NCBI GenBank assembly: GCA_001917175.1
Contig: MNTV01000020.1
Span: 114,810-178,809 of the forward strand
DNA: 64,000 nt
Direction of reading: 5' to 3'
Origin: Azospirillum sp. 51_20
Lineage (GTDB): Bacteria; Pseudomonadota; Alphaproteobacteria; RF32; CAG-239
Shown here piece after piece: positions 1-64,000 of the stretch (its first letter is position 1; the number at the start of each line of letters is the position of its first letter). The notes beneath the pieces are model-generated. The model was not told where the DNA came from. It did not search any database and saw only the letters and a program-made list of their open reading frames with translations. A program made the translations under genes and the position numbers.

Positions 1-536
1 TCGCGGAACGAATCCTCGACTTCTTCAAATTCGGCATCGACAACCGAGTGGTCTTCCAAAGCCGGAACTTCTGCTGCTACCGGATCCGGCACGCCCTCAC
101 CGTCTGCCTGCGTGTACTCAGAATTGCAATTTTCAAACATTTCGCGCTGATCCGGATCGGCTCTCAGATTGTTCTCGCCGCCGGTGAATTCGTCATCCGA
201 ATTGGTCACAATCAAAATCGGCTTGCCGGCAACCGCAATCAGCTCGTCCGCATAAGCAACGCTTGCTTTTATTTCGCATTTCAAACCTTTGTCAACGGTG
301 ATTTTGCCCATCTCCGCCTGAACGGTCTTTCTCCCGCCGGAAGCGACAATGCCGACGGCCTTGCTTACCAGCTCCCGCGCCGCAGACTTTGCCATCTCAA
401 TCTGTTCGCTTTGCTCTCTTTCACTCATCTGCTGATAGGGCTTCGGGAACGCCCGCAGCCGGTCAATTAGAAACGCGGCAATGTCACCGGTTAAAGTCTC
501 TTTTGCCAATCTGGCGCCAAATTCGTTATTGTTCAT
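1..536 (-). CDS. Phage early protein, unknown function (5' complete, runs off left edge)
   Basis: Absent from the ORF track because it is truncated by the window edge. Reverse-strand ATG at 536-534 is preceded by AAGGAA. Translation MNNNEFGARLAKETLTGDIAAFLIDRLRAFPKPYQQMSEREQ... stays open to position 1. Third gene of the Cro-side operon. Confidence 0.5.
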   Translation of the reverse strand, partial: MNNNEFGARLAKETLTGDIAAFLIDRLRAFPKPYQQMSEREQSEQIEMAKSAARELVSKAVGIVASGGRKTVQAEMGKITVDKGLKCEIKASVAYADELIAVAGKPILIVTNSDDEFTGGENNLRADPDQREMFENCNSEYTQADGEGVPDPVAAEVPALEDHSVVDAEFEEVEDSFR

Positions 537-769
537 TTTATTTCCTTTCTTTAATTAAAATTGACTCTCCAACCTCACCGACCTATAGTTTTATTGTTCA
601 ATAAAATGAAAGGGGGTGAAAAAGTTTGGAGAAACAAACAAATGAATATGATTTGATGATCTCTATTATTGAAAAGTTTTCCGCAGCTGCTCTTAAAACG
701 AATCAAGATGAAGTTGTGACTATCTATGCTAAGCTTGCAAAAGCAGTTAAAGAATCTAAACAATAAAGA

Positions 770-928
770 TCACAGAGAGGGAACCATTGAGTTTCCTCTC
801 TTCTCTCCGTTGTCTCCAATAATAAACTCTTCTAATTCTTTGAGTTCTTCTACTGTAAAAGGCTTTTGGGCTGCCAAAGCTACCAAAGCCAAATGCTTAC
901 GTAACTCAATTCTTTCTTTATCTGTCAT
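770..928 (-). CDS. Small phage protein (52 aa), unknown function
   Basis: Reverse-strand ORF MTDKERIELRKHLALVALAAQKPFTVEELKELEEFIIGDNGEKRGNSMVPSL, with AGGAG upstream of the ATG at 928 and stop at 770-772. Below the track size cutoff. Confidence 0.35.
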   Translation of the reverse strand: MTDKERIELRKHLALVALAAQKPFTVEELKELEEFIIGDNGEKRGNSMVPSL

Positions 929-939
929 ATTGTTTCTCC

Positions 940-1149
940 TTATTCTTTGTCAGAATTTTCATCGGAAAAGTAAAAATCGTTAGCAGTTACCAAACCGCCG
1001 GACCACTCGTAGATTTTTTTCACCCGCTCAGCTCGGGGGATAACGATTTTATGATAATAGCGGCGTGTATCCTCATAAGAAAAACCAAGATCTTTTGCTG
1101 CATTTTCGATAGAAATTTTATTTTTTTCTAAATACTCTTTTAAGGTCAT
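940..1149 (-). CDS. Cro-like small HTH DNA-binding protein
   Basis: 69-aa ORF (MTLKEYLEKNKISIENAAKDLGFSYEDTRRYYH...), AGGAGG RBS. Divergent from the CI-like repressor across an operator-bearing intergenic region. Confidence 0.6.
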   Translation of the reverse strand: MTLKEYLEKNKISIENAAKDLGFSYEDTRRYYHKIVIPRAERVKKIYEWSGGLVTANDFYFSDENSDKE

Positions 1150-1167
1150 CTTGTCCTCCTGTCTTCT

Positions 1168-1196
1168 TTATTACTCATCTTTTGAGTAAAAGTCAA
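1168..1196 (-). promoter_or_regulatory. pR-like promoter with embedded operator
   Basis: Reverse strand reads TTGACT-N17-TAATAA. The spacer contains the perfect palindrome TTACTCA-TCTTT-TGAGTAA (1171-1189). Confidence 0.5.
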
Positions 1197-1211
1197 CACT
1201 TTATTTGTGTT

Positions 1212-1238
1212 TTACATTAAACATTTTTTGTGTATAAT
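1212..1238 (+). promoter_or_regulatory. Candidate repressor-maintenance promoter
   Basis: TTACAT (1212-1217) followed by an extended -10, TGTATAAT (1231-1238), 19 nt upstream of the RBS-supported ATG at 1257. The spacer is short (15 nt). Confidence 0.35.
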
Positions 1239-1256
1239 AGACAAAAAGGAGTAACC

Positions 1257-1895
1257 ATGAATATAAAAGAAAGACGAAAAGAATTGGGAATGTCGCAAGC
1301 AGAATTAGGCAAAAAAGTCGGCCTATCACAACAGCACGTTCAAAGGATTGAAAATGGTTATGAAATAGGTTCGGACCTAATTCCCCTTTTTTCAAAAGCA
1401 TTACAAGTGCCAATATATGAGCTTTTACCCGATAACTTAAAATATTTAGCACAAAATATAAACACGACCGAATCCGACAATTTGGTTAAAATCGATGTTT
1501 TGGATGTTGTTGCCTGCTGTGGTAACGGGGTCGAGAACTTTTCGGAGAACATTATCGGGCAACATATGATGACCCTGACAGCCCTGCGCGAGTTGACCGC
1601 CACCGCACCGGAAAACATAAAAATCATCCGTGCTATCGGCGATTCTATGACTCCCACCATCCGCCCCGGCGAAATGTTGTGGATAGACGTTTCCTACACC
1701 TCCCCATCGTCTGACGGGCTGTATCTAATTCGCATCGGCAAAGAACTACTGGTGCGGCGTATCCAGCTGAACCCGTTTGACGGCAGCGCGGTCATTAAGG
1801 CGGACAACGAAGCATACCGGTCTTTTCCGGCAGAAAGTTTTGAAGCTGTCCCCGTCCTCGGCCGGGTGATATACCATGTGGTGCGCATGGTATAA
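1257..1895 (+). CDS. CI/LexA-like phage repressor (XRE HTH + S24 peptidase-fold domain)
   Basis: MNIKERRKELGMSQAELGKKVGLSQQHVQRIENG is an XRE HTH. GDSMTPTIRPGEMLWID is the S24 Ser motif. GGAG RBS precedes the ATG at 1257. The track start at 1230 falls inside the -10 element. Confidence 0.85.
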   Translation: MNIKERRKELGMSQAELGKKVGLSQQHVQRIENGYEIGSDLIPLFSKALQVPIYELLPDNLKYLAQNINTTESDNLVKIDVLDVVACCGNGVENFSENIIGQHMMTLTALRELTATAPENIKIIRAIGDSMTPTIRPGEMLWIDVSYTSPSSDGLYLIRIGKELLVRRIQLNPFDGSAVIKADNEAYRSFPAESFEAVPVLGRVIYHVVRMV

Positions 1896-1958
1896 ATTAT
1901 GAAAAACATATTGACCTTTTATAAATAGCTCTTATAATATATATCACGGTGATAGGTT

Positions 1959-2318
1959 ATGAACATTGAAGACAAAATAGAAGATCTGTCTTATATGACA
2001 GGCGTTCTGAACACAATGGCCAGAAGCGGAGCGCTTGATTTGTGTTACACCAACCATTGTACGGAACGCATGAAAGAAAGAAATATCACCGTTTCTGATA
2101 TAAGATTTGTCTTAAAATGCGGAATTATCGAGTCATATCTTGGGCCGGCAGAGTTTGAAGGGAGCAACAAAATTCATAAATATAAAATTACCGGGGACTA
2201 CCTCGGTGACGATACTGGTGACCGGGAAATAAGCCTTGTCATCCTTGTTGAAATTGACCGTTTCAAAAATCCGGCTATAAAAGTACAAAAAATAATTACG
2301 GCTATGTGGAGAGATTGA
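1959..2318 (+). CDS. DUF4258-like putative toxin
   Basis: 119 aa. The YTNHCTERMKERNITVSDIRFVLKCG pattern is typical of DUF4258 family proteins. Overlaps the next gene. Confidence 0.5.
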   Translation: MNIEDKIEDLSYMTGVLNTMARSGALDLCYTNHCTERMKERNITVSDIRFVLKCGIIESYLGPAEFEGSNKIHKYKITGDYLGDDTGDREISLVILVEIDRFKNPAIKVQKIITAMWRD

Positions 2319-2320
2319 AA

Positions 2321-2764
2321 ATGCAACAAATTTATCATTACACAGAATCGGGACTTGATAATGTATATTTACACAACATTAATATCGTCCACGATTCCAA
2401 AGGCGAAGAGGTTGTTTACATTCCCAAAGTTAACCAACTACATCAGGTTATTGCACAGGGAATCATCAATAAAGCCGGTATAATCAACGGCAAGGAACTC
2501 CGCTTTTTACGGACAGAAATCTGCTTAAAGCAGGCAGAACTGAGTAGTCAGCTCGGCAAAGAAGCACAAGCTGTCGGCCGGTGGGAACGAGGTGAATGCC
2601 CAATTGATAAAACAACAGATACGCTTATCCGTATCATTGCCGCTGCTTTTCTGGGGCTAAAAATTGATCTAACGGAAATTCCGGCGTTACATCAAAAGCA
2701 AGCCGCAAACGACAATATCAATATTGACGGAACTGATGAAAATTACCAGCTGATGGCAGCTTAA
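2321..2764 (+). CDS. MqsA/HigA-like HTH antitoxin (no zinc-ribbon cysteines)
   Basis: MQQIYHYTESGLDNVYL...GKELRFLRTEICLKQAELSSQLGKEAQAVGRWERGE. The ATG at 2321 follows GGAGAG. The track start at 2306 is less likely. Confidence 0.5.
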   Translation: MQQIYHYTESGLDNVYLHNINIVHDSKGEEVVYIPKVNQLHQVIAQGIINKAGIINGKELRFLRTEICLKQAELSSQLGKEAQAVGRWERGECPIDKTTDTLIRIIAAAFLGLKIDLTEIPALHQKQAANDNINIDGTDENYQLMAA

Positions 2765-2793
2765 ATTATAGTTTTCTTCTCAAACCAAAAGCG

Positions 2794-2825
2794 AAAGGTG
2801 TCGAATTGGACACCTTTTTGTTTTC
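2794..2825 (+). terminator. Rho-independent terminator
   Basis: AAAGGTGTC-GAATTG-GACACCTTT followed by a T run. Confidence 0.6.
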
Positions 2826-2946
2826 AAAAAAATTTCCAAACATTTACATTACACAAAATATATTTGATTTTTTACTTTTAATGTATATATAATAATTATT
2901 GCAATATTCATATTTATCTATACAATGACCAAAAAGAGGAAAAAAA

Positions 2947-3195
2947 ATGATAAGCGAAGAAAGAAAAGAAGACACTTTAACCATCACCCTCACAAACGGT
3001 GATATTGATTTATTCAACCAAGCTATTGAAAAATACAATTTTATAGATGGTCAGGCAATGCTTCGTTTTGCCTTAAGCCTTTTAATCATTGCAGAGGATA
3101 AAGAAATTAAAATTAATAAAGGGGGAATGTTGGTCGATATTGCACCCAACAAGGATTTGATAAAAAAATCGGGAAATAAAGAAGATGAACAATAA
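2947..3195 (+). CDS. Hypothetical small protein (82 aa)
   Basis: ORF with AAGAGGA RBS. Very AT-rich. Lies between two terminators at the rexAB-equivalent position. Confidence 0.5.
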   Translation: MISEERKEDTLTITLTNGDIDLFNQAIEKYNFIDGQAMLRFALSLLIIAEDKEIKINKGGMLVDIAPNKDLIKKSGNKEDEQ

Positions 3196-3529
3196 AAAAG
3201 ACGATTCTAATCCTCTCAACTATGTTGACATAGATTCGCGTTTGCAAAAATTTGAAACCCCGGATCAATTTGCCGATTTCTTTTGCAAATGTGCAGAAAG
3301 CCAGAAAAAAATCAACAATGCTTTGGCGATTGTGATAAAAGAACTGATCAGCAACGATAAATTCGTTAAAGAAGAACTGAAAAAACTGGCACAGGAAATT
3401 ATTAACGAAGATAAAAGCCATTTCATAATCCGTTGTATAGAAAAAGTGAAATATCTTATAAGCGCCGCTTTTGGAGTTGCCTGCACATTATTTGTCCAAT
3501 GGTTGCTTAAGATTTTGGAATTAAGCTAA
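3185..3529 (+). CDS. Hypothetical tail-anchored membrane protein (114 aa)
   Basis: Overlaps the previous ORF by 11 nt. C-terminal hydrophobic helix YLISAAFGVACTLFVQWLLKIL. Confidence 0.5.
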   Translation: MNNKKDDSNPLNYVDIDSRLQKFETPDQFADFFCKCAESQKKINNALAIVIKELISNDKFVKEELKKLAQEIINEDKSHFIIRCIEKVKYLISAAFGVACTLFVQWLLKILELS

Positions 3530-3555
3530 TTTTTTAATTTTGTTAAAATCTCCTC

Positions 3556-3579
3556 ACCGCCTTCGGGCGGTATTTTTTT
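3556..3579 (+). terminator. Rho-independent terminator
   Basis: ACCGCC-TTCG-GGCGGT followed by ATTTTTTT. Confidence 0.65.
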
Positions 3580-3691
3580 GCCTTTTCCGATTTTTCACTC
3601 CTGTTCCGAAATTCAACTCAAAAAAATATCGTTTGTTTTCATTGCTTTAGGCTGTTTTTGCAAATTTTTATAAAAATACTCATTTTTTGTG

Positions 3692-3720
3692 TTGACAATT
3701 ACGCATTTTATGAGTAATAT
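3692..3720 (+). promoter_or_regulatory. pL-like early promoter with embedded operator
   Basis: TTGACA-N17-TAATAT. The spacer carries TTACGCA-TTTTA-TGAGTAA (3699-3717), one mismatch from the palindrome at 1171-1189. Confidence 0.5.
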
Positions 3721-3753
3721 TTACACATAAGATAACAAAACGAGGTCAAAAAA

Positions 3754-3987
3754 ATGAAAAAACCAATATTCAATCTCTGCAACAGACTCTGGGACATTGT
3801 TATCCCGGAAGACTGGAAGAACCAGACGGATTACCCGGAAAACACCGCCAAGTGTTTAGAGGCTGGCGATAAAGTAAGAGAAATGAGTGTTGCTCAAATT
3901 GCCGATGACCTCGGCTGCGGCATACGGACAGCGAAAGCCGTTAAAGCAGAATTTGAGAACGGCTGCGACAAGTGGCTGGCGGCCTAA
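3754..3987 (+). CDS. Hypothetical early protein with possible HTH
   Basis: 77-aa ORF, first gene after the pL-like promoter. MSVAQIADDLGCGIRTAKAVK looks HTH-like. Confidence 0.5.
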   Translation: MKKPIFNLCNRLWDIVIPEDWKNQTDYPENTAKCLEAGDKVREMSVAQIADDLGCGIRTAKAVKAEFENGCDKWLAA

Positions 3988-4006
3988 TTAAGGGGAGAGA
4001 AAAACA

Positions 4007-4150
4007 ATGGGCGTTTTTGAACAAGATAATTTCATCACCGAATTTTTTACCAAAACGGACAGCTTTATAGAAAGGGAAAAGGCAAGGCAGCGACGCCTTG
4101 CGGAGTTAGAGGAAAATTACTTTTTCGAAAAGGACGAAGACGATGAATAA
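4007..4150 (+). CDS. Small hypothetical protein (47 aa)
   Basis: MGVFEQDNFITEFFTKTDSFIEREKARQRRLAELEENYFFEKDEDDE. GGGGAGAG lies upstream. Below the track cutoff. Confidence 0.35.
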   Translation: MGVFEQDNFITEFFTKTDSFIEREKARQRRLAELEENYFFEKDEDDE

Positions 4151-4298
4151 ACTTTTGACCGACGCTGAAATGGACAGGATGGAGCTGATATTCGGCGCCA
4201 CCCTGCCCGCCACAAAAGAGCCGGAGGTAACGGAAACACAAAAAATTGCCGCAGCCTTCGTTCTGGGGCTGGCCACAGCGGGAATGTTTTTAATTTAA
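4143..4298 (+). CDS. Small hypothetical protein (51 aa) with C-terminal hydrophobic segment
   Basis: MNKLLTDAEMDRMELIFGATLPATKEPEVTETQKIAAAFVLGLATAGMFLI. Overlaps the stop of the previous small ORF. Confidence 0.35.
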   Translation: MNKLLTDAEMDRMELIFGATLPATKEPEVTETQKIAAAFVLGLATAGMFLI

Positions 4299-4313
4299 GA
4301 AATTGAGGGAACA

Positions 4314-5030
4314 ATGAGTATTTATGAGAAATTAGGACAAATTCAAAAGACGTTGAAAGCCCCTAAAAATCAAAGAAACAAATTTGGGGGGTATAATTAC
4401 AGATCATGCGAAGACATTCTTGAGGCAGTTAAGCCGTTGCTTGACGGGTGTGTTTTAACCGTATCCGATGAAGTCGTTTCTTTGGGAGATCGGTTTTATA
4501 TCAAAGCAACCGCCCGCCTTGCTTTATCCGGAGATGAATTTGTCGAAAACACAGCCTGGGCGCGTGAACCGGAAACCAAAAAAGGGATGGACGAAGCTCA
4601 AATCACAGGAGCAACATCTTCGTATGCCCGCAAGTATGCGCTCAATGGCTTATTGGCTATAGATGACACAAAAGACGCGGACGCTTTGAATAAAGAAGAA
4701 AACAACAAAGCTTTTGAAAAAGCCGCTGCAGCGGAAAAAGCAGCCCAAACAAAGGCAACCAATGCCGCAATCAAAACCGGCGGCGAATATATCGCCCCCA
4801 AACAGCAGCAAACGCTTGAAGAACGTTATAAAAAAGCTTTGTCGTATTTAAAAACACAAACATCTTTCAAAAGCAAATCTGTTGCAGACAGTATAAACAC
4901 GCTGCTTATGGATCTTAAAAAAGCAGGAACTGCCGGCTGGCATGACGACATCATGGCTGAATATAACAGGCTTTCTGCAATCGACGATTTTATTCCGGAC
5001 GGCGGCGTCGTGAAAGATTATAGAGTTTAG
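4314..5030 (+). CDS. erf: ERF-family single-strand annealing recombinase
   Basis: KFGGYNYRSCEDILEAVKPLL and ATSSYARKYALNGLLAIDD are typical ERF-superfamily motifs. Confidence 0.75.
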   Translation: MSIYEKLGQIQKTLKAPKNQRNKFGGYNYRSCEDILEAVKPLLDGCVLTVSDEVVSLGDRFYIKATARLALSGDEFVENTAWAREPETKKGMDEAQITGATSSYARKYALNGLLAIDDTKDADALNKEENNKAFEKAAAAEKAAQTKATNAAIKTGGEYIAPKQQQTLEERYKKALSYLKTQTSFKSKSVADSINTLLMDLKKAGTAGWHDDIMAEYNRLSAIDDFIPDGGVVKDYRV

Positions 5031-5032
5031 CC

Positions 5033-5455
5033 ATGCAGATTACCAAAGATTATGCCCGCAGGATATTTCAGGGATTGCCGGCAGCTCTTGCCAAAATCGA
5101 GCGGATAGAGGGTGACCAAGTTTATTTTGAACTGCAATCGCCGACGGCGTGGAAAACCGCCAAGCAAAACAACCTGTTTCATTCGCTTTTGCAATGTTTT
5201 TGGAGTTCCGGCTGTGCCAGCTTTGGCGACTATGACAGTTTGCGGCTTTACTACAAGCGGGTTGCCGGGCTGGTGAAGAAAAAAGACGGCATGCTGTTTG
5301 AAAGCAGTTGGTCAGAAGCAAAAAAAGAGCAGGCTCGGGTGGCAATTGACATGCTGATGCGCGATATGGACATGGCCGGCGTTATCGGCAGCGGACAGGG
5401 TAAAAAATACGAAGACATCTTAAAAGGCATCAAACAATTTTATCAGGAGTTTTGA
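5033..5455 (+). CDS. Hypothetical phage protein, possibly NinB/Orf-like recombination mediator
   Basis: 140 aa. KQNNLFHSLLQCF resembles the NinB DQNRKLWACLGDV segment. Sits next to the ERF gene. Weak by-eye similarity only. Confidence 0.4.
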   Translation: MQITKDYARRIFQGLPAALAKIERIEGDQVYFELQSPTAWKTAKQNNLFHSLLQCFWSSGCASFGDYDSLRLYYKRVAGLVKKKDGMLFESSWSEAKKEQARVAIDMLMRDMDMAGVIGSGQGKKYEDILKGIKQFYQEF

Positions 5456-5463
5456 AAAATATG

Positions 5464-5493
5464 TTGACTTTTGGCAAAACATACGGCTATACT
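5464..5493 (+). promoter_or_regulatory. Candidate internal promoter upstream of the BRO gene
   Basis: TTGACT-N18-TATACT within the 221-nt non-coding gap between 5455 and 5677. Confidence 0.35.
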
Positions 5494-5676
5494 GGCGGCA
5501 GAGTTCAAAGCTCTGACACAAGCGGACACACCGCCCCCGAAAGATTTGGCGAGTTTTTTATATCTTGTTTAGTCGGGAGTGCGGCTAATATATCGAATAT
5601 GCCCACCTATCTTGTGTTAGGCTTTGAGCTCCCGACACCTCACGGTTTGAGGGGTTTTCAAAGAGGAACACAAGAT

Positions 5677-6342
5677 ATGACAAATTCAATTTCTATTTAC
5701 AATTTCAACAATAATCAAGTACGCACGGCTAATATTGACGGTGAACCGTGGTTTTGTCTGGCTGACTGCTGCGCGGCTCTTAAAATTAAACAGAACCGCG
5801 ACACGGCAACTCGATTGTCGCAAAAGGGTGTCGGAAAAACCGACATCCTTACCGCTGGCGGTAAGCAGGAAGTAACCTTTATCAACGAACCGAACTTGTA
5901 CCGCTTAATCTTCCGCAGCAATAAACCTCAGGCGCAGGCGTTCGCTGACTGGGTTTATTCCGAAGTTTTGCCCTCTATCCGCAAAACCGGCGGTTACGGC
6001 GTTCCCGCCCCTGTTGATATGAAAGCCGTCGGCGGGCTGGTCAAAAAGTGCTGCGCCGTCGCCGTGCGGGAAGAACTTGCCAAAGCTTTTGACGACCTTG
6101 TCTTCCGGGAAACAATCAAAAGCATTGTCCGCGAGGCCGTGCGGGACGAGGTGGCGGACTGGTTCTTAAAAGACGGGATAAAAGAAGACACTTTCAACAC
6201 CTCGCCGACTGCAGACGGTCTGCCGGCTGTCAACTGGGTAGTTGGTATCAGCCATGGGGCAACCGTGCTTTATGAGCTGATACAACAGTATCAGAAACGG
6301 CAAAAAGAAGCCGTTGCCCTGCTGGAGAGCCGGAAATGCTGA
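5677..6342 (+). CDS. BRO-N domain protein (phage antirepressor family)
   Basis: IYNFNNNQVRTANIDGEPWFCLADCCAALKIKQNRDTATRL...NEPNLYRLIFRSNKPQAQAFADWVYSEVLPSIRKTG. The ATG at 5677 follows AAGAGGA. The N-terminal 75 codons of the track ORF look non-coding. Confidence 0.75.
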   Translation: MTNSISIYNFNNNQVRTANIDGEPWFCLADCCAALKIKQNRDTATRLSQKGVGKTDILTAGGKQEVTFINEPNLYRLIFRSNKPQAQAFADWVYSEVLPSIRKTGGYGVPAPVDMKAVGGLVKKCCAVAVREELAKAFDDLVFRETIKSIVREAVRDEVADWFLKDGIKEDTFNTSPTADGLPAVNWVVGISHGATVLYELIQQYQKRQKEAVALLESRKC

Positions 6343-6439
6343 GACAAATTGCAGAGTTCGCGGCGTACTTCCTGACCTTATGGGTGCTGCCTTATTTAAT
6401 TTTATGCCTGTTTTAACAAATTTATGGAGAAACCAAGAA

Positions 6440-6820
6440 ATGAACGAAGAAAACAAAAACAAACTTTTTATCAGCAACCGCGACCGGGGCTTGTCGGTGG
6501 CTATCTTCAAAAAAGAAGAGGTTGACATCAAAGGCGACGGGAAACTGCACACAACCTATTCTGCGAACATACAGCGTTCTTGGCAAAAGCCGGAAGACAA
6601 AGGCACAGACAACTGGCAGCGCCAAAGCCTGAGCCTGTTCCCGGACGAGCTTTTGAAAGTGGCGGCGCTGTGTGTTCGCACCTACAACGAGCTGGCGGCC
6701 GAAATTCAAAAAGAGAAGGATAGGAAAAATAAAACGAACTCGGCTCCAAACTATCCGTCGCAGTCTTATGACACCCCGGAACCGCCGGTATATCTTGACG
6801 ACGTTCCGATGGATTTTTGA
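6440..6820 (+). CDS. Hypothetical phage protein with SSB-like acidic C-terminal tip
   Basis: MNEENKNKLFISNRDRGLSVAIF... ending PVYLDDVPMDF. GGAG lies upstream of the ATG at 6440. No clear OB-fold SSB motifs by eye. Confidence 0.45.
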   Translation: MNEENKNKLFISNRDRGLSVAIFKKEEVDIKGDGKLHTTYSANIQRSWQKPEDKGTDNWQRQSLSLFPDELLKVAALCVRTYNELAAEIQKEKDRKNKTNSAPNYPSQSYDTPEPPVYLDDVPMDF

Positions 6821-6867
6821 GGGTTCTCCCAACCGCACGGGCACGCGGTTAAAAGGCCCGATATTAC

Positions 6868-7000
6868 GGAGGGTGGCGGAATAGGTAGACGCTAGGTTGA
6901 CGAACTGAGGGGCCTGACAAGGCTGCTGGAGCAGATAGGCGATGCGAATTGGGTTCGAATCCCGACAACCCCATGCAAGGTGCAGATCCTTGCCCCTCCA
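6868..7000 (+). ncRNA. Composite tRNA-like RNA (133 nt), not a canonical cloverleaf
   Basis: GGAGGG(6868-6873)/CCCTCC(6994-6999) forms an acceptor-like stem. TG-GCGG-AATAGGTAGA-CGC is a class II type D-arm. TTGGG-TTCGAAT-CCCGA (6949-6965) is a canonical T-arm. A second hairpin, CAAGG-TGCAGAT-CCTTG (6976-6992), lies next to the 3' acceptor strand. GGTTG(6895-6899)/CAACC(6966-6970) closes the inner domain. Confidence 0.4.
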
Positions 7001-7024
7001 CAAAATTTGAAAGGAAAAAAATAA

Positions 7025-7498
7025 ATGGACATAAAATTGAAAAACTTAAAACAAGAATACATGGGACGCTGCAATATTATTCCTTGCTGCGATCTTCCAA
7101 AAATAGAAGGAAGTTTTAACGACCTTAAAGATGATATTATCGACAGTTTTGTTAACCAAAACATAATAAGTGACTGGACACTAAAAGACGGAGTTCTAGA
7201 AAAATACAATAACAATGAAGAATTTGACAATGATGATGAACGGGAAGAAGAATTTTGGAACGAAGTTGTTTGCCGTTGTCTGAATAAAGGCTATTTAGTG
7301 ATTTATGAACTTCCTGTACCAAACGGAATACACAAAAATAATGAAAAAATAGAATATTTCTCTTATTCATGGGGTTATTTCCAAACTCATTTTATCCACA
7401 TAACCGACCTTGCACAACTAACATCAGTATTATCTAACTTGGATGATCTGATCATCGAAGAAAAATATAAAGAAGAACAACAGAAAAAAGAAAAGTAA
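7025..7498 (+). CDS. Hypothetical protein (157 aa), acidic, AT-rich
   Basis: Long ORF with AAAGGAAAAAA upstream. No recognisable motif. Confidence 0.5.
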   Translation: MDIKLKNLKQEYMGRCNIIPCCDLPKIEGSFNDLKDDIIDSFVNQNIISDWTLKDGVLEKYNNNEEFDNDDEREEEFWNEVVCRCLNKGYLVIYELPVPNGIHKNNEKIEYFSYSWGYFQTHFIHITDLAQLTSVLSNLDDLIIEEKYKEEQQKKEK

Positions 7499-7547
7499 TA
7501 CAACATTACCCCGGGGCGGTTACCCGCCCCGACGATAAAGGAAGACA

Positions 7548-8162
7548 ATGAAAATACTCAATTTATATGCCGGCATAGGCGGAAATCGCAAATTGTGGGG
7601 AAACGATCATGAAATAACCGCCGTAGAGCTGCGTCCGGAGATAGCTGCAATTTATCAGGACTTTTTCCCAAACGACCAGGTGGTCGTCGGAGACGCGCAT
7701 CAGTATTTACTGGAGCATTACCGGGAGTTTGACTTCATCTGGAGTTCACCGCCCTGTCAAAGTCATTCAACCCTACGCGGCCGTACTTGTGTTGCCAAAG
7801 GACAATCAAAACCCATTTATTTCGACACCAAACTCTGGCAAGAGATAATTTTTCTCAAAACATACTGTAAAAAGGATTTTGTTGTTGAAAATGTAATACC
7901 TTATTACAAACCGTTGATTGCCCCGGATTTCAAGATTCAACGGCATTTATTTTGGAGTAACAAATTCATTCTTTCGACACATTTTGAGAAAGATAATATA
8001 GACAGGGGAAATGTAAAAATATGGCAAGATAATACAGGGTTTGACCTCGGCAATTATCAGTTCAGTCGTAAATCCGGTCTGCGTAAGGAGCAAATTCTTA
8101 AAAACTGTGTCCGGCCGGAACACAGATGTGGGGGGTACCGCAAAAAGTCTGCGTCGCTATAG
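7548..8162 (+). CDS. DNA (cytosine-5)-methyltransferase, catalytic part (frame breaks at a G6 tract)
   Basis: Motif I LNLYAGIGGN, motif IV SPPCQSHS, motif VI VVENV, motif VIII IQRHLF. The frame ends 27 nt after the G6 run at 8130-8135. Confidence 0.75.
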   Translation: MKILNLYAGIGGNRKLWGNDHEITAVELRPEIAAIYQDFFPNDQVVVGDAHQYLLEHYREFDFIWSSPPCQSHSTLRGRTCVAKGQSKPIYFDTKLWQEIIFLKTYCKKDFVVENVIPYYKPLIAPDFKIQRHLFWSNKFILSTHFEKDNIDRGNVKIWQDNTGFDLGNYQFSRKSGLRKEQILKNCVRPEHRCGGYRKKSASL

Positions 8163-8332
8163 CAAAAGAATTGTCTCCCCATTTCCGTCTTGTTGGATTT
8201 TGGGAAACTGACAAAGGAAACGGCGTTATTGTCGAAACCGACGACGGAGAACAACGGCTGTTATCTCACGAGCAATATAACGATTTGATGAAAGCCAGAA
8301 AATCGAAAGGAAAGAAAAATGAAACCGCTTAA
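8126..8332 (+). CDS. Probable C-terminal continuation of the C5-methyltransferase in the -1 frame
   Basis: WGVPQKVCVAIAKEL resembles C5-MTase motif X (GNxVP....IA..I). It becomes in-frame with 7548-8162 if the G6 tract had 7 G. Confidence 0.4.
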   Translation: MWGVPQKVCVAIAKELSPHFRLVGFWETDKGNGVIVETDDGEQRLLSHEQYNDLMKARKSKGKKNETA

Positions 8333-8600
8333 ACTTGTCTTGACCGACCATTGGTTTGAAGAAATTAAATCCGGGCATAAAACTCACGAATACAGAAATT
8401 TCACCCCTTATTGGGAAAACAGATTGCAGAAATTTGAGTTTTCACAAGGGTACTTTGTCCAGTTTCAAAAAGCATATCGGAAAAACCCTGAACGTATGAC
8501 TTTTAAAATCGACAATATTCGCCTTGTAGACGGTAAAAACACCGACTTGCATATTGACGGCCTTGTTTTTGATATTGAACTTGGGGAGCGCATTAGATGA
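8319..8600 (+). CDS. ASCH-domain-like protein
   Basis: LTDHWFEEIKSGHKTHEYRNFTPYW is an ASCH/PUA-like N-terminal signature. Confidence 0.55.
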   Translation: MKPLKLVLTDHWFEEIKSGHKTHEYRNFTPYWENRLQKFEFSQGYFVQFQKAYRKNPERMTFKIDNIRLVDGKNTDLHIDGLVFDIELGERIR

Positions 8601-8803
8601 CTAAAACCGACCGAGAGATTGAACTTGAGAAAAAGCTTTCGATTGCTGTTAAGGCTTTGAGATATTATGCAAATTCTAATTGTTGGGATGATTGTTTCTA
8701 TAACGGCCGCATAAAAGTTAGCGCTTATTTGCAAACCGCCGGCTATAAAACTGCCCAGCAAGCATTAAAGGAGATTGAGAAATGCGTAAAAAATATGGAT
8801 TAA
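8597..8803 (+). CDS. Hypothetical phage protein (68 aa)
   Basis: ORF overlapping the upstream stop by 4 nt (ATGA coupling). Confidence 0.45.
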   Translation: MTKTDREIELEKKLSIAVKALRYYANSNCWDDCFYNGRIKVSAYLQTAGYKTAQQALKEIEKCVKNMD

Positions 8804-9030
8804 CACGGCACGAGCAAAAATTATTAAGTAAAGCTCAATACTACCAAAACAAAGCCTCTGAAATGCACAGAAAATTTTCCGATAGTCTACAAAATAGGTT
8901 TTACAATTCAACCACAATCAGCGAGTTTGAAGAGTGGGATTTATGGACGTTGAACGAAAGCGGGGATTGTTCAGGAAGTGAACAGGAAGTACTGTTTTGG
9001 CGAAAAGTAAAAGAGGAGGAGGAAGACTAA
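8782..9030 (+). CDS. Hypothetical phage protein (82 aa)
   Basis: ORF in the same operon; no motif recognised. Confidence 0.45.
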   Translation: MRKKYGLTRHEQKLLSKAQYYQNKASEMHRKFSDSLQNRFYNSTTISEFEEWDLWTLNESGDCSGSEQEVLFWRKVKEEEED

Positions 9031-9428
9031 TGTCATATTTAGAAGAACTTCTGCCCGAGTTCAAAAAAGGGGCTAAGATTAGAAGAAAGGATTGGAGAGA
9101 CGGAAAGTATATTAAACTATCTGGAGTTTACGCAAAAGATGAATATGGCGATGTTTATTTTATTGAGCCTAACGAAATAACAGCGGATGATTGGGAACTC
9201 TACGAAGAGCCTATCGACTGGCAATATATCATTGACCACAAGTGCCCCTGCTGGTTTTGGGATTACGATTTTAGCTATAAGGTAATGCGCTTTTTAAGAA
9301 ACATTGAAATTGATTTGAATAGGCCTTTTTTGGATGAAAATCACTCTTACTGGAAAAACTGCCGCCCCGTCCGCAGAGATGAAGTAACTTTTTACGAGGA
9401 TAGAAAAGATGACAAACAGAAATCTTGA
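9030..9428 (+). CDS. DUF2829-like domain protein with extra C-terminal domain
   Basis: MSYLEELLPEFKKGAKIRRKDWRDGKYIKL matches the DUF2829 N-terminal pattern (G-K-x-I/V-R-R-x-x-W). The ATG at 9030 follows GAGGAGGAGG. The track start at 8997 is unlikely. Confidence 0.5.
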   Translation: MSYLEELLPEFKKGAKIRRKDWRDGKYIKLSGVYAKDEYGDVYFIEPNEITADDWELYEEPIDWQYIIDHKCPCWFWDYDFSYKVMRFLRNIEIDLNRPFLDENHSYWKNCRPVRRDEVTFYEDRKDDKQKS

Positions 9429-9621
9429 CGGCTGTTATTTCCGTATCAGACGCGGGGAGAAATACGAAGACCTGTGCTTCTCTGACCTCACCCGCGACGA
9501 GCAGGAAGAGCTTTTGAAAGACAAATCCCCGGAGTTCATTGTCGGGCTTACCCAGCATCTTGCGGAAACCCTCCGCAAAATCGGGGACGAATTCGACTTG
9601 AGGGGAGAAAACCATGATTGA
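9409..9621 (+). CDS. Hypothetical phage protein (70 aa)
   Basis: ORF in the operon; no motif recognised. Confidence 0.45.
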   Translation: MTNRNLDGCYFRIRRGEKYEDLCFSDLTRDEQEELLKDKSPEFIVGLTQHLAETLRKIGDEFDLRGENHD

Positions 9622-9829
9622 CGGTTTTTACACAGCAGAAGAAATCAAGCCGCTGCTGGGAATCAAAGCGCGGCCGGGAGATTTGCGGACGCTTAACAAG
9701 TATGTCAAAAACGGCAAATTAGAAGTCTTTTATTATTCAAAAAAAATAAAAGTTTATAGGCCGATACTTGTTGCTATTTCGAATCAGGAAAAAAGCATAA
9801 TTGAAGATGATTGGGTAATCGAAAAATAA
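9614..9829 (+). CDS. Putative excisionase / small HTH protein
   Basis: 71 aa, immediately upstream of the integrase. FYTAEEIKPLLGIKARPGDLRTLNKYVKNGKLEVFYYSKKIKVYR fits the excisionase-type winged-HTH pattern. Confidence 0.4.
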   Translation: MIDGFYTAEEIKPLLGIKARPGDLRTLNKYVKNGKLEVFYYSKKIKVYRPILVAISNQEKSIIEDDWVIEK

Positions 9830-9830
9830 A

Positions 9831-10952
9831 ATGAAAATTCCTTATTTAAGACATAAAAAGCTAAAAAATGGAGAAATAGCTTATTATTTCGACATTCCAA
9901 AGCATATTATGCCGGCGGGTTGCGAATTAAAACATTCGTACCCGCTAGGCAAAAACTATGTCTTAGCATGCCGGGAAGCCCTAAACCTTTTTGAAAGATT
10001 AGAGAATTTCAGGAAAAGCGGAGAAAATATACAACCTAAATCTTTGGCACATATATGGTCTATTTACAAGGAGAGTCGCCTATTTAAGTCCATAAAAAAA
10101 TCAACGGCCCGCACATATCAATATACCTTTGATATACTGTCAAAATTAAAATCAGGAAAAAGCGGCCGTTCTTTCAAAGATGTTCCTCTGGATAGTTTTG
10201 ATTACGATAGCGCATATAATTTGTATGAGAAATTTGTTATCTGCTTCAAAAAAACTCAAGCTATGTATTGTATAACTGTCTTAAAAATGCTTTATAATTT
10301 TGGTTTTAACAAGGGCATTTTTACAAAAAACAATCCATTTGCCAATTTAAGGATAAAAAAGAATAAACCTAAAAAGTTTGTTATTCCGCACGAACACGTA
10401 AAAAGTATAATTGACAAAGCCAGAGAACTTGGCAAAGATAACGACAGTTATTTAGCCGTAGCCCTTGCGACCGAACTTAATTTTTATATTGCACAAAGAA
10501 ATGCTGATGTGCTGAAATTACAAGATAAAGACATTTACAAAAAAGGCGACAATTATTTTTTTAACATTAACCAAAATAAGGTTGACAACGTAAACGTCAA
10601 AGTACCTATTCCACCTCACCTTGTTGAAGAAGTTTTAAGTAAAAAAGGTTACATCATTGCTGATCGTTTTGGTAAATTCGACGTTCAAAGATTTAGCCGC
10701 TATTTTAAGAAAATACGAGATATTTTAGGATTCGATGAAAGATATATATTTAAAAATATGAGGCATACCGGAAGTACTGCCTATGTCGAGGCCGGAGTGG
10801 CCACAAACGCTATTATTTCAATTACCGGACACACTAACGAGGCTATCTTTAATCAAGTATATAAAGGCAATACGGAAGAGGTGACTTTGCCGGCATTGAA
10901 GAAACGGCTTGAGGCAGAAAGTCGGAATAACAAAATAAAAGAGTCGGAATAG
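9831..10952 (+). CDS. int: Tyrosine recombinase / phage integrase
   Basis: 373 aa. The C-terminal catalytic region has QRNADVL, MRHTGSTAYVEAG and ITGHTNEAIFNQVYKG (R..H-x-x-R..H..Y pattern). Adjacent to the tRNA fragment. Confidence 0.9.
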   Translation: MKIPYLRHKKLKNGEIAYYFDIPKHIMPAGCELKHSYPLGKNYVLACREALNLFERLENFRKSGENIQPKSLAHIWSIYKESRLFKSIKKSTARTYQYTFDILSKLKSGKSGRSFKDVPLDSFDYDSAYNLYEKFVICFKKTQAMYCITVLKMLYNFGFNKGIFTKNNPFANLRIKKNKPKKFVIPHEHVKSIIDKARELGKDNDSYLAVALATELNFYIAQRNADVLKLQDKDIYKKGDNYFFNINQNKVDNVNVKVPIPPHLVEEVLSKKGYIIADRFGKFDVQRFSRYFKKIRDILGFDERYIFKNMRHTGSTAYVEAGVATNAIISITGHTNEAIFNQVYKGNTEEVTLPALKKRLEAESRNNKIKESE

Positions 10953-10996
10953 ATTAAATAAAGCAAGCAAATACAATATGTTGCACAAACAACACA

Positions 10997-11056
10997 ATAG
11001 ACTTAAAATCTGTTGGCCGCAAGGCCGTGCCGGTTCGATTCCGGCCTAGCGCACCA
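10997..11056 (+). tRNA. 3' fragment of tRNA-Leu(UAA) = attR core (not an intact gene)
   Basis: Contains anticodon arm ATAGA-CTTAAAA-TCTGT, variable arm GGCCGCAAGGCC, T-arm GCCGG-TTCGATT-CCGGC, 3' acceptor CTAGCGC and ACCA. No matching 5' acceptor strand (GCGCTAG) or D-arm upstream. Confidence 0.7.
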
Positions 11057-11065
11057 CCTTATAAA

Positions 11066-11088
11066 CCGCCGCTTTCGGCGGCTTTTTT
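11066..11088. terminator. Terminator hairpin
   Basis: CCGCCG-CTTT-CGGCGG then C+T6, directly after the tRNA fragment and facing the 3' end of the convergent gene at 11124. Confidence 0.6.
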
Positions 11089-11123
11089 GTTGCGTTCTCC
11101 GCAACCCCCGTTTTCAGCGTTTT

Positions 11124-12815
11124 TCAAACGGTAAATTCCGACAAAGCTGCCGGACTTTTGAACACGTTTTTTAAGAATTCGATAAAATCATCCGCCTGTT
11201 CGGGGGTAACGTTTTTATTTTCATGTTTTTCCGGAGGAGAAAAATCTTCAAACATCTGACCAACTGTCGGCGAATATCTGAAATTTCCCAAACAAGGCGC
11301 TTTTCCGCTTAAATAGTCGTAAACGCTCATGCCTTTGGAATCTTTCAGATTAATGTCCGCGCCTTTTTCCGCCAGATATTTTGCAATTTCCAGATTTCCT
11401 TCCTGCACGGCATACATCAGGGCCGTGCGTTCGCCGTTTACAAGACAAATGTTCTCCCAGCAGCCCGCATCTTCCGAATATCCCTTATTCGTTTGCGCGT
11501 TTATATCCGCTCCGGCCTCAAGCAAAATTTTCACACTTTCCGCAAACCCGTATTGAGCCGCGTACATCAAAGCGGTTTTGCCGAAAGCATTTCCCGCGTC
11601 AACATCCGTGTTCAGACCGAAGCAGCTCAGTTTTTCCTCATTATACGGACAGGTTTCAATCAGCATTTTCAAAACATCGGGACGATGAACGCTGACCATT
11701 AAAATTTCATCCGCCTGATGAGGCGTTTCCGGTTCCGCAAATTCTTCCCCTTTTAATTTTTTGTCCTCAATCCATGCTTTTATTTCTTCCGCGGGAACTC
11801 CGGAAAGGATTTTATAGCGCAGGGTTTCCCTGTTTACCGGAAAACTTGCCGCCGCCCGGGGAATCATCACATAACGGGCATATTGCCGGGCTTTGCCTTC
11901 ATCAACCTTAAAAGTTTTTACATAATGCCGCGTCAGCTTGTCGACCGCTTTGTCAAACCCGATACCGTGATTGACAACTTCCGAAAAATATTTGTAATTG
12001 GGATATGATTCCATCGCCCAGGCTTCAAGCGGCAAGGCTTGCAAATATTCTTTCTCGCCATAACTTCGTTCAAAATTCCAATCGGGATCATAATGACTGA
12101 CTATATTCTTATATACATCTTCGGCCATATACACATAGCGTATCGAACCGGGATTATCCAATTCCAGTTCCCGCTGAATATAATTCCGATACTCTTCAAC
12201 ATCATCGGGAAAATCGTATTGCGGATACTGGCCACAGTTGGAAATATCCAGCGTTTCGGCGCCGTGTCCGCCGCCGGCGCTGTCCAAAACGGCCGTTAAA
12301 TGGAGTTTTTGAGCCGTCGGGCAGGGAACCGCGATTTTCCACGGAACATAAAGCATATCGCCGCTCACATCCCCCCAAACGCTGAAAAATTTGGAAAAGT
12401 TTAAAGCGCCGATTTCTATCAGACAGCTCAAATCTTTGTAGCATTTTAAATAATCGTCTTTGATCAGCCCTTCGTATTGCCCCTGATATATTCCGTAAAA
12501 AGGGGAATCGGGAACAAGCTTTTTATATTGCGCAACCACGTCCGTATGCAGCCGGCGGGCAATTTGTTCAAATTCGAGAGTATTTACTTTTTGCGGTTCG
12601 TAAATGCTGAGCAGTATCAGATATTCCATTGCGGCAAAGCGGTTTTTGTCCGCCAGTTTTTTTAAATCTGCCAAAGCCTGCCCGGGGTTGTCTTTTACGG
12701 ATTTTACAATCTCTTCGTACCGTTTATCCGCATTTTGCCCGGTTTCCCGCGTTTCTTTGCACATAAGAGAAAGAGGAAACAACAGACATACCAGAACAAT
12801 CAAACAATGTTTCAT
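11124..12815 (-). CDS. Exported ankyrin-repeat protein
   Basis: The ATG at 12815 follows GGGAGGG. N-terminal signal-like MKHCLIVLVCLLFPLSLMC. C-terminal ankyrin repeats GKTALMYAAQYGFAESVKILLEAGADINAQ and RTALMYAVQEGNLEIAKYLAEKGADINLKD. Confidence 0.7.
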   Translation of the reverse strand: MKHCLIVLVCLLFPLSLMCKETRETGQNADKRYEEIVKSVKDNPGQALADLKKLADKNRFAAMEYLILLSIYEPQKVNTLEFEQIARRLHTDVVAQYKKLVPDSPFYGIYQGQYEGLIKDDYLKCYKDLSCLIEIGALNFSKFFSVWGDVSGDMLYVPWKIAVPCPTAQKLHLTAVLDSAGGGHGAETLDISNCGQYPQYDFPDDVEEYRNYIQRELELDNPGSIRYVYMAEDVYKNIVSHYDPDWNFERSYGEKEYLQALPLEAWAMESYPNYKYFSEVVNHGIGFDKAVDKLTRHYVKTFKVDEGKARQYARYVMIPRAAASFPVNRETLRYKILSGVPAEEIKAWIEDKKLKGEEFAEPETPHQADEILMVSVHRPDVLKMLIETCPYNEEKLSCFGLNTDVDAGNAFGKTALMYAAQYGFAESVKILLEAGADINAQTNKGYSEDAGCWENICLVNGERTALMYAVQEGNLEIAKYLAEKGADINLKDSKGMSVYDYLSGKAPCLGNFRYSPTVGQMFEDFSPPEKHENKNVTPEQADDFIEFLKNVFKSPAALSEFTV

Positions 12816-12941
12816 TCGCCCTCCCGTTAAACGTCTGCACAAATAATATTTAATCCGGATTTATTTTTCCTTAACCCCGTCCGGCCGGCATACGGCCATA
12901 CGCACCGCCTTCCCCGAAAAGAAGGAATCCTTGCCGCAGCG

Positions 12942-13550
12942 TCAATCGTCCGGAGTTATCGTCAAACTGTTGAAAATCAGGCCGAACTTGCGGTTTTCCT
13001 GTCCGAAGCCGAGACTTTTCGGCGAAACGGCGCCGTCAATTTTAAAAATCAGATTAACCGGATATTCGCTGCTCAGATATTTTCGGGCAATCTTGATCCT
13101 GGTCTTCGGCATCTTGCGCCCGTACTGAAAATTCCATTCGTCGATTTTCCTGTCGTCAAGATACACTTCCGCAAAAACGTTTTCATTTTTCTTGTTGACA
13201 TAGGGATCAATTTCAAAATCAAGCCAAACGGAAGAATAAACCTGCGGCAGCCTGAACGACATCCGCACCGTGTTGCCCGTGCTCCATATGCCGCGGTCGT
13301 CAAACCGGACAAACCCCAGCACCTTAAAATTACGGTTTTGGCCGTTAAAGCGGTATGTACGGAAATAATTTGTCGTTTCCGTTATCGGTTTGTGGAGAAA
13401 AGCCCTCTCTTCGTCGATTGAAAAACTGCGCGCGCTCAGCAGATAATAGTCGGCGTAATATTTGCAAATGCCCGGACTAAGCATGCAATAGGTTACGCCG
13501 TAATAAACCAAAGCAATAAATACCACCAGCATTATTTTGAATTTCAGCAT
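12942..13550 (-). CDS. Hypothetical membrane-anchored protein
   Basis: MLKFKIMLVVFIALVYYGVTYCML N-terminal TM, then a soluble domain. An alternative GTG start at 13646 is possible. Confidence 0.5.
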   Translation of the reverse strand: MLKFKIMLVVFIALVYYGVTYCMLSPGICKYYADYYLLSARSFSIDEERAFLHKPITETTNYFRTYRFNGQNRNFKVLGFVRFDDRGIWSTGNTVRMSFRLPQVYSSVWLDFEIDPYVNKKNENVFAEVYLDDRKIDEWNFQYGRKMPKTRIKIARKYLSSEYPVNLIFKIDGAVSPKSLGFGQENRKFGLIFNSLTITPDD

Positions 13551-13656
13551 TTTTTCTTCTGCCCCGCTTATGTCGCTTTCGGTTTCATTATACCGAAAGC
13601 CCGGCACGATACCAAGCGGGAAATCGCCGGCGGCGGCGAAATTCACAATTCTGTAA

Positions 13657-15603
13657 CTATTCGGACGGGTCGTCGTCTTTTTCCGGCGCGCTGCCTTTCA
13701 GGTTGTCAAGAAACTGCGCTTCCATTTTCAGATATTGGCTGAGCAGCCACTTCGACCGCGAAATGAGCGCCACCGAAGCGACCAGCAAAATCAGCGTCAC
13801 TTTCTGGTTTTCCGTCAGAAACTGATGCACGACGGTGACGATGAAAAAGGCAACGACCAGCAAACGAAAACTGGTCAGCACGATCAGCGGCAGCCGGTTG
13901 GCTTTTTTGCTCCGCCAAAGCTGATAATAGATTTTCGCCGCCTGCGCATTGGAAACGAAAAAGCTTTTCAGGCTTTCGGCATTTTCCCCCAGCAGATTGT
14001 CAATCAGCGAACTTTTGTCTTCCGCCGGCCGGGGGCGGGACGCCGGGCGTTCTTCCGCGGCAGCGGCCGATTCTTCTTCCCGGGTTTCGAGAAACTTCCG
14101 CCGCCGGCGTGCAGGCAGAAAATCGGCAAAAGAACGGATAAACGACGGCAGCACGATTTCCCATCCGATCAAAGCCTTCAAAAAAGGGGAAACCAGAACA
14201 AAAGCAATCATCGTCATAACGATTCGCCCCGTCAGACCGGGCAGCGCCATCCGTACGTAAGGACGGACGAATTGGGTGCAAAAACCGATAATCGCAAACA
14301 ATATGATCGAAAACAAAATGATCCGCACGGCATAATTTTTAAACAAAACGCTCCACAGGCGCTCTTCCGACCTGCTCGGTGCCCGGGCTGCCGAAGCCTT
14401 GTTGATGTAGCGGCTCCAGGAAGCGGGAAGTTTGCGTTCGATCAGCCTGTAAACCGGCCCGGCCGAACGGATCATCACCGGGGTAAGGAAAGTCGTGATG
14501 ACGGAAACCGCCACGATCACCGGATAGACCTGTCCGTCCAACACCCCGAGACTCATGCCCAGAGCGGCAATGATGAAAGCAAACTCGCCGACCTGCGCCA
14601 GCGAAAACGCGCATTCCGTCGAAGTGCGCAGGGACTGCCCCGAAATAACGAACCCGAAACAGGAAAAGACGACCTTGCCGACAACCACGATCAGGGTAAC
14701 GACCGCAATCGGCCCGGCATAGGTGACGAACATGGCCGGATCAACCATCATCCCGACCGAAACGAAAAAGACCGCGCCGAAAAAATCCTTCAGCGGCCGA
14801 ACCACGTTTTCGATTCGCATAATCAACCCGGTTTCGGAAAGCACCGACCCCATCAGAAAGGCGCCGAGAGCAGAAGAAAACCCCGAAGCCGTCGCCAGCC
14901 AAACCATGCCGAAACACATGCCGACCGTGATCAGAAGCAGCATTTCGTCATTTAAAAACGAAGTCAGCTTTTTCAAAACCGTCGGCACGATATAAATGCC
15001 GATGACAAAACACAAAATCAGAAAGGAGAGCAGCTTGAACGTGCTCAGGGCAAGCTCGCCGCCGTTGATGCTCTGCCCGAGCGCCACCATCGGCAGCAGC
15101 ACCAGCAGCAAAATGCCGACCAGGTCCTCAATCACCAAAACGCCGAACACCAGATCGGTAAACTTCTGCTTTTTGATGTTGAGATCGTCAAAGGCCTTGA
15201 TAATGATGGTAGTTGAAGACATTGAAATCATTGAGCCGAGAAAAAAGCTGTCCGTCGTCGACCAGCCGAGCAAAAGACCGGTATAATATCCGAGAAAAAG
15301 CATAAACAAAATGTTGGCGTTGGCCGTAATCATTGCCGACTTGCCGACGTTGAGCATTTTTTTGAAGCTGAACTCCAGCCCCAGGCCGAAAAGCAGGAAA
15401 ATCACCCCGATATCCGCCCACAAACTCAGATTTTCCCGGTCGCTGACCGTCGGCAGCAAGTCAAAGTACGGCCCCGCGAAAATGCCGGCCAGCACATACC
15501 CCAGCACAATCGGCTGCTTCAGCTTTTTGCAAATCAGCGTGGTAATGCCGGCATAAATGGTAATCAGCGTCAGGTCAATAATCAGGGCATGAATGGTATG
15601 CAT
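13657..15603 (-). CDS. Cation:proton antiporter (CPA2/Kef-type) with extra C-terminal membrane domain
   Basis: Polytopic protein. N-terminus ...LKQPIVLGYVLAGIFAGPYF... is typical of Na+/H+ exchanger family proteins. A TTG start at 15618 is also possible. Confidence 0.8.
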   Translation of the reverse strand: MHTIHALIIDLTLITIYAGITTLICKKLKQPIVLGYVLAGIFAGPYFDLLPTVSDRENLSLWADIGVIFLLFGLGLEFSFKKMLNVGKSAMITANANILFMLFLGYYTGLLLGWSTTDSFFLGSMISMSSTTIIIKAFDDLNIKKQKFTDLVFGVLVIEDLVGILLLVLLPMVALGQSINGGELALSTFKLLSFLILCFVIGIYIVPTVLKKLTSFLNDEMLLLITVGMCFGMVWLATASGFSSALGAFLMGSVLSETGLIMRIENVVRPLKDFFGAVFFVSVGMMVDPAMFVTYAGPIAVVTLIVVVGKVVFSCFGFVISGQSLRTSTECAFSLAQVGEFAFIIAALGMSLGVLDGQVYPVIVAVSVITTFLTPVMIRSAGPVYRLIERKLPASWSRYINKASAARAPSRSEERLWSVLFKNYAVRIILFSIILFAIIGFCTQFVRPYVRMALPGLTGRIVMTMIAFVLVSPFLKALIGWEIVLPSFIRSFADFLPARRRRKFLETREEESAAAAEERPASRPRPAEDKSSLIDNLLGENAESLKSFFVSNAQAAKIYYQLWRSKKANRLPLIVLTSFRLLVVAFFIVTVVHQFLTENQKVTLILLVASVALISRSKWLLSQYLKMEAQFLDNLKGSAPEKDDDPSE

Positions 15604-15673
15604 CGTTTTTTCCCGCAAAAATAAATCCTTGGAGAGAATATGCGGTGTTTTTTAATTTTGAGTTAAACCGCAT

Positions 15674-15705
15674 AAAAAAACCCCCTCCGGAAGGGGACTT
15701 TTTTG
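15674..15705 (-). terminator. Rho-independent terminator
   Basis: Reverse strand: CCCCTTCCGGAGGGGG hairpin followed by T7, downstream of 15717-16682. Confidence 0.6.
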
Positions 15706-15716
15706 ATTGCCGAAAC

Positions 15717-16682
15717 TCAGCGGCTCAGAGAATCTTTCACCATCTTCTGCTGCGCGGCGGACAAGGAAACGGAATTGTTCCTGCCGGACTTTTCAAAGTT
15801 CTCCTTCTCGTATTTCCGGGTAAAGTCCTGAGCATGCTCATACATGCCCTTGATCTTGTTGTCCAGCATCTTTTCATCCGCCTTTTCGCCGGTTTTCGCG
15901 TATTTTTCCGCAAGTTTGTGAATACGCCCGCTTTCCTGCGCCAGCTTCAGCATTTTGCGATAGCTCTTCATCGCCTTTCCGGCGGCCTTTCTGGCCGACT
16001 TGTCGACGTTTTTGACGTCGCGGTTGATTTTGGCCCGGACAATCGGATCGTTCTGATCTTCCCGGCCGTAATTTGCCAGCACGCTTTCCATGCCGGAAGT
16101 CGTCTGCACCACCCCGTCCAGCGCCGGCAGCATTTCTTCTCCCAGCAGTTTGGACATTTCCACTTCCGTCGCGCCGACCGCCAGATCAAGCTTGGTTTCA
16201 TAATCCAGCTCCTGCTTGCCGTAGCCGGCATCCTCGCATTCTCCGAGCAGGTCGTTGCAAATGTCGTAATGTTCATCATCACAGGTTTTTCTGGCATCCT
16301 CATAATCATAGGGAACGTCTTCTTCCTCTCCGACCCTGATCTCCGGCGCCGGCGGTTCGGCGGCCGGAATGTTGATCCCCGCCGGCCGGTCGTCAACAAC
16401 CGGAGCGGGAGCCTCGGGCATGCTCTGCGGCGTCGCGCCCAGCCCCGGCCATTCGGCCGTCGGCGTATTGTCAGGCGCCGGCTGCGGAGCATTTTGCGTC
16501 ACCGGCTCGACTTTGCGGTCAAAATCCGGCTGCGCCATTACCTTGCCGTTGCCCAGTTCCATCACCACCGCCGCCGCACCCACCGCCAACACGCCGCGCA
16601 GCGCGTTGAGCTGTGCCCGAACCTGCTTTATTCTCTGCTGTTCCTCAAGAGAACGTTTGCTTTTTTTCTCAGCCATTTTCAT
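15717..16682 (-). CDS. Hypothetical membrane-anchored protein with Pro-rich linker and helical C-terminal domain
   Basis: 321-aa ORF. N-terminal LRGVLAVGAAAVVMELG hydrophobic segment, PQPAPDNTPTAEWP linker. No recognised domain. Confidence 0.6.
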   Translation of the reverse strand: MKMAEKKSKRSLEEQQRIKQVRAQLNALRGVLAVGAAAVVMELGNGKVMAQPDFDRKVEPVTQNAPQPAPDNTPTAEWPGLGATPQSMPEAPAPVVDDRPAGINIPAAEPPAPEIRVGEEEDVPYDYEDARKTCDDEHYDICNDLLGECEDAGYGKQELDYETKLDLAVGATEVEMSKLLGEEMLPALDGVVQTTSGMESVLANYGREDQNDPIVRAKINRDVKNVDKSARKAAGKAMKSYRKMLKLAQESGRIHKLAEKYAKTGEKADEKMLDNKIKGMYEHAQDFTRKYEKENFEKSGRNNSVSLSAAQQKMVKDSLSR

Positions 16683-16720
16683 ACCCCAAACTTTTTTTAT
16701 TGCAAATTATACCATATGGT

Positions 16721-17257
16721 TCAGCGAATTGCCACAAATTCTTTGACATGCCCGTCGGGATCGCACCACATGGTCAGAAATTCGTCGGCAATCACCAGCC
16801 GTACCTGGTCGTAATAGGGATCATAAAGCAAAATCCGGTGTTCTTCGGTGTCTTCCGGATCGCGGACGGCAAAATAACCGAGCACGACGACCCAATGGGC
16901 GTAATTGTACATGCATTCCGCCATTATGTAATACTTTTCCGCCAGCAGTTTTGCCAGAAGCGGCAGCCCGATCTCCTCCGGCCGAAAGTTCTTGTGCGTT
17001 TTGACGGTTCTGGCCGGCGACAGCATTCCCTTGGCCAGAAATTCGTCCGTATAATGAGGCCCGGGCACAAGACCGAACTTTTCGATAAATTCGTTTTCGG
17101 AAGGAACCTCCGCGGTCCGCCCCGACAACAGGGTGCGGATGCAGGCAACGCTGCAGGTCCAATCCCGTTCCTGACGAAAAAGGCGCGGCGGCGTATTGGA
17201 CACGGAAACGAACGCCGACGGTTCCTCGTAAGTAAAATATTCTTTCATGCGCTTCAT
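16721..17257 (-). CDS. C39-like (papain-fold) cysteine peptidase domain protein
   Basis: Candidate Cys/His/Asp triad in conserved order: RDWTCSVACIRTLL, YAHWVVVLGY, LLYDPYY. Confidence 0.5.
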   Translation of the reverse strand: MKRMKEYFTYEEPSAFVSVSNTPPRLFRQERDWTCSVACIRTLLSGRTAEVPSENEFIEKFGLVPGPHYTDEFLAKGMLSPARTVKTHKNFRPEEIGLPLLAKLLAEKYYIMAECMYNYAHWVVVLGYFAVRDPEDTEEHRILLYDPYYDQVRLVIADEFLTMWCDPDGHVKEFVAIR

Positions 17258-17347
17258 TGTTCAAACCTCTGACTTTGTTAAAACGCTGTCAGCTTAGCAG
17301 AAAAAAAAGACAAACGAAAGTTTTTTTTGACAAAAAAGGAAGAAAGC

Positions 17348-17533
17348 TCAGGACGGCTTATGGCAGGCGGCGCGCAGCCTGGCCTGCCGCTTGCGGTATT
17401 CGCTGAAAATATAAAGATTGCGGGCAATGGCAATGCCGCGGAGAACCAGCCGGCGCTCGTCGTCGTGGATCGTTTCTTCCAGATACCGGAAATACTCCTC
17501 CAGCTCCTGAACATTATTGAATGTAACCGACAT
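17348..17533 (-). CDS. Small hypothetical protein (61 aa)
   Basis: MSVTFNNVQELEEYFRYLEETIHDDERRLVLRGIAIARNLYIFSEYRKRQ... The ATG at 17533 follows GGAGA. The longer track ORF N-terminus looks non-coding. Confidence 0.4.
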   Translation of the reverse strand: MSVTFNNVQELEEYFRYLEETIHDDERRLVLRGIAIARNLYIFSEYRKRQARLRAACHKPS

Positions 17534-17742
17534 TGTCTTTCTCCGTAACCGTTCCATTAATACATACCATAGCACGAAAAACGACCGCCGGTTGTTATAG
17601 TTTTGTGACAAAAAAGCCGGAAAGGGGAAACGCCGCCGGCAAAAATAAAACGCCCCCCTGTTCACTTTGCAATTGCACATTATTATTATTTGGTTTAGTT
17701 ATGGAAAACAATATCAACTTTATCTGACAGGAAAATTTTACA

Positions 17743-18681
17743 ATGGCAAAAATCACTTGGAAACCGGGAACGATGGAATATCCTCTGCCGCCGGTTATGG
17801 TCAGCTGCGGGAGCATGGAAAAACCCAACGTCATGACCGCCGCCTGGACCGGCATCGTCAGCAGCGACCCGGCAATGACTTATGTTTCGATCCGCCCTTC
17901 CCGCTACTCGCACGAGCTGATTAAGGAAAGCGGCGAATTCGTGATCAACCTGACCACCCTGCCGCTGGTGACCGCCGCCGACTTCTGCGGCGTCAAATCC
18001 GGCCGCGACACCGACAAATTCAAGGAAATGAATCTGACGCCCGGCGCCTGCTCGCAGGTTTCCTGCCCGCAGATTATGGAAAGCCCGGTTTCAATCGAGT
18101 GCAAAGTGGTCAGCGTCACCAACTACGGCAGTCACGACATGTTCCTGGCGGAAATTGTCGCCGTCAACGTCGACGACAAATATCTTGACCAGGACGGCAA
18201 ACTGTGGCTGGAAAAAGCCGGACTGATCGCCTATTCGCACAATTACTACTACACCCTCGGCCGCAACGTCGGCTTTTTCGGCTTCTCCGTCTGCCGCAGC
18301 GCGCTCAAAGCCCGCGAAAAGATGAAAAACGTGGTGGTTGAGGTCAAAGAACCGAAAATTGCCAAAACGGAAAAGGACAGCAAATTCACCCGCAAAAAAT
18401 GGACCCCGAAACCGGAAAACCCCCGCGGACGGGAAGGAAAGTTCAACGGCCGAGAGAAGTTCGAGCGCTCCCGCAGAATGCGTTTCGACGACAATGAAAA
18501 CCCGGCCGGAACCCCGCGCAAACCGGGCAGAAAATTCGGTTTTGACAAAAACTCCGCCCCGCGCAAAAAATTCGACGACAGATTCGAAAACGGCAGTTCG
18601 GAACGGCAAACGGGAACCGGCAGACACGAAGGCGGCTTCAACCGCCGGCCGCGTCATCCGATGAACAAACCGCGCGGTTAA
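17743..18681 (+). CDS. Flavin reductase-like domain fused to a ~120-aa Lys/Arg/Gly-rich tail
   Basis: N-terminal ~190 aa (PLPPVMVSCGSMEKPNVMTAAWTGIVSSDPAMTYVSIRPSRYSHELIKESGEFVINL) is flavin reductase-like. The C-terminus is KFTRKKWTPKPENPRGREGKFNGREKFERSRRMRF...RRPRHPMNKPRG. Confidence 0.75.
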   Translation: MAKITWKPGTMEYPLPPVMVSCGSMEKPNVMTAAWTGIVSSDPAMTYVSIRPSRYSHELIKESGEFVINLTTLPLVTAADFCGVKSGRDTDKFKEMNLTPGACSQVSCPQIMESPVSIECKVVSVTNYGSHDMFLAEIVAVNVDDKYLDQDGKLWLEKAGLIAYSHNYYYTLGRNVGFFGFSVCRSALKAREKMKNVVVEVKEPKIAKTEKDSKFTRKKWTPKPENPRGREGKFNGREKFERSRRMRFDDNENPAGTPRKPGRKFGFDKNSAPRKKFDDRFENGSSERQTGTGRHEGGFNRRPRHPMNKPRG

Positions 18682-18711
18682 TCTGTTCTGAAAACAAGCG
18701 TCAAGACAAAA

Positions 18712-18739
18712 GGCACCGAAGCTCAACCGGTGCCTTTTT
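18712..18739 (+). terminator. Rho-independent terminator
   Basis: GGCACCG-N9-CGGTGCC followed by T5. Confidence 0.6.
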
Positions 18740-18754
18740 ATATGCCGCTTTTGA

Positions 18755-18934
18755 CCGCTGCACGCGGCTGAAAACCCGTCGGCAGTTCAACCTCCGGCAA
18801 CCGTCAGACGACACCGGCGGCAACTTTTCCCCTTCGGCAATTTTCCGCTGCACGCGGCCGAAAACCCGCTGACAGTTCTACTTCCGGCAACCGTCAGACA
18901 ACACCGGCGGCAACTTTTCCCCTTCGGCAATTCT
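18755..18934. repeat. Tandem direct repeat, 2 x 90 bp
   Basis: CCGCTGCACGCGGCTGAAAACCCG...CAACTTTTCCCCTTCGGCAATT occurs at 18755 and again at 18845 with a few substitutions. Confidence 0.8.
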
Positions 18935-19201
18935 CCGCCGGTCATTTCCGCCGCCGTTTTTCACGGTACCGTTCCCGATGCGCCCGCTTCTCTCAATCAG
19001 TTCGATTTTGAGCTCTTTGCCGTAAAACTCAAGCAGATGACGGTAGTATTCCCATTTGCGTACGCTGCCTATCTCCATGTTGTCAATCACGTACCAGGGA
19101 ATCCCGGTCTTGGTTGCCACCGTTTTTAATTGCAGAAAACGGTCACAACGGTATTTGTGCAGCTCTTGTCCGATTATTTTTTTGATTTTGTTGTTAAACA
19201 T
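18878..19201 (-). CDS. Small XRE-type HTH protein; C-terminal ~19 codons lie in the tandem repeat
   Basis: MFNNKIKKIIGQELHKYRCDRFLQLKTVATKTGIPWYVIDNMEIGSVRKWEYY... AAGGGAG RBS upstream of the ATG at 19201. Confidence 0.5.
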   Translation of the reverse strand: MFNNKIKKIIGQELHKYRCDRFLQLKTVATKTGIPWYVIDNMEIGSVRKWEYYRHLLEFYGKELKIELIERSGRIGNGTVKNGGGNDRRRIAEGEKLPPVLSDGCRK

Positions 19202-19231
19202 AGTTTGAAACTCCCTTGATTTTGTTTATGG

Positions 19232-19460
19232 TAAAAACAAAACCGCCCGGGAAAAACCCTTAGGCGGAAGGAGCTCAAAAACTGTCAGTACACAGTCGCC
19301 GTTATTCGGTATATTACCGGCACTCCTTCCGAAGAAGGATAGTTTATACTGAAGATGTTTTTGAGACACCGCACCCGGCCTCCCGGATGCAGGGCTGATA
19401 TTAAAGAAAACGTCGCCCGTTGGCAAGAGCTTTCTTTTAATCAACATTCCCCTTTGTTTT
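19232..19460 (-). ncRNA. Structured RNA element, copy 1 (leader of 18878-19201?)
   Basis: The reverse strand has a ~75-nt core shared with copy 2, a UUCG-capped hairpin TCCTTC-TTCG-GAAGGA, and long-range CTCAAAAAC/GTTTTTGAG and GGAAGGAG/CTCCTTCC pairings. Terminator CCGCC...GGCGG + TTTTGTTTTT lies at 19267-19232. Confidence 0.4.
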
Positions 19461-19477
19461 GCTTATTTACCTTTGGT

Positions 19478-19830
19478 TAAAACAAAACTCACCTTGATAA
19501 ATTTAAGGTGACGGGCTTGCTAAGCAAAAACAACCGCCGCTCCGGTCGTTTTTGTCTGCAAAATCTTTGCAACATCTTAATGAGCAAGGAAAGCATAAGC
19601 GACCGCGGCGAATTCAGATGCCTAAGTGAAGAGAACTGATCAACGAACAGTCCGGGTTATTCGCGCCTGCGGCCTTATATCCCCGGCTCCCTCTTTACAG
19701 GAGTCGTTCTTTTTTCTGTGAAAGGGGCCGTCACACTCCGCCCCCGGCCTCCCGGATGCAAAACTGATATTACAGAAACTGCCGCCCGTTGGCTGGCGGA
19801 AAATCAGTCTGCCCCTTTCGCACGGAAGAA
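19478..19830 (-). ncRNA. Structured RNA element, copy 2
   Basis: On the reverse strand, closing helix GAAAGGGGC(19728-19720)/GCCCCTTTC(19819-19811) encloses the shared core. Terminator TCACCTT-N9-AAGGTGA + GTTTTGTTTT lies at 19511-19478. No RBS-supported ORF. Confidence 0.4.
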
Positions 19831-19913
19831 AAAACGCTTTCCGGAGACGTAAAATCCGAGATCCGCAAAACACGGATCCCGGACATCACAAACGTTTTCC
19901 CGCGCTTTCTCGT

Positions 19914-21143
19914 CTACAGCAGCTTTAACGGCTGGGAAGGATCACGTTCCTGTTTTTTTACCGTGGCCGGGGGTTGCTTTTTCGGCGCCCGGTAGCCCAT
20001 TTTCTTGTCAATGTAACCGCCCAGTCCGCGGCCGAAAGTCTGACGGATGTACTGTGTCATTTCGCTGGGCTTTTCCTTGAAGGTTTCCGCCGCCGCCTGC
20101 GCCTGCAGCACTTCCTCGATTTTCAGGATTTTTTCCAAAGCGTCGCGTTTTTCCGCCGCGCCTTCGATACCGTATACCGAAGCGATGTTAAACCAGATGT
20201 ACGCCTGATATTCGTTCTTCTGATAAGAGGTTCCCGCCGCCAGAATGTTGCCGAGATCCATCATTGCCTGAACGTTTCCCTGATGGGCGGCTTGGGTCAG
20301 ATATTTGACCGCGTTACCGTAGTTGCGGGGCGTACCTTCCGCATTGATGTAACGCTGCGCCAGTTCATACTGGGCTTCATCATAAGACACGGCAGCCTGT
20401 TTGATCAGGTCAAAGGCCTTTTTAAAATCCTTGGCCACCACAAAACCGCGGTAATAGGAATAGCCCATCATATATTGTGCGGTGATGTTGCCGCCTTCCG
20501 CCGCCTGCTGCAACAGTTCGACGATTCGGTTGTTGGAAACGCCGCTCGACGGCGAAGTCAGATAAATGAAAGCAAGGTTGATCGCCGCTTCCTTGTTGCC
20601 GAGTTTGGCCGCCTTGTCAAACATCTCAACCGCCTTGTTGACGTTCTTTTCGGTGCCGATGCCGCTGTAATAAAGGCTGCCGAGGTTATTGACCGCAATC
20701 ATGTCCTCCTGGGAAGCCGCCATCGAATAATAGCGGAAAGCCTTTTCCTCGTCGCGGGTCACGCCGTTTTCGCCGTAAAGATACATGTAACCGAGAGTCA
20801 GACAGGCGTCAACGTCGCCTTCTTCCGCCAGACGGGTCATCCGGTCGAGGAAGTTTTCCTGGGGCTCATCAGGTTTGCGGGCAAATTCCTCCACTTTCTT
20901 TTTGTTTTTAAGGAACGAGAAATTCAGAAACGAAAACATTCCTTCGTCGTCCACTTTCACTTTTTCCTCTTCCTTTTTGTTTTCCGGCTCAACCCGGCGT
21001 TCGGGTTTGTCGGACACGGAAACCTTTTCTTCCTTTTTGGGCTCCTCCCCGAACAAATCAATCAGCGACATGTCGTCGTCGGCCGCCCGGGCAGCAAAGG
21101 AAACAAGCATCGCACAGGCGAAAAGCGCAAACATTTTCGGCAT
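19914..21143 (-). CDS. Exported Sel1-repeat (TPR-like) protein
   Basis: Signal-like MPKMFALFACAMLVSFAARA. Multiple Sel1 repeats (GYMYLYGENGVTRDEEKAFRYYSMAA, NNLGSLYYSGIGTEKNVNKAVEMFDKAA ...). Start uncertain (21143/21134/21185). Confidence 0.75.
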   Translation of the reverse strand: MPKMFALFACAMLVSFAARAADDDMSLIDLFGEEPKKEEKVSVSDKPERRVEPENKKEEEKVKVDDEGMFSFLNFSFLKNKKKVEEFARKPDEPQENFLDRMTRLAEEGDVDACLTLGYMYLYGENGVTRDEEKAFRYYSMAASQEDMIAVNNLGSLYYSGIGTEKNVNKAVEMFDKAAKLGNKEAAINLAFIYLTSPSSGVSNNRIVELLQQAAEGGNITAQYMMGYSYYRGFVVAKDFKKAFDLIKQAAVSYDEAQYELAQRYINAEGTPRNYGNAVKYLTQAAHQGNVQAMMDLGNILAAGTSYQKNEYQAYIWFNIASVYGIEGAAEKRDALEKILKIEEVLQAQAAAETFKEKPSEMTQYIRQTFGRGLGGYIDKKMGYRAPKKQPPATVKKQERDPSQPLKLL

Positions 21144-21364
21144 TTTAAAAATCCCATCGTTAAACCAGACATTTTGTCTTATCATATACGAAAATTCCGC
21201 ATGTTCAAACTTTTTTACCGTCTTTTCTGCCGATTTTTGCCTTTCGGAACAAAGAAACGACAGCCGGCAGCACGGCCGTCTTAAGATTTTTGTTTATTTT
21301 TGCCGCCGCCGCGCTTATAATGCGCGCGGAATTTTTTATGTAAAAAGACAAAAGGATCAAGACC

Positions 21365-23185
21365 ATGCCGGCATTTGAAGCGCCCGTTTATACCTTAAAA
21401 GGCATCAAAATCCGCTTCGGCAGCAAACAGCTGTTTGAAGACGTGGAACTCTACATCAACCGCGGCGACAAAATTTCGCTGGTCGGACGCAACGGTTCCG
21501 GCAAATCGACGCTGTTAAAGATCATTGCCGGCATCATCGAACCCGACGACGGCGAAATTTTCATCCAGCCCAACGTCAAAATCGGCTACATGCCGCAGGA
21601 CGCCGACTTAAGCGGTTTTAAGACCCTGCGCGAAGCGGTTGCCGCCGGACTTGACAAACACGACGGCAGCGAAGACTACAAAACCGACATGTGGATCGAA
21701 CAGCTGGAAATTGCCGCCGACGCCGACCCCGCCACCGCTTCCGGCGGTGAACGGCGCAAAGCGACGCTGGCCAGGGCACTGATCGAAGAACCGGACATTC
21801 TGCTTTTGGACGAACCAACCAACCACCTCGACATGCCGACCATCGAAAAACTGGAAAAAATCATCGGCGGTTACGGCGGCGCCGTCGTCGTCATCAGCCA
21901 CGACCGGCGTTTTCTCACCAACATTTCGCGCACCACCTTCTGGCTCGACCGCGGAACCCTGCGCCGCAACAACAAAGGTTTCGGCAGCTTTGAAGAATGG
22001 CAGGACCAGGTGATCGAACAGGAAATCATCGCCCAAAAACATCTCAACAAAAAAATCGCCGAAGAAACCGAGTGGCTGCACAAAGGCGTCACCGCACGGC
22101 GCAAACGCAACATGGGACGCCTGCGGCGTCTGATTCAGCTTCGCCAGGAACGCAAAGAACAGGTCCGCCAGATCGGCTCGGTAAACATGGATATCGAAAA
22201 TACGCCGTGGCGCTCCAAACTGGTGATTGAGGCCAAACATTTATGCAAGTCATTCGGCGACAGAACCATCGTCAACGACTTTTCGACCAAAATCATCCGC
22301 GGCAACAGAATCGGCATCGTCGGCCCTAACGGCGCCGGCAAAACCACTCTAATTAAACTGCTGACCAAAAAGCTGGCGCCCGATTCCGGCTTTGTCAGAA
22401 TCGGCAAAAACCTGGAAGAAGCCTATTTTGATCAGAACCGTTTTATCCTTGACCCGGGCAAAACCTTATGGCAGACGCTCTGCGACCAGGGCGACCACAT
22501 CTGGGTGCGCGGCAGCTGGCGACACGTGGTGGCTTATCTGAAAGACTTTCTGTTTACGCCGGAGCAGGCCAAATCGCCGGTAGCCGCCCTGTCCGGCGGT
22601 GAAAAAAACCGGCTGATGCTGGCCAAGGTACTGGCGCAGCCGTCAAACTTTCTGCTTTTGGACGAACCGACCAACGACCTCGACATGGATACCCTCGACC
22701 TCTTGCAGGAAACGCTCGGCGATTATGACGGAACCATCATGATCGTCAGCCATGACCGCGATTTTCTTGACAAAATCGTCACTTCCGTCATCTATATGAA
22801 AGGCGACGGCAAAGTTGAGGAACACGTCGGCAGCTACAGCGACCTGATTGAACATCTGAGCCGAAGGGAGCCGCCGGCAATGCCGAACAAAAACAAACCG
22901 GCCGCCGCCAAAAACAACGGCGGACAAAAACGGGAACCCGCGCGCGGCAAACTCAGCTATAACCAGCAGCGGCTGCTTGCCGTCCTGCCGGAACAGATCG
23001 CGCAAACGGAAAAGGAAATCGAACAAATCCGCGCCGACCTGAGCGATCCGGAACTTTACCAAAACGACGCAGACCGTTTTCTTACCCTTACCGACCGGCT
23101 GGAAGAACTGGAACAAAAAAAGGAAGCGGACGAAAACCAATGGCTGGAAATTTCAATGCTGGCGGAAGAATTGTCCGCCGGCTGA
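21365..23185 (+). CDS. ABC-F family ATPase (Uup-like, two ABC domains + C-terminal coiled coil)
   Basis: Two Walker A motifs (GRNGSGKST, GPNGAGKTT), two signature motifs (ASGGERRKA, LSGGEKNRL), no TM domain. Confidence 0.9.
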   Translation: MPAFEAPVYTLKGIKIRFGSKQLFEDVELYINRGDKISLVGRNGSGKSTLLKIIAGIIEPDDGEIFIQPNVKIGYMPQDADLSGFKTLREAVAAGLDKHDGSEDYKTDMWIEQLEIAADADPATASGGERRKATLARALIEEPDILLLDEPTNHLDMPTIEKLEKIIGGYGGAVVVISHDRRFLTNISRTTFWLDRGTLRRNNKGFGSFEEWQDQVIEQEIIAQKHLNKKIAEETEWLHKGVTARRKRNMGRLRRLIQLRQERKEQVRQIGSVNMDIENTPWRSKLVIEAKHLCKSFGDRTIVNDFSTKIIRGNRIGIVGPNGAGKTTLIKLLTKKLAPDSGFVRIGKNLEEAYFDQNRFILDPGKTLWQTLCDQGDHIWVRGSWRHVVAYLKDFLFTPEQAKSPVAALSGGEKNRLMLAKVLAQPSNFLLLDEPTNDLDMDTLDLLQETLGDYDGTIMIVSHDRDFLDKIVTSVIYMKGDGKVEEHVGSYSDLIEHLSRREPPAMPNKNKPAAAKNNGGQKREPARGKLSYNQQRLLAVLPEQIAQTEKEIEQIRADLSDPELYQNDADRFLTLTDRLEELEQKKEADENQWLEISMLAEELSAG

Positions 23186-23630
23186 ACAAACGATCCGCAC
23201 TCCCGGCCGGTTATCCGCCAAGCCTTTGAAGCGCTCCAATGAGCAAGAAGGTTTCGGCAACACAGATGTCTGAACGAAGACGGCCGGTTCCGGATCGTCT
23301 GTGCTTATAACCTCATGTTCCCGGCTTTTTCTGATCAGAAGCCGCCTTTTTATGTACTTGAGAAACCATTGCACACCGCACTCGGGCGTCCCCGCATCGC
23401 TAAAAAACGCCTGTTTTCAGCAAACGGCAAATCATTTTGCCCGTCATGCGGAGAACAAACGCTCACAATAAGGTTTGCGAAAACGTTTTCTGATCGTTAC
23501 CCCTGCACCTTTCATCCTTCGTCCGCCGAAAACCGGTATTAACCGGCCGTCCCTGCCCAAATCGGCCGCACGCCACTGGCCATCTCCAAATCCAACCTCC
23601 AAACTCCTGAAACCAACGCCTTCTTAAAAA

Positions 23631-23818
23631 GAATCCCTGCGCCCCTTCGCTCCGCAAAACCCCGAAAACCGCACCCTTCAAAAGAAACCCCGCATCCTCA
23701 CAGCCGCTCCGCAAGAAGTCCCTAGCCCCGTTTTTCAAAAGAGCCCCACATCCGACCGGCAAAAAACCCGCCTTTCAAAAGGAACCCCAAGCTCCCTCGA
23801 CAGGGTCAAAAAGATTCC
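23631..23818. repeat. Degenerate short tandem-like repeats
   Basis: TTCAAAAG-R-A-R-CCCC-type motif recurs about 4-5 times at irregular 33-55 bp spacing. Confidence 0.3.
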
Positions 23819-23905
23819 TTTGGGCTATCCGCAGGTCTTCCGGAAACAAAAAAACGGAAGAACTTTCGCTCTCCCGTTTTTCTTAAAAAATCTCATCCGG
23901 CCGGA

Positions 23906-24412
23906 TTATTCGGCTTTTTTCGATTTTTTTTCGGCCTTTTTCTCTGCTTTGGCTTCTTCTTTTTTAACTTCTTCCTCGGCAGCCTTTTCCGCAGCTTCGG
24001 CAGCGGCCTTTTCAGCGGCTACGCGAGCCAGGTCTTTGGCGCCTTTGGCGTTGACGTCGCGGTCAACCAGTTCGATGATGGCCATCGGAGCGGCGTCGCC
24101 GTAACGGATGCCGGCCTTGAGAACGCGGGTATAACCGCCGTTGCGTTCTTTATAGCGTTCGGCTAAAGTAGAGAACAGTTTGGCAACGACTTCGTTGTCG
24201 CGCAAAAAGGCCAAAGCCATACGACGGCTGTTCAGATCGCCTTTTTTGGCAAACGTAATCATACTGTCGGCAAAAGTTCTCAGTTCTTTTGCCCTGGGCA
24301 GGGTAATCGTAATCTGTTCGTGGGTCAGCAAAGCGTTGGTCAGGTTCGAGAACAAAGCTCTTCTTTGGCTTCTCGGCATGTTGAATTTTCTGTGTTTGTC
24401 ACCATGTCTCAT
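23906..24412 (-). CDS. rplQ: 50S ribosomal protein L17 with Ala/Glu/Lys-rich C-terminal extension
   Basis: [45 protein letters not shown]... is L17. The tail is [37 protein letters not shown]. Confidence 0.9.
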
Positions 24413-24529
24413 GGCAGTTTCCTTTCATTTCTCTGATGCTTTGACAGGCAAAGCGGATAAAACATAAAGCCGTCACTACCTTCATAAATGCCGGCGTTCC
24501 GTGAATTTAAAACTCACAATTTCAAGCGC

Positions 24530-24558
24530 AATATACAGAAGATTTTTTCTTTTGGCAA
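24530..24558 (-). promoter_or_regulatory. Candidate stand-alone promoter for rplQ
   Basis: Reverse strand reads TTGCCA-N17-TATATT, about 120 nt upstream of the rplQ start. Confidence 0.4.
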
Positions 24559-24666
24559 GCCTTTTTTATCCGTCGTTTTTTTGCCGGAAAACGGCAAAAT
24601 AAAACTTGTTTTTCCGCTTCTCCGAAGCTACTCTGGCAAAAACGAAAAAATCTCGGGAGGATAAAA

Positions 24667-25104
24667 ATGCGGCTTTTGATTCAGCGGGTAAAAGAAGCTT
24701 CGGTCACGGTTGACGGGCAGCGGGTGTCGGCCATCGGCGCCGGGCTGCTCGTCTTTATCGGCGTCTTCAAAAACGACGGCCGGGAACAGGCGGCGGCGCT
24801 TGCCAAAAAGACCGCCGCGCTGCGCATATTCGAAGACGAGGCCGGCAAAATGAACCTCTCGGTCAAAGACACCGGCGGCAGCGCGCTGGTCGTTTCCCAG
24901 TTTACGCTGGCCGGCGACACTTCCCGCGGCAACCGCCCCGGCTTTGACAACGCCGCCCGGCCGGAAACGGCCAAACCGCTCTACGAATATTTTTCCGAAT
25001 GTCTGCGGGCCGAAGGAATCGAGGTGCAAAACGGCATCTTTCAGGCCGACATGGCGGTCGGGCTGATCAATGACGGCCCGGTTACCTTTGTGCTTGAAAA
25101 ATAA
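24667..25104 (+). CDS. dtd: D-aminoacyl-tRNA deacylase
   Basis: [17 protein letters not shown]...[18 protein letters not shown]...[12 protein letters not shown] are classic Dtd motifs. Confidence 0.9.
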
Positions 25105-25107
25105 CCT

Positions 25108-25626
25108 TTATTTGAAATCTTTGTAAATGCGCGAGGCCACCGGTCCCTTGTCGTTCTGGTACTTGCCGTGATAAAGCCTGATTTCGCCCGCGGTCTTCCA
25201 AAACGTGATCTGCGCGATCGGCATGTTTTTGTACAGCCGGACCGGCATTGTCGCATACAGGTGAAAAGTGACGTTGCATTTGCAGCCGATGTCAAACAAA
25301 CCGGAAGTGATGTGAATGAACAGCCCCAGCCGGGCAATGCTCGACTTGGCATGCACGATCGGCACGTAGAAGTCGCTGCCGACAAACTCGTTGCTGCAGC
25401 CAAGCAGAAATTCGCCGCGTTTCATCTCATAGCCTTCGTCCGGAATTTCAAACGTCCTGGTATGCGGTTCCTTTTTCGGGTCCAGCACTTCGTCGGTGTA
25501 CATTACCAGTTTGTCGCCCAAAGTCAGATCGTAAGAATTCGTCGTTACCGCCGCCGGGTCAAACGGCTCGATCACGATTTTCCCGTTCAAAACCTCCTCA
25601 GTGATTTTATTTCCCGTCAGTATCAA
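25108..25626 (-). CDS. dCTP deaminase-fold protein lacking the catalytic Glu (paralogue 2)
   Basis: TTG start at 25626 follows GGAGAAAG, giving (M)ILTGNKITEEVLNGKIVIEPF. It has AKSSIARLGLFIH and the C-terminal KYQNDKGPVASRI. It shows NVTFHLY where Dcd has VLEFYN. Confidence 0.7.
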   Translation of the reverse strand: MILTGNKITEEVLNGKIVIEPFDPAAVTTNSYDLTLGDKLVMYTDEVLDPKKEPHTRTFEIPDEGYEMKRGEFLLGCSNEFVGSDFYVPIVHAKSSIARLGLFIHITSGLFDIGCKCNVTFHLYATMPVRLYKNMPIAQITFWKTAGEIRLYHGKYQNDKGPVASRIYKDFK

Positions 25627-26116
25627 TTTCTTTCTCCATTTTCGAGATTTGCGGGCAGGAATAAGCCGAATATCCGCCCTCGTACAAAGAGGCGTCGCCA
25701 TAGTTCAGCCAGAATGAAATCTGCCCGGTGATCATTCCCGGATATACCCGGAAAGGCTTGGCCGTCACCAGTTCCAGCGTCCATTTGTGAACCGAACCGG
25801 TATGCCCGAGATCGGCCGAAACCTGCAAAAACAGTCCCAGCCGCCCGGTCGAACTGCGGCCGATCAGCGACATCGCGCATTTGCGGCTGCCGAGCGTTTC
25901 CAGCGTATGCCCCAGATAAACCCGGTCGGGATACAGGACAAACCCTTCTTCGGGAATCTTCACCGTCCTGTACTTTCCGTCGTCTTCCTTAAACGTCAGC
26001 GTTTCCCCCAGCCGGTAGTTATAGCTGTTGGGATTGAGCTGGTCCTCGTTAAACGGCTCGATCACGATGTCGCCGTTTTCCACATACTTCTTAATTTCCG
26101 AACCGGTTAAAATCAT
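25607..26116 (-). CDS. dcd: dCTP deaminase-fold protein (paralogue 1, catalytic Glu present)
   Basis: MILTGSEIKKYVENGDIVIEPF, GRSSTGRLGLFLQ, KWTLELVT (Glu retained). The C-terminal tail is divergent. Confidence 0.75.
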   Translation of the reverse strand: MILTGSEIKKYVENGDIVIEPFNEDQLNPNSYNYRLGETLTFKEDDGKYRTVKIPEEGFVLYPDRVYLGHTLETLGSRKCAMSLIGRSSTGRLGLFLQVSADLGHTGSVHKWTLELVTAKPFRVYPGMITGQISFWLNYGDASLYEGGYSAYSCPQISKMEKEIDTDGK

Positions 26117-26125
26117 TGCCTTTTC

Positions 26126-27091
26126 CTAAAACGCCGTCAGCTCGATCCGTCCGTCTTCAATCCGGCAGCGGCCGCCGACGGGAAAAGTGACGATCGGCGT
26201 CGTGTGGCCGAAATCGACGTTGGCAATCACCGGTTTACCCGCCAGTTCCTTTTTGGCGCCCAAAATCCGTTCCAGCAGCGGCCGGTTCATTTGGTTTTCC
26301 GGCTCAAAACGCCCGAACACCACCGCCCTGACCGAAGCAAAGTCCGGATGCAGGCACAGCGCCTGCAAATTGCGGTTAAAAGTCCAGACCTCGTGTTCCG
26401 CGCAATGTTCCAGAAACAAAACGCTGTCTCTGATATCGGGAAAATAGGGCGTGCCCTTCAACTCGTCCAAAAGCCCCAGATTGCCGCCGACCAACCGTCC
26501 TTCCGCCGCTCCGGAAGCAATCTGCCAATAGCCCTCGTTTTTGACGAACTTACGGTTTTCCTGATCCCGGTACCACGGATCGTCCGACCACTCGGCGGCC
26601 GGATGCAGCTCGAACGGCTCGTTTTGAAACAGGCATTTCTTAAAATATTCGATCGTATAGTCGATTCCCTTCAGCATGCCGAAAGTGGAAAAATGCGGTC
26701 CCGAATAGGTGACCAGACCGGTCTTGGCATAAATTGCGTTTGCCAGCGCGGTAATATCGGAAAAACCACACAGGATTTTCGGATTTTCGGCAATCAGCCG
26801 ATAGTCGATCCCGGCCAGAATTTCAACCGAGTTAAATCCGCCGATCACGGTCAGAATGCCGTCGACCGTCCGGTCGGCAAAAGCCTCATGCAAATCCTCC
26901 AGCCGCGCCGCGGCAGACGAAGAACAAAATTCGTCGGTTTCTTCCGCATGCCGGCCGAAAGAAACGCTCAGTCCCATTTCCGCCAGACGCTCGCAGGCGA
27001 TCCGCCGGCATTCCCCGCTGACGATTCCCAAACTGCGCGCCGGTGCAATCACCCGGACATGCGCGCCTTTTTTCAATTTTGCCGGTATCAT
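26126..27091 (-). CDS. S66-family serine peptidase (LD-carboxypeptidase LdcA / MccF type)
   Basis: VRVIAPA..., TVIGGFNS, nucleophile motif CGFSDITAL, C-terminal ANVDFGHTTP. Confidence 0.85.
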   Translation of the reverse strand: MIPAKLKKGAHVRVIAPARSLGIVSGECRRIACERLAEMGLSVSFGRHAEETDEFCSSSAAARLEDLHEAFADRTVDGILTVIGGFNSVEILAGIDYRLIAENPKILCGFSDITALANAIYAKTGLVTYSGPHFSTFGMLKGIDYTIEYFKKCLFQNEPFELHPAAEWSDDPWYRDQENRKFVKNEGYWQIASGAAEGRLVGGNLGLLDELKGTPYFPDIRDSVLFLEHCAEHEVWTFNRNLQALCLHPDFASVRAVVFGRFEPENQMNRPLLERILGAKKELAGKPVIANVDFGHTTPIVTFPVGGRCRIEDGRIELTAF

Positions 27092-28134
27092 CTCTCATTC
27101 CTTTCCTTTTGCAAATTCAACAAAGTTCCCCGATTCAGTTCTTCGATTCGTCCGCCTTTGGCGGCAAACAGCGCCGTCATCGCCGGAGCGGCCCGCACGT
27201 CACCGAAAATCATCGCTTCCGAATGATGCAGCAGTCTGGCCAGTTCCTGCGGCCGCATTCCCGCCCGTCCGGCAAAATAATACACGCCGCGCAGATACTT
27301 GTAGAGAATTTTGCTCTGCTCGTCGCGGCTTGACGGCCGCAGTCCCTCGCGCATCATTGCCTGGGAAGTGATGATGCAGTCTTTGAACTTACGGTTCGTA
27401 TCCAAAGCCGGATGCTTCGGAAACGGATAGCAGTCCATCACGTGAGCCAACCCGTATTTTGCCTGCATGATCACCGTATCGCCGAAACCGACTTCCATAA
27501 ACAGCGGCCGCCGGCTTTCCTGCTCACGGAAAATAATGAAATTGCCGACGTCGGAATATTCCCCGGTGCGTTTGTGGCGAACGGCAAAATTGAAATTTTC
27601 CCCGTAAACGCCGTCAATGCCGACCGTATGACGGTAATATTTTTCCGGATGAGCGTCAACTTCCACCGCCGGCCAGCCGCTTTCCCGCACCAGCTGATAC
27701 AGTTCTTCGTCTTCCGAGTGCACCCTGAGCAGCAGTTCCTCCGGCGCAAGCTTCACCTTGTCGGAAAAGAAGGCCAAAGCCTGCGCAAAGGCCTCATCCT
27801 TAAGCTCATAGGGAAAAACGGTATCGATATTGGTAAAATAAGAACCCCATTTCGGCTCAAAATCGTCCGCCAGCATGTTTTTAACGTTGCGCGTACGAAC
27901 CGCGTCCTGAGCAATCACCAGTCCGCCGGCGGGAAGTTTGCCCGGATAAATATAATCTTTTTTCAACGCCGAAATCGCCGCGCCGACAAAAACCACGCTT
28001 TCATCCTGTTTGGAAGTAACCGACAGCGGCGCCGCTTCCCGGTATCCGGCCGCCCGATAATGCCGCAAAAAGGAAGACACCAGTCCCCGCCGGCACGCGT
28101 TCAGCTGCTGCCAATCTTCAAGCGCCGGCCTCAT
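27088..28134 (-). CDS. Hypothetical 348-aa protein with by-eye resemblance to the AlaRS class II catalytic core
   Basis: FLRHYRAAGYREAAPLSVTSKQDESVVFVGAAISALKK / IAQDAVRTRN / GSYFTNIDTVF / EDEELYQLV / FMEVGFGDTVIMQAKYG run parallel to AlaRS FLDFFHSKGH..SSSLVP.NDPTLLFTNAGM.QFK / SQRCVRAGG / HTFFEMLGNFSF / DDEAYEIW / DTGMGLERIAAVLQ. Coding status is solid; function is tentative. Confidence 0.45.
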   Translation of the reverse strand: MRPALEDWQQLNACRRGLVSSFLRHYRAAGYREAAPLSVTSKQDESVVFVGAAISALKKDYIYPGKLPAGGLVIAQDAVRTRNVKNMLADDFEPKWGSYFTNIDTVFPYELKDEAFAQALAFFSDKVKLAPEELLLRVHSEDEELYQLVRESGWPAVEVDAHPEKYYRHTVGIDGVYGENFNFAVRHKRTGEYSDVGNFIIFREQESRRPLFMEVGFGDTVIMQAKYGLAHVMDCYPFPKHPALDTNRKFKDCIITSQAMMREGLRPSSRDEQSKILYKYLRGVYYFAGRAGMRPQELARLLHHSEAMIFGDVRAAPAMTALFAAKGGRIEELNRGTLLNLQKERNER

Positions 28135-28943
28135 CTTCCCTTCCTCTTTTTAACACAGTCGAAAATCAGCTCGCCCGGATATTCGCCCTGCCCGAACGGC
28201 GTGCGGTCAAAATGTCCGTACAGATTTTCCACCGTCAGTTCGTTTTTCTCCAGCACCAGCGACGCCGTGTCTTTGAAAAAATAACCGGTGGTATAAAGCC
28301 ATTCGAACTTGTCGGTTTTGCCGTCCGCGTACTGTACCGAATAATATTCCTCAATGTCCTGCGTCTGCTTGAAATAATCGCGCTTGTTGATTTCCACCCG
28401 GCGATTGATTCGGTTGCCCTCTTCGTCATGATAATTGCCGTCGAAAACCACGCCTTCGCGCACCAGCATATGCACCCAGGGATTAAACAGGTCGAAGGCA
28501 AAGCGCCCGTTTTCCGTCAACAGATCCCTGGTGCTTTTAACAAAACGGTCCATCTCCTCAACCGAACGGCAATGTTGCAAAACCCGGAACGGCGCAAAAG
28601 CGAAGGCAAACTTCTTATCACTCTCAAACGCGTTGATGTCCGCCACATGGGGAACAATGTTGTCGATTCTCCGCGCCCGTGCCTTGTCGGCCAGCACCGC
28701 GACTTCGTCCCCGATCACGTCAACCGCATGAAATTCAAGATCAGGATGCTTCTCGGCAATCGGCAGCAGAACCCGCCCGGTGCCGGCGCCGATTTCAATC
28801 ACCCGGTTGTTGTCCAGCCGGCTCTTGTATTCCGTCAACAAACGGCTGTAAAAAGCAATGTCTTCCTTGCGTTCCTTGTAAAAAACGTCATAAAGTTCCG
28901 AAGCGTTTTTATATCTTTTCATCTTCACCTGCCCGACCGGCAC
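28131..28943 (-). CDS. Class I SAM-dependent methyltransferase
   Basis: Motif I VIEIGAGTGRVLLPIAEKH followed by EFHAVDV. An alternative start at 28922 (MKRYKN) is possible. Confidence 0.8.
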   Translation of the reverse strand: MPVGQVKMKRYKNASELYDVFYKERKEDIAFYSRLLTEYKSRLDNNRVIEIGAGTGRVLLPIAEKHPDLEFHAVDVIGDEVAVLADKARARRIDNIVPHVADINAFESDKKFAFAFAPFRVLQHCRSVEEMDRFVKSTRDLLTENGRFAFDLFNPWVHMLVREGVVFDGNYHDEEGNRINRRVEINKRDYFKQTQDIEEYYSVQYADGKTDKFEWLYTTGYFFKDTASLVLEKNELTVENLYGHFDRTPFGQGEYPGELIFDCVKKRKGR

Positions 28944-29022
28944 ATCGTTTCACCACTCCGCCGTCAAATAATCCTCCCCCGCCGGCGGCCGGGAAACATT
29001 GCAAAGTCTTTTATCGGGCGTT

Positions 29023-29049
29023 TTGTATACTGTACTACAGTTTGTACAA
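29023..29049. promoter_or_regulatory. Palindromic operator-like site upstream of the five-gene operon
   Basis: TTGTAT-ACTGTA-C-TACAGT-TTGTACAA. The core ACTGTACTACAGT (29029-29041) is a perfect 6-1-6 palindrome, about 80 nt upstream of the 28943 start. Confidence 0.3.
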
Positions 29050-29824
29050 AAAACAAGGACAAATATAATATATAAATAGTTGAAACGATATTTTTTTCAA
29101 TTAAAGAAGACGCGAAAAAAACGCAAAAGCGGTTTTTTCATATACGCCCCTGGAGGTGCCGGCAAATACCCGAAGGGCTTAAATGCCGCCTTCGACAACC
29201 ATCACATCATCACTCCGGAAGGCGCCGGCAAACGCCCGAAAGGCACAGCACAAGACGGTCCGGCGGAGCAAAACCTGCCCGACTCACCGCAAACGGATCC
29301 AAGTCTGCCGTCAGGTAACCCGCCCCATACTTTTTAAAACCGATTCCGGACATACCCGTTTCTTCTTCCGGTCATTTCTCCCCATGCTGCCGGTATGAAC
29401 AATAATGCGGGCTTCCGCGCTTATATCCTTCATTTTTCCCCATCCGCAAGCGCAAAACTGTTCCGACCTCTCAAATTAAACCGGTGAACTCCCGCAGACG
29501 GCGTTTCCGGCAGCATACAAACGATCGGGACAAACTCCGTCCCTTCCGGCCGGCACGGTTCCCCGAATATCTCTCCCATAGCCGGATATTTTGCAGCGCC
29601 CGGCAGCAAAAAAGGTTAAGGCCACTGCCTTCTCCGAACATCGGCCGTCATATTACGCCTTTCGGCAATATTCATAAACTATGGTATTTTTTTGGGGGCG
29701 GATACCATGATGTATCCGTAAAAAAGCCTCCGGCTTTTATTCAGACAATTGCCAAACCGTCTTTACGGCAACGGTGCTTTTTATGCACAAAGCTAAAACA
29801 CAAAACCAGCTTTTCCCTGACACG

Positions 29825-29851
29825 AAAAAAGCCCCGGCAAAACACCGGAGC
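29825..29851 (-). terminator. Rho-independent terminator
   Basis: Reverse strand: GCTCCGG-TGTTTTG-CCGGGGC followed by T6, downstream of 29872-30564. Confidence 0.6.
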
Positions 29852-29871
29852 CTTGTGCTAAAAACGCTTTG

Positions 29872-30564
29872 TCAGATTTTCACCAGCATTCGCGAACTGT
29901 CGTTGCCGCCGATTCGGGAAAATTCCCCGGCATAAGGATACCAAACCGTAAACTCCCCGTTTTCAGCCCTGCCTGTAAGCAGCCAACGAAACACCCCGTC
30001 AAAATCGGGAACACCGGCCTCATTCATCATGGCGCTCAATTCGTCTCTGCAACTCATTATATACGGCACGTCATCTTCAGCCGTCAAACGCAGATTACAT
30101 TTCGCAGCTGCCGACTGAATATCTTTGGCAAACAGATTAACCGGCGTTATGCCGGCAATGACCAGTACGGAAGAAAGCGCAAATCCGCGTAACCTTCCGC
30201 TTTTCTCAATCACATAACAAAGGCGTCCGGCATATTGTTCACGTACCGCCGCATACACTTCTGAAGAAGCCGCGTCATCGGCAACCGTAATAATCCGGTC
30301 GGAAAAACGCTTTATCAGCTTAGCGCTCAAAACCGGCTGTTCGATTCGCAGCAGGCGCCTCCGCAACAGCTCTTCCACCTGTTTGTCATGATCGGCATAA
30401 GGTTCATAACCGCGTATCATCCAATTGATCCAGGCTTCATAAACAAACGACCAGTCTTTGCCGTCGGCAAAAGATTGCCATTGTTCAACGGAAGCGTTAA
30501 CTCCGGGTGTCTTCACTGCTGTTTTTGGGCTCTCTGACAATTTTTCTTTTTGTAACAATTCCAT
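29872..30564 (-). CDS. Hypothetical protein (230 aa)
   Basis: Long ORF with its own terminator; no motif recognised. Confidence 0.6.
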   Translation of the reverse strand: MELLQKEKLSESPKTAVKTPGVNASVEQWQSFADGKDWSFVYEAWINWMIRGYEPYADHDKQVEELLRRRLLRIEQPVLSAKLIKRFSDRIITVADDAASSEVYAAVREQYAGRLCYVIEKSGRLRGFALSSVLVIAGITPVNLFAKDIQSAAAKCNLRLTAEDDVPYIMSCRDELSAMMNEAGVPDFDGVFRWLLTGRAENGEFTVWYPYAGEFSRIGGNDSSRMLVKI

Positions 30565-30657
30565 AAAGATAATAATTTTAGGTTAGTCTTAATAATTAAT
30601 CTCAGGTCGGGCAGGATAGCACTTTAAATTAAAAATACAACCCCGAAATTTGCCCCA

Positions 30658-30916
30658 CCATAAACGCCCGCCGGCAAGCCGCCGGATTTTCCCCGGCCGG
30701 ATTCCCCCCCCTTGTCAAAACGGCTTCTGTCTTTCACTTCCCCTGCCTAAAAATCTGCCGCCTCAGCCTTCCCGCCATAAACGCCCGCCGGCAAGCCGCT
30801 GAATTTTCCCCGGCCGGATTCCCCCTCTTGTCAAAACGGCTTCTGTCTTTCACTTCCCCTGCCCAAAAATCTGCCGCCTCAGCCTTCCCGCCATAAACGC
30901 CCGCCGGCTTTCCGCC
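30658..30916. repeat. Tandem direct repeat, ~2.2 x 116-117 bp
   Basis: CCATAAACGCCCGCCGGCAAGCCGC...CTGCCGCCTCAGCCTTCCCG starts at 30658, 30775 and 30891 (last copy partial). Confidence 0.8.
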
Positions 30917-31386
30917 AACAGCATTTGCCACTCGGATCCGCACAGTCGGCTCCGGCCGCCACGCTTCTGCTCTGATTTTTCACCTGTATCGTTTGTCTGC
31001 TATGTTCCTCGTTCCTATATTTTATCCGCCATATTGATTTTCGTTTTTCCCGCGACTGATACTCATAAGCCGTACCTACCGTATATATCCTTCAATTTTC
31101 AAGCTTTTCGGCAAAAACAGATTTTTTCTTCCTGCTTTCCCGTTTCTCTTTAAAATTTTCTTCTTTCCGTTTTTTCGTTTTTACAAATACCTTCGGCAGA
31201 CCGGGAGCTCTAAAACAGCCGCAAACTTTACAGTTTAAGCATGATCAAAGGCGACGACGGGACTTCTTTGCCCCGACACTTAAGCATTCAGCCCCGGGTA
31301 AGCCCGGAATATTCTGTCAGGAATGCAATAAAACAAAAAACTCTCCCGCCGCTGCGGAAGAGTTTTTATTTAACCGATATCCGGAT

Positions 31387-32397
31387 TTAGAAGTGATCGT
31401 CTACGCGTTTGATCAGTTCTTCAATGTTTTCCGGCGGCCAGCCCGGGGTTTCCATACCCAGATGAATACCCATTTTGGCCAGCACTTCTTTGATCTCGTT
31501 TAACGACTTGCGGCCGAAGTTCGGCGTCCTCAGCATCTCGGCTTCGGTCTTCTGAACCAGGTCGCCGATATAAACGATGTTGTCGTTCTTCAGGCAGTTG
31601 GCCGAACGAACCGAAAGCTCAAGTTCTTCAACCTTCTTCAACAGATTCTTGTTGAACGGCAGTTCTTCTTTTTCAACTTCGGCTTCGTTTTCCGGTTCGT
31701 CAAAATTAATGAACGGCTTTAACTGGTCTTGCAGAATGCGGGCAGAGAAGGCAACCGCGTCTTCCGGCGTAACCACACCGTTGGTTTCAACGACCAAAGT
31801 CAGCTTGTCATAGTCGGTAACCTGTCCGACACGGGTACGGTCAACACGGTAGGAAACGCGTTTGACCGGCGAATAAATCGCATCAACGGCAATCAGCCCG
31901 ATCGGCGCATCGGCCGGTTTGTTCTGGCTGGCCGGAACATAACCTTTTCCGGTATTAACCGTCAGTTCCATGTTGATTTTGGCGCCGGCGTCCAGCGTGC
32001 AGATAAAGAGATCGGGGTTTTTGATTTCAACGTCATGGCCGGTTTCAATCATCGCCGCCGTCACTTCGCACGGACCTTCCGCCTTCAGATACATGGTCTT
32101 CTGGCCTTCGCTGTGAACGGCGACGGCCAGTCCCTTGATGTTCAGGACAATATCGGTAACGTCTTCTCTTACACCCGGGATAACCGAAAATTCATGTAAC
32201 ACGCCGTCGATCTTGATCGCCGTAACGGCGCCGCCCTGCAGGGAAGAGAGCAAAATGCGTCTTAACGCGTTGCCGAGAGTAAGACCGAATCCTCTCTCCA
32301 AAGGTTCAACCACAATCTTGGCTTTGTTGCCGCCATCGCTGGGAACAATTTCAAGATTAGTCGGTTTAATAAGTTCTTGCCAATTCTTTTGAATCAC
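31387..32397 (-). CDS. rpoA: DNA-directed RNA polymerase subunit alpha
   Basis: [17 protein letters not shown]...[36 protein letters not shown]; C-terminal domain [24 protein letters not shown]. Confidence 0.95.
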
Positions 32398-32495
32398 GTG
32401 GATATCCTCATTTAAAGTGCATATGCATATTTACAAAAAATCAAAAGACGGCGAGGCTAAAAAAACTTTTAGCCTCACTATCAAAAAGCCGAAAA

Positions 32496-32879
32496 TTACA
32501 CGCGGCGGCGTTTGCGCAGACGGCAGCCGTTGTGCGGAATCGGAGTAACGTCACGGATAGTGGTAATGGTAAAACCGACAACCTGCAAAGCTCTGATTGC
32601 GGATTCTCTGCCCGAACCCGGACCCTTGACTTCGACTTCCAAAGTTTTCATACCGTTTTCGATAGCTTTTCTGCCGGCCTCTTCGGCGGCAACCTGAGCC
32701 GCATAGGGAGTCGATTTGCGGGAACCTTTAAAGCCCTGCGCGCCGGCCGTAGACCAGGCTACGGTATTTCCCTGAGCATCAGTAATGGTGATTCGAGTGT
32801 TGTTAAAAGTAGAATTCACATGTGCGACACCGGCAGTGATGTTCTTCTTTTCTTTTTTCTTCTGTGTTGCTTTTGCCAT
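32496..32879 (-). CDS. rpsK: 30S ribosomal protein S11
   Basis: [43 protein letters not shown]. Confidence 0.95.
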
Positions 32880-32897
32880 TTGGGACCCTACCTCTTC

Positions 32898-33266
32898 TTA
32901 TTTCTTCTTGTTTGCAACGGTTTTGCGTTTGCCTTTGCGGGTACGAGCATTCTGTTTGGTGCTCTGACCGCGGACCGGCAGTCCTTTACGATGACGCAGT
33001 CCTCTGTAGCAGCCGAGGTCCATCAGTCTTTTGATGTTAACCCCGACGTCGCGACGCAGTTCGCCTTCAACCAGGTAGTCGTGGTCAATAACCTCACGCA
33101 CCTTGGCAATGTCTTCCTCAGACATATCCTGTACGCGCACATCGGGCTTCACCCCTGATTTTGCGCAAATGTCCTGAGCAGTTTTTCTACCGATACCAAA
33201 AATATAAGTCAAAGCGATTTCAATTCTTTTGGCAGTCGGAATATTTACACCAGCTATACGAGCCAA
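32898..33266 (-). CDS. rpsM: 30S ribosomal protein S13
   Basis: [31 protein letters not shown]. Confidence 0.95.
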
Positions 33267-33410
33267 ATTTCATCTCCATTATTTTTAAAAATTAAAACTC
33301 AAAAAGTTGATCACCACTTTTCAAAATTAAGCCGGATTATATGCTAATATTTATTTGTGTCAACCCTTACTTTCAGCATTTTTTCAAAAAAGTTACTTTT
33401 TGTTAAACAC

Positions 33411-34085
33411 TTATTTGTTTTTCAGCGCCTCATCAATCCGTTCGGCGACAACCTCTACCGTACCGTTGCCGTCGATGCTGCGCAGCAATCCGTTTTCTTT
33501 ATAATACGCAATCGTCGGATATGTAAAATTGCGGTATTTTTCCAAACGGCGTTCGATCGTTTCCTTCGTATCGTCGAGTCGTCTGGAAAATTTCGTTCCG
33601 CCGCAGATGTCGCACACACCCGGCACCTTCGGCTTATGATACTTGTCGCTGTAGCTTTCGCCGCAGGTCATGCAGGTATAACGCCCCAGGATTCGGTCGA
33701 CGATAATATGGTCGGGTACCTGAATTTCGATCACCGCATTCAGCGTAATCCCTTTCTCGTTCAACATGTTTTCCAAAACTTCGGCCTGTTTCAGAGTCCG
33801 CGGAAAACCGTCGAGGATAAAGCCTTTCTTGCAGTCCGGCTCCTCAATCCGGTTGGAAACCATCTTGATCATCAGTTCATCGGGGGCAAAACCGCCGGCG
33901 GCCAGATGATCTTTCAGCTGGTTACCGATTTCAGTCCCCTTTTTGACTTCTTCCCTCAGCATCTCGCCGGTCGAAAGATGGCAAATGCCGTACCTGCGCT
34001 TAAGAACGCTGGCCTGTGTTCCTTTTCCGGTACCCGGCGCGCCGGTCATTACCAGATGCAGTCCTTCTCCGTTCTTAAAACTCAT
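33411..34085 (-). CDS. adk: Adenylate kinase (zinc-lid type)
   Basis: P-loop GAPGTGKGTQ; LID with CMTCGESY...CDICGG. The start overlaps the secY stop. Confidence 0.95.
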   Translation of the reverse strand: MSFKNGEGLHLVMTGAPGTGKGTQASVLKRRYGICHLSTGEMLREEVKKGTEIGNQLKDHLAAGGFAPDELMIKMVSNRIEEPDCKKGFILDGFPRTLKQAEVLENMLNEKGITLNAVIEIQVPDHIIVDRILGRYTCMTCGESYSDKYHKPKVPGVCDICGGTKFSRRLDDTKETIERRLEKYRNFTYPTIAYYKENGLLRSIDGNGTVEVVAERIDEALKNK

Positions 34086-35443
34086 TATCTTCTCTTTCCT
34101 TTTTTGTTGACCAGAGCGGCTTTTTTCAAAAGTCCCTCATACTGATAGGCAATCAGATGCGTCTGTACCTGGCCGACGAAATCCATCGTTACCTGAACCA
34201 CGATCAGAAGCGTGGTACCGCCGAGAACAAACGGAACCGACAGCTTGGAAATCAGAATTTCCGGCAAAATGCAGAGCGCGGTCAGATAAGCGGCGCCGAG
34301 CACGGTCAGGCGGGTAAGGACATAGTCAAGATATTCGGCCGTGTTTTTGCCCGGACGGATGCCGGCGATAAAACCGCCGTGTTTTTTCAGATTGTCAGCC
34401 GTTTCTTCCGGATTGAACACAACCGCGGTGTAGAAAAAGGCAAAGAAGATGATCAAACCGGCATAAAGCGCCAGATAAAGCGGCTGACCGTGTCCCAAAA
34501 GCTGACTTAAGGTCTGTGCCCAGCTCGGGCCGTTGGTCGCCGAAAAGTTGGCGATCGTAATCGGCAGCAGCAAAAGCGAGCTGGCGAAAATCGGCGGAAT
34601 AACGCCGGTCGGATTGATCTTAAGCGGCAGGTGAGAACTTTCCGAAGAAGTCATCATCCGCGCACCGACCTGACGCTTCGGATATTGAATGGTAATTTTG
34701 CGCTGAGCTCTTTCGACCAGAACGATGACATAGATCAGAACCAGAACCATGACCATCAGCAGCAAAATGACCCACAACGACATTGAACCGACGCGTCCCA
34801 GTTCAAAAGTCTGTGCCAAAGCGGTCGGAATGTTGGCGATAATGCCGACGGTGATGATCAGCGAAGAACCGTTGCCAACCCCGCGGGAAGTAATCTGATC
34901 GCCCAGCCAGACGATAAACATGGTGCCGCCGACCAGCGAAACGATGGTCGTAAACTTGAAAACAAAGCCCGGCATAACCACTGCCGAAAGCCCGGCGCTG
35001 CCGACCATGCCTTCAAGTCCGACGGCAATGCCGTAGCCTTGGATAATGGTAATCAGTACCGTCAGCACTTTGGTATAATGAACGATTTTGCGATGTCCGG
35101 CCTCGCCTTCCTTTTTAAGCGCGGCAAGCGACGGAACCACCGACTGTCCGAGCTGCAGAATAATGGACGCCGAAATATAGGGCATGATGTTGAGGGCAAA
35201 AATCGTCATACGTTCAAGCGCGCCGCCGGCAAACATGTTGAACATGCCGAGGATACCGTTTGAATTGCGCGAAAAAATATCGGCCAAAATCTTCGGATCA
35301 ATTCCCGGCAGCGGGATAAAAGTTCCCAGCCGGAAAACGATCAAAGCCAAAACAGTGAACCATAATCTTTTTTTCAGTTCCTCGGCTTTGCCAAACGCCG
35401 ACATATCCAGATTGGCAGCCATCTTTTCTGCTAATGATACCAT
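34085..35443 (-). CDS. secY: Preprotein translocase subunit SecY
   Basis: MVSLAEKMAANLDMSAFGKAEELKKRLWFTVLALIVFRLGTFIPLPGI, polytopic. The ATG at 35443 follows AAGGAAAC. Confidence 0.95.
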   Translation of the reverse strand: MVSLAEKMAANLDMSAFGKAEELKKRLWFTVLALIVFRLGTFIPLPGIDPKILADIFSRNSNGILGMFNMFAGGALERMTIFALNIMPYISASIILQLGQSVVPSLAALKKEGEAGHRKIVHYTKVLTVLITIIQGYGIAVGLEGMVGSAGLSAVVMPGFVFKFTTIVSLVGGTMFIVWLGDQITSRGVGNGSSLIITVGIIANIPTALAQTFELGRVGSMSLWVILLLMVMVLVLIYVIVLVERAQRKITIQYPKRQVGARMMTSSESSHLPLKINPTGVIPPIFASSLLLLPITIANFSATNGPSWAQTLSQLLGHGQPLYLALYAGLIIFFAFFYTAVVFNPEETADNLKKHGGFIAGIRPGKNTAEYLDYVLTRLTVLGAAYLTALCILPEILISKLSVPFVLGGTTLLIVVQVTMDFVGQVQTHLIAYQYEGLLKKAALVNKKGKRR

Positions 35444-35628
35444 TTTTGTTTCCTTATCTTTAAAATAACCGAATTGGGGCGCAGAAGTGCCCATTTGGAA
35501 ACAATCTAATACACAATTTTTAAATTATTGCAACAACTTTCTCTTTATCCTCAATTTTTATAAAGAATCGGCTTAAACAAAAAAAGAGCCCGCGAAAAAC
35601 TTCGCAAGCCCTTTTTGCCAAAATTTTT

Positions 35629-36273
35629 TTATTTCGCACAACGGAGATAAGTTTTGTCACTGACAATCACCGGTTGGCGCTTTACTTCCTCGGGCAGACC
35701 GTTTACCGGACGATAGACGATAACCTCTGACACATGACGGTCGATTGCCGCGTTAAAAACATCCTCCGGCCGCAGCGAGGCAAAACGAACCTCGAACACA
35801 GCGTCACCGCCATCATCCAATTCTGCCGGCAACTGTTGCAGTACCTCGTCAACGCCGGGACGCAGAAACATCCAGTACCCGCCGTAACGATGATAACAGA
35901 TAAAACGTCCGACCTCTTGCAACTTTCCTGTCGGCAACGGTCGTCCGTCATCGGCAAAAACGGTGCTTTCTCGGTAAGAATAACCGTAATAATAGCTTTG
36001 ACGCAGATCAACCGGCTTAGTAAAAACCAAATACGTCACCTTGTCGTTGTCTTCCGGATCCGCCTTGCGTTTTTCGGCCTTGCAAATACGCATTAACGGT
36101 TTGATGCGCCATGCACGTTCAAGCAAAACGTCAACCGTCATTTTTTCCGATTCAACCAGCATCGGAATAATTCGGTTGCGTTCTTCATACACTTTTCTTT
36201 GTACGTTTTGCGGGTTGAGCAGCAGCTCTTTTAAATTTTCCAATTTCCGCTCGAAATTTTGCTTCATAAACAA
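35629..36273 (-). CDS. Hypothetical protein (214 aa) inserted between secY and rplO
   Basis: Long ORF; no motif recognised. Confidence 0.55.
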   Translation of the reverse strand: MFMKQNFERKLENLKELLLNPQNVQRKVYEERNRIIPMLVESEKMTVDVLLERAWRIKPLMRICKAEKRKADPEDNDKVTYLVFTKPVDLRQSYYYGYSYRESTVFADDGRPLPTGKLQEVGRFICYHRYGGYWMFLRPGVDEVLQQLPAELDDGGDAVFEVRFASLRPEDVFNAAIDRHVSEVIVYRPVNGLPEEVKRQPVIVSDKTYLRCAK

Positions 36274-36542
36274 TAGTATTTAATAAATAATAAGTCACTA
36301 ACGGCTTAATTATACGCAAATCACGCTTTAGTCAATAAAATACTCTTTCGGCCATCTGCCGCGTGTAACCTTTAACACCGCGCTCCCGGCTTTCCTTTTC
36401 CGTCTGCACAGGTATACTGCTCTCCGCACCTTTTCCGCCGTATCCGATATCGTTCATTTTCTCTTCAGGTCCTTCGCCCGCATCAAAATAATCTCAATGG
36501 ATACATCTCCAAAACACCCAATCGCCACTCTACGCCGACAAC

Positions 36543-37106
36543 TTGGCAACTCCAATACAAAAATTTGCTGCAGCAGACATCCCCTCCTCAAAAGAATTTT
36601 TATATTCAGACGCTCTCAAATTTATCAAAACCGTTATACAAGACATAGCAAAAGACTATTCACCGCAAAATCAAATTGCGAGACAAAAACAAATACACTA
36701 TAATCGGCCAAGATATGTTCACCCCGATCTCCGCCGTGGAAACGGCCGGAAGATACTCAATAAAGAACCCGATCAATGGATCTGTGAAGACAATGCCGTT
36801 GCGCATAATTTGAATGGAGCCCGTGGAAACACGGATTGCCGAGGCAAGGCCTGAACGGTAAGAGAACACCGGCAAATGATTGTGGCCCCGGACGGCATGA
36901 TCGTAAACACCCCCGAAAACATGGGAACATACGACTTCGTTCCGCCCGGAGGGATTAATACATTTATTCATGGTGTTGTTGACGTCATCCCATGGATAAT
37001 GTGGGGCAACAGCGAAAATGACAGGACGAGCATCGGCGAAAGGCTGCTGAGTATCGGAAAAGGAATTATAAATAAAAGCACAGATTACTTTGCAGATGAA
37101 GAATAA
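36543..37106 (+). pseudogene. Possible decayed gene: two same-frame ORFs separated by a single TGA (36852-36854)
   Basis: Track ORFs 36543-36854 and 36876-37106 share one frame. Only one stop separates ...NTDCRGKA from TVREHRQMIVAPDGMIVNTPENMG... The only available start is a poor TTG. Confidence 0.35.
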
Positions 37107-37256
37107 ACTTAAATAAAAGGAACAAAATGTTTATCCTCAGTTATATATACTCAACAATTATAATTTTGTTATGTCAAATCAATAGCAAATCCCGATTTTG
37201 GGAGTTTTATACTGTTTGGATGCATCTTTGCCTTTCTCTACGCAAATTTAATTGTT

Positions 37257-37736
37257 TTGTACAAATACGCCACCATATTCGTTGAAAAAAACATAAAGAA
37301 AGAAAAATTGAACGAAAAGGATATTTATTATCTTATCACCTCAACCATTATTTTTGTAACCATCGGCGTCATATTGACGCGGGTGTACGACATAAACCAA
37401 ATCGCGGCAAGTCAATTGAACTGCAATTGGATAATAAGCCATGTTTGGATATTGTTTTTATCTCCCGCAACAGCATATGCCGTCGTGCTGATCACTTCAA
37501 TATTAACCCTTGCGAAAGCGTTTGCAAAACAAGATGTTTCTTTGTTTTTAGACGACATATGGATAAATCTCTTTGTTTGGACCAATTTCATCATCTTATG
37601 CAAATATCTGTATCGTTTCGCCCGCAAAACCAGAAAAAAAGAGCCGCTTTCACAAACAGATTCCATTCTCCTGATCACGGCTTTGCTGATGTTTGTTACG
37701 ATCGGGGTTATCGCCGCCTTCGGACTAAGAGCCTGA
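37257..37736 (+). CDS. Hypothetical polytopic membrane protein (start uncertain)
   Basis: Several hydrophobic helices (YYLITSTIIFVTIGVIL, VWILFLSPATAYAVVLITSILTL, LLITALLMFVTIGVIAAFGL). The frame is open from 37164. An ATG ORF at 37127 in another frame also begins hydrophobic. Confidence 0.45.
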   Translation: MYKYATIFVEKNIKKEKLNEKDIYYLITSTIIFVTIGVILTRVYDINQIAASQLNCNWIISHVWILFLSPATAYAVVLITSILTLAKAFAKQDVSLFLDDIWINLFVWTNFIILCKYLYRFARKTRKKEPLSQTDSILLITALLMFVTIGVIAAFGLRA

Positions 37737-38125
37737 AACAACTCCCGCTGCCCGCTTTTTCAAATTTGAAAACTCATCGCCGCCTTCGGGCTGAAAGGCT
37801 GAAAAACAACTTATTAATCGGCTTTTCCTGTTTGATTACAGCCGCTTTCTGCCCGGATTTCAATTAAGGCACAGACAATGCCGATACGGCCGATGCCGGC
37901 GGCATCTTGCCTTTTTTATGCAAATTCGATTGTCTTGTACGGATATTCCGCCAAACTTTAAATATGACCTGCTTCGCAAACGAAGTAAGAAGTAAAACGC
38001 AAAAACGGCCGGCCTGCCGAGCATACTTCTGACAAACAGCCCTTTGCAAACCGGAAAAATCAGAAAAACATCAATGATGTCTCCCGACAAGCGAGAAATT
38101 CCGAAACGGCCGCAAACCTAACGGT

Positions 38126-38479
38126 TTGACCACGAACAAAAGCACAAAGCGATCTTGTCCCGGCACCAAGGCATTCAACCCGGATAAAACCCGGATTTTC
38201 TACTGGGCATGCAACAAACTCTCATCGGTTGACGCGAATGGCCTTAATCACTTTTCCCGGATAGCAGATGCAAATGAAGCGCAAACCCGGCGGCCGGACC
38301 GGTATGTCTGCATCTGCCTGCTCGTGCTGATACTTGAACCATAAACGTCCACTAGCTAACGTAAGTGATTTAACCATTCCGAAACTCAAACGCCCAGCCC
38401 GAAGCTGCGCAGACTTTACGGCCGGGCCGGTATATCTGTGCATCTGTCTGCCTGCTCAGACGCTCGAACCATAAAAAAA
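38126..38479. repeat. Member of a dispersed intergenic repeat family (partner at 53716-53908), internally duplicated
   Basis: 38156-38199 is similar to 53716-53759 (TGYCCCGGCRCCAARGCATTCAACCC..). 38379-38479 is similar to 53811-53908 (CCGAAMCTCAAACGCCC.G.CCGAAGCT.CGCA...AACCATAAAAAAA). 38281-38346 resembles 38411-38478. Confidence 0.6.
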
Positions 38480-38502
38480 CCTCCCTTCGGGGAGGCTTTT
38501 TT
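38473..38502. terminator. Bidirectional terminator after rplO
   Basis: A7-CCTCCC-TTCG-GGGAGG-C-T6. Confidence 0.7.
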
Positions 38503-38518
38503 ATAAATTCCTATCTGC

Positions 38519-38977
38519 TTAAGCGCCGATAATATTAACTTTGCCGCCGGCTTTTTCAATCGCGGCAACCGCAGCCTTGGAAGCCGAGTTGACCGAAATC
38601 GTAACCGCCGTGGTGACCGCACCGCGCGCCAGCAGACGAACACCGTCGTAAGTTTTGGTAACAATGCCGGCATTCGACAAAGCGGCCAAATCTACGGCGT
38701 CGGCTTTCAACTTGCCGGCGTCAATCGCCGTCTGCAAAGTGTCGAGATTAACGACGGCAAAAACTTTGGCAAACGGATTTTTGAAACCGCGTTTCGGAAG
38801 TCTGCGGTAAATCGGCATCTGACCACCTTCAAAACCGTTAATGGCGACGCCGCTGCGAGCTTTCTGCCCCTTCTGACCGTGTCCGGAAGTTTTGCCCTTT
38901 CCGCTGCCGATTCCGCGGCCGACACGAATACGGTTCTTGGTTGCCCCGCAGTTGTCTTTTAATTCGTTAAGTTTCAT
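38519..38977 (-). CDS. rplO: 50S ribosomal protein L15
   Basis: [43 protein letters not shown]. The ATG at 38977 follows AGGTGA. The track start at 38986 is a GTG. Confidence 0.9.
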
Positions 38978-39048
38978 TTTTTTCACCTAATTTCATAATT
39001 CGGAACTTAAGAAGGGCGGGGGTTGCCGCCCCCTTTCGCTCCGGCTTA

Positions 39049-39231
39049 TTAATCCACAATTTTGACAAGATGCGGAATTTTGTTGATCATTCCGCGGATC
39101 GACGGAGTGTCCTCCAGTTCGACCACTTTGTTCATCTTGTTCAAACCAAGTCCGATTAAAACGGCTTTCTGCTTGGCCGGACGTCCGATCGGACTGGCGA
39201 CCTGCTTGACTTTTATCGTTTTGTTAGCCAT
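39049..39231 (-). CDS. rpmD: 50S ribosomal protein L30
   Basis: [48 protein letters not shown]. Confidence 0.9.
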
Positions 39232-39234
39232 TGT

Positions 39235-39798
39235 TTAAGCCTCCTCTTTTTCGGTCTTTGCACCGGCAGCCGTTTCTCTGCGGCTGACGATGTCACCGAC
39301 TTTCTTGCCTCTCTTGGCAGCGACCATTCTCGGGGAACAAATCGACTGCAAAGCGTCAAAAGTGGCTTTGATCATGTTGTACGGGTTGTTGGAGCCGAGC
39401 GACTTGGCAACCACGTCCTGAACACCCAGAACTTCAAAGATTGCGCGCATCGGGCCGCCGGCGATAACGCCGGTACCGGCGGGAGCCGTTCTCAAAACGA
39501 CTTTTCCGGCACCGAAGTGTCCCTGTACGTCATGGTGCAGGGTTCTGCCTTCGCGCAGCGGAATGCGAACCATGTTCTTTTTGGCTTCGTTGGTGGCTTT
39601 GGTAATTGCTTCCGGAACTTCGGCAGCCTTACCCGAACCGTAACCGACGCGGCCCTTCTGGTCACCGACGACGACAACCGCAGCAAAAGACATGTTGCGG
39701 CCGCCCTTGACGGTTTTGGCGACGCGGTTGATGTGAACCAGTTTTTCAACCAGTTCTTCTTTTTTCTCTGTTTTACGACGATCTACAGCTTGTGCCAT
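39235..39798 (-). CDS. rpsE: 30S ribosomal protein S5
   Basis: [45 protein letters not shown]. Confidence 0.95.
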
Positions 39799-39810
39799 TT
39801 CTCTTTACTC

Positions 39811-40173
39811 CTAAAATTTCAAACCAGCTTCGCGAGCGGCATCGGCCAGAGCCTTGACACGGCCGTGGAAAATGTAACCGCCGCGGTCAAAGACCACTTC
39901 GCTTACACCCGACTTGATTGCTCTCTCGGCAACGGTTTTACCGATAACACCGGCTGCTTCAACGGTTGAAGTTTTCTTCAGGCTTTCTCTGACTTCCTTA
40001 TCCAAAGTAGAGGCCGAAGCAACAGTCACACCTTTAATGTCGTCAATGATTTGTGCGTAGATGTGCTTACCGCTGCGGAAAACCGACAGTCTCAGTTTGC
40101 CGTTGGCAACGTTTTTCAAAGCTGTTCTCGCACGAGCTTGTCTCTTTTTAAACAATTTTCTTGGCGTATTCAT
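39811..40173 (-). CDS. rplR: 50S ribosomal protein L18
   Basis: [18 protein letters not shown]...[28 protein letters not shown]. Confidence 0.95.
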
Positions 40174-40184
40174 TAAACTATTCC

Positions 40185-40724
40185 TTATTTCTTCTTGCCT
40201 TCTTTACGACGGACATACTGACCGGTATATCTTACGCCTTTACCCTTATAAGGTTCGGGTTTTCTATACTCGCGAATTTTATCCGCAACCTGACCGACCA
40301 ACTGCTTGTCGGCACCGAAAACGGTCAGCTGCGTCGGCGAAACGCAGGTAATCTTAATGCCTTCCGGAGCATTATAGATAACATCGTGCGAAAAGCCGAG
40401 AGAAAGCACCAGCTTGCTGCTGCCTTCCATTCTGGCCTTGTAACCGACGCCGATCAGTTCCAGCTGCTTGGTAAAGCCTTCGCTTACACCTTTGACGATG
40501 GAATTAATCTGGGCTCTGGTCGTTCCCCATAAAGCACGGGCCTGTTGTGACTGATGCAAAGGCGCAACCACAACTTTGTTTTCTTCCAATTTGGCATTGA
40601 CCATACCGTCGTCAAAAGCAAACTTCAACTCGCCGTTTTTACCTTTGGCGGTAACAACATTGCCGTTGATGGTTACGGTAACGCCTTCAGGGACGATAAC
40701 TGGATATTTTCCAATTCTAGACAT
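40185..40724 (-). CDS. rplF: 50S ribosomal protein L6
   Basis: [33 protein letters not shown]. Confidence 0.95.
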
Positions 40725-40741
40725 ACCAATTCTCCCTTAAA

Positions 40742-41140
40742 TTAAAATACTTGACACAGAATTTCACCGCCGACGTTGGCCTTTCTGGCCTCATTGTCGC
40801 TCATAACGCCCTGCGGAGTCGAGATAATCGAGATCCCGAGACCGTTATATACTCTCGGCAGGTCCTTCACGCTCGAATAAACGCGGCGGCCCGGCGTAGA
40901 TACGCGGTAAATTTCGTTAATAACGGAAGCACCTTCAAAGTACTTCAACTGAATGCGAAGTTCGTCAATGCCGGCACGAACGTTGTATTTTTCGTAACCG
41001 AGAATATAACCTTCTTTTTTCAGAACTTCCAAAACGCTTTCACGCAGGCGAGAAGCAGGAGAGATGACTTCCTTTTTCTTCGCGCTTTGTGCGTTTCTAA
41101 TGCGTGTGAGCATATCGCCCAAAGGATCAGACATAGACAT
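40742..41140 (-). CDS. rpsH: 30S ribosomal protein S8
   Basis: [25 protein letters not shown]. Confidence 0.95.
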
Positions 41141-41157
41141 AATCTAAAAACCTCCTA

Positions 41158-41463
41158 CTACCAGCTGGATTTTACTAAACCGGGGATTTCACCGAAGCTG
41201 GCCATTCTTCTCAATTCGTTGCGGCACAGCTTGAATTTGCGGTAAACACCACGGGAACGGCCCGTATTTTCGCAACGGTTCTTAATGCGAACCTTCGACG
41301 AATTGCGGGGCAGTTCGGCTAATTTCAACACTTTCTTGAATCTTTCTTCCGGAGAAGTGTTTTTGTCTTTGATCTCGGCGATCAACTTGCCGCGAACGGC
41401 AGCAAACTTCTCGGCTTTCCGGATTCTTTTCAGGTTTCTGTAAATAGAACTCTTTTTTGCCAT
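41158..41463 (-). CDS. rpsN: 30S ribosomal protein S14
   Basis: [27 protein letters not shown]...[22 protein letters not shown]. Confidence 0.95.
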
Positions 41464-41477
41464 GGTAAAATCTCCGC

Positions 41478-42020
41478 TTAATTCTTAATCGGTAAGTTGA
41501 AACCGGTCAGAAGCGCTTTGGCTTCTTCATCGGTTTTGGCAGAAGTGCAGATTACGATGTCCATTCCGCGTACGGCATCAACCTTTTCATAGTTGATTTC
41601 AGGGAAAATGATCTGTTCCTTGATGCCGAAGGCAAAGTTGCCGCGGCCGTCAAAGTTTTTGCCCTGAATGCCGTGGAAGTCTCTGATTCGCGGCAAAGCC
41701 ATGTTAACCAGTCTTTCCAGGAATTCGTACATTCTTTCTCTTCTCAGAGTTACCTTGCAGCCGATCGGCATTTCTTCTCTTACCTTGAAGGTAGCGATAG
41801 ATTTGCGGGCTTTGGTGATAACCGGCTTCTGGCCGGCGATCATGCCCATTTCCTCTGCGGCGTTGGTCAGTTTCTTCTTGTCCGTAACGGCGTCGCCGAC
41901 ACCCATGTTAAGGACGATCTTGGTCAGCTTCGGAATCTCGTGGCTATTGGTGTAACCGAACTTGTCCACGAGAGATTTCTTAATGACCTCATTATACAAT
42001 TTTTCAAAATTTGTCATCAA
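41478..42020 (-). CDS. rplE: 50S ribosomal protein L5
   Basis: [23 protein letters not shown]...[17 protein letters not shown]. Confidence 0.95.
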
Positions 42021-42029
42021 TCTGATCCC

Positions 42030-42350
42030 TTATTTATCGATTACTTCACCGGACTTGCGGGCAAAACGAACCTTGCGGCCGTTTTCTTCCTTATATCCGA
42101 CCTTAGTTGCCTTTCCGGACTGGGAATCAACCAAAGCCACATTGGAAACGTGAATCGGCGCTTCTTTAGTGATAATGCCGCCGGCAGACTGCTGGCTCGG
42201 CTTGGTGTGTCTTTTAACCAGGTTTACGCCCTGGACGACAACTTTGCCTTCTTTCGGCATGGCTTTCAAAACTTCACCGGTTTTGCCTTTGTCGTCACCC
42301 GACAAAACGATAACCTGATCGCCTTTTTTTACTTTTAACTTAAGGTTCAT
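42030..42350 (-). CDS. rplX: 50S ribosomal protein L24
   Basis: [48 protein letters not shown]. Confidence 0.95.
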
Positions 42351-42718
42351 TATAATACCTCCGGCGCTAATGAAATTATTTTCATAAATTTCTTTGCACG
42401 CAATTCTCTGGTCACGGGGCCGAAAATACGGGTGCCGATCGGCTCGCCGTCCTTGTTGATCAGAACCGCGGCATTGCTGTCAAAACGGATGACGGATCCG
42501 TCTTTGCGGCGAATGTCGCTTGCAGTGCGAACGATAACGGCTTTGTGGACGTCGCCTTTCTTAACGCGTCCCTTCGGCAATGCGTCCTTAATCGATACCA
42601 CGATTACGTCACCGACGGTCGCGTGCATTCTCTTAGAACCGCCAAGAACCTTTATGCACTGCACCTGACGTGCTCCCGAATTGTCTGCAACATCCAGGTT
42701 GGTTTGCATTTGTATCAT
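42350..42718 (-). CDS. rplN: 50S ribosomal protein L14
   Basis: [30 protein letters not shown]. Confidence 0.95.
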
Positions 42719-42733
42719 TTTTCTCTTCCTTCT

Positions 42734-42973
42734 CTATTCGGCGTTATCAACTAACACGGTCCAAGTCTTGGTCTTAGAATAAGGCTTGGCCTCAATGATT
42801 CTAACTTCGTCACCAATTTTGAACTGGTTGTTTTCATCGTGAGCGGCATATTTCTTGCTTTTCTTGATGAATTTTTTGTAAACCGGATGCATAACCTGAC
42901 GTTCAACTTTAACAACGACGGTTTTGTCCTGTTTATCACTTACAACAACACCTTGAAGAATTCTTTTAGGCAT
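42734..42973 (-). CDS. rpsQ: 30S ribosomal protein S17
   Basis: [46 protein letters not shown]. Confidence 0.95.
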
Positions 42974-42984
42974 AGCTTTTTCTC

Positions 42985-43182
42985 CTAACTATTCTTCTTA
43001 CGCTCGGTTAAAAGCGTGTTGATTTTTGCAATTTCGCGGCGTACTTTGCGGACATTTGCAGTATTCTGCAACTGGCCGGTAGACTGCTGAATCCGAAGAT
43101 TGAACTGTTCTTTTTTGGCTTCAACCAGTTTGGCTTCCAGTTCGTCAACAGTCATGCTGCGAAGATCTTTGATTTTTGCCAT
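42985..43182 (-). CDS. rpmC: 50S ribosomal protein L29
   Basis: [52 protein letters not shown]. Confidence 0.9.
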
Positions 43183-43183
43183 C

Positions 43184-43612
43184 TTATGCTACTCCTTGGT
43201 CAGAATTAAGACGTTTGACGAATTTTGTTTTAATCGGGAGTTTGGCAGCGCCCAGGGCAAAAGCCGTGCGGGCGGTTTCCTCGCTCACGCCGTCGATTTC
43301 AAACATAATCCGACCGGGGTGCACTCTGGCGCACCAATATTCGATCGAACCCTTACCTTTACCCATACGGACTTCGGCAGGTTTGTCGGATACCGGCACA
43401 TCCGGGAAAATTCGGATCCATACTCTTCCGGCTCTTTTCATTTCACGGGTAATCGCGCGACGGGCCGCTTCAATCTGGCGGGCCGTAATGCGATCCGGGG
43501 TCAGAGCTTTCAATCCATATGTACCGAAACTCAGTTCCGCGCCGCCCTTGGTCAGGCCGTGGATACGGCCCTTGTGCTGCTTGCGGAATTTTAATCTTTT
43601 TGGACTTAACAT
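43184..43612 (-). CDS. rplP: 50S ribosomal protein L16
   Basis: [36 protein letters not shown]. Confidence 0.95.
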
Positions 43613-43631
43613 TTTACTTAAACCTCAATGT

Positions 43632-44303
43632 TTACTTTTGTTCAGCCAGCTTCTTGTCCTGGGCCATCGGATCGTGAGCCATGATCTCGCCTTTGTAGAT
43701 CCAGACTTTTACGCCGCAAGCGCCATAAGTGGTGTGAGCCGTTGAAGTTGCATAATCAATGTCAGCACGCAGGGTGTGCAGAGGAACGCGCCCTTCCCGA
43801 TAGTGTTCGGTTCTGGCGATTTCCGCACCGCCCAGACGGCCGGAGCAGCTTACTTTGATTCCTTCGGCTCCGAGACGCAGGGCCGACTGCATAACGCGTT
43901 TCATCGCGCGGCGGAAAGCAACGCGTCTTTCCAGCTGCTGAGCAACGCTGTCCGCAACCAGTTGTGCGTCCAGTTCCGGTTTTCTTACTTCCAGAATGTT
44001 CAGCTGAACTTCGGAAGCGGTCATGGACTGAATTTCTTTTCTCAAAGCTTCGATATCCTGACCTTTTTTACCGATAACGACACCGGGTCTTGCCGAGTGA
44101 ATGGTGACTCTGGCCTTTTTCGCAGGACGTTCGATGACGATTCTGCTGATGCCGGCCTGAGCCAGTTTCTTTTTCAAGAATTCTTTAATTTTAACGTCTT
44201 CATGCAGGTAACCGGCATAGTTGTCGTCGGCATACCAGCGGGAATCCCAGGTACGGTTAACACCCAAACGAAGACTTGTAGGATTTGCTTTCTGTCCCAT
44301 CAA
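43632..44303 (-). CDS. rpsC: 30S ribosomal protein S3
   Basis: [24 protein letters not shown]...KH and S3-C domains. Confidence 0.95.
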
Positions 44304-44304
44304 C

Positions 44305-44682
44305 TTACTCCTGACGCTCGGTTACAACGATGGTAATGTTGGAGAAGGGTTTCAAAACTCTTGCTCCCCTGCCGCGGCCTCTTGCGTGCATGCGTTTCAT
44401 TACCAAACCTTTTCCGCAATAAGCTTCACTGACAAAAAGCTTATCGATGTTTAACTGATGATTGTTTTCAGCATTTGCAATCGCCGATTGCAAAACTTTC
44501 AAAACCGACTTGGCAATTCTCTTCTTGGAGAAAGTGAGTTCGGCAACAGCCTTCTCAACAGCCAATCCGCGGATCGATTCGGCAACCAGGTTAAGCTTGC
44601 GGGGACTCGTGCGCAGCGCATTGCAAACGGCCTGAGCCTGATTTGCCTGCAGTCTTCTCGTATCTTTAGACTTTCCCATCAC
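44305..44682 (-). CDS. rplV: 50S ribosomal protein L22
   Basis: [51 protein letters not shown]. Confidence 0.95.
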
Positions 44683-44960
44683 TAACTCCTCTTGGCTTTC
44701 TTGTCGGCTGCGTGACCGTAGAATACGCGGGTCGGGGCAAATTCGCCGAACTTGTGGCCGACCATATCTTCGGTAACGAGAACCGGGATAAACTTATGAC
44801 CATTGTGAACACCAAATGTCAAACCGACGAACTGCGGCAGCATGGTGGATCTGCGCGACCAGATTTTGATTACTTCGTTTCTGCCCGAAGCTCTGGCGGC
44901 GTCTGCTTTCTTCAAGAGATATCCATCAACAAACGGTCCTTTCCAAACTGAACGTGTCAT
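44682..44960 (-). CDS. rpsS: 30S ribosomal protein S19
   Basis: [18 protein letters not shown]...[11 protein letters not shown]. Confidence 0.95.
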
Positions 44961-44975
44961 TAGCTTATCTCCTTA

Positions 44976-45809
44976 TTATTTCTTGTTGTCGCGACGGGAT
45001 CTCATGATAAAGCGATCCGTCTTCTTGTTGGAACGAGTCTTGCCGCCCTTGGTCGGTTTGCCCCACGGCGTGGTCGGATGACGTCCGCCCGAAGTACGGC
45101 CTTCACCACCACCCATCGGGTGATCGACAGGGTTCATGGCCACACCGCGGGAAACGGGACGCAGTCCCAGCCAACGGGTACGGCCGGCTTTGCCGAGAGA
45201 TTTGTTCTGATTGTCCGGGTTGGAAACGGCACCGACCGTCGCCAGACATTCTTCGCGAACAACTCTCAGTTCGCCCGAGCTCAGCTTCAACTGAGCATAA
45301 CCGGCATCTTTACCGACAACCTGAGCATAGCATCCGGCCGAACGAACCAGCTGGCCGCCCTTGCCCGAACGAAGCTCGACGTTGTGAATAATGGTACCGA
45401 CCGGCATGTTCTTAAGAGGCATGGCATTGCCCGGCTTGATATCGGCTTTGGCGGCCGAAATAACCTTGTCGCCGGCTTTTAATCTCTGCGGAGCGAGAAT
45501 ATAGGACTTTTCGCCGTCTTCATAGCAGATCAGAGCAATGAAAGCGGAACGGTTCGGATCATATTCGATTCTCTCTACAGTTGCCTCAACATCAAACTTA
45601 TTACGTCTAAAGTCGATAATTCTGAGCTTGCGTTTGTGTCCGCCGCCCTTTCTCCGACTTGTAACATGTCCGAAATTATCGCGCCCACCGGTCTTGGTAA
45701 GACCGATTGTCAAAGACTTCTCAGGAGCTCCTTTGTACAGCTCGGATCTGTCAACGATAACCAGCTGGCGAAGTCCGGGAGACGTGGGCTTATATGTTTT
45801 TAACACCAT
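44976..45809 (-). CDS. rplB: 50S ribosomal protein L2
   Basis: [21 protein letters not shown]...[30 protein letters not shown]. Confidence 0.95.
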
Positions 45810-45812
45810 TTT

Positions 45813-46130
45813 TTAAATTCCTGTTGTAACATCAATATTTTGACCATCGGCAAGAGTAACCAAAGCCTTCTTGAAATCGGAACGGCGTCCCAGATTGTTT
45901 CTGAATCTTTTGGTCTTGCCAGCCTGACGAATGGTATTCACCTTGGTTACTTTAACGTTGAAGATAGCTTCAACCGCAGCCTTGATCTCGTCTTTGGAAG
46001 CTTCCAGCGGAACGCGGAAAACGATTTTTCCGGCTTCGCTCGAGAGCATCGACTTTTCGGTGATTACCGGACGAACCAGCGTATCGTACATCTGCGCAGT
46101 TACATTGTTGGTTTTCTCGTTCTTACTCAT
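45813..46130 (-). CDS. rplW: 50S ribosomal protein L23
   Basis: [28 protein letters not shown]. The ATG at 46130 overlaps the rplD stop (ATGA). The track start at 46151 is less likely. Confidence 0.9.
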
Positions 46131-46747
46131 TTCAATCTTTCCTCCAAGCAACTGACGGCATCTTTAGTCAATACCAGTTTGTCTTTTCTTAAGATGTCAT
46201 ATACATTGGCACCGATCGTCGGCAAGACGTCTACGCCGAGGATGTTGCGGGAAGCCAATGCAAAATTAATATCAACCTCTTGTCCGTCGATGAACAGGCA
46301 GTTGTTCAGACCGCAAACGTCCAACTTGGCTTGCAAGTCTTTGGTTTTGGGACTGGCCAGCTTGGCCTCATCGACGATAACGAGGTTGCCCTCTTTGGCT
46401 TTGGCCGAGAGAGCGGTTTTCAGACCAAGTTTTCTGAACTTCTTGGTCAAATCATGCGAGTGGTCACGGACAACCGGACCAAACACAATTCCACCCTTTC
46501 TGAACTGGGTGCCCTTGCGGGAACCCTGACGGGCGTTGCCGCTGCCTTTCTGCTTGAACGGCTTGGCCGGAGTCAAGGCAACTTCGGAACGACCCTTGGT
46601 CTTGTGGGTGCCGGCTTGCATTCTGGCCAACTGCCATCTTACAACCCGCTGCAAAATATCCGCACGAACTTCCAAACCGAAAATCGATTCGTTCAGCTCA
46701 ATGGTGCCGACATTTTTATTTTCTAAACTTAAGATGTCCTGTTTCAT
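46127..46747 (-). CDS. rplD: 50S ribosomal protein L4
   Basis: [46 protein letters not shown]. Confidence 0.95.
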
Positions 46748-46766
46748 AACTTCTATCCTTTATCTT

Positions 46767-47486
46767 TTAAGCATTATCAGCTGTTTCAGCTTTAACTGCA
46801 ACAGGTTCATCAACTTTTTTCAAACCGGCAGGCATCGGCAGTTCGACATTGCCGCTTTTCTTGACGGCATCGGTAATCCGAACCCAGGCATTTTCGCAAC
46901 CCGGAACGCCGCCTTTAACCATAATCAGGCCTTTTGCAGCGTCGACGGCAACCACTTTCAAATTCTGAACGGTTACACGCTCGGCACCCATGTGGCCGGC
47001 CATTTTCTTACCCTTGAATACCTTACCGGGATCCTGTCTTTGTCCTGTAGAACCATGAGAACGGTGAGAAATCGACACACCGTGAGTGGCTTCCAGACCG
47101 GCAAAGTTATGACGCTTCATAACACCGGCAAAGCCCTTGCCGATAGAAGTTGCACATACGTCAACATACTGACCGGGAACAAAATGTTCTACGGACAATT
47201 CGGCGCCGACTTTAAGCAGGCAGTCTTCAGACACTCTGAACTCGCCCAGCTTTTTCTTCGGCTCAACATTCGCCTTGGCAAAATGTCCTTTCATCGCCTT
47301 CGACACATTTTTGGCCTTTACGGCGCCGGTGCCCAGCTGAACGGCGGTATAGCCGTCGCGTTCCATGGTTCTGACGTCAACGACCTGAAGATTGTCGACG
47401 GAAAGAACCGTAACCGGCACATGAGTTCCGTTAGCCTCAAAAATGCGGGACATTCCCAGCTTTTTTGCGATTAAACCAGTACGCAT
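46767..47486 (-). CDS. rplC: 50S ribosomal protein L3
   Basis: [28 protein letters not shown]...[28 protein letters not shown]. Confidence 0.95.
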
Positions 47487-47583
47487 TATTTTATTTTCCT
47501 TTTCAATTGGTTGACCTCCCCTGTTTCATGAAAGCCAACATTGCTTTATTTGTTTACGGGTAATTATTTTCGCTTAAAAACAA

Positions 47584-47895
47584 TTACAGTTTGATTTCAA
47601 CGTTGACACCGGCAGCCAGATCAAGCTTCATCAGCGCGTCTACGGTTTGCGGCGTCGGATCGACGATGTCGAGAAGTCTTTTGTGAGTTCTGATTTCGAA
47701 CTGCTCACGGGATTTCTTGTTTACGTGCGGAGAACGGTTGACCGTGAACTTCTCGATTCTTGTCGGCAGAGGGATCGGCCCTCTTACATTTGCCCCGGTT
47801 CTTTTGGCCGTATGAACGATTTCCTTGGTCGACAAATCGAGCAGACGATGATCAAAAGCCTTAAGGCGAATTCTTATGTTTTGTGTATCCATCAT
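47584..47895 (-). CDS. rpsJ: 30S ribosomal protein S10
   Basis: [71 protein letters not shown]. Confidence 0.95.
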
Positions 47896-48327
47896 TTTTA
47901 ATTACTTTTCCTATAACTAGACGGCAACGATTCGGTTGATGCCAAACTTGCCATCTAAAAATTAACCTTGTGCAAAACCTTGAAATTCAAGGACTGCGGG
48001 ATATTTCATATGACAACCGGCAGACAGATTCCTGCCTTAATGCCGGTTAACGTGAGCGTTTTGTAACATAAGCGCGCCGACATTGCAAGTAAAAAATTAC
48101 TTTTTTTTCAAATTTTTACAAACCTTGAATCGCTTGTCCAGACTCTCGTTGAGTCAAATCCGGACGTTAACTTTCGACATAAAAAAATGACAAAATATTT
48201 TGTCTGTTTTCTTCCTGCCGCCGACTTTTCTTTTCCTCGTTAATCCGATAAAAACGACCGCCTGTCAGCCGACGGCCGCCCTCACTCGCAAACCGGCGGC
48301 CGGCTGAAAAAGCGGCTTTTCGCCGCC

Positions 48328-48359
48328 AAAAAAAGGAGCTCTCCGAGCTCCTTTTTTTT
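48328..48359. terminator. Bidirectional terminator
   Basis: A7-GGAGCTC-TCC-GAGCTCC-T8, downstream of the autotransporter gene. Confidence 0.65.
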
Positions 48360-48375
48360 CAGCAGACGCAAAGCC

Positions 48376-50964
48376 TTAATACCAGCGGTAATTAAAACCG
48401 AGACCGGCGGCAATATCGTCATAGTCACTGCCGGTCGTATAGTTGACGTAACCGTACAGACTCATTTTGCCGTCAAGCGCATAACGGCCGCCGAGTTCAA
48501 TCCGCCCCAGCGTCTGGTCGTCAAGGGAATCCACTTTGCCGAGGTGGGTGATTTTTACTTCATTGCCGAAGTTAACCGTCTGAATAATACTCGGCTTGAT
48601 GTATACCTTGCTGTAGCCGTAAACATGCTCATAAGTCCTTTCCAGCTTGATGCCGAATTCGCCTTCAATCTGATTAAGCATCGAATATTCCGCACTTTTA
48701 CCGTACTTGTCCTTCATATCGTCATAATCAATGCCGGTATAGAATATGCCCAAACTCGGTTCCAGCGTCCAGTTCTGCCCCGGAATGAAAGCATATCCCA
48801 TCTCAATTCCGGCACCGTATTGAGTACCGTCGGCATCCGCTTTCAGATTGTCATCGGTTTCGATTTCCGCGTGCTGAGTACCGGCATATGCCGTGGCAAA
48901 AGTCCAGAAATTGTTGTAATCGTAACGATAATACAAACCGAGCAGGAAGCTTGAAATTTCTATTTCGCTGCCCATGTTGGCCTTAAAATACCCGTCTTCG
49001 CCGACATCATAAGTACCGTAGCGGTAAGAACCGAAAACACCGAGCTTGTTGGAAGCATCACTTTGCAAATCAAGTCCCATATCAAATCCGGCAATCGTAG
49101 CATCCCATTCCTGCGGCGCGCTTACCTGCACATAACGATAAACCGGATTAGCCCACAAATGAGAAACAGCTTTTGTCCGGTAACCGTCTTCGTAGAGGAA
49201 ACCATAGCGTTTAAGCAGAAACTTGTTAGCTCCGACCGAATTGCGGACACTGGTCATAACTCCGCGGTTTTGTTCAATTGCCGCACTGTGCAAGGCCAGG
49301 AAAGAAGCAATTTCCGGCGCCATCGGGCGGAAATCGGGATTGGATTCGTCGGTCATCGTCAGATACCAGCCGCCGCCGGAACCGCCGCCGTCACCTTCTC
49401 CGCCCTCTCCGGCACCGTCATCGGCATTAGGTACAACACTTTCCGTTTCGGAAGGCGGAACGACGTCATCTCCGCCGTCGTCATCTCCGCCGGAACTTCC
49501 GCCTCCTTCGCCGTCTTCGCCTTCATCAACCGTCGGCGCACGATACTCGGACCTCCACATATACGGACTGCCGTACACGCGGTATACGACGAAATCGCCG
49601 GCGGTCTCCCTGTCGTCGGCATTGGCCGAAACAAACAAAATCGACTGATCGGAAGAAATAACCGTTTCCGACGTTGCCTGAACCACGACTTTTGTCGTAC
49701 CGACAACATCTCCCGCCACCGTTATCTGAGAAGCCGTCAATTCATCGGGATTGACGGTTACGGTCAGAATTGAGTCGCCTTTGACCGTATAATTCTGCAC
49801 CGATAAGTTGCCGGCCTGTCCCAACGTGAGAAAAGAATTGTCCAGAACGAAGTTCTTAACGCCGCTTACCAAATTGTTGAACACCACTTCGTCATCGCCG
49901 CTGATGTTAAGATCGAAATCGGTGTTTACGCTGCTGATGCCGTCATCGAAAATGATCCGCCCGCCGTCGGTCACCAGATTGAGAACCCCGCCTTCCATGG
50001 CGATGGCGTTGCTGGTGCTTTCATGAACAACCTCTTCTTCCTCTCCTTCTTCACCTTCCTCAGCCAGCAGACTGACGCTGTTTTTCTCAAACGAAGGGGT
50101 CGGCGGCGTTACCTGAGAATCGTCATCACCATCATCGCCGCCGGCACCGGTATCGCCCCCTTCCCCGGTATCCCCGCCTTCTCCGCCGGTATCATCGTCT
50201 CCGCCGCCTTCTTCAACGGATGGTATCAGGACACGGTTGCCGGAAAAGACGACGTCCTCACCGCGGGCGATAATATTTAAATTGCCGTTGGAGTAAATGG
50301 CACCACCGACACCTGCTTGAGAATCCACGATTTCCCCCTCGCCATTCTCCGTCGGAACAACATTTGTCTGAGCAAAGTTGTCATAAAAACTGGTATTGAT
50401 CAGCGTCAGCTCGTTGCCGCCGGTATTGGCGATTGCTCCGCCATACGCATTGCTCTCCTGAGACACCGCCGAATTGTTACGAAAAACGGAATCGGAAATG
50501 GTACCGATCGTTCCGCTGTTTGCAATTGCACCGCCTTTGGCAGCAGAACCGGTGGTTTCAACAACATTATTCTCAAAAGTCATATGATCAATGCTGCCGA
50601 TGGTACCGTTGTTGACAATCGCCTGTTTCAAATCTTTGATGTTCAAATCGGTAAAATCAGCATTGGCTCCGGTACCGATAACAAAACCGCTGACGCTGGG
50701 AACTCCGCCTTCACCGTCAACCACCTCGACCAATTTTCCCGACAGCGTATGAGAATTGCCGTCGATCGTAAAATCGCCGGCGGCCGCCTCCGGCAGATTG
50801 CCAGTCAAAAGAATGTCCCCGGTCAGAGTTGCGTCGCTGCCCGTCTGCAGAGCGCTTTTCAATTCCCCTTCGCTGGCAACGTCGGCGGCAAAAACCGTTC
50901 CGGCCAGACAACTTAAGGCAATTGCCGAAACGCCGGTTTGCAACAAAGAATAAAATTTATTCAT
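48376..50964 (-). CDS. Autotransporter outer-membrane protein with Pmp-type (GGAI / FxxN) passenger repeats
   Basis: Signal peptide MNKFYSLLQTGVSAIALSCLAGTVFA. Repeated GGAIAN..G...I..S.F.NN motifs. C-terminal beta-barrel-like region ending GFNYRWY. Confidence 0.8.
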   Translation of the reverse strand: MNKFYSLLQTGVSAIALSCLAGTVFAADVASEGELKSALQTGSDATLTGDILLTGNLPEAAAGDFTIDGNSHTLSGKLVEVVDGEGGVPSVSGFVIGTGANADFTDLNIKDLKQAIVNNGTIGSIDHMTFENNVVETTGSAAKGGAIANSGTIGTISDSVFRNNSAVSQESNAYGGAIANTGGNELTLINTSFYDNFAQTNVVPTENGEGEIVDSQAGVGGAIYSNGNLNIIARGEDVVFSGNRVLIPSVEEGGGDDDTGGEGGDTGEGGDTGAGGDDGDDDSQVTPPTPSFEKNSVSLLAEEGEEGEEEEVVHESTSNAIAMEGGVLNLVTDGGRIIFDDGISSVNTDFDLNISGDDEVVFNNLVSGVKNFVLDNSFLTLGQAGNLSVQNYTVKGDSILTVTVNPDELTASQITVAGDVVGTTKVVVQATSETVISSDQSILFVSANADDRETAGDFVVYRVYGSPYMWRSEYRAPTVDEGEDGEGGGSSGGDDDGGDDVVPPSETESVVPNADDGAGEGGEGDGGGSGGGWYLTMTDESNPDFRPMAPEIASFLALHSAAIEQNRGVMTSVRNSVGANKFLLKRYGFLYEDGYRTKAVSHLWANPVYRYVQVSAPQEWDATIAGFDMGLDLQSDASNKLGVFGSYRYGTYDVGEDGYFKANMGSEIEISSFLLGLYYRYDYNNFWTFATAYAGTQHAEIETDDNLKADADGTQYGAGIEMGYAFIPGQNWTLEPSLGIFYTGIDYDDMKDKYGKSAEYSMLNQIEGEFGIKLERTYEHVYGYSKVYIKPSIIQTVNFGNEVKITHLGKVDSLDDQTLGRIELGGRYALDGKMSLYGYVNYTTGSDYDDIAAGLGFNYRWY

Positions 50965-51073
50965 TAGTGATCCCCCAATCGTTAATTTCTTAAATAATAG
51001 TTAATTTTAGCATCTTTTTTTTAAAAAGCTACCGAAAAAAAGCTTTTTCCGCCGGCCGGCCGTTTAAGACAAC

Positions 51074-51097
51074 AAAAAAGAGCCCGGAATCAGGCTC
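51074..51097 (-). terminator. Rho-independent terminator downstream of ychF
   Basis: Reverse strand: GAGCC-N8-GGCTC followed by T6. Confidence 0.5.
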
Positions 51098-51148
51098 TTC
51101 CGGCCGAAGCTTCAACCCCGGCCCCGCATAAAAATTTTGCGGTAAAAC

Positions 51149-52258
51149 TCACACGTTAAACAGGAAATTCAGCAAATCGCCGTCCTGCACGACATAATCT
51201 TTGCCTTCCGAACGCATTTTGCCGGCCTCTTTGCAGGCCTGTTCGCCGCCGTATTTGACGAAGTCGGCAAAAGCGATCGTTTCCGCACGGATAAAGCCGC
51301 GTTCAAAATCCGAATGAATAATGCCGGCGCACTGCGGCGCTTTCGAACCTTTCAGGAAAGTCCACGCCCGCACCTCCTTCGGCCCGGCGGTAAAGTACGT
51401 TTCCAGCCCCAAAAGATTGTAACCGGCACGGATAACCTTCGACAAACCGGTTTCCTCCAGCCCCAGGCTGGCCAGAAACTCCTTCTGCTCGTCTTCGTTT
51501 TCCAACTGGGCGACTTCCGATTCAATCGCCGCTGAAATAACCACCGCCCGGGCATTTTCCGCCGCCGCTTTTTGGGCTACGGCTTCGGAATAGGCGTTGC
51601 CCGTCGCCGCGGAATCCTCATCCACGTTGCAAACGTACAAAACCGGCTTTGCCGTCAACAGCTGCAGCATTTTGTATTCTTTCGCCGCTTCCTTGTCGCC
51701 GGCATCCGGCGCCGCCGAACGAGCGGGCTTGCCGGCCCTCAGCGCGGCCATTACCGGTTCCATCACCGCCAGCCGGATTTTGGCTTCCTTTTCGCCGCCG
51801 CGGGCTTTTTTGACCGTCTGATCCAACCGCTTTTCCAGCGATTCGAGATCAGCGATCATTAACTCCGTTTCTACGATTTCGGCATCGCGAATCGGGTCGA
51901 CCCCGCCTTCCACATGGGTAACGTTGTCATCGTCAAAACAACGCAGAACATGGATTATTGCGTCCACTTCGCGGATATTGGCCAAAAACTGGTTGCCCAG
52001 CCCCTCGCCTTTCGAAGCTCCTTTGACCAGACCGGCAATGTCGACAAACTCAAGCTGCGTCGGCGTCACCGTTTTCGGCTGAACGATTTCCGCCAGTTTT
52101 TGCAGCCGCGCGTCCGGCACCGCCACCCGTCCAGTATTCGGCTCAATGGTACAAAACGGAAAGTTGGCGGCCTGCGCCGCGATTGTCCGCGTCAGTGCAT
52201 TAAACAAAGTCGATTTGCCGACGTTCGGCAAACCGACGATTCCGCAATTAAATCCCAT
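51149..52258 (-). CDS. ychF: Ribosome-binding ATPase YchF
   Basis: [23 protein letters not shown]. The ATG at 52258 follows AAGGAG. The longer track N-terminus is unlikely. Confidence 0.9.
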
Positions 52259-52367
52259 AAAAAACTCCTTTAACTTGCCAGTCTTTGAAAACTGCTTTTT
52301 TTTATAAACGGAAATCAACCGCTTGGCAACATTGATTTGCGGCAAACGCCCCCGAAAGCGCCGCTTT

Positions 52368-52940
52368 TTACCGGCTTGTCTTCATTCCGATCAGGTTGGA
52401 ATAGGCGGCCATACCTTTTTCGAGCAGCACCGGCAGTGTATCCAGCACCAGTTCGATCACCGATTCGACGCTTTCCCGATCAGCCTTGGAAAAACCGCCC
52501 AGCACATAATTGACCACTTCCGCGCCGCGGCCCTCCGGATGACCGACCCCGATGCGGATTCGGTTGTAGCCGGACGTAACCGCCGCGTCAATCGACTTCA
52601 GTCCGTTATGTCCGCCGGCGCCGCCCCCGAGCTTGGCCTTCAGCCGCCCGGCAGGCAGATCCATATCGTCATGAATAACGACAATATGATCCGGCAAAAT
52701 CTTATAAAAGGACGCCGCTTTCACCACCGAATTGCCGGACAAGTTCATATAGGTCTGGGGTTTCAGCAGATAAACCTTTTCGTTGCCGATTTTGCCTTCG
52801 GCAATCAGCCCGTCAAATTTGCTGCGAAAAGCGCCGAAACCGAACGCCGAAGCAATCGCATCCGCCGCGGCAAAACCGACATTGTGGCGGGTGCCGGCAT
52901 ATTCCGCGCCCGGATTTCCCAAACCGACGATCAAAAACAT
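52368..52940 (-). CDS. pth: Peptidyl-tRNA hydrolase
   Basis: [23 protein letters not shown]...[15 protein letters not shown]. Confidence 0.9.
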
Positions 52941-53040
52941 TTGCAACCCTTTAAACAGAAAAACGGACCCGATCTCCGGCCGGCACCCGCCGTTTGCGAC
53001 CAAACGGACGGAAACCGCGGGAAACAGGCCCGCCGCAATT

Positions 53041-53331
53041 TTACTTTCTCAAAAAGTCAACGTGGATCGGACGATCGCTGACCGGATGGAACTGAACGTC
53101 CTGGCAGCTGACTTTGAACTTTTTGCCGTCGACCACGACTTCAATGTCGGCATCATAAAAACCGACCATGTCAAGAGCCTTTTCCAGTTCGACCGGATGC
53201 AGGCTGATCATGACAGGTTCCTGCTTCCCTCCGTAAATGACGGCCGGAACGCGTCCTTCGCGACGACATGCCCGAGCTGCCCCCTTACCTGCTTTCTCGC
53301 GCTTTTCAGCATTAAAAGTAATATCTACCAT
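53041..53331 (-). CDS. rplY: 50S ribosomal protein L25 (short, single-domain form)
   Basis: FNAEKREKAGKGAARACRREGRVPAVIYGGKQEPVMISL...VQFHPVSDRPIHVDFLR parallels E. coli L25. Confidence 0.8.
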   Translation of the reverse strand: MVDITFNAEKREKAGKGAARACRREGRVPAVIYGGKQEPVMISLHPVELEKALDMVGFYDADIEVVVDGKKFKVSCQDVQFHPVSDRPIHVDFLRK

Positions 53332-53715
53332 TTTAAAATTCCTTATATAAAATTGACTGTAGTTTCCGCCGGACCTCCAGGGGTGTCCGCCGGATGCCTC
53401 ATGCTTTTACAACTTTATTTCCGTTTTTTCAAGTGTTTTTAACAACAAAGTTCATCTTCCCGCGGCAGACGGCGTTTCGGCCAAAAACGGGAATCCAAAC
53501 TTCCCCGGCCGGCGGCACAAAACGCTTCACCCCCTTAAAATCCGTCCCGAACCGTCAGACCCGGCGGTTCGGGCACGTTTGCCGGGGCACCGTTCCGGCA
53601 TCCGTCGTTTTCCCCGCCGCGGGAACGGCGGCTTTTGCAAGGACACAACAGACATCCCCGGAAACCCGGGATTTTAAAACCGCTGCAAACTTTGCGGTCC
53701 GGCATAAAACGGTAT

Positions 53716-53908
53716 TGCCCCGGCGCCAAAGCATTCAACCCCGGACAAACCCGGGATTTGTCAGACCCGCGACAAGCTTCCGCCGGCTCACGCAAGCGGC
53801 ATCAGCCGTTCCGAACCTCAAACGCCCGGTCCGAAGCTACGCAAGCCTTACGGCGGGATCGGAAAGCCTGCCCCAGCTGCTAACGCAGACGTTCAAACCA
53901 TAAAAAAA
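53716..53908. repeat. Dispersed intergenic repeat, partner of 38156-38479
   Basis: See 38126-38479; it likewise ends directly at a terminator. Confidence 0.55.
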
Positions 53909-53934
53909 GGAACGGCCTTCCGGACGTTCCTTTT
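53902..53934. terminator. Bidirectional terminator downstream of galU
   Basis: A7-GGAACG-N10-CGTTCC-T4. Confidence 0.5.
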
Positions 53935-53953
53935 CAGTTTTTGCTTTTCCGCC

Positions 53954-54847
53954 TTAAACCATCATGGTATCAAGCAGCTCCTTGCAATAAGCGCGCAGCT
54001 CCGGATTTTCCATCAGCGAGAGCTTCAGGTTGGCTTTGGCCAGATCGGCATTGGTACCGCAGTCAAAACGCATGGCGTCGCACAAAACGCCGGTCAGCTT
54101 CATGCCGCGTTCCGCCGCCAGTCCGGCCGCGTCGGCCAGATTGATCTCGCCGTTGGTGCCCTTTTTGACTTCCGGCAGAATGTCCATGATTTCGTTCGGC
54201 AGGATATAGGGACCCATGCTGGCATAGTTGGAAGGAACCTGATCCAAAGGCGGTTTCTCGATCTTGCCTTTGGCGCGGACGATTCTGCCGTCGCGCACGG
54301 CACCGATCAGGGCGCCGTAACGAACCATTTGTTCGCGCGGAAATTCCATGATGTTTTCCACCATGCCGCCTTCTTCTTCGTAAACGTCCAGCAGCTGCCG
54401 GAGAATGCCTTTGCCGCCGCGGACGTTGATATAAACGTCATCGGGCCACATCACCACGAAGTCGCGTTTGCCGACAATGTCTTTGGCCATCAGCACCGCA
54501 TGCCCGTTGCCTTTCGGTTCGCTCTGTTCGGCAAAATGGAAGTTCATTCCTTCCGGAATAACGCCGCGCACGGCTTTCAGCAGATCCGTTTTGCCCTTTT
54601 CTTCCAGATGCTTCTCCAGCCACGCGTTGGGCGAAAAATAAGTTTCGAACAAATGCTTGCAGGATTGGTCGCTGTAGACGAAAACGACGTCTTTAATGCC
54701 GATCTCCGCACAGGCGTTGATCGCATACTGAATGATCGGCAGGTTGTTTAAAGTCAAAAAGCCTTTGTGTAAAACTTTGGTAGCGGGCAGGTTGCGTGTT
54801 GACAATCCGGCCACGGGGAGGATACAAACCTCAGGTTTTCTATGCAT
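53954..54847 (-). CDS. galU: UTP--glucose-1-phosphate uridylyltransferase-like nucleotidyltransferase
   Basis: ILPVAGLSTRNLPATKVLHKGFLTLNNLPIIQYAINAC, EPKGNGHAVL, and VEKP-like GKIEKP. The ATG at 54847 follows GGAG. Confidence 0.75.
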   Translation of the reverse strand: MHRKPEVCILPVAGLSTRNLPATKVLHKGFLTLNNLPIIQYAINACAEIGIKDVVFVYSDQSCKHLFETYFSPNAWLEKHLEEKGKTDLLKAVRGVIPEGMNFHFAEQSEPKGNGHAVLMAKDIVGKRDFVVMWPDDVYINVRGGKGILRQLLDVYEEEGGMVENIMEFPREQMVRYGALIGAVRDGRIVRAKGKIEKPPLDQVPSNYASMGPYILPNEIMDILPEVKKGTNGEINLADAAGLAAERGMKLTGVLCDAMRFDCGTNADLAKANLKLSLMENPELRAYCKELLDTMMV

Positions 54848-54925
54848 TAAAATCTCCAAATAATAACCGTAACGTTAATACCCGGTACTATAAACGCAAA
54901 AAAACGATTCGACAAGCCCTATCTG

Positions 54926-57900
54926 TCACTGTTTCACAATTATTCCACCGCTTTGCGACGAACCGGAATCGGACGAACGGAGGATGATTCCGCCGTCCGT
55001 TCCCCGCCGCCCCCCACGCGCTTCCCGGCCGGGAACGACGACGTTTGAACTGTCATCGGAAAAATCAAGCACCCGGACCTTTTGCCCTTTGACCGCCTCT
55101 TCCGCACGCTGAATGTCGTCCAGATCGCGTTCAACCCTCATGGTTTTGCCGCCGGTCGAAATCTGCCCGGTATTTTCCTGCATTTTGCGTTTGATTTCCT
55201 GATCGTGCAGCCACTTGGCATAGGCCTTTTCTTCCGCCGCAACCTTTCCCTCCGTATAAGCGGCCATCTCGGCAGCCGCCTTTTCCATCGCCGCCAGTTG
55301 ATCAACCGTATTTTGACGGGCGGTGTCAAATTTACGGTAAAAACGTTCCAGCTGCTCGGTGTCTTTCATGTTTTGCAAAGTGACATTGTCCTTCGCAATG
55401 TCGGAATTGATCTGGTCAATCATCAGCAGCCCGGTTTCGATCTTCTTCTGCCAGTCGACGATGCTCGGATCCTTTTTCGGATAAAACGAAGTGTTGATCG
55501 CCGCCAGCCGTTTTTCAAATCCGCCCAGCCTGTCGATCGAACCGGCGGACACTTTTTTGGAGGTGTTGTAATTTTCAAAGATAACGTTATAGCTCTCGTT
55601 GATCCGCAATTTGACGTCTTTCAGATGAATGCGCTCCAGTTCTGTCCGAATCCGCCGCAGCTGCGCAACGCCTTTTTTGTTCTGTTCGTCAAGACGGGCC
55701 ACGATTTCATCGCCGATATTGACCATGTTGTCCTTAACGAAAATTTCCTCCAAAAGCGTGTTGAGGGCATCAATCTCCTTCTTCAGCGCCTGATATTCGG
55801 CACGGGTTCCCTTGTCGCGCGCCATCTGACTGAACAATTTAAAATCAGGCAGAACCTCGTCGTTCAGTTCGGTTTCCGCAACATGCGCCTTTTTCTGCTG
55901 CTCATCCATCAGCCGGCGGTATTTTTCGATCCGCGCCTGTTCTTCGGCCTCGGCTTCCGCCGCCAGTTTAGCCCAGTGGGCGTCAAACACGCTCGTCGCC
56001 CTGCCGACGTCAACCGACAGCACCGGCGTATTGATTGATCCGTCATAGGAAAAATCAAAACCCGGAACTTTTGCCCCGTCAAACGTCACTTTCAGCAAAG
56101 CCTTGTTGCTCCAATCCTTCAGACTGCCGTCCGCCTGCATGTCGATTGCCGCTCCGCTGCCGGCAAAATGCGCGTTGTCGATCGCGTAAACGCCCTTGTT
56201 CAGGGTTACGCCGCCGGCAAAAGAGTCGAACTCGGTTTCGCCCTGTCCCAGGGCATCGCGGACAACCACCGCAAATCCGTCGGAAACGTCGCGTTTGCTC
56301 AGGTCGGCTTCTATTTTTTCAAAATTCCATCCTTTGACCGTTGGTTTGACTATATCAAACTTGATCGTTCCGGACAAATCGGTCATCAGACTTTCGACCG
56401 AAACCGCCGAAGTGTTGAAAACGACATTTGCGTTAAGCGTGCCGCCAGTCAGTCCGTAAACGCTGCCGCTCCAGCCGTTCCGGCCGATGACAACGCCCTT
56501 GACGTCCGCCCGGCCGCTCAATCCGGCCCCCTGCGGAATGTTCAGTTCGGCCTCGCCGCTGATCACGCCTTTGGCATGTTCGCCGACAAAATCGTTCAGT
56601 TTCAGCACCCCTTTGTTCAACGTCAGCCGGCCCGTCGCTTTGGTCACGGAAAAGTTGTTCAGCAAAAGCGCGTCCGCCGTCAGGAAAGCGTTGACGTCCC
56701 AGTCTTTCAGCCAGTCATAGCCGATATGCGTCTGACTCAGACGGGGTTTGACGATGAAAGTCGCCGTTTCCGCCGAATTGCGGAAATTGGTTTTGTCGTC
56801 CTTCTGATTGACGTTATAGAAAAATTTCTCAAACTCAAAACGATTGAGCTTAAGGTCGGTTTTAACCTGGTGGCGGCCGTCTTTTTTCTGATAGGCAAGA
56901 CTGCCGGCAAAACTGTTGGCGCCGACGTTGACGTTCAACTGGTTAAACAACGCGACGCTGCCGCTGGTTTTGACGGCGGCGGACATTTTAAACAGCCCCA
57001 GCGGATAGTCCGGCGAATAGTCGACGGCAAAATTATTCAGCATTTTGACGAAACTGGGCGCCCGCACTTCGGTTTTGCCGTTAAGATAATAGGTGTTGTT
57101 GCGATAGGAAACTTCCCCGTGATAGGCGGCGTCAATGTCCCCCAGACGCAAAACGCTCTTGGTCGCCGCGCGTTCCAAACCGCCGGTAACCACCCCGGAA
57201 GCGGAAAAACTGCTCAGTTCGTTGAAATTGACATCGGCAATTTTTATTCCGAACTTGCTCAAAAAAGCGATCGTATCGCGGATATCCGCCTGATACCTCA
57301 GGTTCTTGACCTGTGGCGCCTGACCGAAACCACTCACTTCGCCTTTAAAGGTAAAGTCGCCGCTGGCCACGCTTTTGACCGACAGGTCGTCAATCTTCAT
57401 CACGCCGTCTTTGACAGTCGCTTCCATTGCCAGATCCTCGAACGGAATCTTCTCAAAAATTCCCGATTGCAGCGAAGTACGGAACTGCAGGTCGGCGTCT
57501 TTTAAAAACGTCAGCTTGCCGAAACGGTAGCGCAAACGTTCGCGCCAATCTTTTCCCGCCGTATCCGCAGGCAGCGCGGCGACATAATTGTCAAAGTTGA
57601 CGCTGTCGCCGTCGGCAATCACAAACCAGCGGGTTTTGTCGCCGCGGACGATGCCGATTTTGCCGTTGACCGCGCTCTTGTCAAGAATCAGGTCAAACGG
57701 CGCAATTTTGATCATCTCGGTGGTGCCTTCCACGGTCGCCGACAGGCTTGCCTTCTTATACGTGCCCTGGGCAAACGGCTCAACCCCGAGTTTCAGCCAT
57801 TTGGCAAACTTGCCGAAATCGCTCATGCTGGAAGTGAGGTTGAAGTTATAAGTCATCTTCTTTTCGACCCCGAACACTTCGCCGCTGATTTTGGCCGAGG

Positions 57901-59113
57901 CCTCGCCCGGCATGGTGGCACTCAGATTCTGAATTTTCAGCGTATTGTTCATAAAGTCGACGCTTAAGTCGAAATCACGGATCACCTGGCCGTTGTAAGT
58001 CGTTTTCAGCGCTTTCAGGTCGGCGATCACGTCAAAGTCGTACTCGGGTACGTAATTTTCCTTGCGGTCATATTTTTTGACAAAGTCGCGCACCAGCAGA
58101 ATGGCCGGCTCCAACTCAAACTCGGTCATGTTGAACACCGCGTCAATCCGCCGGCGTTCCATGCCGTTGTCGCCGATCTTCTGCTCGGTTCTCGGAATCA
58201 GTATGTTGCCGGCGCCGGCGCTGCCGCCGTACTTGACGACGATATTGCCGAGACTGATCTGCGACTTGTCGGTTTTAAGCTCCATCGACAGAGCCAGCGG
58301 ATGTTCGTAATCCTCCGAAATTTCGGCATTTTTAAAATTGGTGTTAAAGAAGTTGACCGGATTTTGCGATTCAAAAATCAGGTTGCCGTTGATCGCGTCG
58401 TTGTTCAGCAGCACGGTGCCGTCAAAGCGCACATAGCTTTCCGACTGCGGATGGCTGATCACCGCATTGACCGAGGTGGCAAAACTGTCGGAAAACTGGC
58501 CGAGCGAAACGGCAAAGCCGCCGGGACTGTTGTCCTTGACGTAGCTGCCCTCGATCCGGTAAGGGCCGAACAGACTCTGGGCGATGATTTCGGCATTCAT
58601 GTTGTCGAGCACCGAATTAATGTTGTAATCGTTGTTGACAAAGTGCATTTTGGCCTTTTCTACCGTCAGACTGTTTAAGGAAATCTCCACGTTGTCGATT
58701 CGAAAATCCTGCTGGCTGCCGCTTGAAGACTGCCAGTTGAGCTTGCCGTCGGAATAGGCTTCGACGTAAATCTCCGGCTCGACCAGACTCATCCGCTCAA
58801 CGTTGAAACTGCCGCTGATCAGCGAACGGATCGAGAGGGTGGAAACCAGTTTCTGTATTTTGGCCAGCAGCACCCTTTCGCCGGAAGCGGTACGGTTGTA
58901 GATGGAAATGTCCCCCGCTTCCAGATAGGGGGACGGGAACAGGCTGAAACGCACCGGACCGTCAAACACCACCTCCTTACCGGTGGCCGCCGAGAACTGC
59001 TGGGAAATCTTGTCTTTGTGACGGTTCCAGTCGATATTGTTGAGATAAACCGTCACTCCGCCCACGGCGGCAAGGACCAGGATAATGATCAGCAGCAAAA
59101 CTTTTTTCCACAT
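54926..59113 (-). CDS. AsmA-family giant envelope protein (1395 aa) with coiled-coil C-terminal region
   Basis: N-terminal anchor MWKKVLLLIIILVLAAVGGVTVYL followed by an AsmA-like beta-rich region. The C-terminal ~350 aa are charged and helical. Confidence 0.75.
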   Translation of the reverse strand: MWKKVLLLIIILVLAAVGGVTVYLNNIDWNRHKDKISQQFSAATGKEVVFDGPVRFSLFPSPYLEAGDISIYNRTASGERVLLAKIQKLVSTLSIRSLISGSFNVERMSLVEPEIYVEAYSDGKLNWQSSSGSQQDFRIDNVEISLNSLTVEKAKMHFVNNDYNINSVLDNMNAEIIAQSLFGPYRIEGSYVKDNSPGGFAVSLGQFSDSFATSVNAVISHPQSESYVRFDGTVLLNNDAINGNLIFESQNPVNFFNTNFKNAEISEDYEHPLALSMELKTDKSQISLGNIVVKYGGSAGAGNILIPRTEQKIGDNGMERRRIDAVFNMTEFELEPAILLVRDFVKKYDRKENYVPEYDFDVIADLKALKTTYNGQVIRDFDLSVDFMNNTLKIQNLSATMPGEASAKISGEVFGVEKKMTYNFNLTSSMSDFGKFAKWLKLGVEPFAQGTYKKASLSATVEGTTEMIKIAPFDLILDKSAVNGKIGIVRGDKTRWFVIADGDSVNFDNYVAALPADTAGKDWRERLRYRFGKLTFLKDADLQFRTSLQSGIFEKIPFEDLAMEATVKDGVMKIDDLSVKSVASGDFTFKGEVSGFGQAPQVKNLRYQADIRDTIAFLSKFGIKIADVNFNELSSFSASGVVTGGLERAATKSVLRLGDIDAAYHGEVSYRNNTYYLNGKTEVRAPSFVKMLNNFAVDYSPDYPLGLFKMSAAVKTSGSVALFNQLNVNVGANSFAGSLAYQKKDGRHQVKTDLKLNRFEFEKFFYNVNQKDDKTNFRNSAETATFIVKPRLSQTHIGYDWLKDWDVNAFLTADALLLNNFSVTKATGRLTLNKGVLKLNDFVGEHAKGVISGEAELNIPQGAGLSGRADVKGVVIGRNGWSGSVYGLTGGTLNANVVFNTSAVSVESLMTDLSGTIKFDIVKPTVKGWNFEKIEADLSKRDVSDGFAVVVRDALGQGETEFDSFAGGVTLNKGVYAIDNAHFAGSGAAIDMQADGSLKDWSNKALLKVTFDGAKVPGFDFSYDGSINTPVLSVDVGRATSVFDAHWAKLAAEAEAEEQARIEKYRRLMDEQQKKAHVAETELNDEVLPDFKLFSQMARDKGTRAEYQALKKEIDALNTLLEEIFVKDNMVNIGDEIVARLDEQNKKGVAQLRRIRTELERIHLKDVKLRINESYNVIFENYNTSKKVSAGSIDRLGGFEKRLAAINTSFYPKKDPSIVDWQKKIETGLLMIDQINSDIAKDNVTLQNMKDTEQLERFYRKFDTARQNTVDQLAAMEKAAAEMAAYTEGKVAAEEKAYAKWLHDQEIKRKMQENTGQISTGGKTMRVERDLDDIQRAEEAVKGQKVRVLDFSDDSSNVVVPGREARGGRRGTDGGIILRSSDSGSSQSGGIIVKQ

Positions 59114-59226
59114 AGACGCTTCCTTTTTTCAAAATGCAAAAGTCAAAAATAATCTTTGCTAAAACGGTAATCGTAGCATAATATACCCTATATTGATAAA
59201 TAAAACATTTAAGGTCAAGCCCGAAC

Positions 59227-59616
59227 ATGAAAAATTATCGTCAACTTTTCACTTTTGCCCGGACGGCGCTGGAGAAGGCTTACGCGCCCTATTCGCACTT
59301 CAGGGTCGGCGCCGCGATCGAAGCCGACGACGGAAAGGTTTACGCCGGCTGCAACGTCGAAAACGTTTCCTACCCCTGCGGCACCTGCGCCGAAGCCGGC
59401 GCCGTCGCCGCCATGGTCTGCGGCGGAAGCGCCAAAATCCGGCGGATTCTCGTCACCTCCGACGGCGCCGCGCTGGTTGCCCCCTGCGGCGCCTGCCTGC
59501 AGCGGATTTTGGAATTTTCCCTGCCGGAAACGGAAATTCTGCTGGCCGACCGGGAAGGAGTAAAGAAGACAATGACGATCAACGAGCTTTTGCCCAATGC
59601 CTTTAAGGAATTTTAG
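59227..59616 (+). CDS. cdd: Cytidine deaminase
   Basis: CNVENVSYPCGTCAEAGAV and PCGACLQRILEF zinc-ligand motifs. Confidence 0.9.
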   Translation: MKNYRQLFTFARTALEKAYAPYSHFRVGAAIEADDGKVYAGCNVENVSYPCGTCAEAGAVAAMVCGGSAKIRRILVTSDGAALVAPCGACLQRILEFSLPETEILLADREGVKKTMTINELLPNAFKEF

Positions 59617-59617
59617 C

Positions 59618-60427
59618 ATGATCAACACCGAACAATTCAAACGTCTGCTGGCGGACAAACGACCGCAGACCGCAGTCATCCTCGGTTCCGGCCTCGGTTC
59701 CGTTGCCGACGCCGTCGAAGACCCGCTGACAATTGACTATGCGGCGATCGAAGGCTTTCCCCGCACCACCGTTGCCGGTCATTCCGGCAAAATGATCGTC
59801 GGCCGGCTGGGGCAAAGCGAAGTTCTCTGCCTGCAGGGACGTTTCCATCTCTACGAAGGCCACCGTCCGCAGGTGATTGCGGAAGTCGTCAACGCGCTTA
59901 AAGCCGTCGGCGTCAACCGGCTGATCGTCACCAACGCCGCCGGTTCGCTCAACCCGGAATTTACCCCGGGCAGTCTGATGCTGATCAAAGACCACATCAA
60001 TTTTTCCGGTCAAAATCCGCTTGTCGGCGCCAACGACGAGAGCACAGGCCCCCGTTTTCCCGATATGAGCAACGCCTATGACCGGGACATGCGCCGGCAG
60101 GCGAAAGAACTGGCCGCCAAACTCGGAATCAACCTGCCGGAAGGCGTTTACCTGATGGTGCTCGGCCCGAATTTTGAAACCGCTGCCGAAATCCGCGCCT
60201 TCCGCACGCTCGGCGCCGACGCCGTCGGCATGTCCACGGTGCCGGAAGTAATCGCCGCCGTCCATGCCGGCATCAAAGTGCTGGCCGTTTCCGCCGTTAC
60301 CAACTTCGGCACCGGATTGCAGGAAACCCCGCTTTCCCACGAAGAAACCATCGCCGGCGCCGCCCGCGCAAGCAGCGCTCTCACCGCTCTGATCACCAAC
60401 TACATCAAGGAGTTCTGCCATGAGTGA
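59618..60427 (+). CDS. Purine nucleoside phosphorylase (trimeric PNP/PunA type)
   Basis: AVILGSGLG, TVAGHSGKMIVGRL, LQGRFHLYEGH, GPNFETAAEIR, VGMSTVPEV. The ATG at 59618 comes just after the cdd stop. Confidence 0.9.
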   Translation: MINTEQFKRLLADKRPQTAVILGSGLGSVADAVEDPLTIDYAAIEGFPRTTVAGHSGKMIVGRLGQSEVLCLQGRFHLYEGHRPQVIAEVVNALKAVGVNRLIVTNAAGSLNPEFTPGSLMLIKDHINFSGQNPLVGANDESTGPRFPDMSNAYDRDMRRQAKELAAKLGINLPEGVYLMVLGPNFETAAEIRAFRTLGADAVGMSTVPEVIAAVHAGIKVLAVSAVTNFGTGLQETPLSHEETIAGAARASSALTALITNYIKEFCHE

Positions 60428-61154
60428 CATCCAAAACGCTTTCCGCCTGATCGGCAGTCTGGACCTCACCTCGCTCAGCCATGACGATACGGAAGAAAAA
60501 ATCGCCGCCCTGTGCGCCAAGGCGGTCACGCCCTACGGAACGACGGCCGCCGTCTGCGTTTATCCGGAATGGGTGCCGCTGGCCCGCAAACTGCTGAAGA
60601 AAACGCCGGTCAAAGTTGCCACCGTGGTCAATTTTCCCGCCGGCGGCAACGATTTCAAGCTGATGAAAGACGAAATCAAAAAAGGCCTGAGCGGCGGTGC
60701 CGACGAAATCGACGCCGTTTTTCCCTACCGCGACTTTCTTGCCGGCAATACGGATTCCTGCCGGCGTTTTCTCGACATCATCCAGCGCGAATGCGGCAAA
60801 CACACCAGCAAAATCATTCTTGAAACCGGCGAACTCAACCACGTGTCGACAATTGCCGCGGCAGTAAAACTCTGCCTCGAATACGACATTGACTTCATCA
60901 AAACCTCAACCGGCAAAACCCCGGTTTCCGCCACCGTCGGCGCCGCCAACATCATTCTGGAAACCATCCGCGACAGCGGCCGCGACGTCGGTTTTAAGGC
61001 CAGTGGCGGCATCAGGGAATTTGAAGAAGCCCGCAAATATCTGATATTATCCGAAGTTATCCTGGGCGCCGACTGGCCTGATCCGGCGCATTTCCGCATT
61101 GGCGCCAGTTCGCTTTTGGACGATCTGATCAGAGTTATCGAAAATAAAGACTGA
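60420..61154 (+). CDS. deoC: Deoxyribose-phosphate aldolase
   Basis: LDLTSLSHDDTEEKI...DFIKTSTGK...FKASGGIR. Confidence 0.9.
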   Translation: MSDIQNAFRLIGSLDLTSLSHDDTEEKIAALCAKAVTPYGTTAAVCVYPEWVPLARKLLKKTPVKVATVVNFPAGGNDFKLMKDEIKKGLSGGADEIDAVFPYRDFLAGNTDSCRRFLDIIQRECGKHTSKIILETGELNHVSTIAAAVKLCLEYDIDFIKTSTGKTPVSATVGAANIILETIRDSGRDVGFKASGGIREFEEARKYLILSEVILGADWPDPAHFRIGASSLLDDLIRVIENKD

Positions 61155-61169
61155 CAAACGGAGTTAACC

Positions 61170-62480
61170 ATGCTGCCACAGGAAATTATCCGCAAAAAAC
61201 GCGACAAACAAAACCTAAGCGCCGAAGAAATCGACTTTTTCGTCCGCGGCGTCACCGACGGCACCATCGCCGACTGCCAGATCGGCTCTTTTACCATGGC
61301 CGCCTTCTTAAACGGACTTGACGCCGGCGAAACCAAAAACCTGACCCTTGCCATGCGCGATTCCGGCGACGTTTTGCAATGGCCGGAACTGGACGCGCCG
61401 GTCGTTGACAAACATTCTTCCGGCGGAGTCGGCGACAAGGTCAGTCTGATGTTGGCTCCGATGCTGGCGGCGGCTGGCGTCTATGTGCCGATGATTTCCG
61501 GCCGCGGGCTCGGACATACCGGAGGCACGCTCGACAAGTTTGACTCTGTCCCCGGTTACCAAACTCATCCCGACAACGATCTTTTCCGCGCAGCCGTCAA
61601 AGAAGTCGGCTGCGCCGTCATCGGCCAGACCGGCAGCCTGGCGCCGGCCGACAAAAAGATCTACGCCGTCCGCGACGTTTCCGCCACGGTTGAATCGATT
61701 CCGCTGATTACCGCTTCGATTCTTTCCAAAAAGCTGGCGGCCGGACTCGACTGTCTGATCATGGACTTGAAATTCGGCAACGGCGCGTTTATGGAGAGCA
61801 TTGACGACGGCCGCGCCCTTGCCCGCTCGATCGTCAGCGTCGCCGGCAAAGCCGGCACCAAAACCAAGGCCCTCCTTACCGACATGAACCAGGTGCTGGG
61901 CACCACCGCCGGCAACGCGGTGGAAGTAAAAGAAGCGGTTGATTATTTAAAAGGCATTAATGTTGACCCGCGCCTGCACGAAATTACCCTCAGTCTGGCT
62001 GCCGAACTGCTGGTAACGGCAGGCTGTTTTGCCGACGCCGGCGAAGCGCGGAAACGGCTGCTGGCCGATCTTGATTCCGGCCGTTCGCCGGAAGTGTTCG
62101 CCCGCATGGTCAAAAAACTCGGCGGTCCCGCCGACTTTGTCGAACGTCCGGAAAAATACCTGCCCCGGGCAGCCATCGTCAAACCCGTTTTTCCGCTTTG
62201 CTCCGGTTACGTCGAAAGCATGAACACCCGCAACATCGGCCTCAGCATCATCGGCCTGAAAGGCGGCCGCACCTCGCCGGAACAAAAGCTGGATTACGCC
62301 ACCGGCTACACCGGCTTCTGTCAGATCGGCGACTATGTCGACGAGCAAAACCCGCTGGCGTTTGTCCATGCCGAAAGCGAAGAGGATTACAACTTTGCCG
62401 CCGACGAACTGCAGCGCAATATTGTCACTGCCAACGAAAAACCGCAGATTAATCCGGCCGTAGCCGAAACCGTGGAATAA
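61170..62480 (+). CDS. deoA: Thymidine phosphorylase
   Basis: MLPQEIIRKKRDKQNLSAEEIDFFVRGVTDGTIADCQIGSFTMAAFLNGL...DKHSSGGVGDK. Confidence 0.9.
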   Translation: MLPQEIIRKKRDKQNLSAEEIDFFVRGVTDGTIADCQIGSFTMAAFLNGLDAGETKNLTLAMRDSGDVLQWPELDAPVVDKHSSGGVGDKVSLMLAPMLAAAGVYVPMISGRGLGHTGGTLDKFDSVPGYQTHPDNDLFRAAVKEVGCAVIGQTGSLAPADKKIYAVRDVSATVESIPLITASILSKKLAAGLDCLIMDLKFGNGAFMESIDDGRALARSIVSVAGKAGTKTKALLTDMNQVLGTTAGNAVEVKEAVDYLKGINVDPRLHEITLSLAAELLVTAGCFADAGEARKRLLADLDSGRSPEVFARMVKKLGGPADFVERPEKYLPRAAIVKPVFPLCSGYVESMNTRNIGLSIIGLKGGRTSPEQKLDYATGYTGFCQIGDYVDEQNPLAFVHAESEEDYNFAADELQRNIVTANEKPQINPAVAETVE

Positions 62481-62484
62481 AACA

Positions 62485-63261
62485 ATGCTTGAAAATATGG
62501 TCAATTTTTACCTCGCACCCAACCTGCCGGCGGACAGGCATGCCTTTTTCGGCAGGAACGGCGGCGTTTCCGAGGGCATTTACGCCAGTTTCAACTTCAA
62601 CCGCAAAAGCCGCGACAAGGCGGAAAACATAGAAAAAAACCTTGAACTGGTCGGCAGGTTCTACGGCCTCCCCGGCAACGCGGTGATGCGTCCCTGCCAG
62701 GGGCATACCGACAAAGCCGTTTATGTCGACCGCCCCTCGCGTTACGAAATCGAGGCCGACGGCGTGGTCACCGACCGTCCCGGCATCATTCTGGGCATTA
62801 CCACCGCCGACTGCATGCCGGTTCTGCTGGCCGATGAAAAACACGGCGTTATCGGCGCCGCTCATGCCGGCTGGCGGGGCGCGCTTGCCGGTGTCATTGA
62901 AAACACGGTCAAAGTCATGCTCGAAAAAGGCGCCGCCGTCGAAGACATTACCGCCGCTGCCGGTCCCTGCCTGCAAAAGGAATCTTTTGAAGTGCAAAAC
63001 GACATGAGAAACCTTTTCCTTGACCGGGACAAAGACAACGAACGTTTCTTCACGCCCTGCGCCGGAGAACGCTGGCTTTGCGATCTGGAAGCCTTTGTCC
63101 GGCACCGTTTTGATCTTATCGGCATTAAAAACATTTCGTTCTCCGGCATCGACACTTACACCAACCCGGAACTTTATTTCAGTTACCGCCGCTGCCGTCA
63201 CCTGGGACAGATTGCGGTCAAAGACGATTTTCCGATAGAACTGTCAACCATCAGACTGTGA
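62485..63261 (+). CDS. pgeF: YfiH/PgeF-family (laccase-domain) purine nucleoside enzyme / peptidoglycan editing factor
   Basis: TADCMPVLLADEKHGVIGAAHAGWRG...YSYRR. Confidence 0.85.
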   Translation: MLENMVNFYLAPNLPADRHAFFGRNGGVSEGIYASFNFNRKSRDKAENIEKNLELVGRFYGLPGNAVMRPCQGHTDKAVYVDRPSRYEIEADGVVTDRPGIILGITTADCMPVLLADEKHGVIGAAHAGWRGALAGVIENTVKVMLEKGAAVEDITAAAGPCLQKESFEVQNDMRNLFLDRDKDNERFFTPCAGERWLCDLEAFVRHRFDLIGIKNISFSGIDTYTNPELYFSYRRCRHLGQIAVKDDFPIELSTIRL

Positions 63262-63998
63262 GGGCCGCCATGATCACATACCGCCCGCTTCCCTTCTTTA
63301 ACGAACGCAAACTTCCGATCAGCATGCTGGTCATCCACTCCATGGCTCACAATGCCGGGGAAGGGATTGCGCAGCTGGAAAAACTGCAGCTTTCCGCTCA
63401 TTACGTCGTTGATTACGACGGCACCGTTTATCAGTGCGTCAGCGAAGACAAACGCGCCTGGCATGCCGGCGTCGCCTTCTGGCGCGGCATCACCGACGTC
63501 AATTCGGCCGCCATCGGCATCGAGGTCTGCCACCGCTCGCTCGGCCAGAGCCGTTTCAACCGAAAGCAGATTGCCGCGCTGACGGAACTTTGCCGCGATA
63601 TCATCGACCGCCGGCGGATTGCCCCGACCATGATCGTCGGCCACTCCGACGTCGCGCCGCAACGCAAGCCCGATCCGGGCAAAGGCTTTCCCTGGCGGGA
63701 ACTGGCCGCTGCCGACATCGGCATTTGGTACGGCAGCCGCTTTTCGGCGGAAACAGACATTGCCAAAATGCTTTCCGAAATCGGTTACGGCATCACCGGA
63801 GAAAAGGGACTGCAAGCCGCGGCTTATGCCTTCTGCCGGCGCTTTCTGCCGAAAAAAATCAGCAAACTGCCGGTCAAAAAACTGGTGGAAACGCCTTTTG
63901 CTGCCGACAGCGGAGAACTTTTAAACGACGGCGAATTTCTCAACACTTTGCAAAACATCCACTGCCAGTATCAGATTTACGGCAAAAGCAGTCTGTAA
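63258..63998 (+). CDS. N-acetylmuramoyl-L-alanine amidase (AmpD-like, Amidase_2)
   Basis: LVIHSMA...SAHYVVDYDGTVYQCVSEDKRAWHAG...NSAAIGIEV...GHSDVAPQRKPDPG. Confidence 0.8.
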   Translation: MRAAMITYRPLPFFNERKLPISMLVIHSMAHNAGEGIAQLEKLQLSAHYVVDYDGTVYQCVSEDKRAWHAGVAFWRGITDVNSAAIGIEVCHRSLGQSRFNRKQIAALTELCRDIIDRRRIAPTMIVGHSDVAPQRKPDPGKGFPWRELAAADIGIWYGSRFSAETDIAKMLSEIGYGITGEKGLQAAAYAFCRRFLPKKISKLPVKKLVETPFAADSGELLNDGEFLNTLQNIHCQYQIYGKSSL

Positions 63999-64000
63999 AC

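Follow-up and report, generated by a model that had tools for sequence, protein, structure and literature searches.

Two tandem units of a structured RNA family lie on the minus strand of the window (the whole 64-kb stretch of DNA that was analysed). The family is real and new to the databases, and a function can be inferred for it. It is well supported, comprises hundreds of copies in human-gut Alphaproteobacteria and is tied almost exclusively to clade-specific small XRE regulators, with several loci per genome at synteny breakpoints. Each unit appears to consist of a promoter, an RNA that begins with a hairpin (P1) and an intrinsic terminator. On balance, the last unit of an array probably acts as an attenuator-type leader that doubles as a small RNA. 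A search of the whole window against Rfam at the gathering score returned 0 families. This agrees with the sequence-only reading, in which the RNAs could be assigned to no class of riboswitch or sRNA.

Repeat units, promoters and the 5′ hairpin

The units form direct repeats of 59 nt at 19366–19424 and 19735–19793 (identity 85%, offset 369 nt). A degenerate 30-nt pattern of the core has two exact matches in the 64-kb window (shuffle expectation 0.00), and a covariance model finds exactly two units there, both on the minus strand, to which all coordinates of features refer. The model match of the proximal unit spans 19270–19390 (71.6 bits). That of the distal unit (19625–19759, 77.5 bits) covers the structured body, i.e. 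P1, the 5′ strand of P2, P3, P4 and segment c′. The repeat, the terminators and the covariance-model matches bear out the initial proposal of two tandem, terminator-bounded RNAs on this strand. The minus strand had correctly been taken as sense: the covarying helices contain many G-U pairs, which fixes the strand and the RNA level.

The predicted proximal unit is a well-matched type A unit with its promoter at 19426–19398 and an RNA of ~158 nt (~19390–19233). The predicted distal unit is a long form with its promoter at 19795–19767 and an RNA of ~281 nt (~19759–19479). The spacer between the units, AACCAAAGGUAAAUAAGCAAAACAAAGGGGAAUGUUGAUUAAAAGAAAGCUC (19427–19478), is kept in multi-unit arrays and is A/T-rich on the 5′ side of the next promoter.

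The ~75-nt core shared by the two copies had been interpreted as an RNA three-way junction. Judged by its sequence, the core combines a sigma-70-type promoter (TTGCCA-17-TAATAT; first half) with the 5′-terminal hairpin of the transcript, P1 (second half). In a table of 40 unit promoters, the proximal unit has its −35 hexamer TTGCCA at 19421–19426 and its −10 hexamer TAATAT at 19398–19403, separated by a 17-nt spacer; P1 follows 7 nt further on. The distal unit has a weak −35-like CAGCCA (19790–19795), where most relatives have TTGCCA, and its −10 TAATAT (19767–19772) again lies 17 nt past it. Among the 40 distinct units the TTG of the −35 hexamer is present in 37 and TAATAT in 38, and the spacing is fixed at 17 nt. 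Across these units the pattern TTGnnA-17-TAnnAT is kept and the first two-thirds of the spacer vary freely (variants include ACGGGCGG, AAAACCGG, ATGACCGG, ATCCGCAG and AAAGCGAA). TTGACA-like and TATAAT-like hexamers 16–18 nt apart that are kept more than their spacer mark this element as a predicted sigma-70-type promoter. When loci are compared, their conservation sets in precisely at the −35 TTGCCA.

The invariant sequence GCAUCCGG-GAGG-CCGGRUGC begins 6–7 nt 3′ of the −10 hexamer in the 40 distinct units. Proximal P1, GCAUCCGG-GAGG-CCGGGUGC (19371–19390), is nearly invariant; the transcript would start at this hairpin (predicted start ~19390–19391). Distal P1, GCAUCCGG-GAGG-CCGGGGGC (19740–19759), contains one A·G mismatch. 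This is a recurrent subtype, based on pair 3:18, which is classified as 'other' in 11 sequences.

In the proposed junction, the helix CTGAT/ATCAG and the hairpins GCC-AACG-GGC and CCGG-GAGG-CCGG were enclosed by a 9-bp helix (GAAAGGGGC/GCCCCTTTC). These pairings can be drawn in both window copies. In relatives, however, the enclosing helix and two of the three others disappear with no compensatory changes, and they coincide with the −35 hexamer, the spacer and the −10 hexamer. The enclosing helix is present only in the window and its closest relative, and its 5′ arm precedes the promoter. CTGAT/ATCAG and GCC-AACG-GGC are located inside the promoter spacer or upstream DNA and vanish uncompensated in relatives that read TTGTCAAAAACC, GCCAATGACC, GCCAACAAGC or GCCAAAAGCG. 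The G-U compatible changes between the copies (CTGAT/TTGAT and CGCC/TTGCC) are no structural evidence either, because the helices concerned lie in promoter DNA and are lost in this way. Furthermore, the core segment folds no better than shuffled sequences (z = −1.76). Already contradicted by the comparative data, a junction within the core retains hardly any probability. CCGG-GAGG-CCGG is a genuine helix, namely P1, and the true junction is found further downstream, closed by a rod. For annotation, the conserved core should be treated as promoter and 5′ hairpin, not as an aptamer.

Fold of the RNA, the terminators and the alternative pairing

Covariation among the units supports a fold that comprises P1, an interrupted rod of ~20 bp (P2a, P2b and P2c), a three-way junction with P3 and P4, and the terminator abutting P2a. 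In the rod, the hypervariable 5′ segments b and c pair with the hypervariable 3′ segments b′ and c′. P2a is GGAGU:ACUCC in the family architecture. P2b is the variable b:b′ helix (e.g. UCAGAG:UUCUGA, UAACGG:CGUUA or CUCAAAAAC:GUUUUUGAG) and is separated by a small internal loop from P2c, the variable c:c′ helix (e.g. UCAAAAC:GUUUUGA or UCAGUAUA:UGUACUGA). P3 is CUCCU:GGGAG. P4 consists of P4a, a conserved internal loop (GAUAUAAG/ACGAAUAA) and the variable P4b, an extension that is absent from type-A units; the joiner ACUG follows. From P1 to the U-tract the units measure 155–173 nt, and the long forms 270–285 nt.

In the proximal unit, the 5′ strand of P2 (19345–19370) consists of P2a GGUGU, b CUCAAAAAC, the loop AUCU and c UCAGUAUA. 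The hairpin UCCUUC-UUCG-GAAGGA (X:X′, 19324–19339) forms P3; it had been noticed before and is a genuine helix. P4 (UGCCG...CGGCG, 19297–19322) carries the conserved loop GUAAUAUACCGAAUAA. The segment 19270–19296 contains the joiner J4/2 ACUG, c′ UGUACUGA, CA, b′ GUUUUUGAG and the 3′ strand of P2a, CUCC.

The long-range helix between nucleotides behind P1 and nucleotides in front of the terminator was found unprompted by RNAalifold in a MAFFT alignment of 32 units. Single-sequence MFE folds of ~12 diverse units have the same architecture, plus a second long-range segment. In a MAFFT-only alignment of 17 distinct type-B units, 94.1% of the cells are paired (82.1% when shuffled), double changes are found in 21 pairs (87 cells), and the covariation score is 0.363 compared to 0.03–0.08 with the partners slid. 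With the covariance model, the first loci (45 distinct sequences) have 94.5% paired cells and double changes in 26 pairs (294 cells), with 33–45% paired when slid. An independent metagenome set (89 distinct sequences) has 93.4% paired cells and double changes in 27 pairs (511 cells), with 33–48% when slid. Alignments made with the covariance model are built to fit the structure and so lean towards it; the MAFFT-only alignment is free of this bias. The covariation that had been proposed as a check in relatives is present, with compensatory changes in 26–27 pairs. The pairing energy of a 5′ half with its cognate 3′ half is −20.0 kcal/mol, compared to −10.9 kcal/mol for non-cognate halves. Among 94 units there are 13 b′ alleles and 27 c′ alleles; P1 and the P4 internal loop are invariant in sequence. 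A hairpin ACUG...CAGU (P5) together with X′:X″ was considered as the main fold and dropped, as covariation pairs c′ with the linker c.

Both predicted intrinsic terminators sit where they had been placed originally (19267–19233 and 19512–19479). According to sequence and folds, the proximal one is CCGCCUAAGGGUUUUUCCCGGGCGG followed by UUUUGUUUUU (19233–19267) and the distal one is GUCACCUUAAAUUUAUCAAGGUGAG followed by UUUUGUUUU (19479–19512); each is a G+C-rich hairpin and then a U-tract. The terminator hairpin is swapped between units: two unrelated sequences occur, with the position and the U-tract UUUUGUUU kept. In relatives, the hairpin at the proximal terminator position has a quite different sequence. 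The segment behind the proximal terminator, ACCAUAAACAAAAUCAAGGGAGUUUCAAACUAUG (19199–19232), is invariant and contains the SD sequence AAGGGAG (19211–19217) and the ATG (19199–19201). Its AAACAAAA is the complement of the U-tract.

The mutually exclusive pairing suggested for the proximal copy can indeed be drawn. GGAAGGAG (X′) can pair either locally in P3 or with CTCCTTCC beside the terminator; its alternative partner X″ (CUCCUUCC) lies within 19270–19296. An alternative fold with a local hairpin a:a′, X′:X″ (GGAAGGAG:CUCCUUCC), P4 and ACUG:CAGU can be drawn in every unit, and it has the topology of sRNA-Xcc1. X′:X″ retains 6–8 bp in three sequence classes. In all three, X″ reaches 2–3 nt into the terminator stem beside the U-tract, and the alternative helix takes away just 2–3 bp of the terminator. 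One compensatory indel backs X′:X″ (GGAAGGAG/CUCCUUCC versus GGAGGAG/CUCCUCC), and the a:a′ hairpin is retained by different sequences in two types (GGAG:CUCC and GGUGU:ACAUC). Helices that occur only in the alternative fold hardly vary, so covariation cannot prove them. In well-matched units, the locked fold with the P2 rod is 9–17 kcal/mol more stable than the alternative (9.2 kcal/mol for the proximal unit of the window), and a switch would thus need some further input.

Conserved junction strands and a conserved internal loop, variable helices and a terminator immediately after them could indicate a metabolite or ion riboswitch, with the three-way junction as aptamer and the terminator as expression platform. 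Tandem complete riboswitches exist and are a precedent for the arrangement. However, the MFE folds contain both the closing helix P2 and the terminator, which adjoin and do not compete, and the sole competitor removes 2–3 bp. Every copy in a tandem array is preceded by a promoter of its own, and the distal copies govern no ORF. A regulon that comprises five or more loci in one genome, each in front of a paralogous small regulator, would be atypical, and no Rfam riboswitch family matches even at E ≤ 10. A riboswitch is therefore improbable.

The distal unit departs from the consensus by its weak −35 CAGCCA, the A·G mismatch in P1, an imperfect c:c′ helix and an insert of ~115–120 nt (19513–19632). 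The insert replaces the 3′ strand of P2a/P2b, is not coding and has a terminator-like hairpin of its own (CGACCGGAGCGGCGGUUG and U5). The same insert is present in at least five other units (L022, L024, L044 and L081 among them), some of which are gene-proximal. Because of this recurrence, it represents an alternative long form and no one-off lesion. Units bearing it carry different variable segments. The distal copy had been described as free of a credible ORF, and this holds: a 35-codon ORF is not conserved, and in the relative L024 its ATG is replaced by ACG and 13 nt are deleted.

The downstream gene, distribution and possible functions

The ATG at 19201 is located ~30 nt past the proximal U-tract and opens an ORF for a 107-aa protein (18878–19201). 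In the structural model, this protein has an N-terminal four-helix HTH of the XRE/Cro type and a disordered C-terminal tail. The proximal RNA had been placed directly upstream of a small XRE gene, and a position as leader is the rule. Of the 77 arrays with sufficient sequence on the 3′ side, 75 have the SD sequence and ATG of a small XRE-like ORF ~30 nt past the last unit. Seventy-two of the 77 have the canonical order AAACAAAA-SD-ATG, three have a gene of this kind in a somewhat altered SD context and two are exceptions. Since no promoter can be seen in the stretch from the terminator to the SD sequence, the XRE gene is presumably expressed by read-through.

Homologues of the 107-aa ORF (n = 53) comprise 63–151 aa and fall into at least three subfamilies with 31–48% identity between them. 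Over 210 nt the leader shows 90% identity in cases where protein identity is only 68–74%. The window protein has no hit in Pfam or NCBIfam and no useful hit in PHROGs. The profile of the protein family weakly matches SinR and XRE chains (E = 0.004–0.1). In the AF2 model the four helices have a pLDDT of ~90 and the tail is disordered. Foldseek (probability 1.0, target-normalised TM up to 0.8) retrieves HipB, DdrO, SinR and 434 Cro; C.BclI is also among the structural matches. XRE-type identity, for which an HTH_3-like domain of four to five helices is characteristic, is supported by the model at the level of the fold.

This fold is like that of HipB-, DdrO- and SinR-type repressors, and P1 is also a 20-bp near-perfect palindrome at the predicted transcription start (CATCC-N8-GGATG, +1 to +20). 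It resembles the HipB operator, which is TATCC-N8-GGATA. The repeat might thus be duplicated DNA only, i.e. a promoter with a palindromic operator for the XRE protein. This is very unlikely, as the ~120 nt past P1 hold the 26–27 compensatory pairs, many with G-U, and these are explained only by an RNA of this strand. Additionally, P1 stays the same across protein subfamilies with different predicted recognition helices (PWYVIDNME, PWQMIDALE and PPAAIDQLE), which makes a common operator doubtful. P1 could still serve as an operator on top of its place in the RNA.

Altogether 181 related units were gathered from gut alphaproteobacterial MAGs and metagenomes; the search of related MAGs proposed at the outset yielded conserved relatives. 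Homologues of the 107-aa ORF with a named source belong to gut MAGs of the 'Azospirillum sp. 51_20' type. In all 23 loci around diverse homologues the core lies upstream, with the proximal copy at about −240 to −160 from the ATG. Arrays contain 1–4 units, and 52 of 112 contain 2–4. The flanks of the module vary between close relatives (Sel1/flavin reductase here; Sel1/DnaJ, Pribosyltran/DnaJ, He_PIG/phosphorylase and GtrA/Trypsin_2 elsewhere), which identifies it as a multi-copy module at rearrangement breakpoints.

When species-representative genomes were scanned with a 22-mer, true copies turned up in gut alphaproteobacterial MAGs only; one MAG has 7 units across 5 contigs. Most of the 22-mer matches were due to chance in high-GC genomes; these and a conserved Oscillospiraceae coding sequence were discarded on inspection. 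A metagenome scan gave 75 loci; wherever the contig name gives a source, it is the human gut, and some contigs carry several loci. There was no match in a plasmid collection, and a pattern scan of IMG/VR gave 0 matches. Two records named 'UNVERIFIED Bacteriophage sp.' are unannotated faecal contigs with the units at the contig end; phage evidence is absent from them.

The most likely ranking of functions puts a leader that is also an sRNA ahead of a mainly trans-acting or protein-binding RNA, with a riboswitch in third place. The first of these, with tandem units that each have a promoter, an RNA starting at P1 and a terminator, has a somewhat better than even chance of being correct. The ground-state fold keeps the terminator, and most transcripts would end as free RNAs of ~158 and ~281 nt. 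The XRE-type mRNA would arise only through read-through of the last terminator. More tentatively, the alternative Xcc1-like fold may favour read-through by stripping 2–3 bp from the terminator beside the U-tract. Start site, termination efficiency and read-through are deduced here from the sequence. The extra units would be amplified copies that supply free RNA. Distal units are intact, which suggests that the free RNA itself matters. As they lack an ORF and keep the covarying structure, a purely cis-acting leader is no explanation.

A free-standing trans-acting or protein-binding sRNA made in excess, with the XRE protein as a linked regulator or partner produced at a fixed low ratio by terminator leak, is appreciably less probable, but several observations are consistent with it. 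Distal units that have a promoter and a terminator but no ORF keep the full covarying structure, arrays of 2–4 units are common, and the terminator is intact in the ground-state fold. The invariant P1 and P4 internal loop fit a binding site. The 3′ end of a bacterial sRNA usually is a terminator hairpin with a U-tract, and the RNA would end in this way. The layout is also like that of type III toxin-antitoxin loci, though nothing indicates a toxin. On the other hand, the near-absolute tie to one gene family and the invariant 30-nt SD segment point to coupling in cis. No conserved single-stranded, seed-like stretch is evident, every CUCC motif is paired in the ground state, and the variable segments do not target the translation start of their own unit.

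The hypervariable segment pairs might serve as orthogonal 'key and lock' addresses, either in an on/off switch driven by recombination or in trans-unlocking by the distal RNA; we regard this as a long shot. Recombination among the paralogous units of one genome would re-assort keys and locks. Units with mismatched halves have a ddG of ~0–5 kcal/mol, compared to 9–17 kcal/mol in matched units. Mismatched halves would lose the locked fold, and the Xcc1-like, terminator-weakening fold would become the MFE structure. Alternatively, the free RNA of the distal unit could unlock cognate leaders in trans. If true, the arrays would be a combinatorial switch for lineage-specific small XRE regulators, and locking and unlocking would be a new mode of gating regulators.

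Comparison with known systems

The immunity RNAs c4 of phage P1 and CI of phage P4 likewise have short variable 'address' segments with their complements in one transcript. In contrast to these, a phage context is absent here, and the Rfam C4 family does not match even at E ≤ 10. Targeting of the unit's own translation start in the manner of c4 was considered and rejected (cognate −7.9 versus non-cognate −7.6 kcal/mol). Type III toxin-antitoxin systems (ToxIN) resemble the arrays by tandem RNA repeats, a ratio-setting terminator and a single protein gene. However, ToxIN repeats measure 34–36 nt and are processed, whereas those described here measure 250–370 nt and have their own promoters. The ToxIN protein is an endoribonuclease; here it has an XRE-fold HTH.

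Terminator-containing leaders (attenuators and riboswitch expression platforms) and riboswitch-derived sRNAs such as Listeria SreA/SreB share the order of promoter, structured leader, intrinsic terminator, SD sequence and ATG. Mutually exclusive pairing beside the terminator is a further parallel, and after termination the leader would remain as a small RNA. Unlike in these leaders, the competitor overlaps the terminator by 2–3 bp only and whole units including the promoter are amplified in tandem. Leader-peptide attenuators contain a conserved short leader ORF, whereas no leader peptide is found here: across units, candidate leader ORFs start upstream of the promoter or cross U-tracts of varying length in relatives.

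The nearest family is sRNA-Xcc1 (RF02221), an 88-nt RNA of Xanthomonas campestris and the sole notable Rfam match. In a permissive scan it aligns to 19258–19330 of the minus strand with 30.1 bits (E = 0.0049; gathering score 53). It scores 27.4–30.2 bits in the loci L001, L010 and L012. Matches are limited to type-A units in which b′ reads UUUUUGAG, and type-B units have none at E ≤ 10. With 27–30 bits against a gathering score of 53, the RNA is no member of sRNA-Xcc1. The match covers an outer stem (GGAAGGAG/CUCCUUCC), two inner hairpins and a UUUUGAG joiner, which is the topology of the alternative fold described above. In the sRNA-Xcc1 model, a 9-bp outer stem and two hairpins are accompanied by a conserved UUUUGAG joiner, whereas the joiner is hypervariable here (13 alleles). 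The RNA is also about twice as long (158/281 nt versus ~88 nt), with a 5′ hairpin and a 5′ extension. This extension pairs with the 'loop' (c′) and the 'joiner' (b′) of the Xcc1-like core, and the covariation-supported fold thus conflicts with the second hairpin of the sRNA-Xcc1 model.

sRNA-Xcc1 is a stand-alone RNA borne on integrons, transposons, plasmids or phages, whereas the RNA described here is found in gut Alphaproteobacteria only. It is reported upstream of symE in integron cassettes (10.1101/2025.06.18.660453), upstream of an ORF6N gene in the APSE phage (10.1101/2020.03.17.996009) and, in Xylella, as a tandem array of five copies ~385 nt apart (PMC12189769). These parallels in layout are suggestive. 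The family may offer a handle on the sRNA-Xcc1 class, which likewise occurs upstream of small genes and in tandem arrays.

Mismatched halves and the long-form insert

At the related loci L003, L005, L015-L018, L021 and L050, units carry P2-rod halves that do not match: hypervariable segments b and c on the 5' side face c' and b' segments that are not their cognate partners. The covariance-model alignment A6 contains such combinations also in L103, L132 and L171. Because the halves are non-cognate, the locked fold with b:b' and c:c' paired is lost and the alternative fold, which overlaps the terminator base, is the lowest-energy predicted fold. These units could be true recombinants of paralogous units or chimeras from short-read assembly; a single combination was seen repeatedly, on four contigs from different samples.

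An insert of ~115 nt is located at 19513-19632 of the window (minus strand) and in L022, L024, L044, L081, L149 and L166. It is found repeatedly in units whose variable segments differ, takes the place of the P2a/b 3' strand and carries its own terminator-like hairpin. The insert could be an alternative 3' module or a small mobile insert.

Genomic surroundings of the modules

In close relatives the same module (unit array and downstream small XRE-type gene) has differing housekeeping neighbors (L001-L023 compared to window 17700-23200). The observed flanks are Sel1; Pribosyltran, YmdB and 6S RNA; DnaJ, ParA and FtsY; and flavin reductase. As the flanking genes differ between close relatives, the modules mark genome rearrangement breakpoints. 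Ordinary 6S RNA and tRNA genes, called by Rfam matches above the gathering score, are present near some modules (L009:1224-1378, L021:978-1132; L003/L015:1822-1893). Matches of the 22-mer used for scanning species-representative genomes that fall inside conserved Oscillospiraceae/Flavonifractor coding sequence (...FRTREAGCGGCSN.CEIICVYRG...) are unrelated to the RNA (L033, L034, L047, L065, L068, L073, L088, L090, L091, L093 and L099).

Terminators and downstream XRE genes

Directly after the stop of the Sel1-repeat gene, the minus strand contains the hairpin CCGGGAUCCG-UGUUUUG-CGGAUCUCGG followed by AUUUU (19845-19880). This is probably the gene's own terminator and would insulate the distal unit against transcription from upstream.

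The U-tract of the proximal unit's terminator, UUUUGUUU (19233-19242), is the exact complement of AAACAAAA (19221-19228), which is located a few nucleotides 3' of the U-tract and immediately 5' of the SD. Judging from this complementarity, which is common to all proximal units, a hairpin adjoining the ribosome-binding site could form in read-through transcripts.

Two XRE genes downstream of units look disrupted. The gene at L081:2984-3115 has a frameshift within an A-run close to its 5' end (A8 instead of A6), and the start codon of the gene at L010:2890, located behind a four-unit array, is changed from ATG to ATA.

The P4 internal loop

P4 (19297-19322, minus strand) contains a conserved internal loop, GAUAUAAG / CGAAUAAG, which is also present in P4 of type-B units. 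The UAA/GAN motif is a known tertiary-contact element, and we take the loop to resemble two interleaved motifs of this kind.

Follow-up and report, generated by a model that had tools for sequence, protein, structure and literature searches.

AcmF of the ascamycin system is the one characterised truncated AlaRS-like enzyme, an aminoacyl-tRNA-dependent transferase that uses Ala-tRNA to alanylate a nucleoside sulfamate; most of its ATP-binding residues are missing, and a Glu occupies the D235 position (PMC12945691). The ascamycin acm cluster also encodes AcmD, the cluster AlaRS for supply and self-resistance, and AcmE, a hydrolase removing the alanyl group. Cytidine-based microcin C-like compounds show that pyrimidine nucleotides can be the warhead of such molecules. 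Phosmidosine, the N-prolyl, O-methyl phosphoramidate of 8-oxoadenosine, and the N-methylphosmidosines are analogues of the product class predicted below. Bifunctional DCD-DUT enzymes are represented by those of M. jannaschii and M. tuberculosis.

We analysed a 64,000-nucleotide stretch of contig MNTV01000020.1 (the gut alphaproteobacterium Azospirillum sp. 51_20, GCA_001917175.1), hereafter the window, in which five minus-strand ORFs occupy 25108-28922/28943 (Table 1). With a probability of about 0.5, the operon is a biosynthetic and self-immunity cassette for a methylated aminoacyl-(deoxy)pyrimidine nucleotide inhibiting an aaRS. The gene structure, folds, residue patterns and conserved gene linkage are observed, and from them we infer the product and its activity. 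Our literature search found no paper describing an example of the five-gene operon.

Like AcmF, the AlaRS-like protein is of ~350-370 aa, with aminoacylation and tRNA-recognition domains only, a degraded ATP-binding apparatus and Glu at Asp235; compared via the published key residues, it differs in keeping Asn212, which is Gln in AcmF. A regular expression made from these AcmF residues gave 0 matches in the top 150 AlaRS-like family representatives. As in acm, AlaRS-like sister clusters pair the protein with a full-length cluster aaRS and a hydrolase able to undo the aminoacyl-nucleoside bond, but the window operon has no sulfamate-pathway genes, and its hydrolase is an S66 enzyme where acm has an alpha/beta hydrolase. 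With a Dcd pair as its nucleotide module, the operon implies a pyrimidine (deoxy)nucleotide instead of 2-chloroadenosine sulfamate. As in microcin C (mcc), an MccF-type S66 shares the operon with enzymes that would build an aminoacyl-nucleotide. Unlike mcc, the window operon contains neither MccB (E1/ThiF-like) nor an MccA precursor peptide gene; attachment of the amino acid would fall to an aaRS-like transferase, and the peptide carrier, where relatives have one, would come from ATP-grasp ligases and not from the ribosome. An aminoacyl-N-P-nucleoside with a methyl group is predicted as in phosmidosine, although the predicted nucleobase here is a pyrimidine. Since no phosmidosine biosynthetic gene cluster was found in the searched literature, this likeness is in chemistry only. 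The sister cluster L024 carries ProRS, methyltransferase, AlaRS-like, AsnA-like and S66 genes.

The junctions, read directly from the sequence, bear out the translational coupling of the five genes claimed in the sequence-only reading. ATGA start/stop overlaps are found at 28134/28131 and 27091/27088, the S66 stop is followed by a 9-nt gap (GAAAAGGCA) before the DcdA ATG at 26116, and DcdA and DcdB overlap by 20 nt (25626/25607). All five earlier domain calls were confirmed by matches to class I SAM methyltransferase, tRNA-synt_2c, the N- and C-terminal domains of Peptidase_S66, and DCD (twice). ATG 28922 is the most likely methyltransferase start, in preference to GTG 28943, because AGGTGA lies upstream and the inspected orthologues begin with MK[RK]Y[KRQ]NAS. 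The DcdB start, TTG 25626, is preceded by GGAG. A longer DcdB ORF from ATG 25701 is unsupported, as orthologues begin at the position equivalent to TTG 25626; most of them use TTG as start codon, while L018, L019 and L021 use ATG and have an overlap of 4 nt.

Table 1. Operon genes and upstream element, in window positions
Feature	Position	Strand	Remarks
Methyltransferase	28131..28922	-	263 aa from ATG 28922 (most likely start); longest ORF reaches GTG 28943
Truncated AlaRS-like protein	27088..28134	-	348 aa
S66 serine peptidase, MccF-like branch	26126..27091	-	321 aa
DcdA, dUTPase/Dcd-fold	25607..26116	-	169 aa
DcdB, dUTPase/Dcd-fold	25108..25626	-	172 aa, TTG start
Imperfect palindrome, candidate operator and promoter	29021..29051	-	unique in window

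Neighbourhood co-conservation of the five families, proposed earlier as a check, holds in every one of the 12 alphaproteobacterial species representatives identified, except that the L011 contig stops within S66 and that L014 has lost the methyltransferase from an otherwise linked operon, which counts against the main reading. Apart from this loss, the gene order is colinear in the alphaproteobacterial loci spanning the whole unit. The unit occupies at least three genomic positions in these loci and therefore moves as one block. Linkage of its sub-modules extends to Actinobacteria, Pseudomonas, Pantoea, Bacillus, Dyella and many metagenome contigs. In other phyla, S66 always lies within ~7 kb of the AlaRS-like homologue, and a full-length class II aaRS is usual near AlaRS-like homologues (ThrRS three times, ProRS and GlyRS once each, all calls above NCBIfam cut-offs). 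This pattern of S66 with a variable aaRS is consistent with a target enzyme that is resistant or dedicated, together with MccF-type immunity. Further recurrent neighbours are an AsnA-like ligase, the same methyltransferase family, P450-like genes, NRPS parts and ABC exporters. Because the parts recur in unrelated bacteria beside spare tRNA-synthetase genes and exporters, the operon most likely makes and resists an amino-acid-linked pyrimidine nucleotide of a sort poisonous to tRNA synthetases.

The Dcd pair has its own range of partners, namely the methyltransferase, AlaRS-like, S66, ATP-grasp L-amino-acid-ligase-like and MFS genes and a SerRS or class IIb aaRS. It is found in an integrase-flanked P. 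viridiflava island, in B. inaquosorum and, with SerRS, on a P. agglomerans IncFII plasmid. Among the 18 metagenome Dcd-pair loci flanked by 3 kb or more on either side, the methyltransferase is present in 12, the AlaRS-like gene in 10 and S66 in 5. One third of these well-flanked loci have none of the three, which argues against the main reading; in the two of them whose neighbours were checked (L056 and L071), their place is taken by other nucleotide genes, namely a kinase-like gene, an amidohydrolase and a TLC transporter, with HIT in L071.

The 348-aa protein matches tRNA-synt_2c with E = 2.7e-6, below the Pfam cut-off, and TIGR00344 alaS with 27 bits against a cut-off of 457. The best Foldseek matches of its AF2 model (pLDDT 93) are the AlaRS catalytic fragments 1riq, 3hxu and 9jc7 (E ~1e-13, TMq 0.70). 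Structure prediction and search thus uphold the resemblance to the AlaRS catalytic core and place the protein in this fold instead of an unrelated housekeeping family. It consists of the aminoacylation domain and the first helical tRNA-recognition domain, without editing or C-Ala domains. Relative to E. coli AlaRS, R69 corresponds to R80, N212 to N198, D235 to E214, G237 to G216 and the motif-3 R242 to V221. The noted GFGDTV in place of G-x-G-x-E-R is correct and true of the whole family: the motif-3 position is never Arg among aligned members, the Glu at Asp235 is family-wide, and R69 and N212 are retained. Without the motif-3 Arg, ATP use is less likely, and for the same reason the protein probably forms no aminoacyl-adenylate. 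By analogy with AcmF, it is more likely an aminoacyl transferase dependent on aminoacyl-tRNA. The proposed module for making, modifying or detoxifying an aminoacyl- or peptidyl-(deoxy)pyrimidine nucleotide is supported by the checks put forward with it, with the adjustment that its aaRS-like protein is probably no adenylate former.

In Pfam, the S66 protein matches Peptidase_S66 and S66C, and it carries the triad motifs GFS111D, FLE228 and GH296T. It matches the B. anthracis 'MccF-like' protein BA_5613 (4e5s, 5usd) with E = 2.6e-109 and Lmo1638 with E = 2.5e-102. The E values are 1e-38 to 1e-34 for MccF versus 1e-22 to 1e-17 for LdcA, and the LdcA equivalog score is 119.7 against a cut-off of 378. 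As had been assigned, the protein is on the MccF side of the family, nearer MccF than LdcA. The methyltransferase (Methyltransf_12/25/31 in Pfam) shares 40-43% identity and 83 invariant residues with its actinobacterial counterpart, which is coupled to an AlaRS-like gene, and by this comparison is a specific partner family of the AlaRS-like gene. A PDB profile search returned 9SOT, CcbJ, DesVI/TylM1, CalS10 and the cypemycin N-terminal methyltransferase; judged by such profiles, the characterised proteins closest to it are N-methyltransferases acting on small-molecule amines.

Both Dcd-fold proteins match PF22769 DCD (DcdA, E = 5.6e-30; DcdB, E = 5.2e-32, and 107 bits for TIGR02274). In DcdA, aligned with Dcd structures including that from M. 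tuberculosis, the deaminase Glu (E115), the Ser and the Arg are all retained, and the GxxDxG Asp position is not conserved. By alignment to 2qxx, DcdB has His122 at the deaminase Glu position and retains the dUTPase-type Asp112, Ser, Arg and the C-terminal lid motif. The two types are adjacent in all 48 metagenome loci. Glu is present in 46/46 DcdA-type sequences; in all 48 paired DcdB-type homologues, Q, H or M replaces the Glu, and Ser, Arg and Asp are invariant. Glu is also kept in 32/32 unpaired and 80/80 viral Dcd homologues. By this adjacency and these residue patterns, DcdA and DcdB are an obligate, residue-complementary pair. They share the fold of bifunctional DCD-DUT and, summed over both, its Ser, Arg, Asp and Glu. 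Unlike in DCD-DUT, these residues are split over two obligately adjacent paralogues, with Glu only in DcdA and conserved Asp only in DcdB, and the genes lie in secondary-metabolite-like clusters rather than serving dTTP synthesis. The description of DcdB as degenerate holds in that its deaminase Glu is replaced by His, but the gene is not decaying: 85-98% identity among orthologues indicates strong constraint, and DcdB is a specialised and conserved partner of DcdA. The expected product of Dcd plus Dut, dUMP, is an ordinary metabolite, an observation against the main reading.

In the proposed mechanism, DcdA and DcdB would jointly process a cytosine (deoxy)nucleoside triphosphate and deliver the nucleotide scaffold, DcdA by deaminase chemistry and DcdB by dUTPase-type chemistry at the alpha-phosphate. 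The AlaRS-like protein, in which the ATP-clamping motif-3 arginine is lost and the amino-acid and nucleotide pocket appears to be kept, would then move an amino acid, probably from aminoacyl-tRNA, to this scaffold. The methyltransferase would tailor the product, most likely at an amine. The MccF-like S66, predicted to hydrolyse the aminoacyl-nucleotide amide bond for self-immunity, would cleave that bond within the producer. The product would be an aminoacyl-adenylate mimic with antimetabolite activity, comparable to processed microcin C, ascamycin or phosmidosine. Against the main reading, the window operon has no exporter, spare aaRS, or sulfamate- or phosphoramidate-forming gene, which leaves the acceptor group and export route unaccounted for.

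The lack of an exporter and a spare aaRS, together with that of a peptide-carrier ligase, would suit a cassette for immunity or detoxification only. A non-producer cell would inactivate peptide-nucleotide antibiotics of gut competitors by S66, the methyltransferase and the Dcd-fold enzymes, with the AlaRS-like protein perhaps a decoy or re-acylating enzyme. Stand-alone MccF-type S66 resistance genes exist, and the nearest solved relatives are orphan 'MccF-like' Bacillus/Listeria proteins. HIT proteins, which are resistance enzymes against phosphoramidate nucleotides, are present in sister clusters L001, L004 and L026. We consider this explanation unlikely, as the AlaRS-like, methyltransferase and Dcd-pair families recur in plainly biosynthetic-looking clusters with two ATP-grasp ligases and MFS, NRPS parts, an ABC exporter and a cluster aaRS, and four of the five genes are without known precedent as resistance enzymes. 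An intracellular modified or aminoacyl-nucleotide with a physiological role (signal, cofactor, or tRNA/translation modification) instead of an antibiotic, turned over by S66, is likewise improbable. The lack of an exporter would agree with it, as would the occurrence in 12 species of a gut lineage, the location in the ribosomal-protein/rpoA-rplQ region beside the D-aminoacyl-tRNA deacylase gene dtd in most species, and the Dcd-pair loci with nucleotide-metabolism genes (kinase-like, TLC nucleotide transporter, HIT) in place of ligases. However, the position varies (L018-L021 and L015 differ), exporters and spare aaRS genes accompany related modules on islands and plasmids, and the AlaRS-like subfamily is found in just 29 clusters among 5.8 billion proteins and in 14 of 185,579 species representatives, a rarity that is unusual in a housekeeping function.

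Nucleotide-targeting defence, the alternative offered in the sequence-only reading, is disfavoured and in our estimate quite improbable. dCTP deaminases are known defence effectors, and an anti-phage or toxin system could deplete dCTP by the Dcd-fold enzymes or form a toxic nucleotide upon infection; the homologous Pseudomonas cluster lies on an integrase-flanked island, and one Dcd-pair neighbour matches the 'GT4-conflict' glycosyltransferase family. PADLOC was nearly empty, however, with no match for four of the five proteins and a generic methyltransferase-domain match for the fifth. The viral Dcd homologues are all unpaired with Glu kept, and no AlaRS-like relatives were found in IMG/VR. 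The spare aaRS, L-amino-acid-ligase-like ATP-grasp and MFS/ABC exporter partners are typical of small-molecule producers and not of abortive-infection systems. A chance grouping of housekeeping genes (a split bifunctional dCTP deaminase/dUTPase supplying dUMP, a murein LD-carboxypeptidase that recycles cell wall, an unrelated methyltransferase and an aaRS paralogue) is very improbable and largely refuted by the linkage data. Every family does have housekeeping members, LdcA belongs to the S66 family and the NCBI name of the DcdB type is 'dCTP deaminase', but the genes are translationally coupled, the linkage is maintained across phyla, and S66 falls far under the LdcA equivalog cut-off and nearer MccF. 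The Pseudomonas, Pantoea and Bacillus Dcd pairs also have strain-variable island or plasmid contexts that do not resemble core housekeeping loci.

As claimed before, no convincing terminator lies inside the operon, where only weak hairpins of 3 G-C pairs occur, within the ORFs; terminator-like sites in the whole region number 20, versus 13.7 +/- 3.9 expected. The upstream neighbour orf230 ends in a strong terminator (29854-29828), leaving ~0.9 kb upstream of the operon, in line with the reported ~880-bp region with a palindromic site. This palindrome, TTTTGTAcaaACTGTAgTACAGTaTACAAAA, has a single copy in the window and 0 matches in 100 shuffles. It overlaps a promoter-like TTGTAC-16 nt-TACAAA ~100 nt upstream of the methyltransferase ATG, and is a candidate operator and promoter. 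No regulator gene adjoins it, and it is missing from the more distant orthologous operons L006, L015, L018, L019, L021 and L004. Its core is present in six related loci (L010, L012, L013, L016, L032 and L033), ~100 nt 5' of the methyltransferase ATG in the five with upstream sequence read. Where the flanks were read (L012, L013 and L016), they have diverged and the core is kept.

Five minus-strand ORFs fill 25108-28943 in the DNA of an uncultured human-gut alphaproteobacterium, and they are packed as one unit, as the sequence-only reading had proposed. They encode a methyltransferase, a truncated protein resembling alanyl-tRNA synthetase (AlaRS-like), an S66 peptidase and two proteins of the dUTPase/Dcd fold (DcdA and DcdB). 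When the junctions were read directly, ATGA was found at both start/stop overlaps (28134/28131 and 27091/27088), a spacer of 9 nt separates the S66 gene from the ATG of DcdA at 26116, and the two Dcd genes overlap by 20 nt at 25626/25607. No convincing terminator was found within the operon. The extent to 28943 holds for the ORF, which has a GTG there, but probably not for the methyltransferase itself, which most likely starts at the ATG at 28922 because AGGTGA lies upstream of this codon and the inspected orthologues start with MK[RK]Y[KRQ]NAS. The DcdB gene starts with a TTG preceded by GGAG; its orthologues share the start residue, three of them with ATG and a 4-nt overlap. Its stop codon is 3 nt away from that of the convergent dtd gene. 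Compared as proteins, the window and a MAG labelled 'uncultured Azospirillum sp.' show 98% identity.

Coordinates of the operon and of other features in the window
Feature	Position	Strand	Remarks
Methyltransferase	28131-28922	-	
AlaRS-like protein	27088-28134	-	348 aa
S66 peptidase	26126-27091	-	
DcdA	25607-26116	-	
DcdB	25108-25626	-	
Imperfect palindrome	29021-29051		31 nt
Terminator of orf230	29854-29828		strong; upstream of the operon
orf230	29872-30564	-	230 aa, own terminator
Tandem repeat	30654-30908		116 bp x 2.2 copies, 95% identity
rpoA-rplQ region	23906-32397		divided by the operon and dtd
Low-GC stretch	1-11000		GC 0.37-0.45
CI/S24-type repressor	1230-1895		in low-GC stretch
ERF recombinase	4314-5030		in low-GC stretch
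Bro-N protein	5452-6342		in low-GC stretch
C5 DNA-methylase fragment	7548-8162		in low-GC stretch
Integrase	9831-10952		in low-GC stretch
Ankyrin-repeat protein	11124-12842	-	572 aa
Sel1-repeat protein	19914-21185	-	423 aa

The operon has its own leader of 0.9 kb, and the palindromic operator-like site that had been noted there is real and occurs once in the window. Its arms are short and interrupted; it was verified by pattern search and missed by an inverted-repeat finder. Six related loci conserve the palindrome core; in those with their upstream region read, it lies about 100 nt 5' of the start codon. Its flanks have diverged in the three more distant of the six, and the palindrome is absent from more distant orthologous operons. 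Nothing else in the upstream region is conserved, and no conserved small ORF was found. A riboswitch or T-box in the leader was rejected on the lack of an Rfam match (E <= 1, 23500-31600), and a precursor peptide was rejected because the small ORFs of the leader are all unconserved. The leader is different or missing in most orthologous loci. The upstream neighbour, orf230, gave no match in Pfam, NCBIfam and PADLOC searches and, among the compared loci L001-L023, is present only in the near-identical L010. Together, orf230 and the leader appear to have been inserted between rpoA and the operon. A tandem repeat lies between rpoA and orf230; locus L014 has what looks like a repeat in the equivalent position, known just from the repetitive translation of an ORF.

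The AlaRS-like protein is limited to the catalytic domain and the first helical domain, with neither the editing nor the C-Ala domain of canonical AlaRS. Its likeness to the AlaRS catalytic core, earlier recognized by eye, was also found with an AlphaFold2 model from 21 family members (pLDDT 93), whose best Foldseek matches are AlaRS catalytic fragments (E about 1e-13, TM 0.70). Its profile scores stay below the canonical thresholds, with 27.3 bits for the AlaRS equivalog TIGR00344 (cut-off 457) and 26.6 for Pfam tRNA-synt_2c (cut-off 30.3). The replacement of the motif-3 arginine by GFGDTV was correctly read: D235TGMGLER242 of E. coli AlaRS aligns with E214VGFGDTV221, no aligned family member has Arg in the R242 column, and Glu occupies the Asp235 position throughout the family, so that both the canonical class II arginine and the Asp used for alanine activation are absent. 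Retained relative to E. coli AlaRS are R69 (R80), E209/N212 (D195/N198) and G237/G239. The helical domain keeps the AlaRS signature 'DxI...(D/E)G..PS'; the Asn/Asp pair by which AlaRS reads G3:U70 is missing from it.

Among truncated AlaRS-like enzymes, the single biochemical precedent that we found is AcmF of ascamycin biosynthesis, which moves alanine from Ala-tRNA onto the sulfamate nitrogen of a nucleoside; most of its ATP-binding residues are gone, and Glu232 at the Asp235 position holds the aminoacyl amine (PMC12945691). As far as its published description goes, AcmF shares with our protein the truncation to aminoacylation and tRNA-recognition domains, the Glu at the Asp235 position and the loss of ATP-binding residues, whereas Asn212 is kept in the AlaRS-like protein and is Gln219 in AcmF. 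A regex made from the published key residues of AcmF matched none of the best 150 representatives of the AlaRS-like family. Nor was AcmF recognized by cluster names; the 20 clusters are almost all nameless and a few are called 'hypothetical protein'.

The S66 protein contains both S66 domains (PF02016 and PF17676), and its motifs GFS111D, FLE228 and GH296T match the conserved Ser-His-Glu triad motifs of 4e5s and 5usd. Between the two classes of S66 enzymes, the MccF type fits better than the murein LD-carboxypeptidases: E-values are 1e-38 to 1e-34 for MccF structures and 1e-22 to 1e-17 for LdcA structures, and the score against the LdcA equivalog NF008424 is 119.7 (cut-off 378). The closest solved relatives are the 'MccF-like' BA_5613 (E = 1e-109) and Lmo1638 (E = 1e-102), for which no function was found in the literature searched. 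The protein is predicted to hydrolyze an aminoacyl-nucleotide amide bond. The methyltransferase was confirmed as a class I SAM enzyme by Pfam and NCBIfam. Its nearest PDB relatives in a profile-versus-PDB sequence search are small-molecule amine N-methyltransferases, including CcbJ, DesVI/TylM1, CalS10 and the cypemycin N-terminal methyltransferase, and it is 40-43% identical to family members in wider AlaRS-like contexts, with 83 invariant residues. Since L014 (8800-10000) retains just a remnant of about 50 aa beside four intact genes, the methyltransferase may be dispensable, or the remnant may be an assembly artefact.

Both dUTPase/Dcd-fold assignments stood, and the two proteins are 35% identical. 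DcdA has the deaminase Glu (E138 in E. coli, E129 in M. tuberculosis), Ser and Arg. The earlier description of DcdB as degenerate applies to the deaminase Glu position, which is His122, but not to its Ser, Arg, dUTPase-type Asp and C-terminal lid, which are intact. Neither protein has the full set of Glu, Ser, Arg and Asp. DcdA scores 62 against TIGR02274 (cut-off 92.8) and DcdB is above that cut-off. A DcdA-type gene is adjacent in all 48 metagenome loci that have a DcdB-type gene at >= 44% identity. The Glu position of these 48 paired DcdB-type proteins is Gln (38), His (6) or Met (4), with invariant Ser, Arg and Asp; the DcdA-type proteins have Glu in 46 of 46, nearly invariant Ser and Arg, and a variable Asp position. 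Glu is present in every unpaired homologue (32/32; Ser, Arg and Asp invariant) and every viral one (80/80; Asp kept, none paired). DcdB-type proteins are scattered over unrelated bacteria, and databases name them 'dCTP deaminase' (P0181-P0274), which is probably wrong for this subfamily because every paired member has Gln, His or Met in place of the catalytic Glu. Judged by these residue patterns, the pair appears to be obligate dUTPase-fold paralogues that divide the deaminase and dUTPase catalytic residues, resembling a bifunctional DCD-DUT enzyme with its residues distributed over two subunits.

The close AlaRS-like family is rare, with 29 clusters in 5.8 billion proteins; it occurs in 14 of 185,579 species representatives, of which 12 are Alphaproteobacteria from gut or rumen and 2 are Actinobacteria. 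Its linkage to the other four families is conserved: all alphaproteobacterial loci spanning the unit have the order methyltransferase, AlaRS-like, S66, DcdA, DcdB, including L014 with its methyltransferase remnant; the contig of L011 stops within S66. The unit lies between rpoA and dtd/rplQ in most loci and at other positions in L015 and L018-L021. The fixed gene order and varied positions therefore indicate that it behaves as one mobile unit. The ribosomal-protein superoperon ends with rpoA and rplQ, which are usually adjacent; here, and in L006, L012, L013 and L016, they are separated by the operon together with the convergent dtd. The methyltransferase gene of L006 begins only about 120 nt past rpoA.

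The wider AlaRS-like family comprises 708 representatives at 50% identity in a profile search, 239 of them below E = 1e-30, and nearly all members are 320-400 aa long. An S66 peptidase was found within about 7 kb in all seven of the more distant contexts examined, and five of these also contain a class II aaRS of full length that scores above the NCBIfam cut-offs (ThrRS in three actinobacterial clusters, ProRS in L024, GlyRS in L025). An AsnA/AsnRS-core-like protein and the same methyltransferase family also recur in these contexts, as do P450-like genes and NRPS parts, HIT proteins, an ABC exporter and regulators. In the sister cluster L004, a kinase-HIT fusion follows methyltransferase, AlaRS-like and S66 genes in the place of the Dcd pair. 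The Dcd pair itself recurs in an integrase-flanked island of P. viridiflava (methyltransferase, DcdB, DcdA, AlaRS-like, metallophosphoesterase, two L-amino-acid-ligase-like ATP-grasp enzymes, MFS), in B. inaquosorum (two class IIb aaRS, C-A NRPS, S66, methyltransferase, DcdB, DcdA, ATP-grasp, MFS), on a P. agglomerans IncFII plasmid (L191/L192, 7600-15100; Asp/Glu racemase, DcdA, DcdB, ATP-grasp, SerRS, AsnA-like, MFS) and in Dyella (HAD, HIT/GalT-like, DcdA, DcdB).

A set of five parts recurs in these settings. One part is an enzyme for attaching an amino acid, which is AlaRS-like, AsnA-like or ATP-grasp; another is a nucleotide module, either the Dcd pair or kinase/HIT. The others are a methyltransferase, a hydrolase of the MccF type, and a spare aaRS of varying specificity with exporters. 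By analogy, this would be the gene set of Trojan-horse or aminoacyl-adenylate-mimic antibiotics with self-resistance, such as microcin C with MccF, ascamycin with AcmD/E/F and albomycin with its SerRS. Given this set and the architecture, Glu and ATP-clamp loss shared with AcmF, we propose that the Dcd pair would supply a pyrimidine (deoxy)nucleotide scaffold and that the AlaRS-like enzyme would aminoacylate it, probably from aa-tRNA. The methyltransferase may tailor an amine, or possibly a phosphate as in phosmidosine, and the S66 peptidase would protect the producer. An aminoacyl-(deoxy)pyrimidine-nucleotide module, already suspected with (deoxy)cytidine in the sequence-only reading, is favoured by the anatomy, folds, residue patterns and conserved linkage, from which we infer its chemistry and product. 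We give biosynthesis with self-immunity a probability of about 0.5. Its weak points are that the operon has no exporter, spare aaRS or evident acceptor-group source, and that a product of dUMP alone would be trivial. In 18 paired metagenome loci the flanks reach 3 kb or more on each side; 12 of these loci have the methyltransferase, 10 the AlaRS-like gene and 5 the S66 gene, and six have none of the three, which counts against the biosynthetic reading. Two of these six, L056 (6500-12100) and L071 (6100-11300), were checked and carry nucleotide-metabolism genes (amidohydrolase, dNMP-kinase-like, DcdA, DcdB and a TLC ATP/ADP-type nucleotide transporter, with LOG/SLOG in L056 and HIT in L071), a setting that suggests a transported modified nucleotide.

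An immunity-only cassette against a compound that the cell does not make is conceivable for so minimal an operon, but it agrees poorly with the sister clusters, which are plainly biosynthetic, and we regard it as unlikely. We are similarly doubtful of an intracellular nucleotide with a physiological role: the ribosomal-operon position and the dtd neighbour speak for it, but that position varies, and the family is rare and located on islands elsewhere. A chance cluster of housekeeping genes is contradicted by the translational coupling and by the linkage across phyla, leaving it a very slim prospect.

The sequence-only reading had also raised a defence or toxin system, which gained nothing specific from PADLOC. 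PADLOC-DB v2 yielded just a generic methyltransferase-domain match (mad2, E = 3e-12) and no profile match for the AlaRS-like, S66, DcdA or DcdB proteins. A phage origin was likewise rejected, as the Dcd homologues in IMG/VR are all canonical, unpaired and Glu-bearing, and neither the pair nor AlaRS-like relatives were found there. Protection from phage by dCTP depletion is accordingly highly improbable, with no PADLOC support, no viral copies and partner genes of the wrong kind.

Compared with known systems, the operon would work like the AcmD/AcmF/AcmE trio of ascamycin, yet it is not a member, having no sulfamate genes and a hydrolase of another family than AcmE. It would likewise work like microcin C with MccF, yet it has no MccB or MccA, and none of the five proteins matched the ThiF/E1-like family. 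The Dcd-pair nucleotide module is without precedent among the compared systems. As the sequence-only reading had supposed, no pathway of this composition, and no description of this gene module, was found in the literature searched; a tRNA-deacylase genome-mining study is concerned with AlaX and does not cover it (PMC13149037). We rate the operon as a putative aaRS-inhibitor-type aminoacyl-nucleotide cluster with self-immunity and two really novel enzyme families.

A more specific chemistry can be imagined, which we consider quite unlikely. DcdA and DcdB would form a hetero-oligomer that links cytosine deamination with nucleotidyl transfer, in which ammonia from the DcdA site, or another amine, would attack the alpha-phosphate in the dUTPase-type DcdB site instead of water, yielding a (deoxy)uridine 5'-phosphoramidate. 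The next step would be N-acylation of this compound from aminoacyl-tRNA by the ATP-blind AlaRS-like enzyme. The product would be an N-acyl phosphoramidate like processed microcin C, made with no MccB enzyme and no ribosomal peptide. The amino acid would vary per cluster, and therefore so would the targeted aaRS (Thr, Pro, Gly, Ser, class IIb).

If the reading of biosynthesis with self-immunity is right, the operon belongs to an unrecognized, widely scattered family of aminoacyl-nucleotide antimetabolite clusters in gut Alphaproteobacteria, Pseudomonas, Pantoea, Bacillus, Actinobacteria and candidate phyla, and it is a candidate antagonism factor of a common, uncultured human-gut lineage. The cluster aaRS (ThrRS, ProRS, GlyRS, SerRS, class IIb) appears to name the target, which would allow resistance-guided discovery of aaRS inhibitors. 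Two enzyme questions would become testable: the large family of AlaRS-like proteins that are truncated and motif-3-less, with about 240 clusters and AcmF as the one characterized enzyme for comparison, and the obligate Dcd pair, one member of which is named 'dCTP deaminase' despite the absent catalytic Glu. The Pantoea agglomerans plasmid cluster is a culturable candidate for the proposed chemistry.

Elsewhere in the window, the low-GC stretch at one end, set against about 0.52 in the neighbouring chromosomal sequence, is probably a prophage remnant. The ankyrin-repeat and Sel1-repeat proteins both have eukaryote-like repeats.
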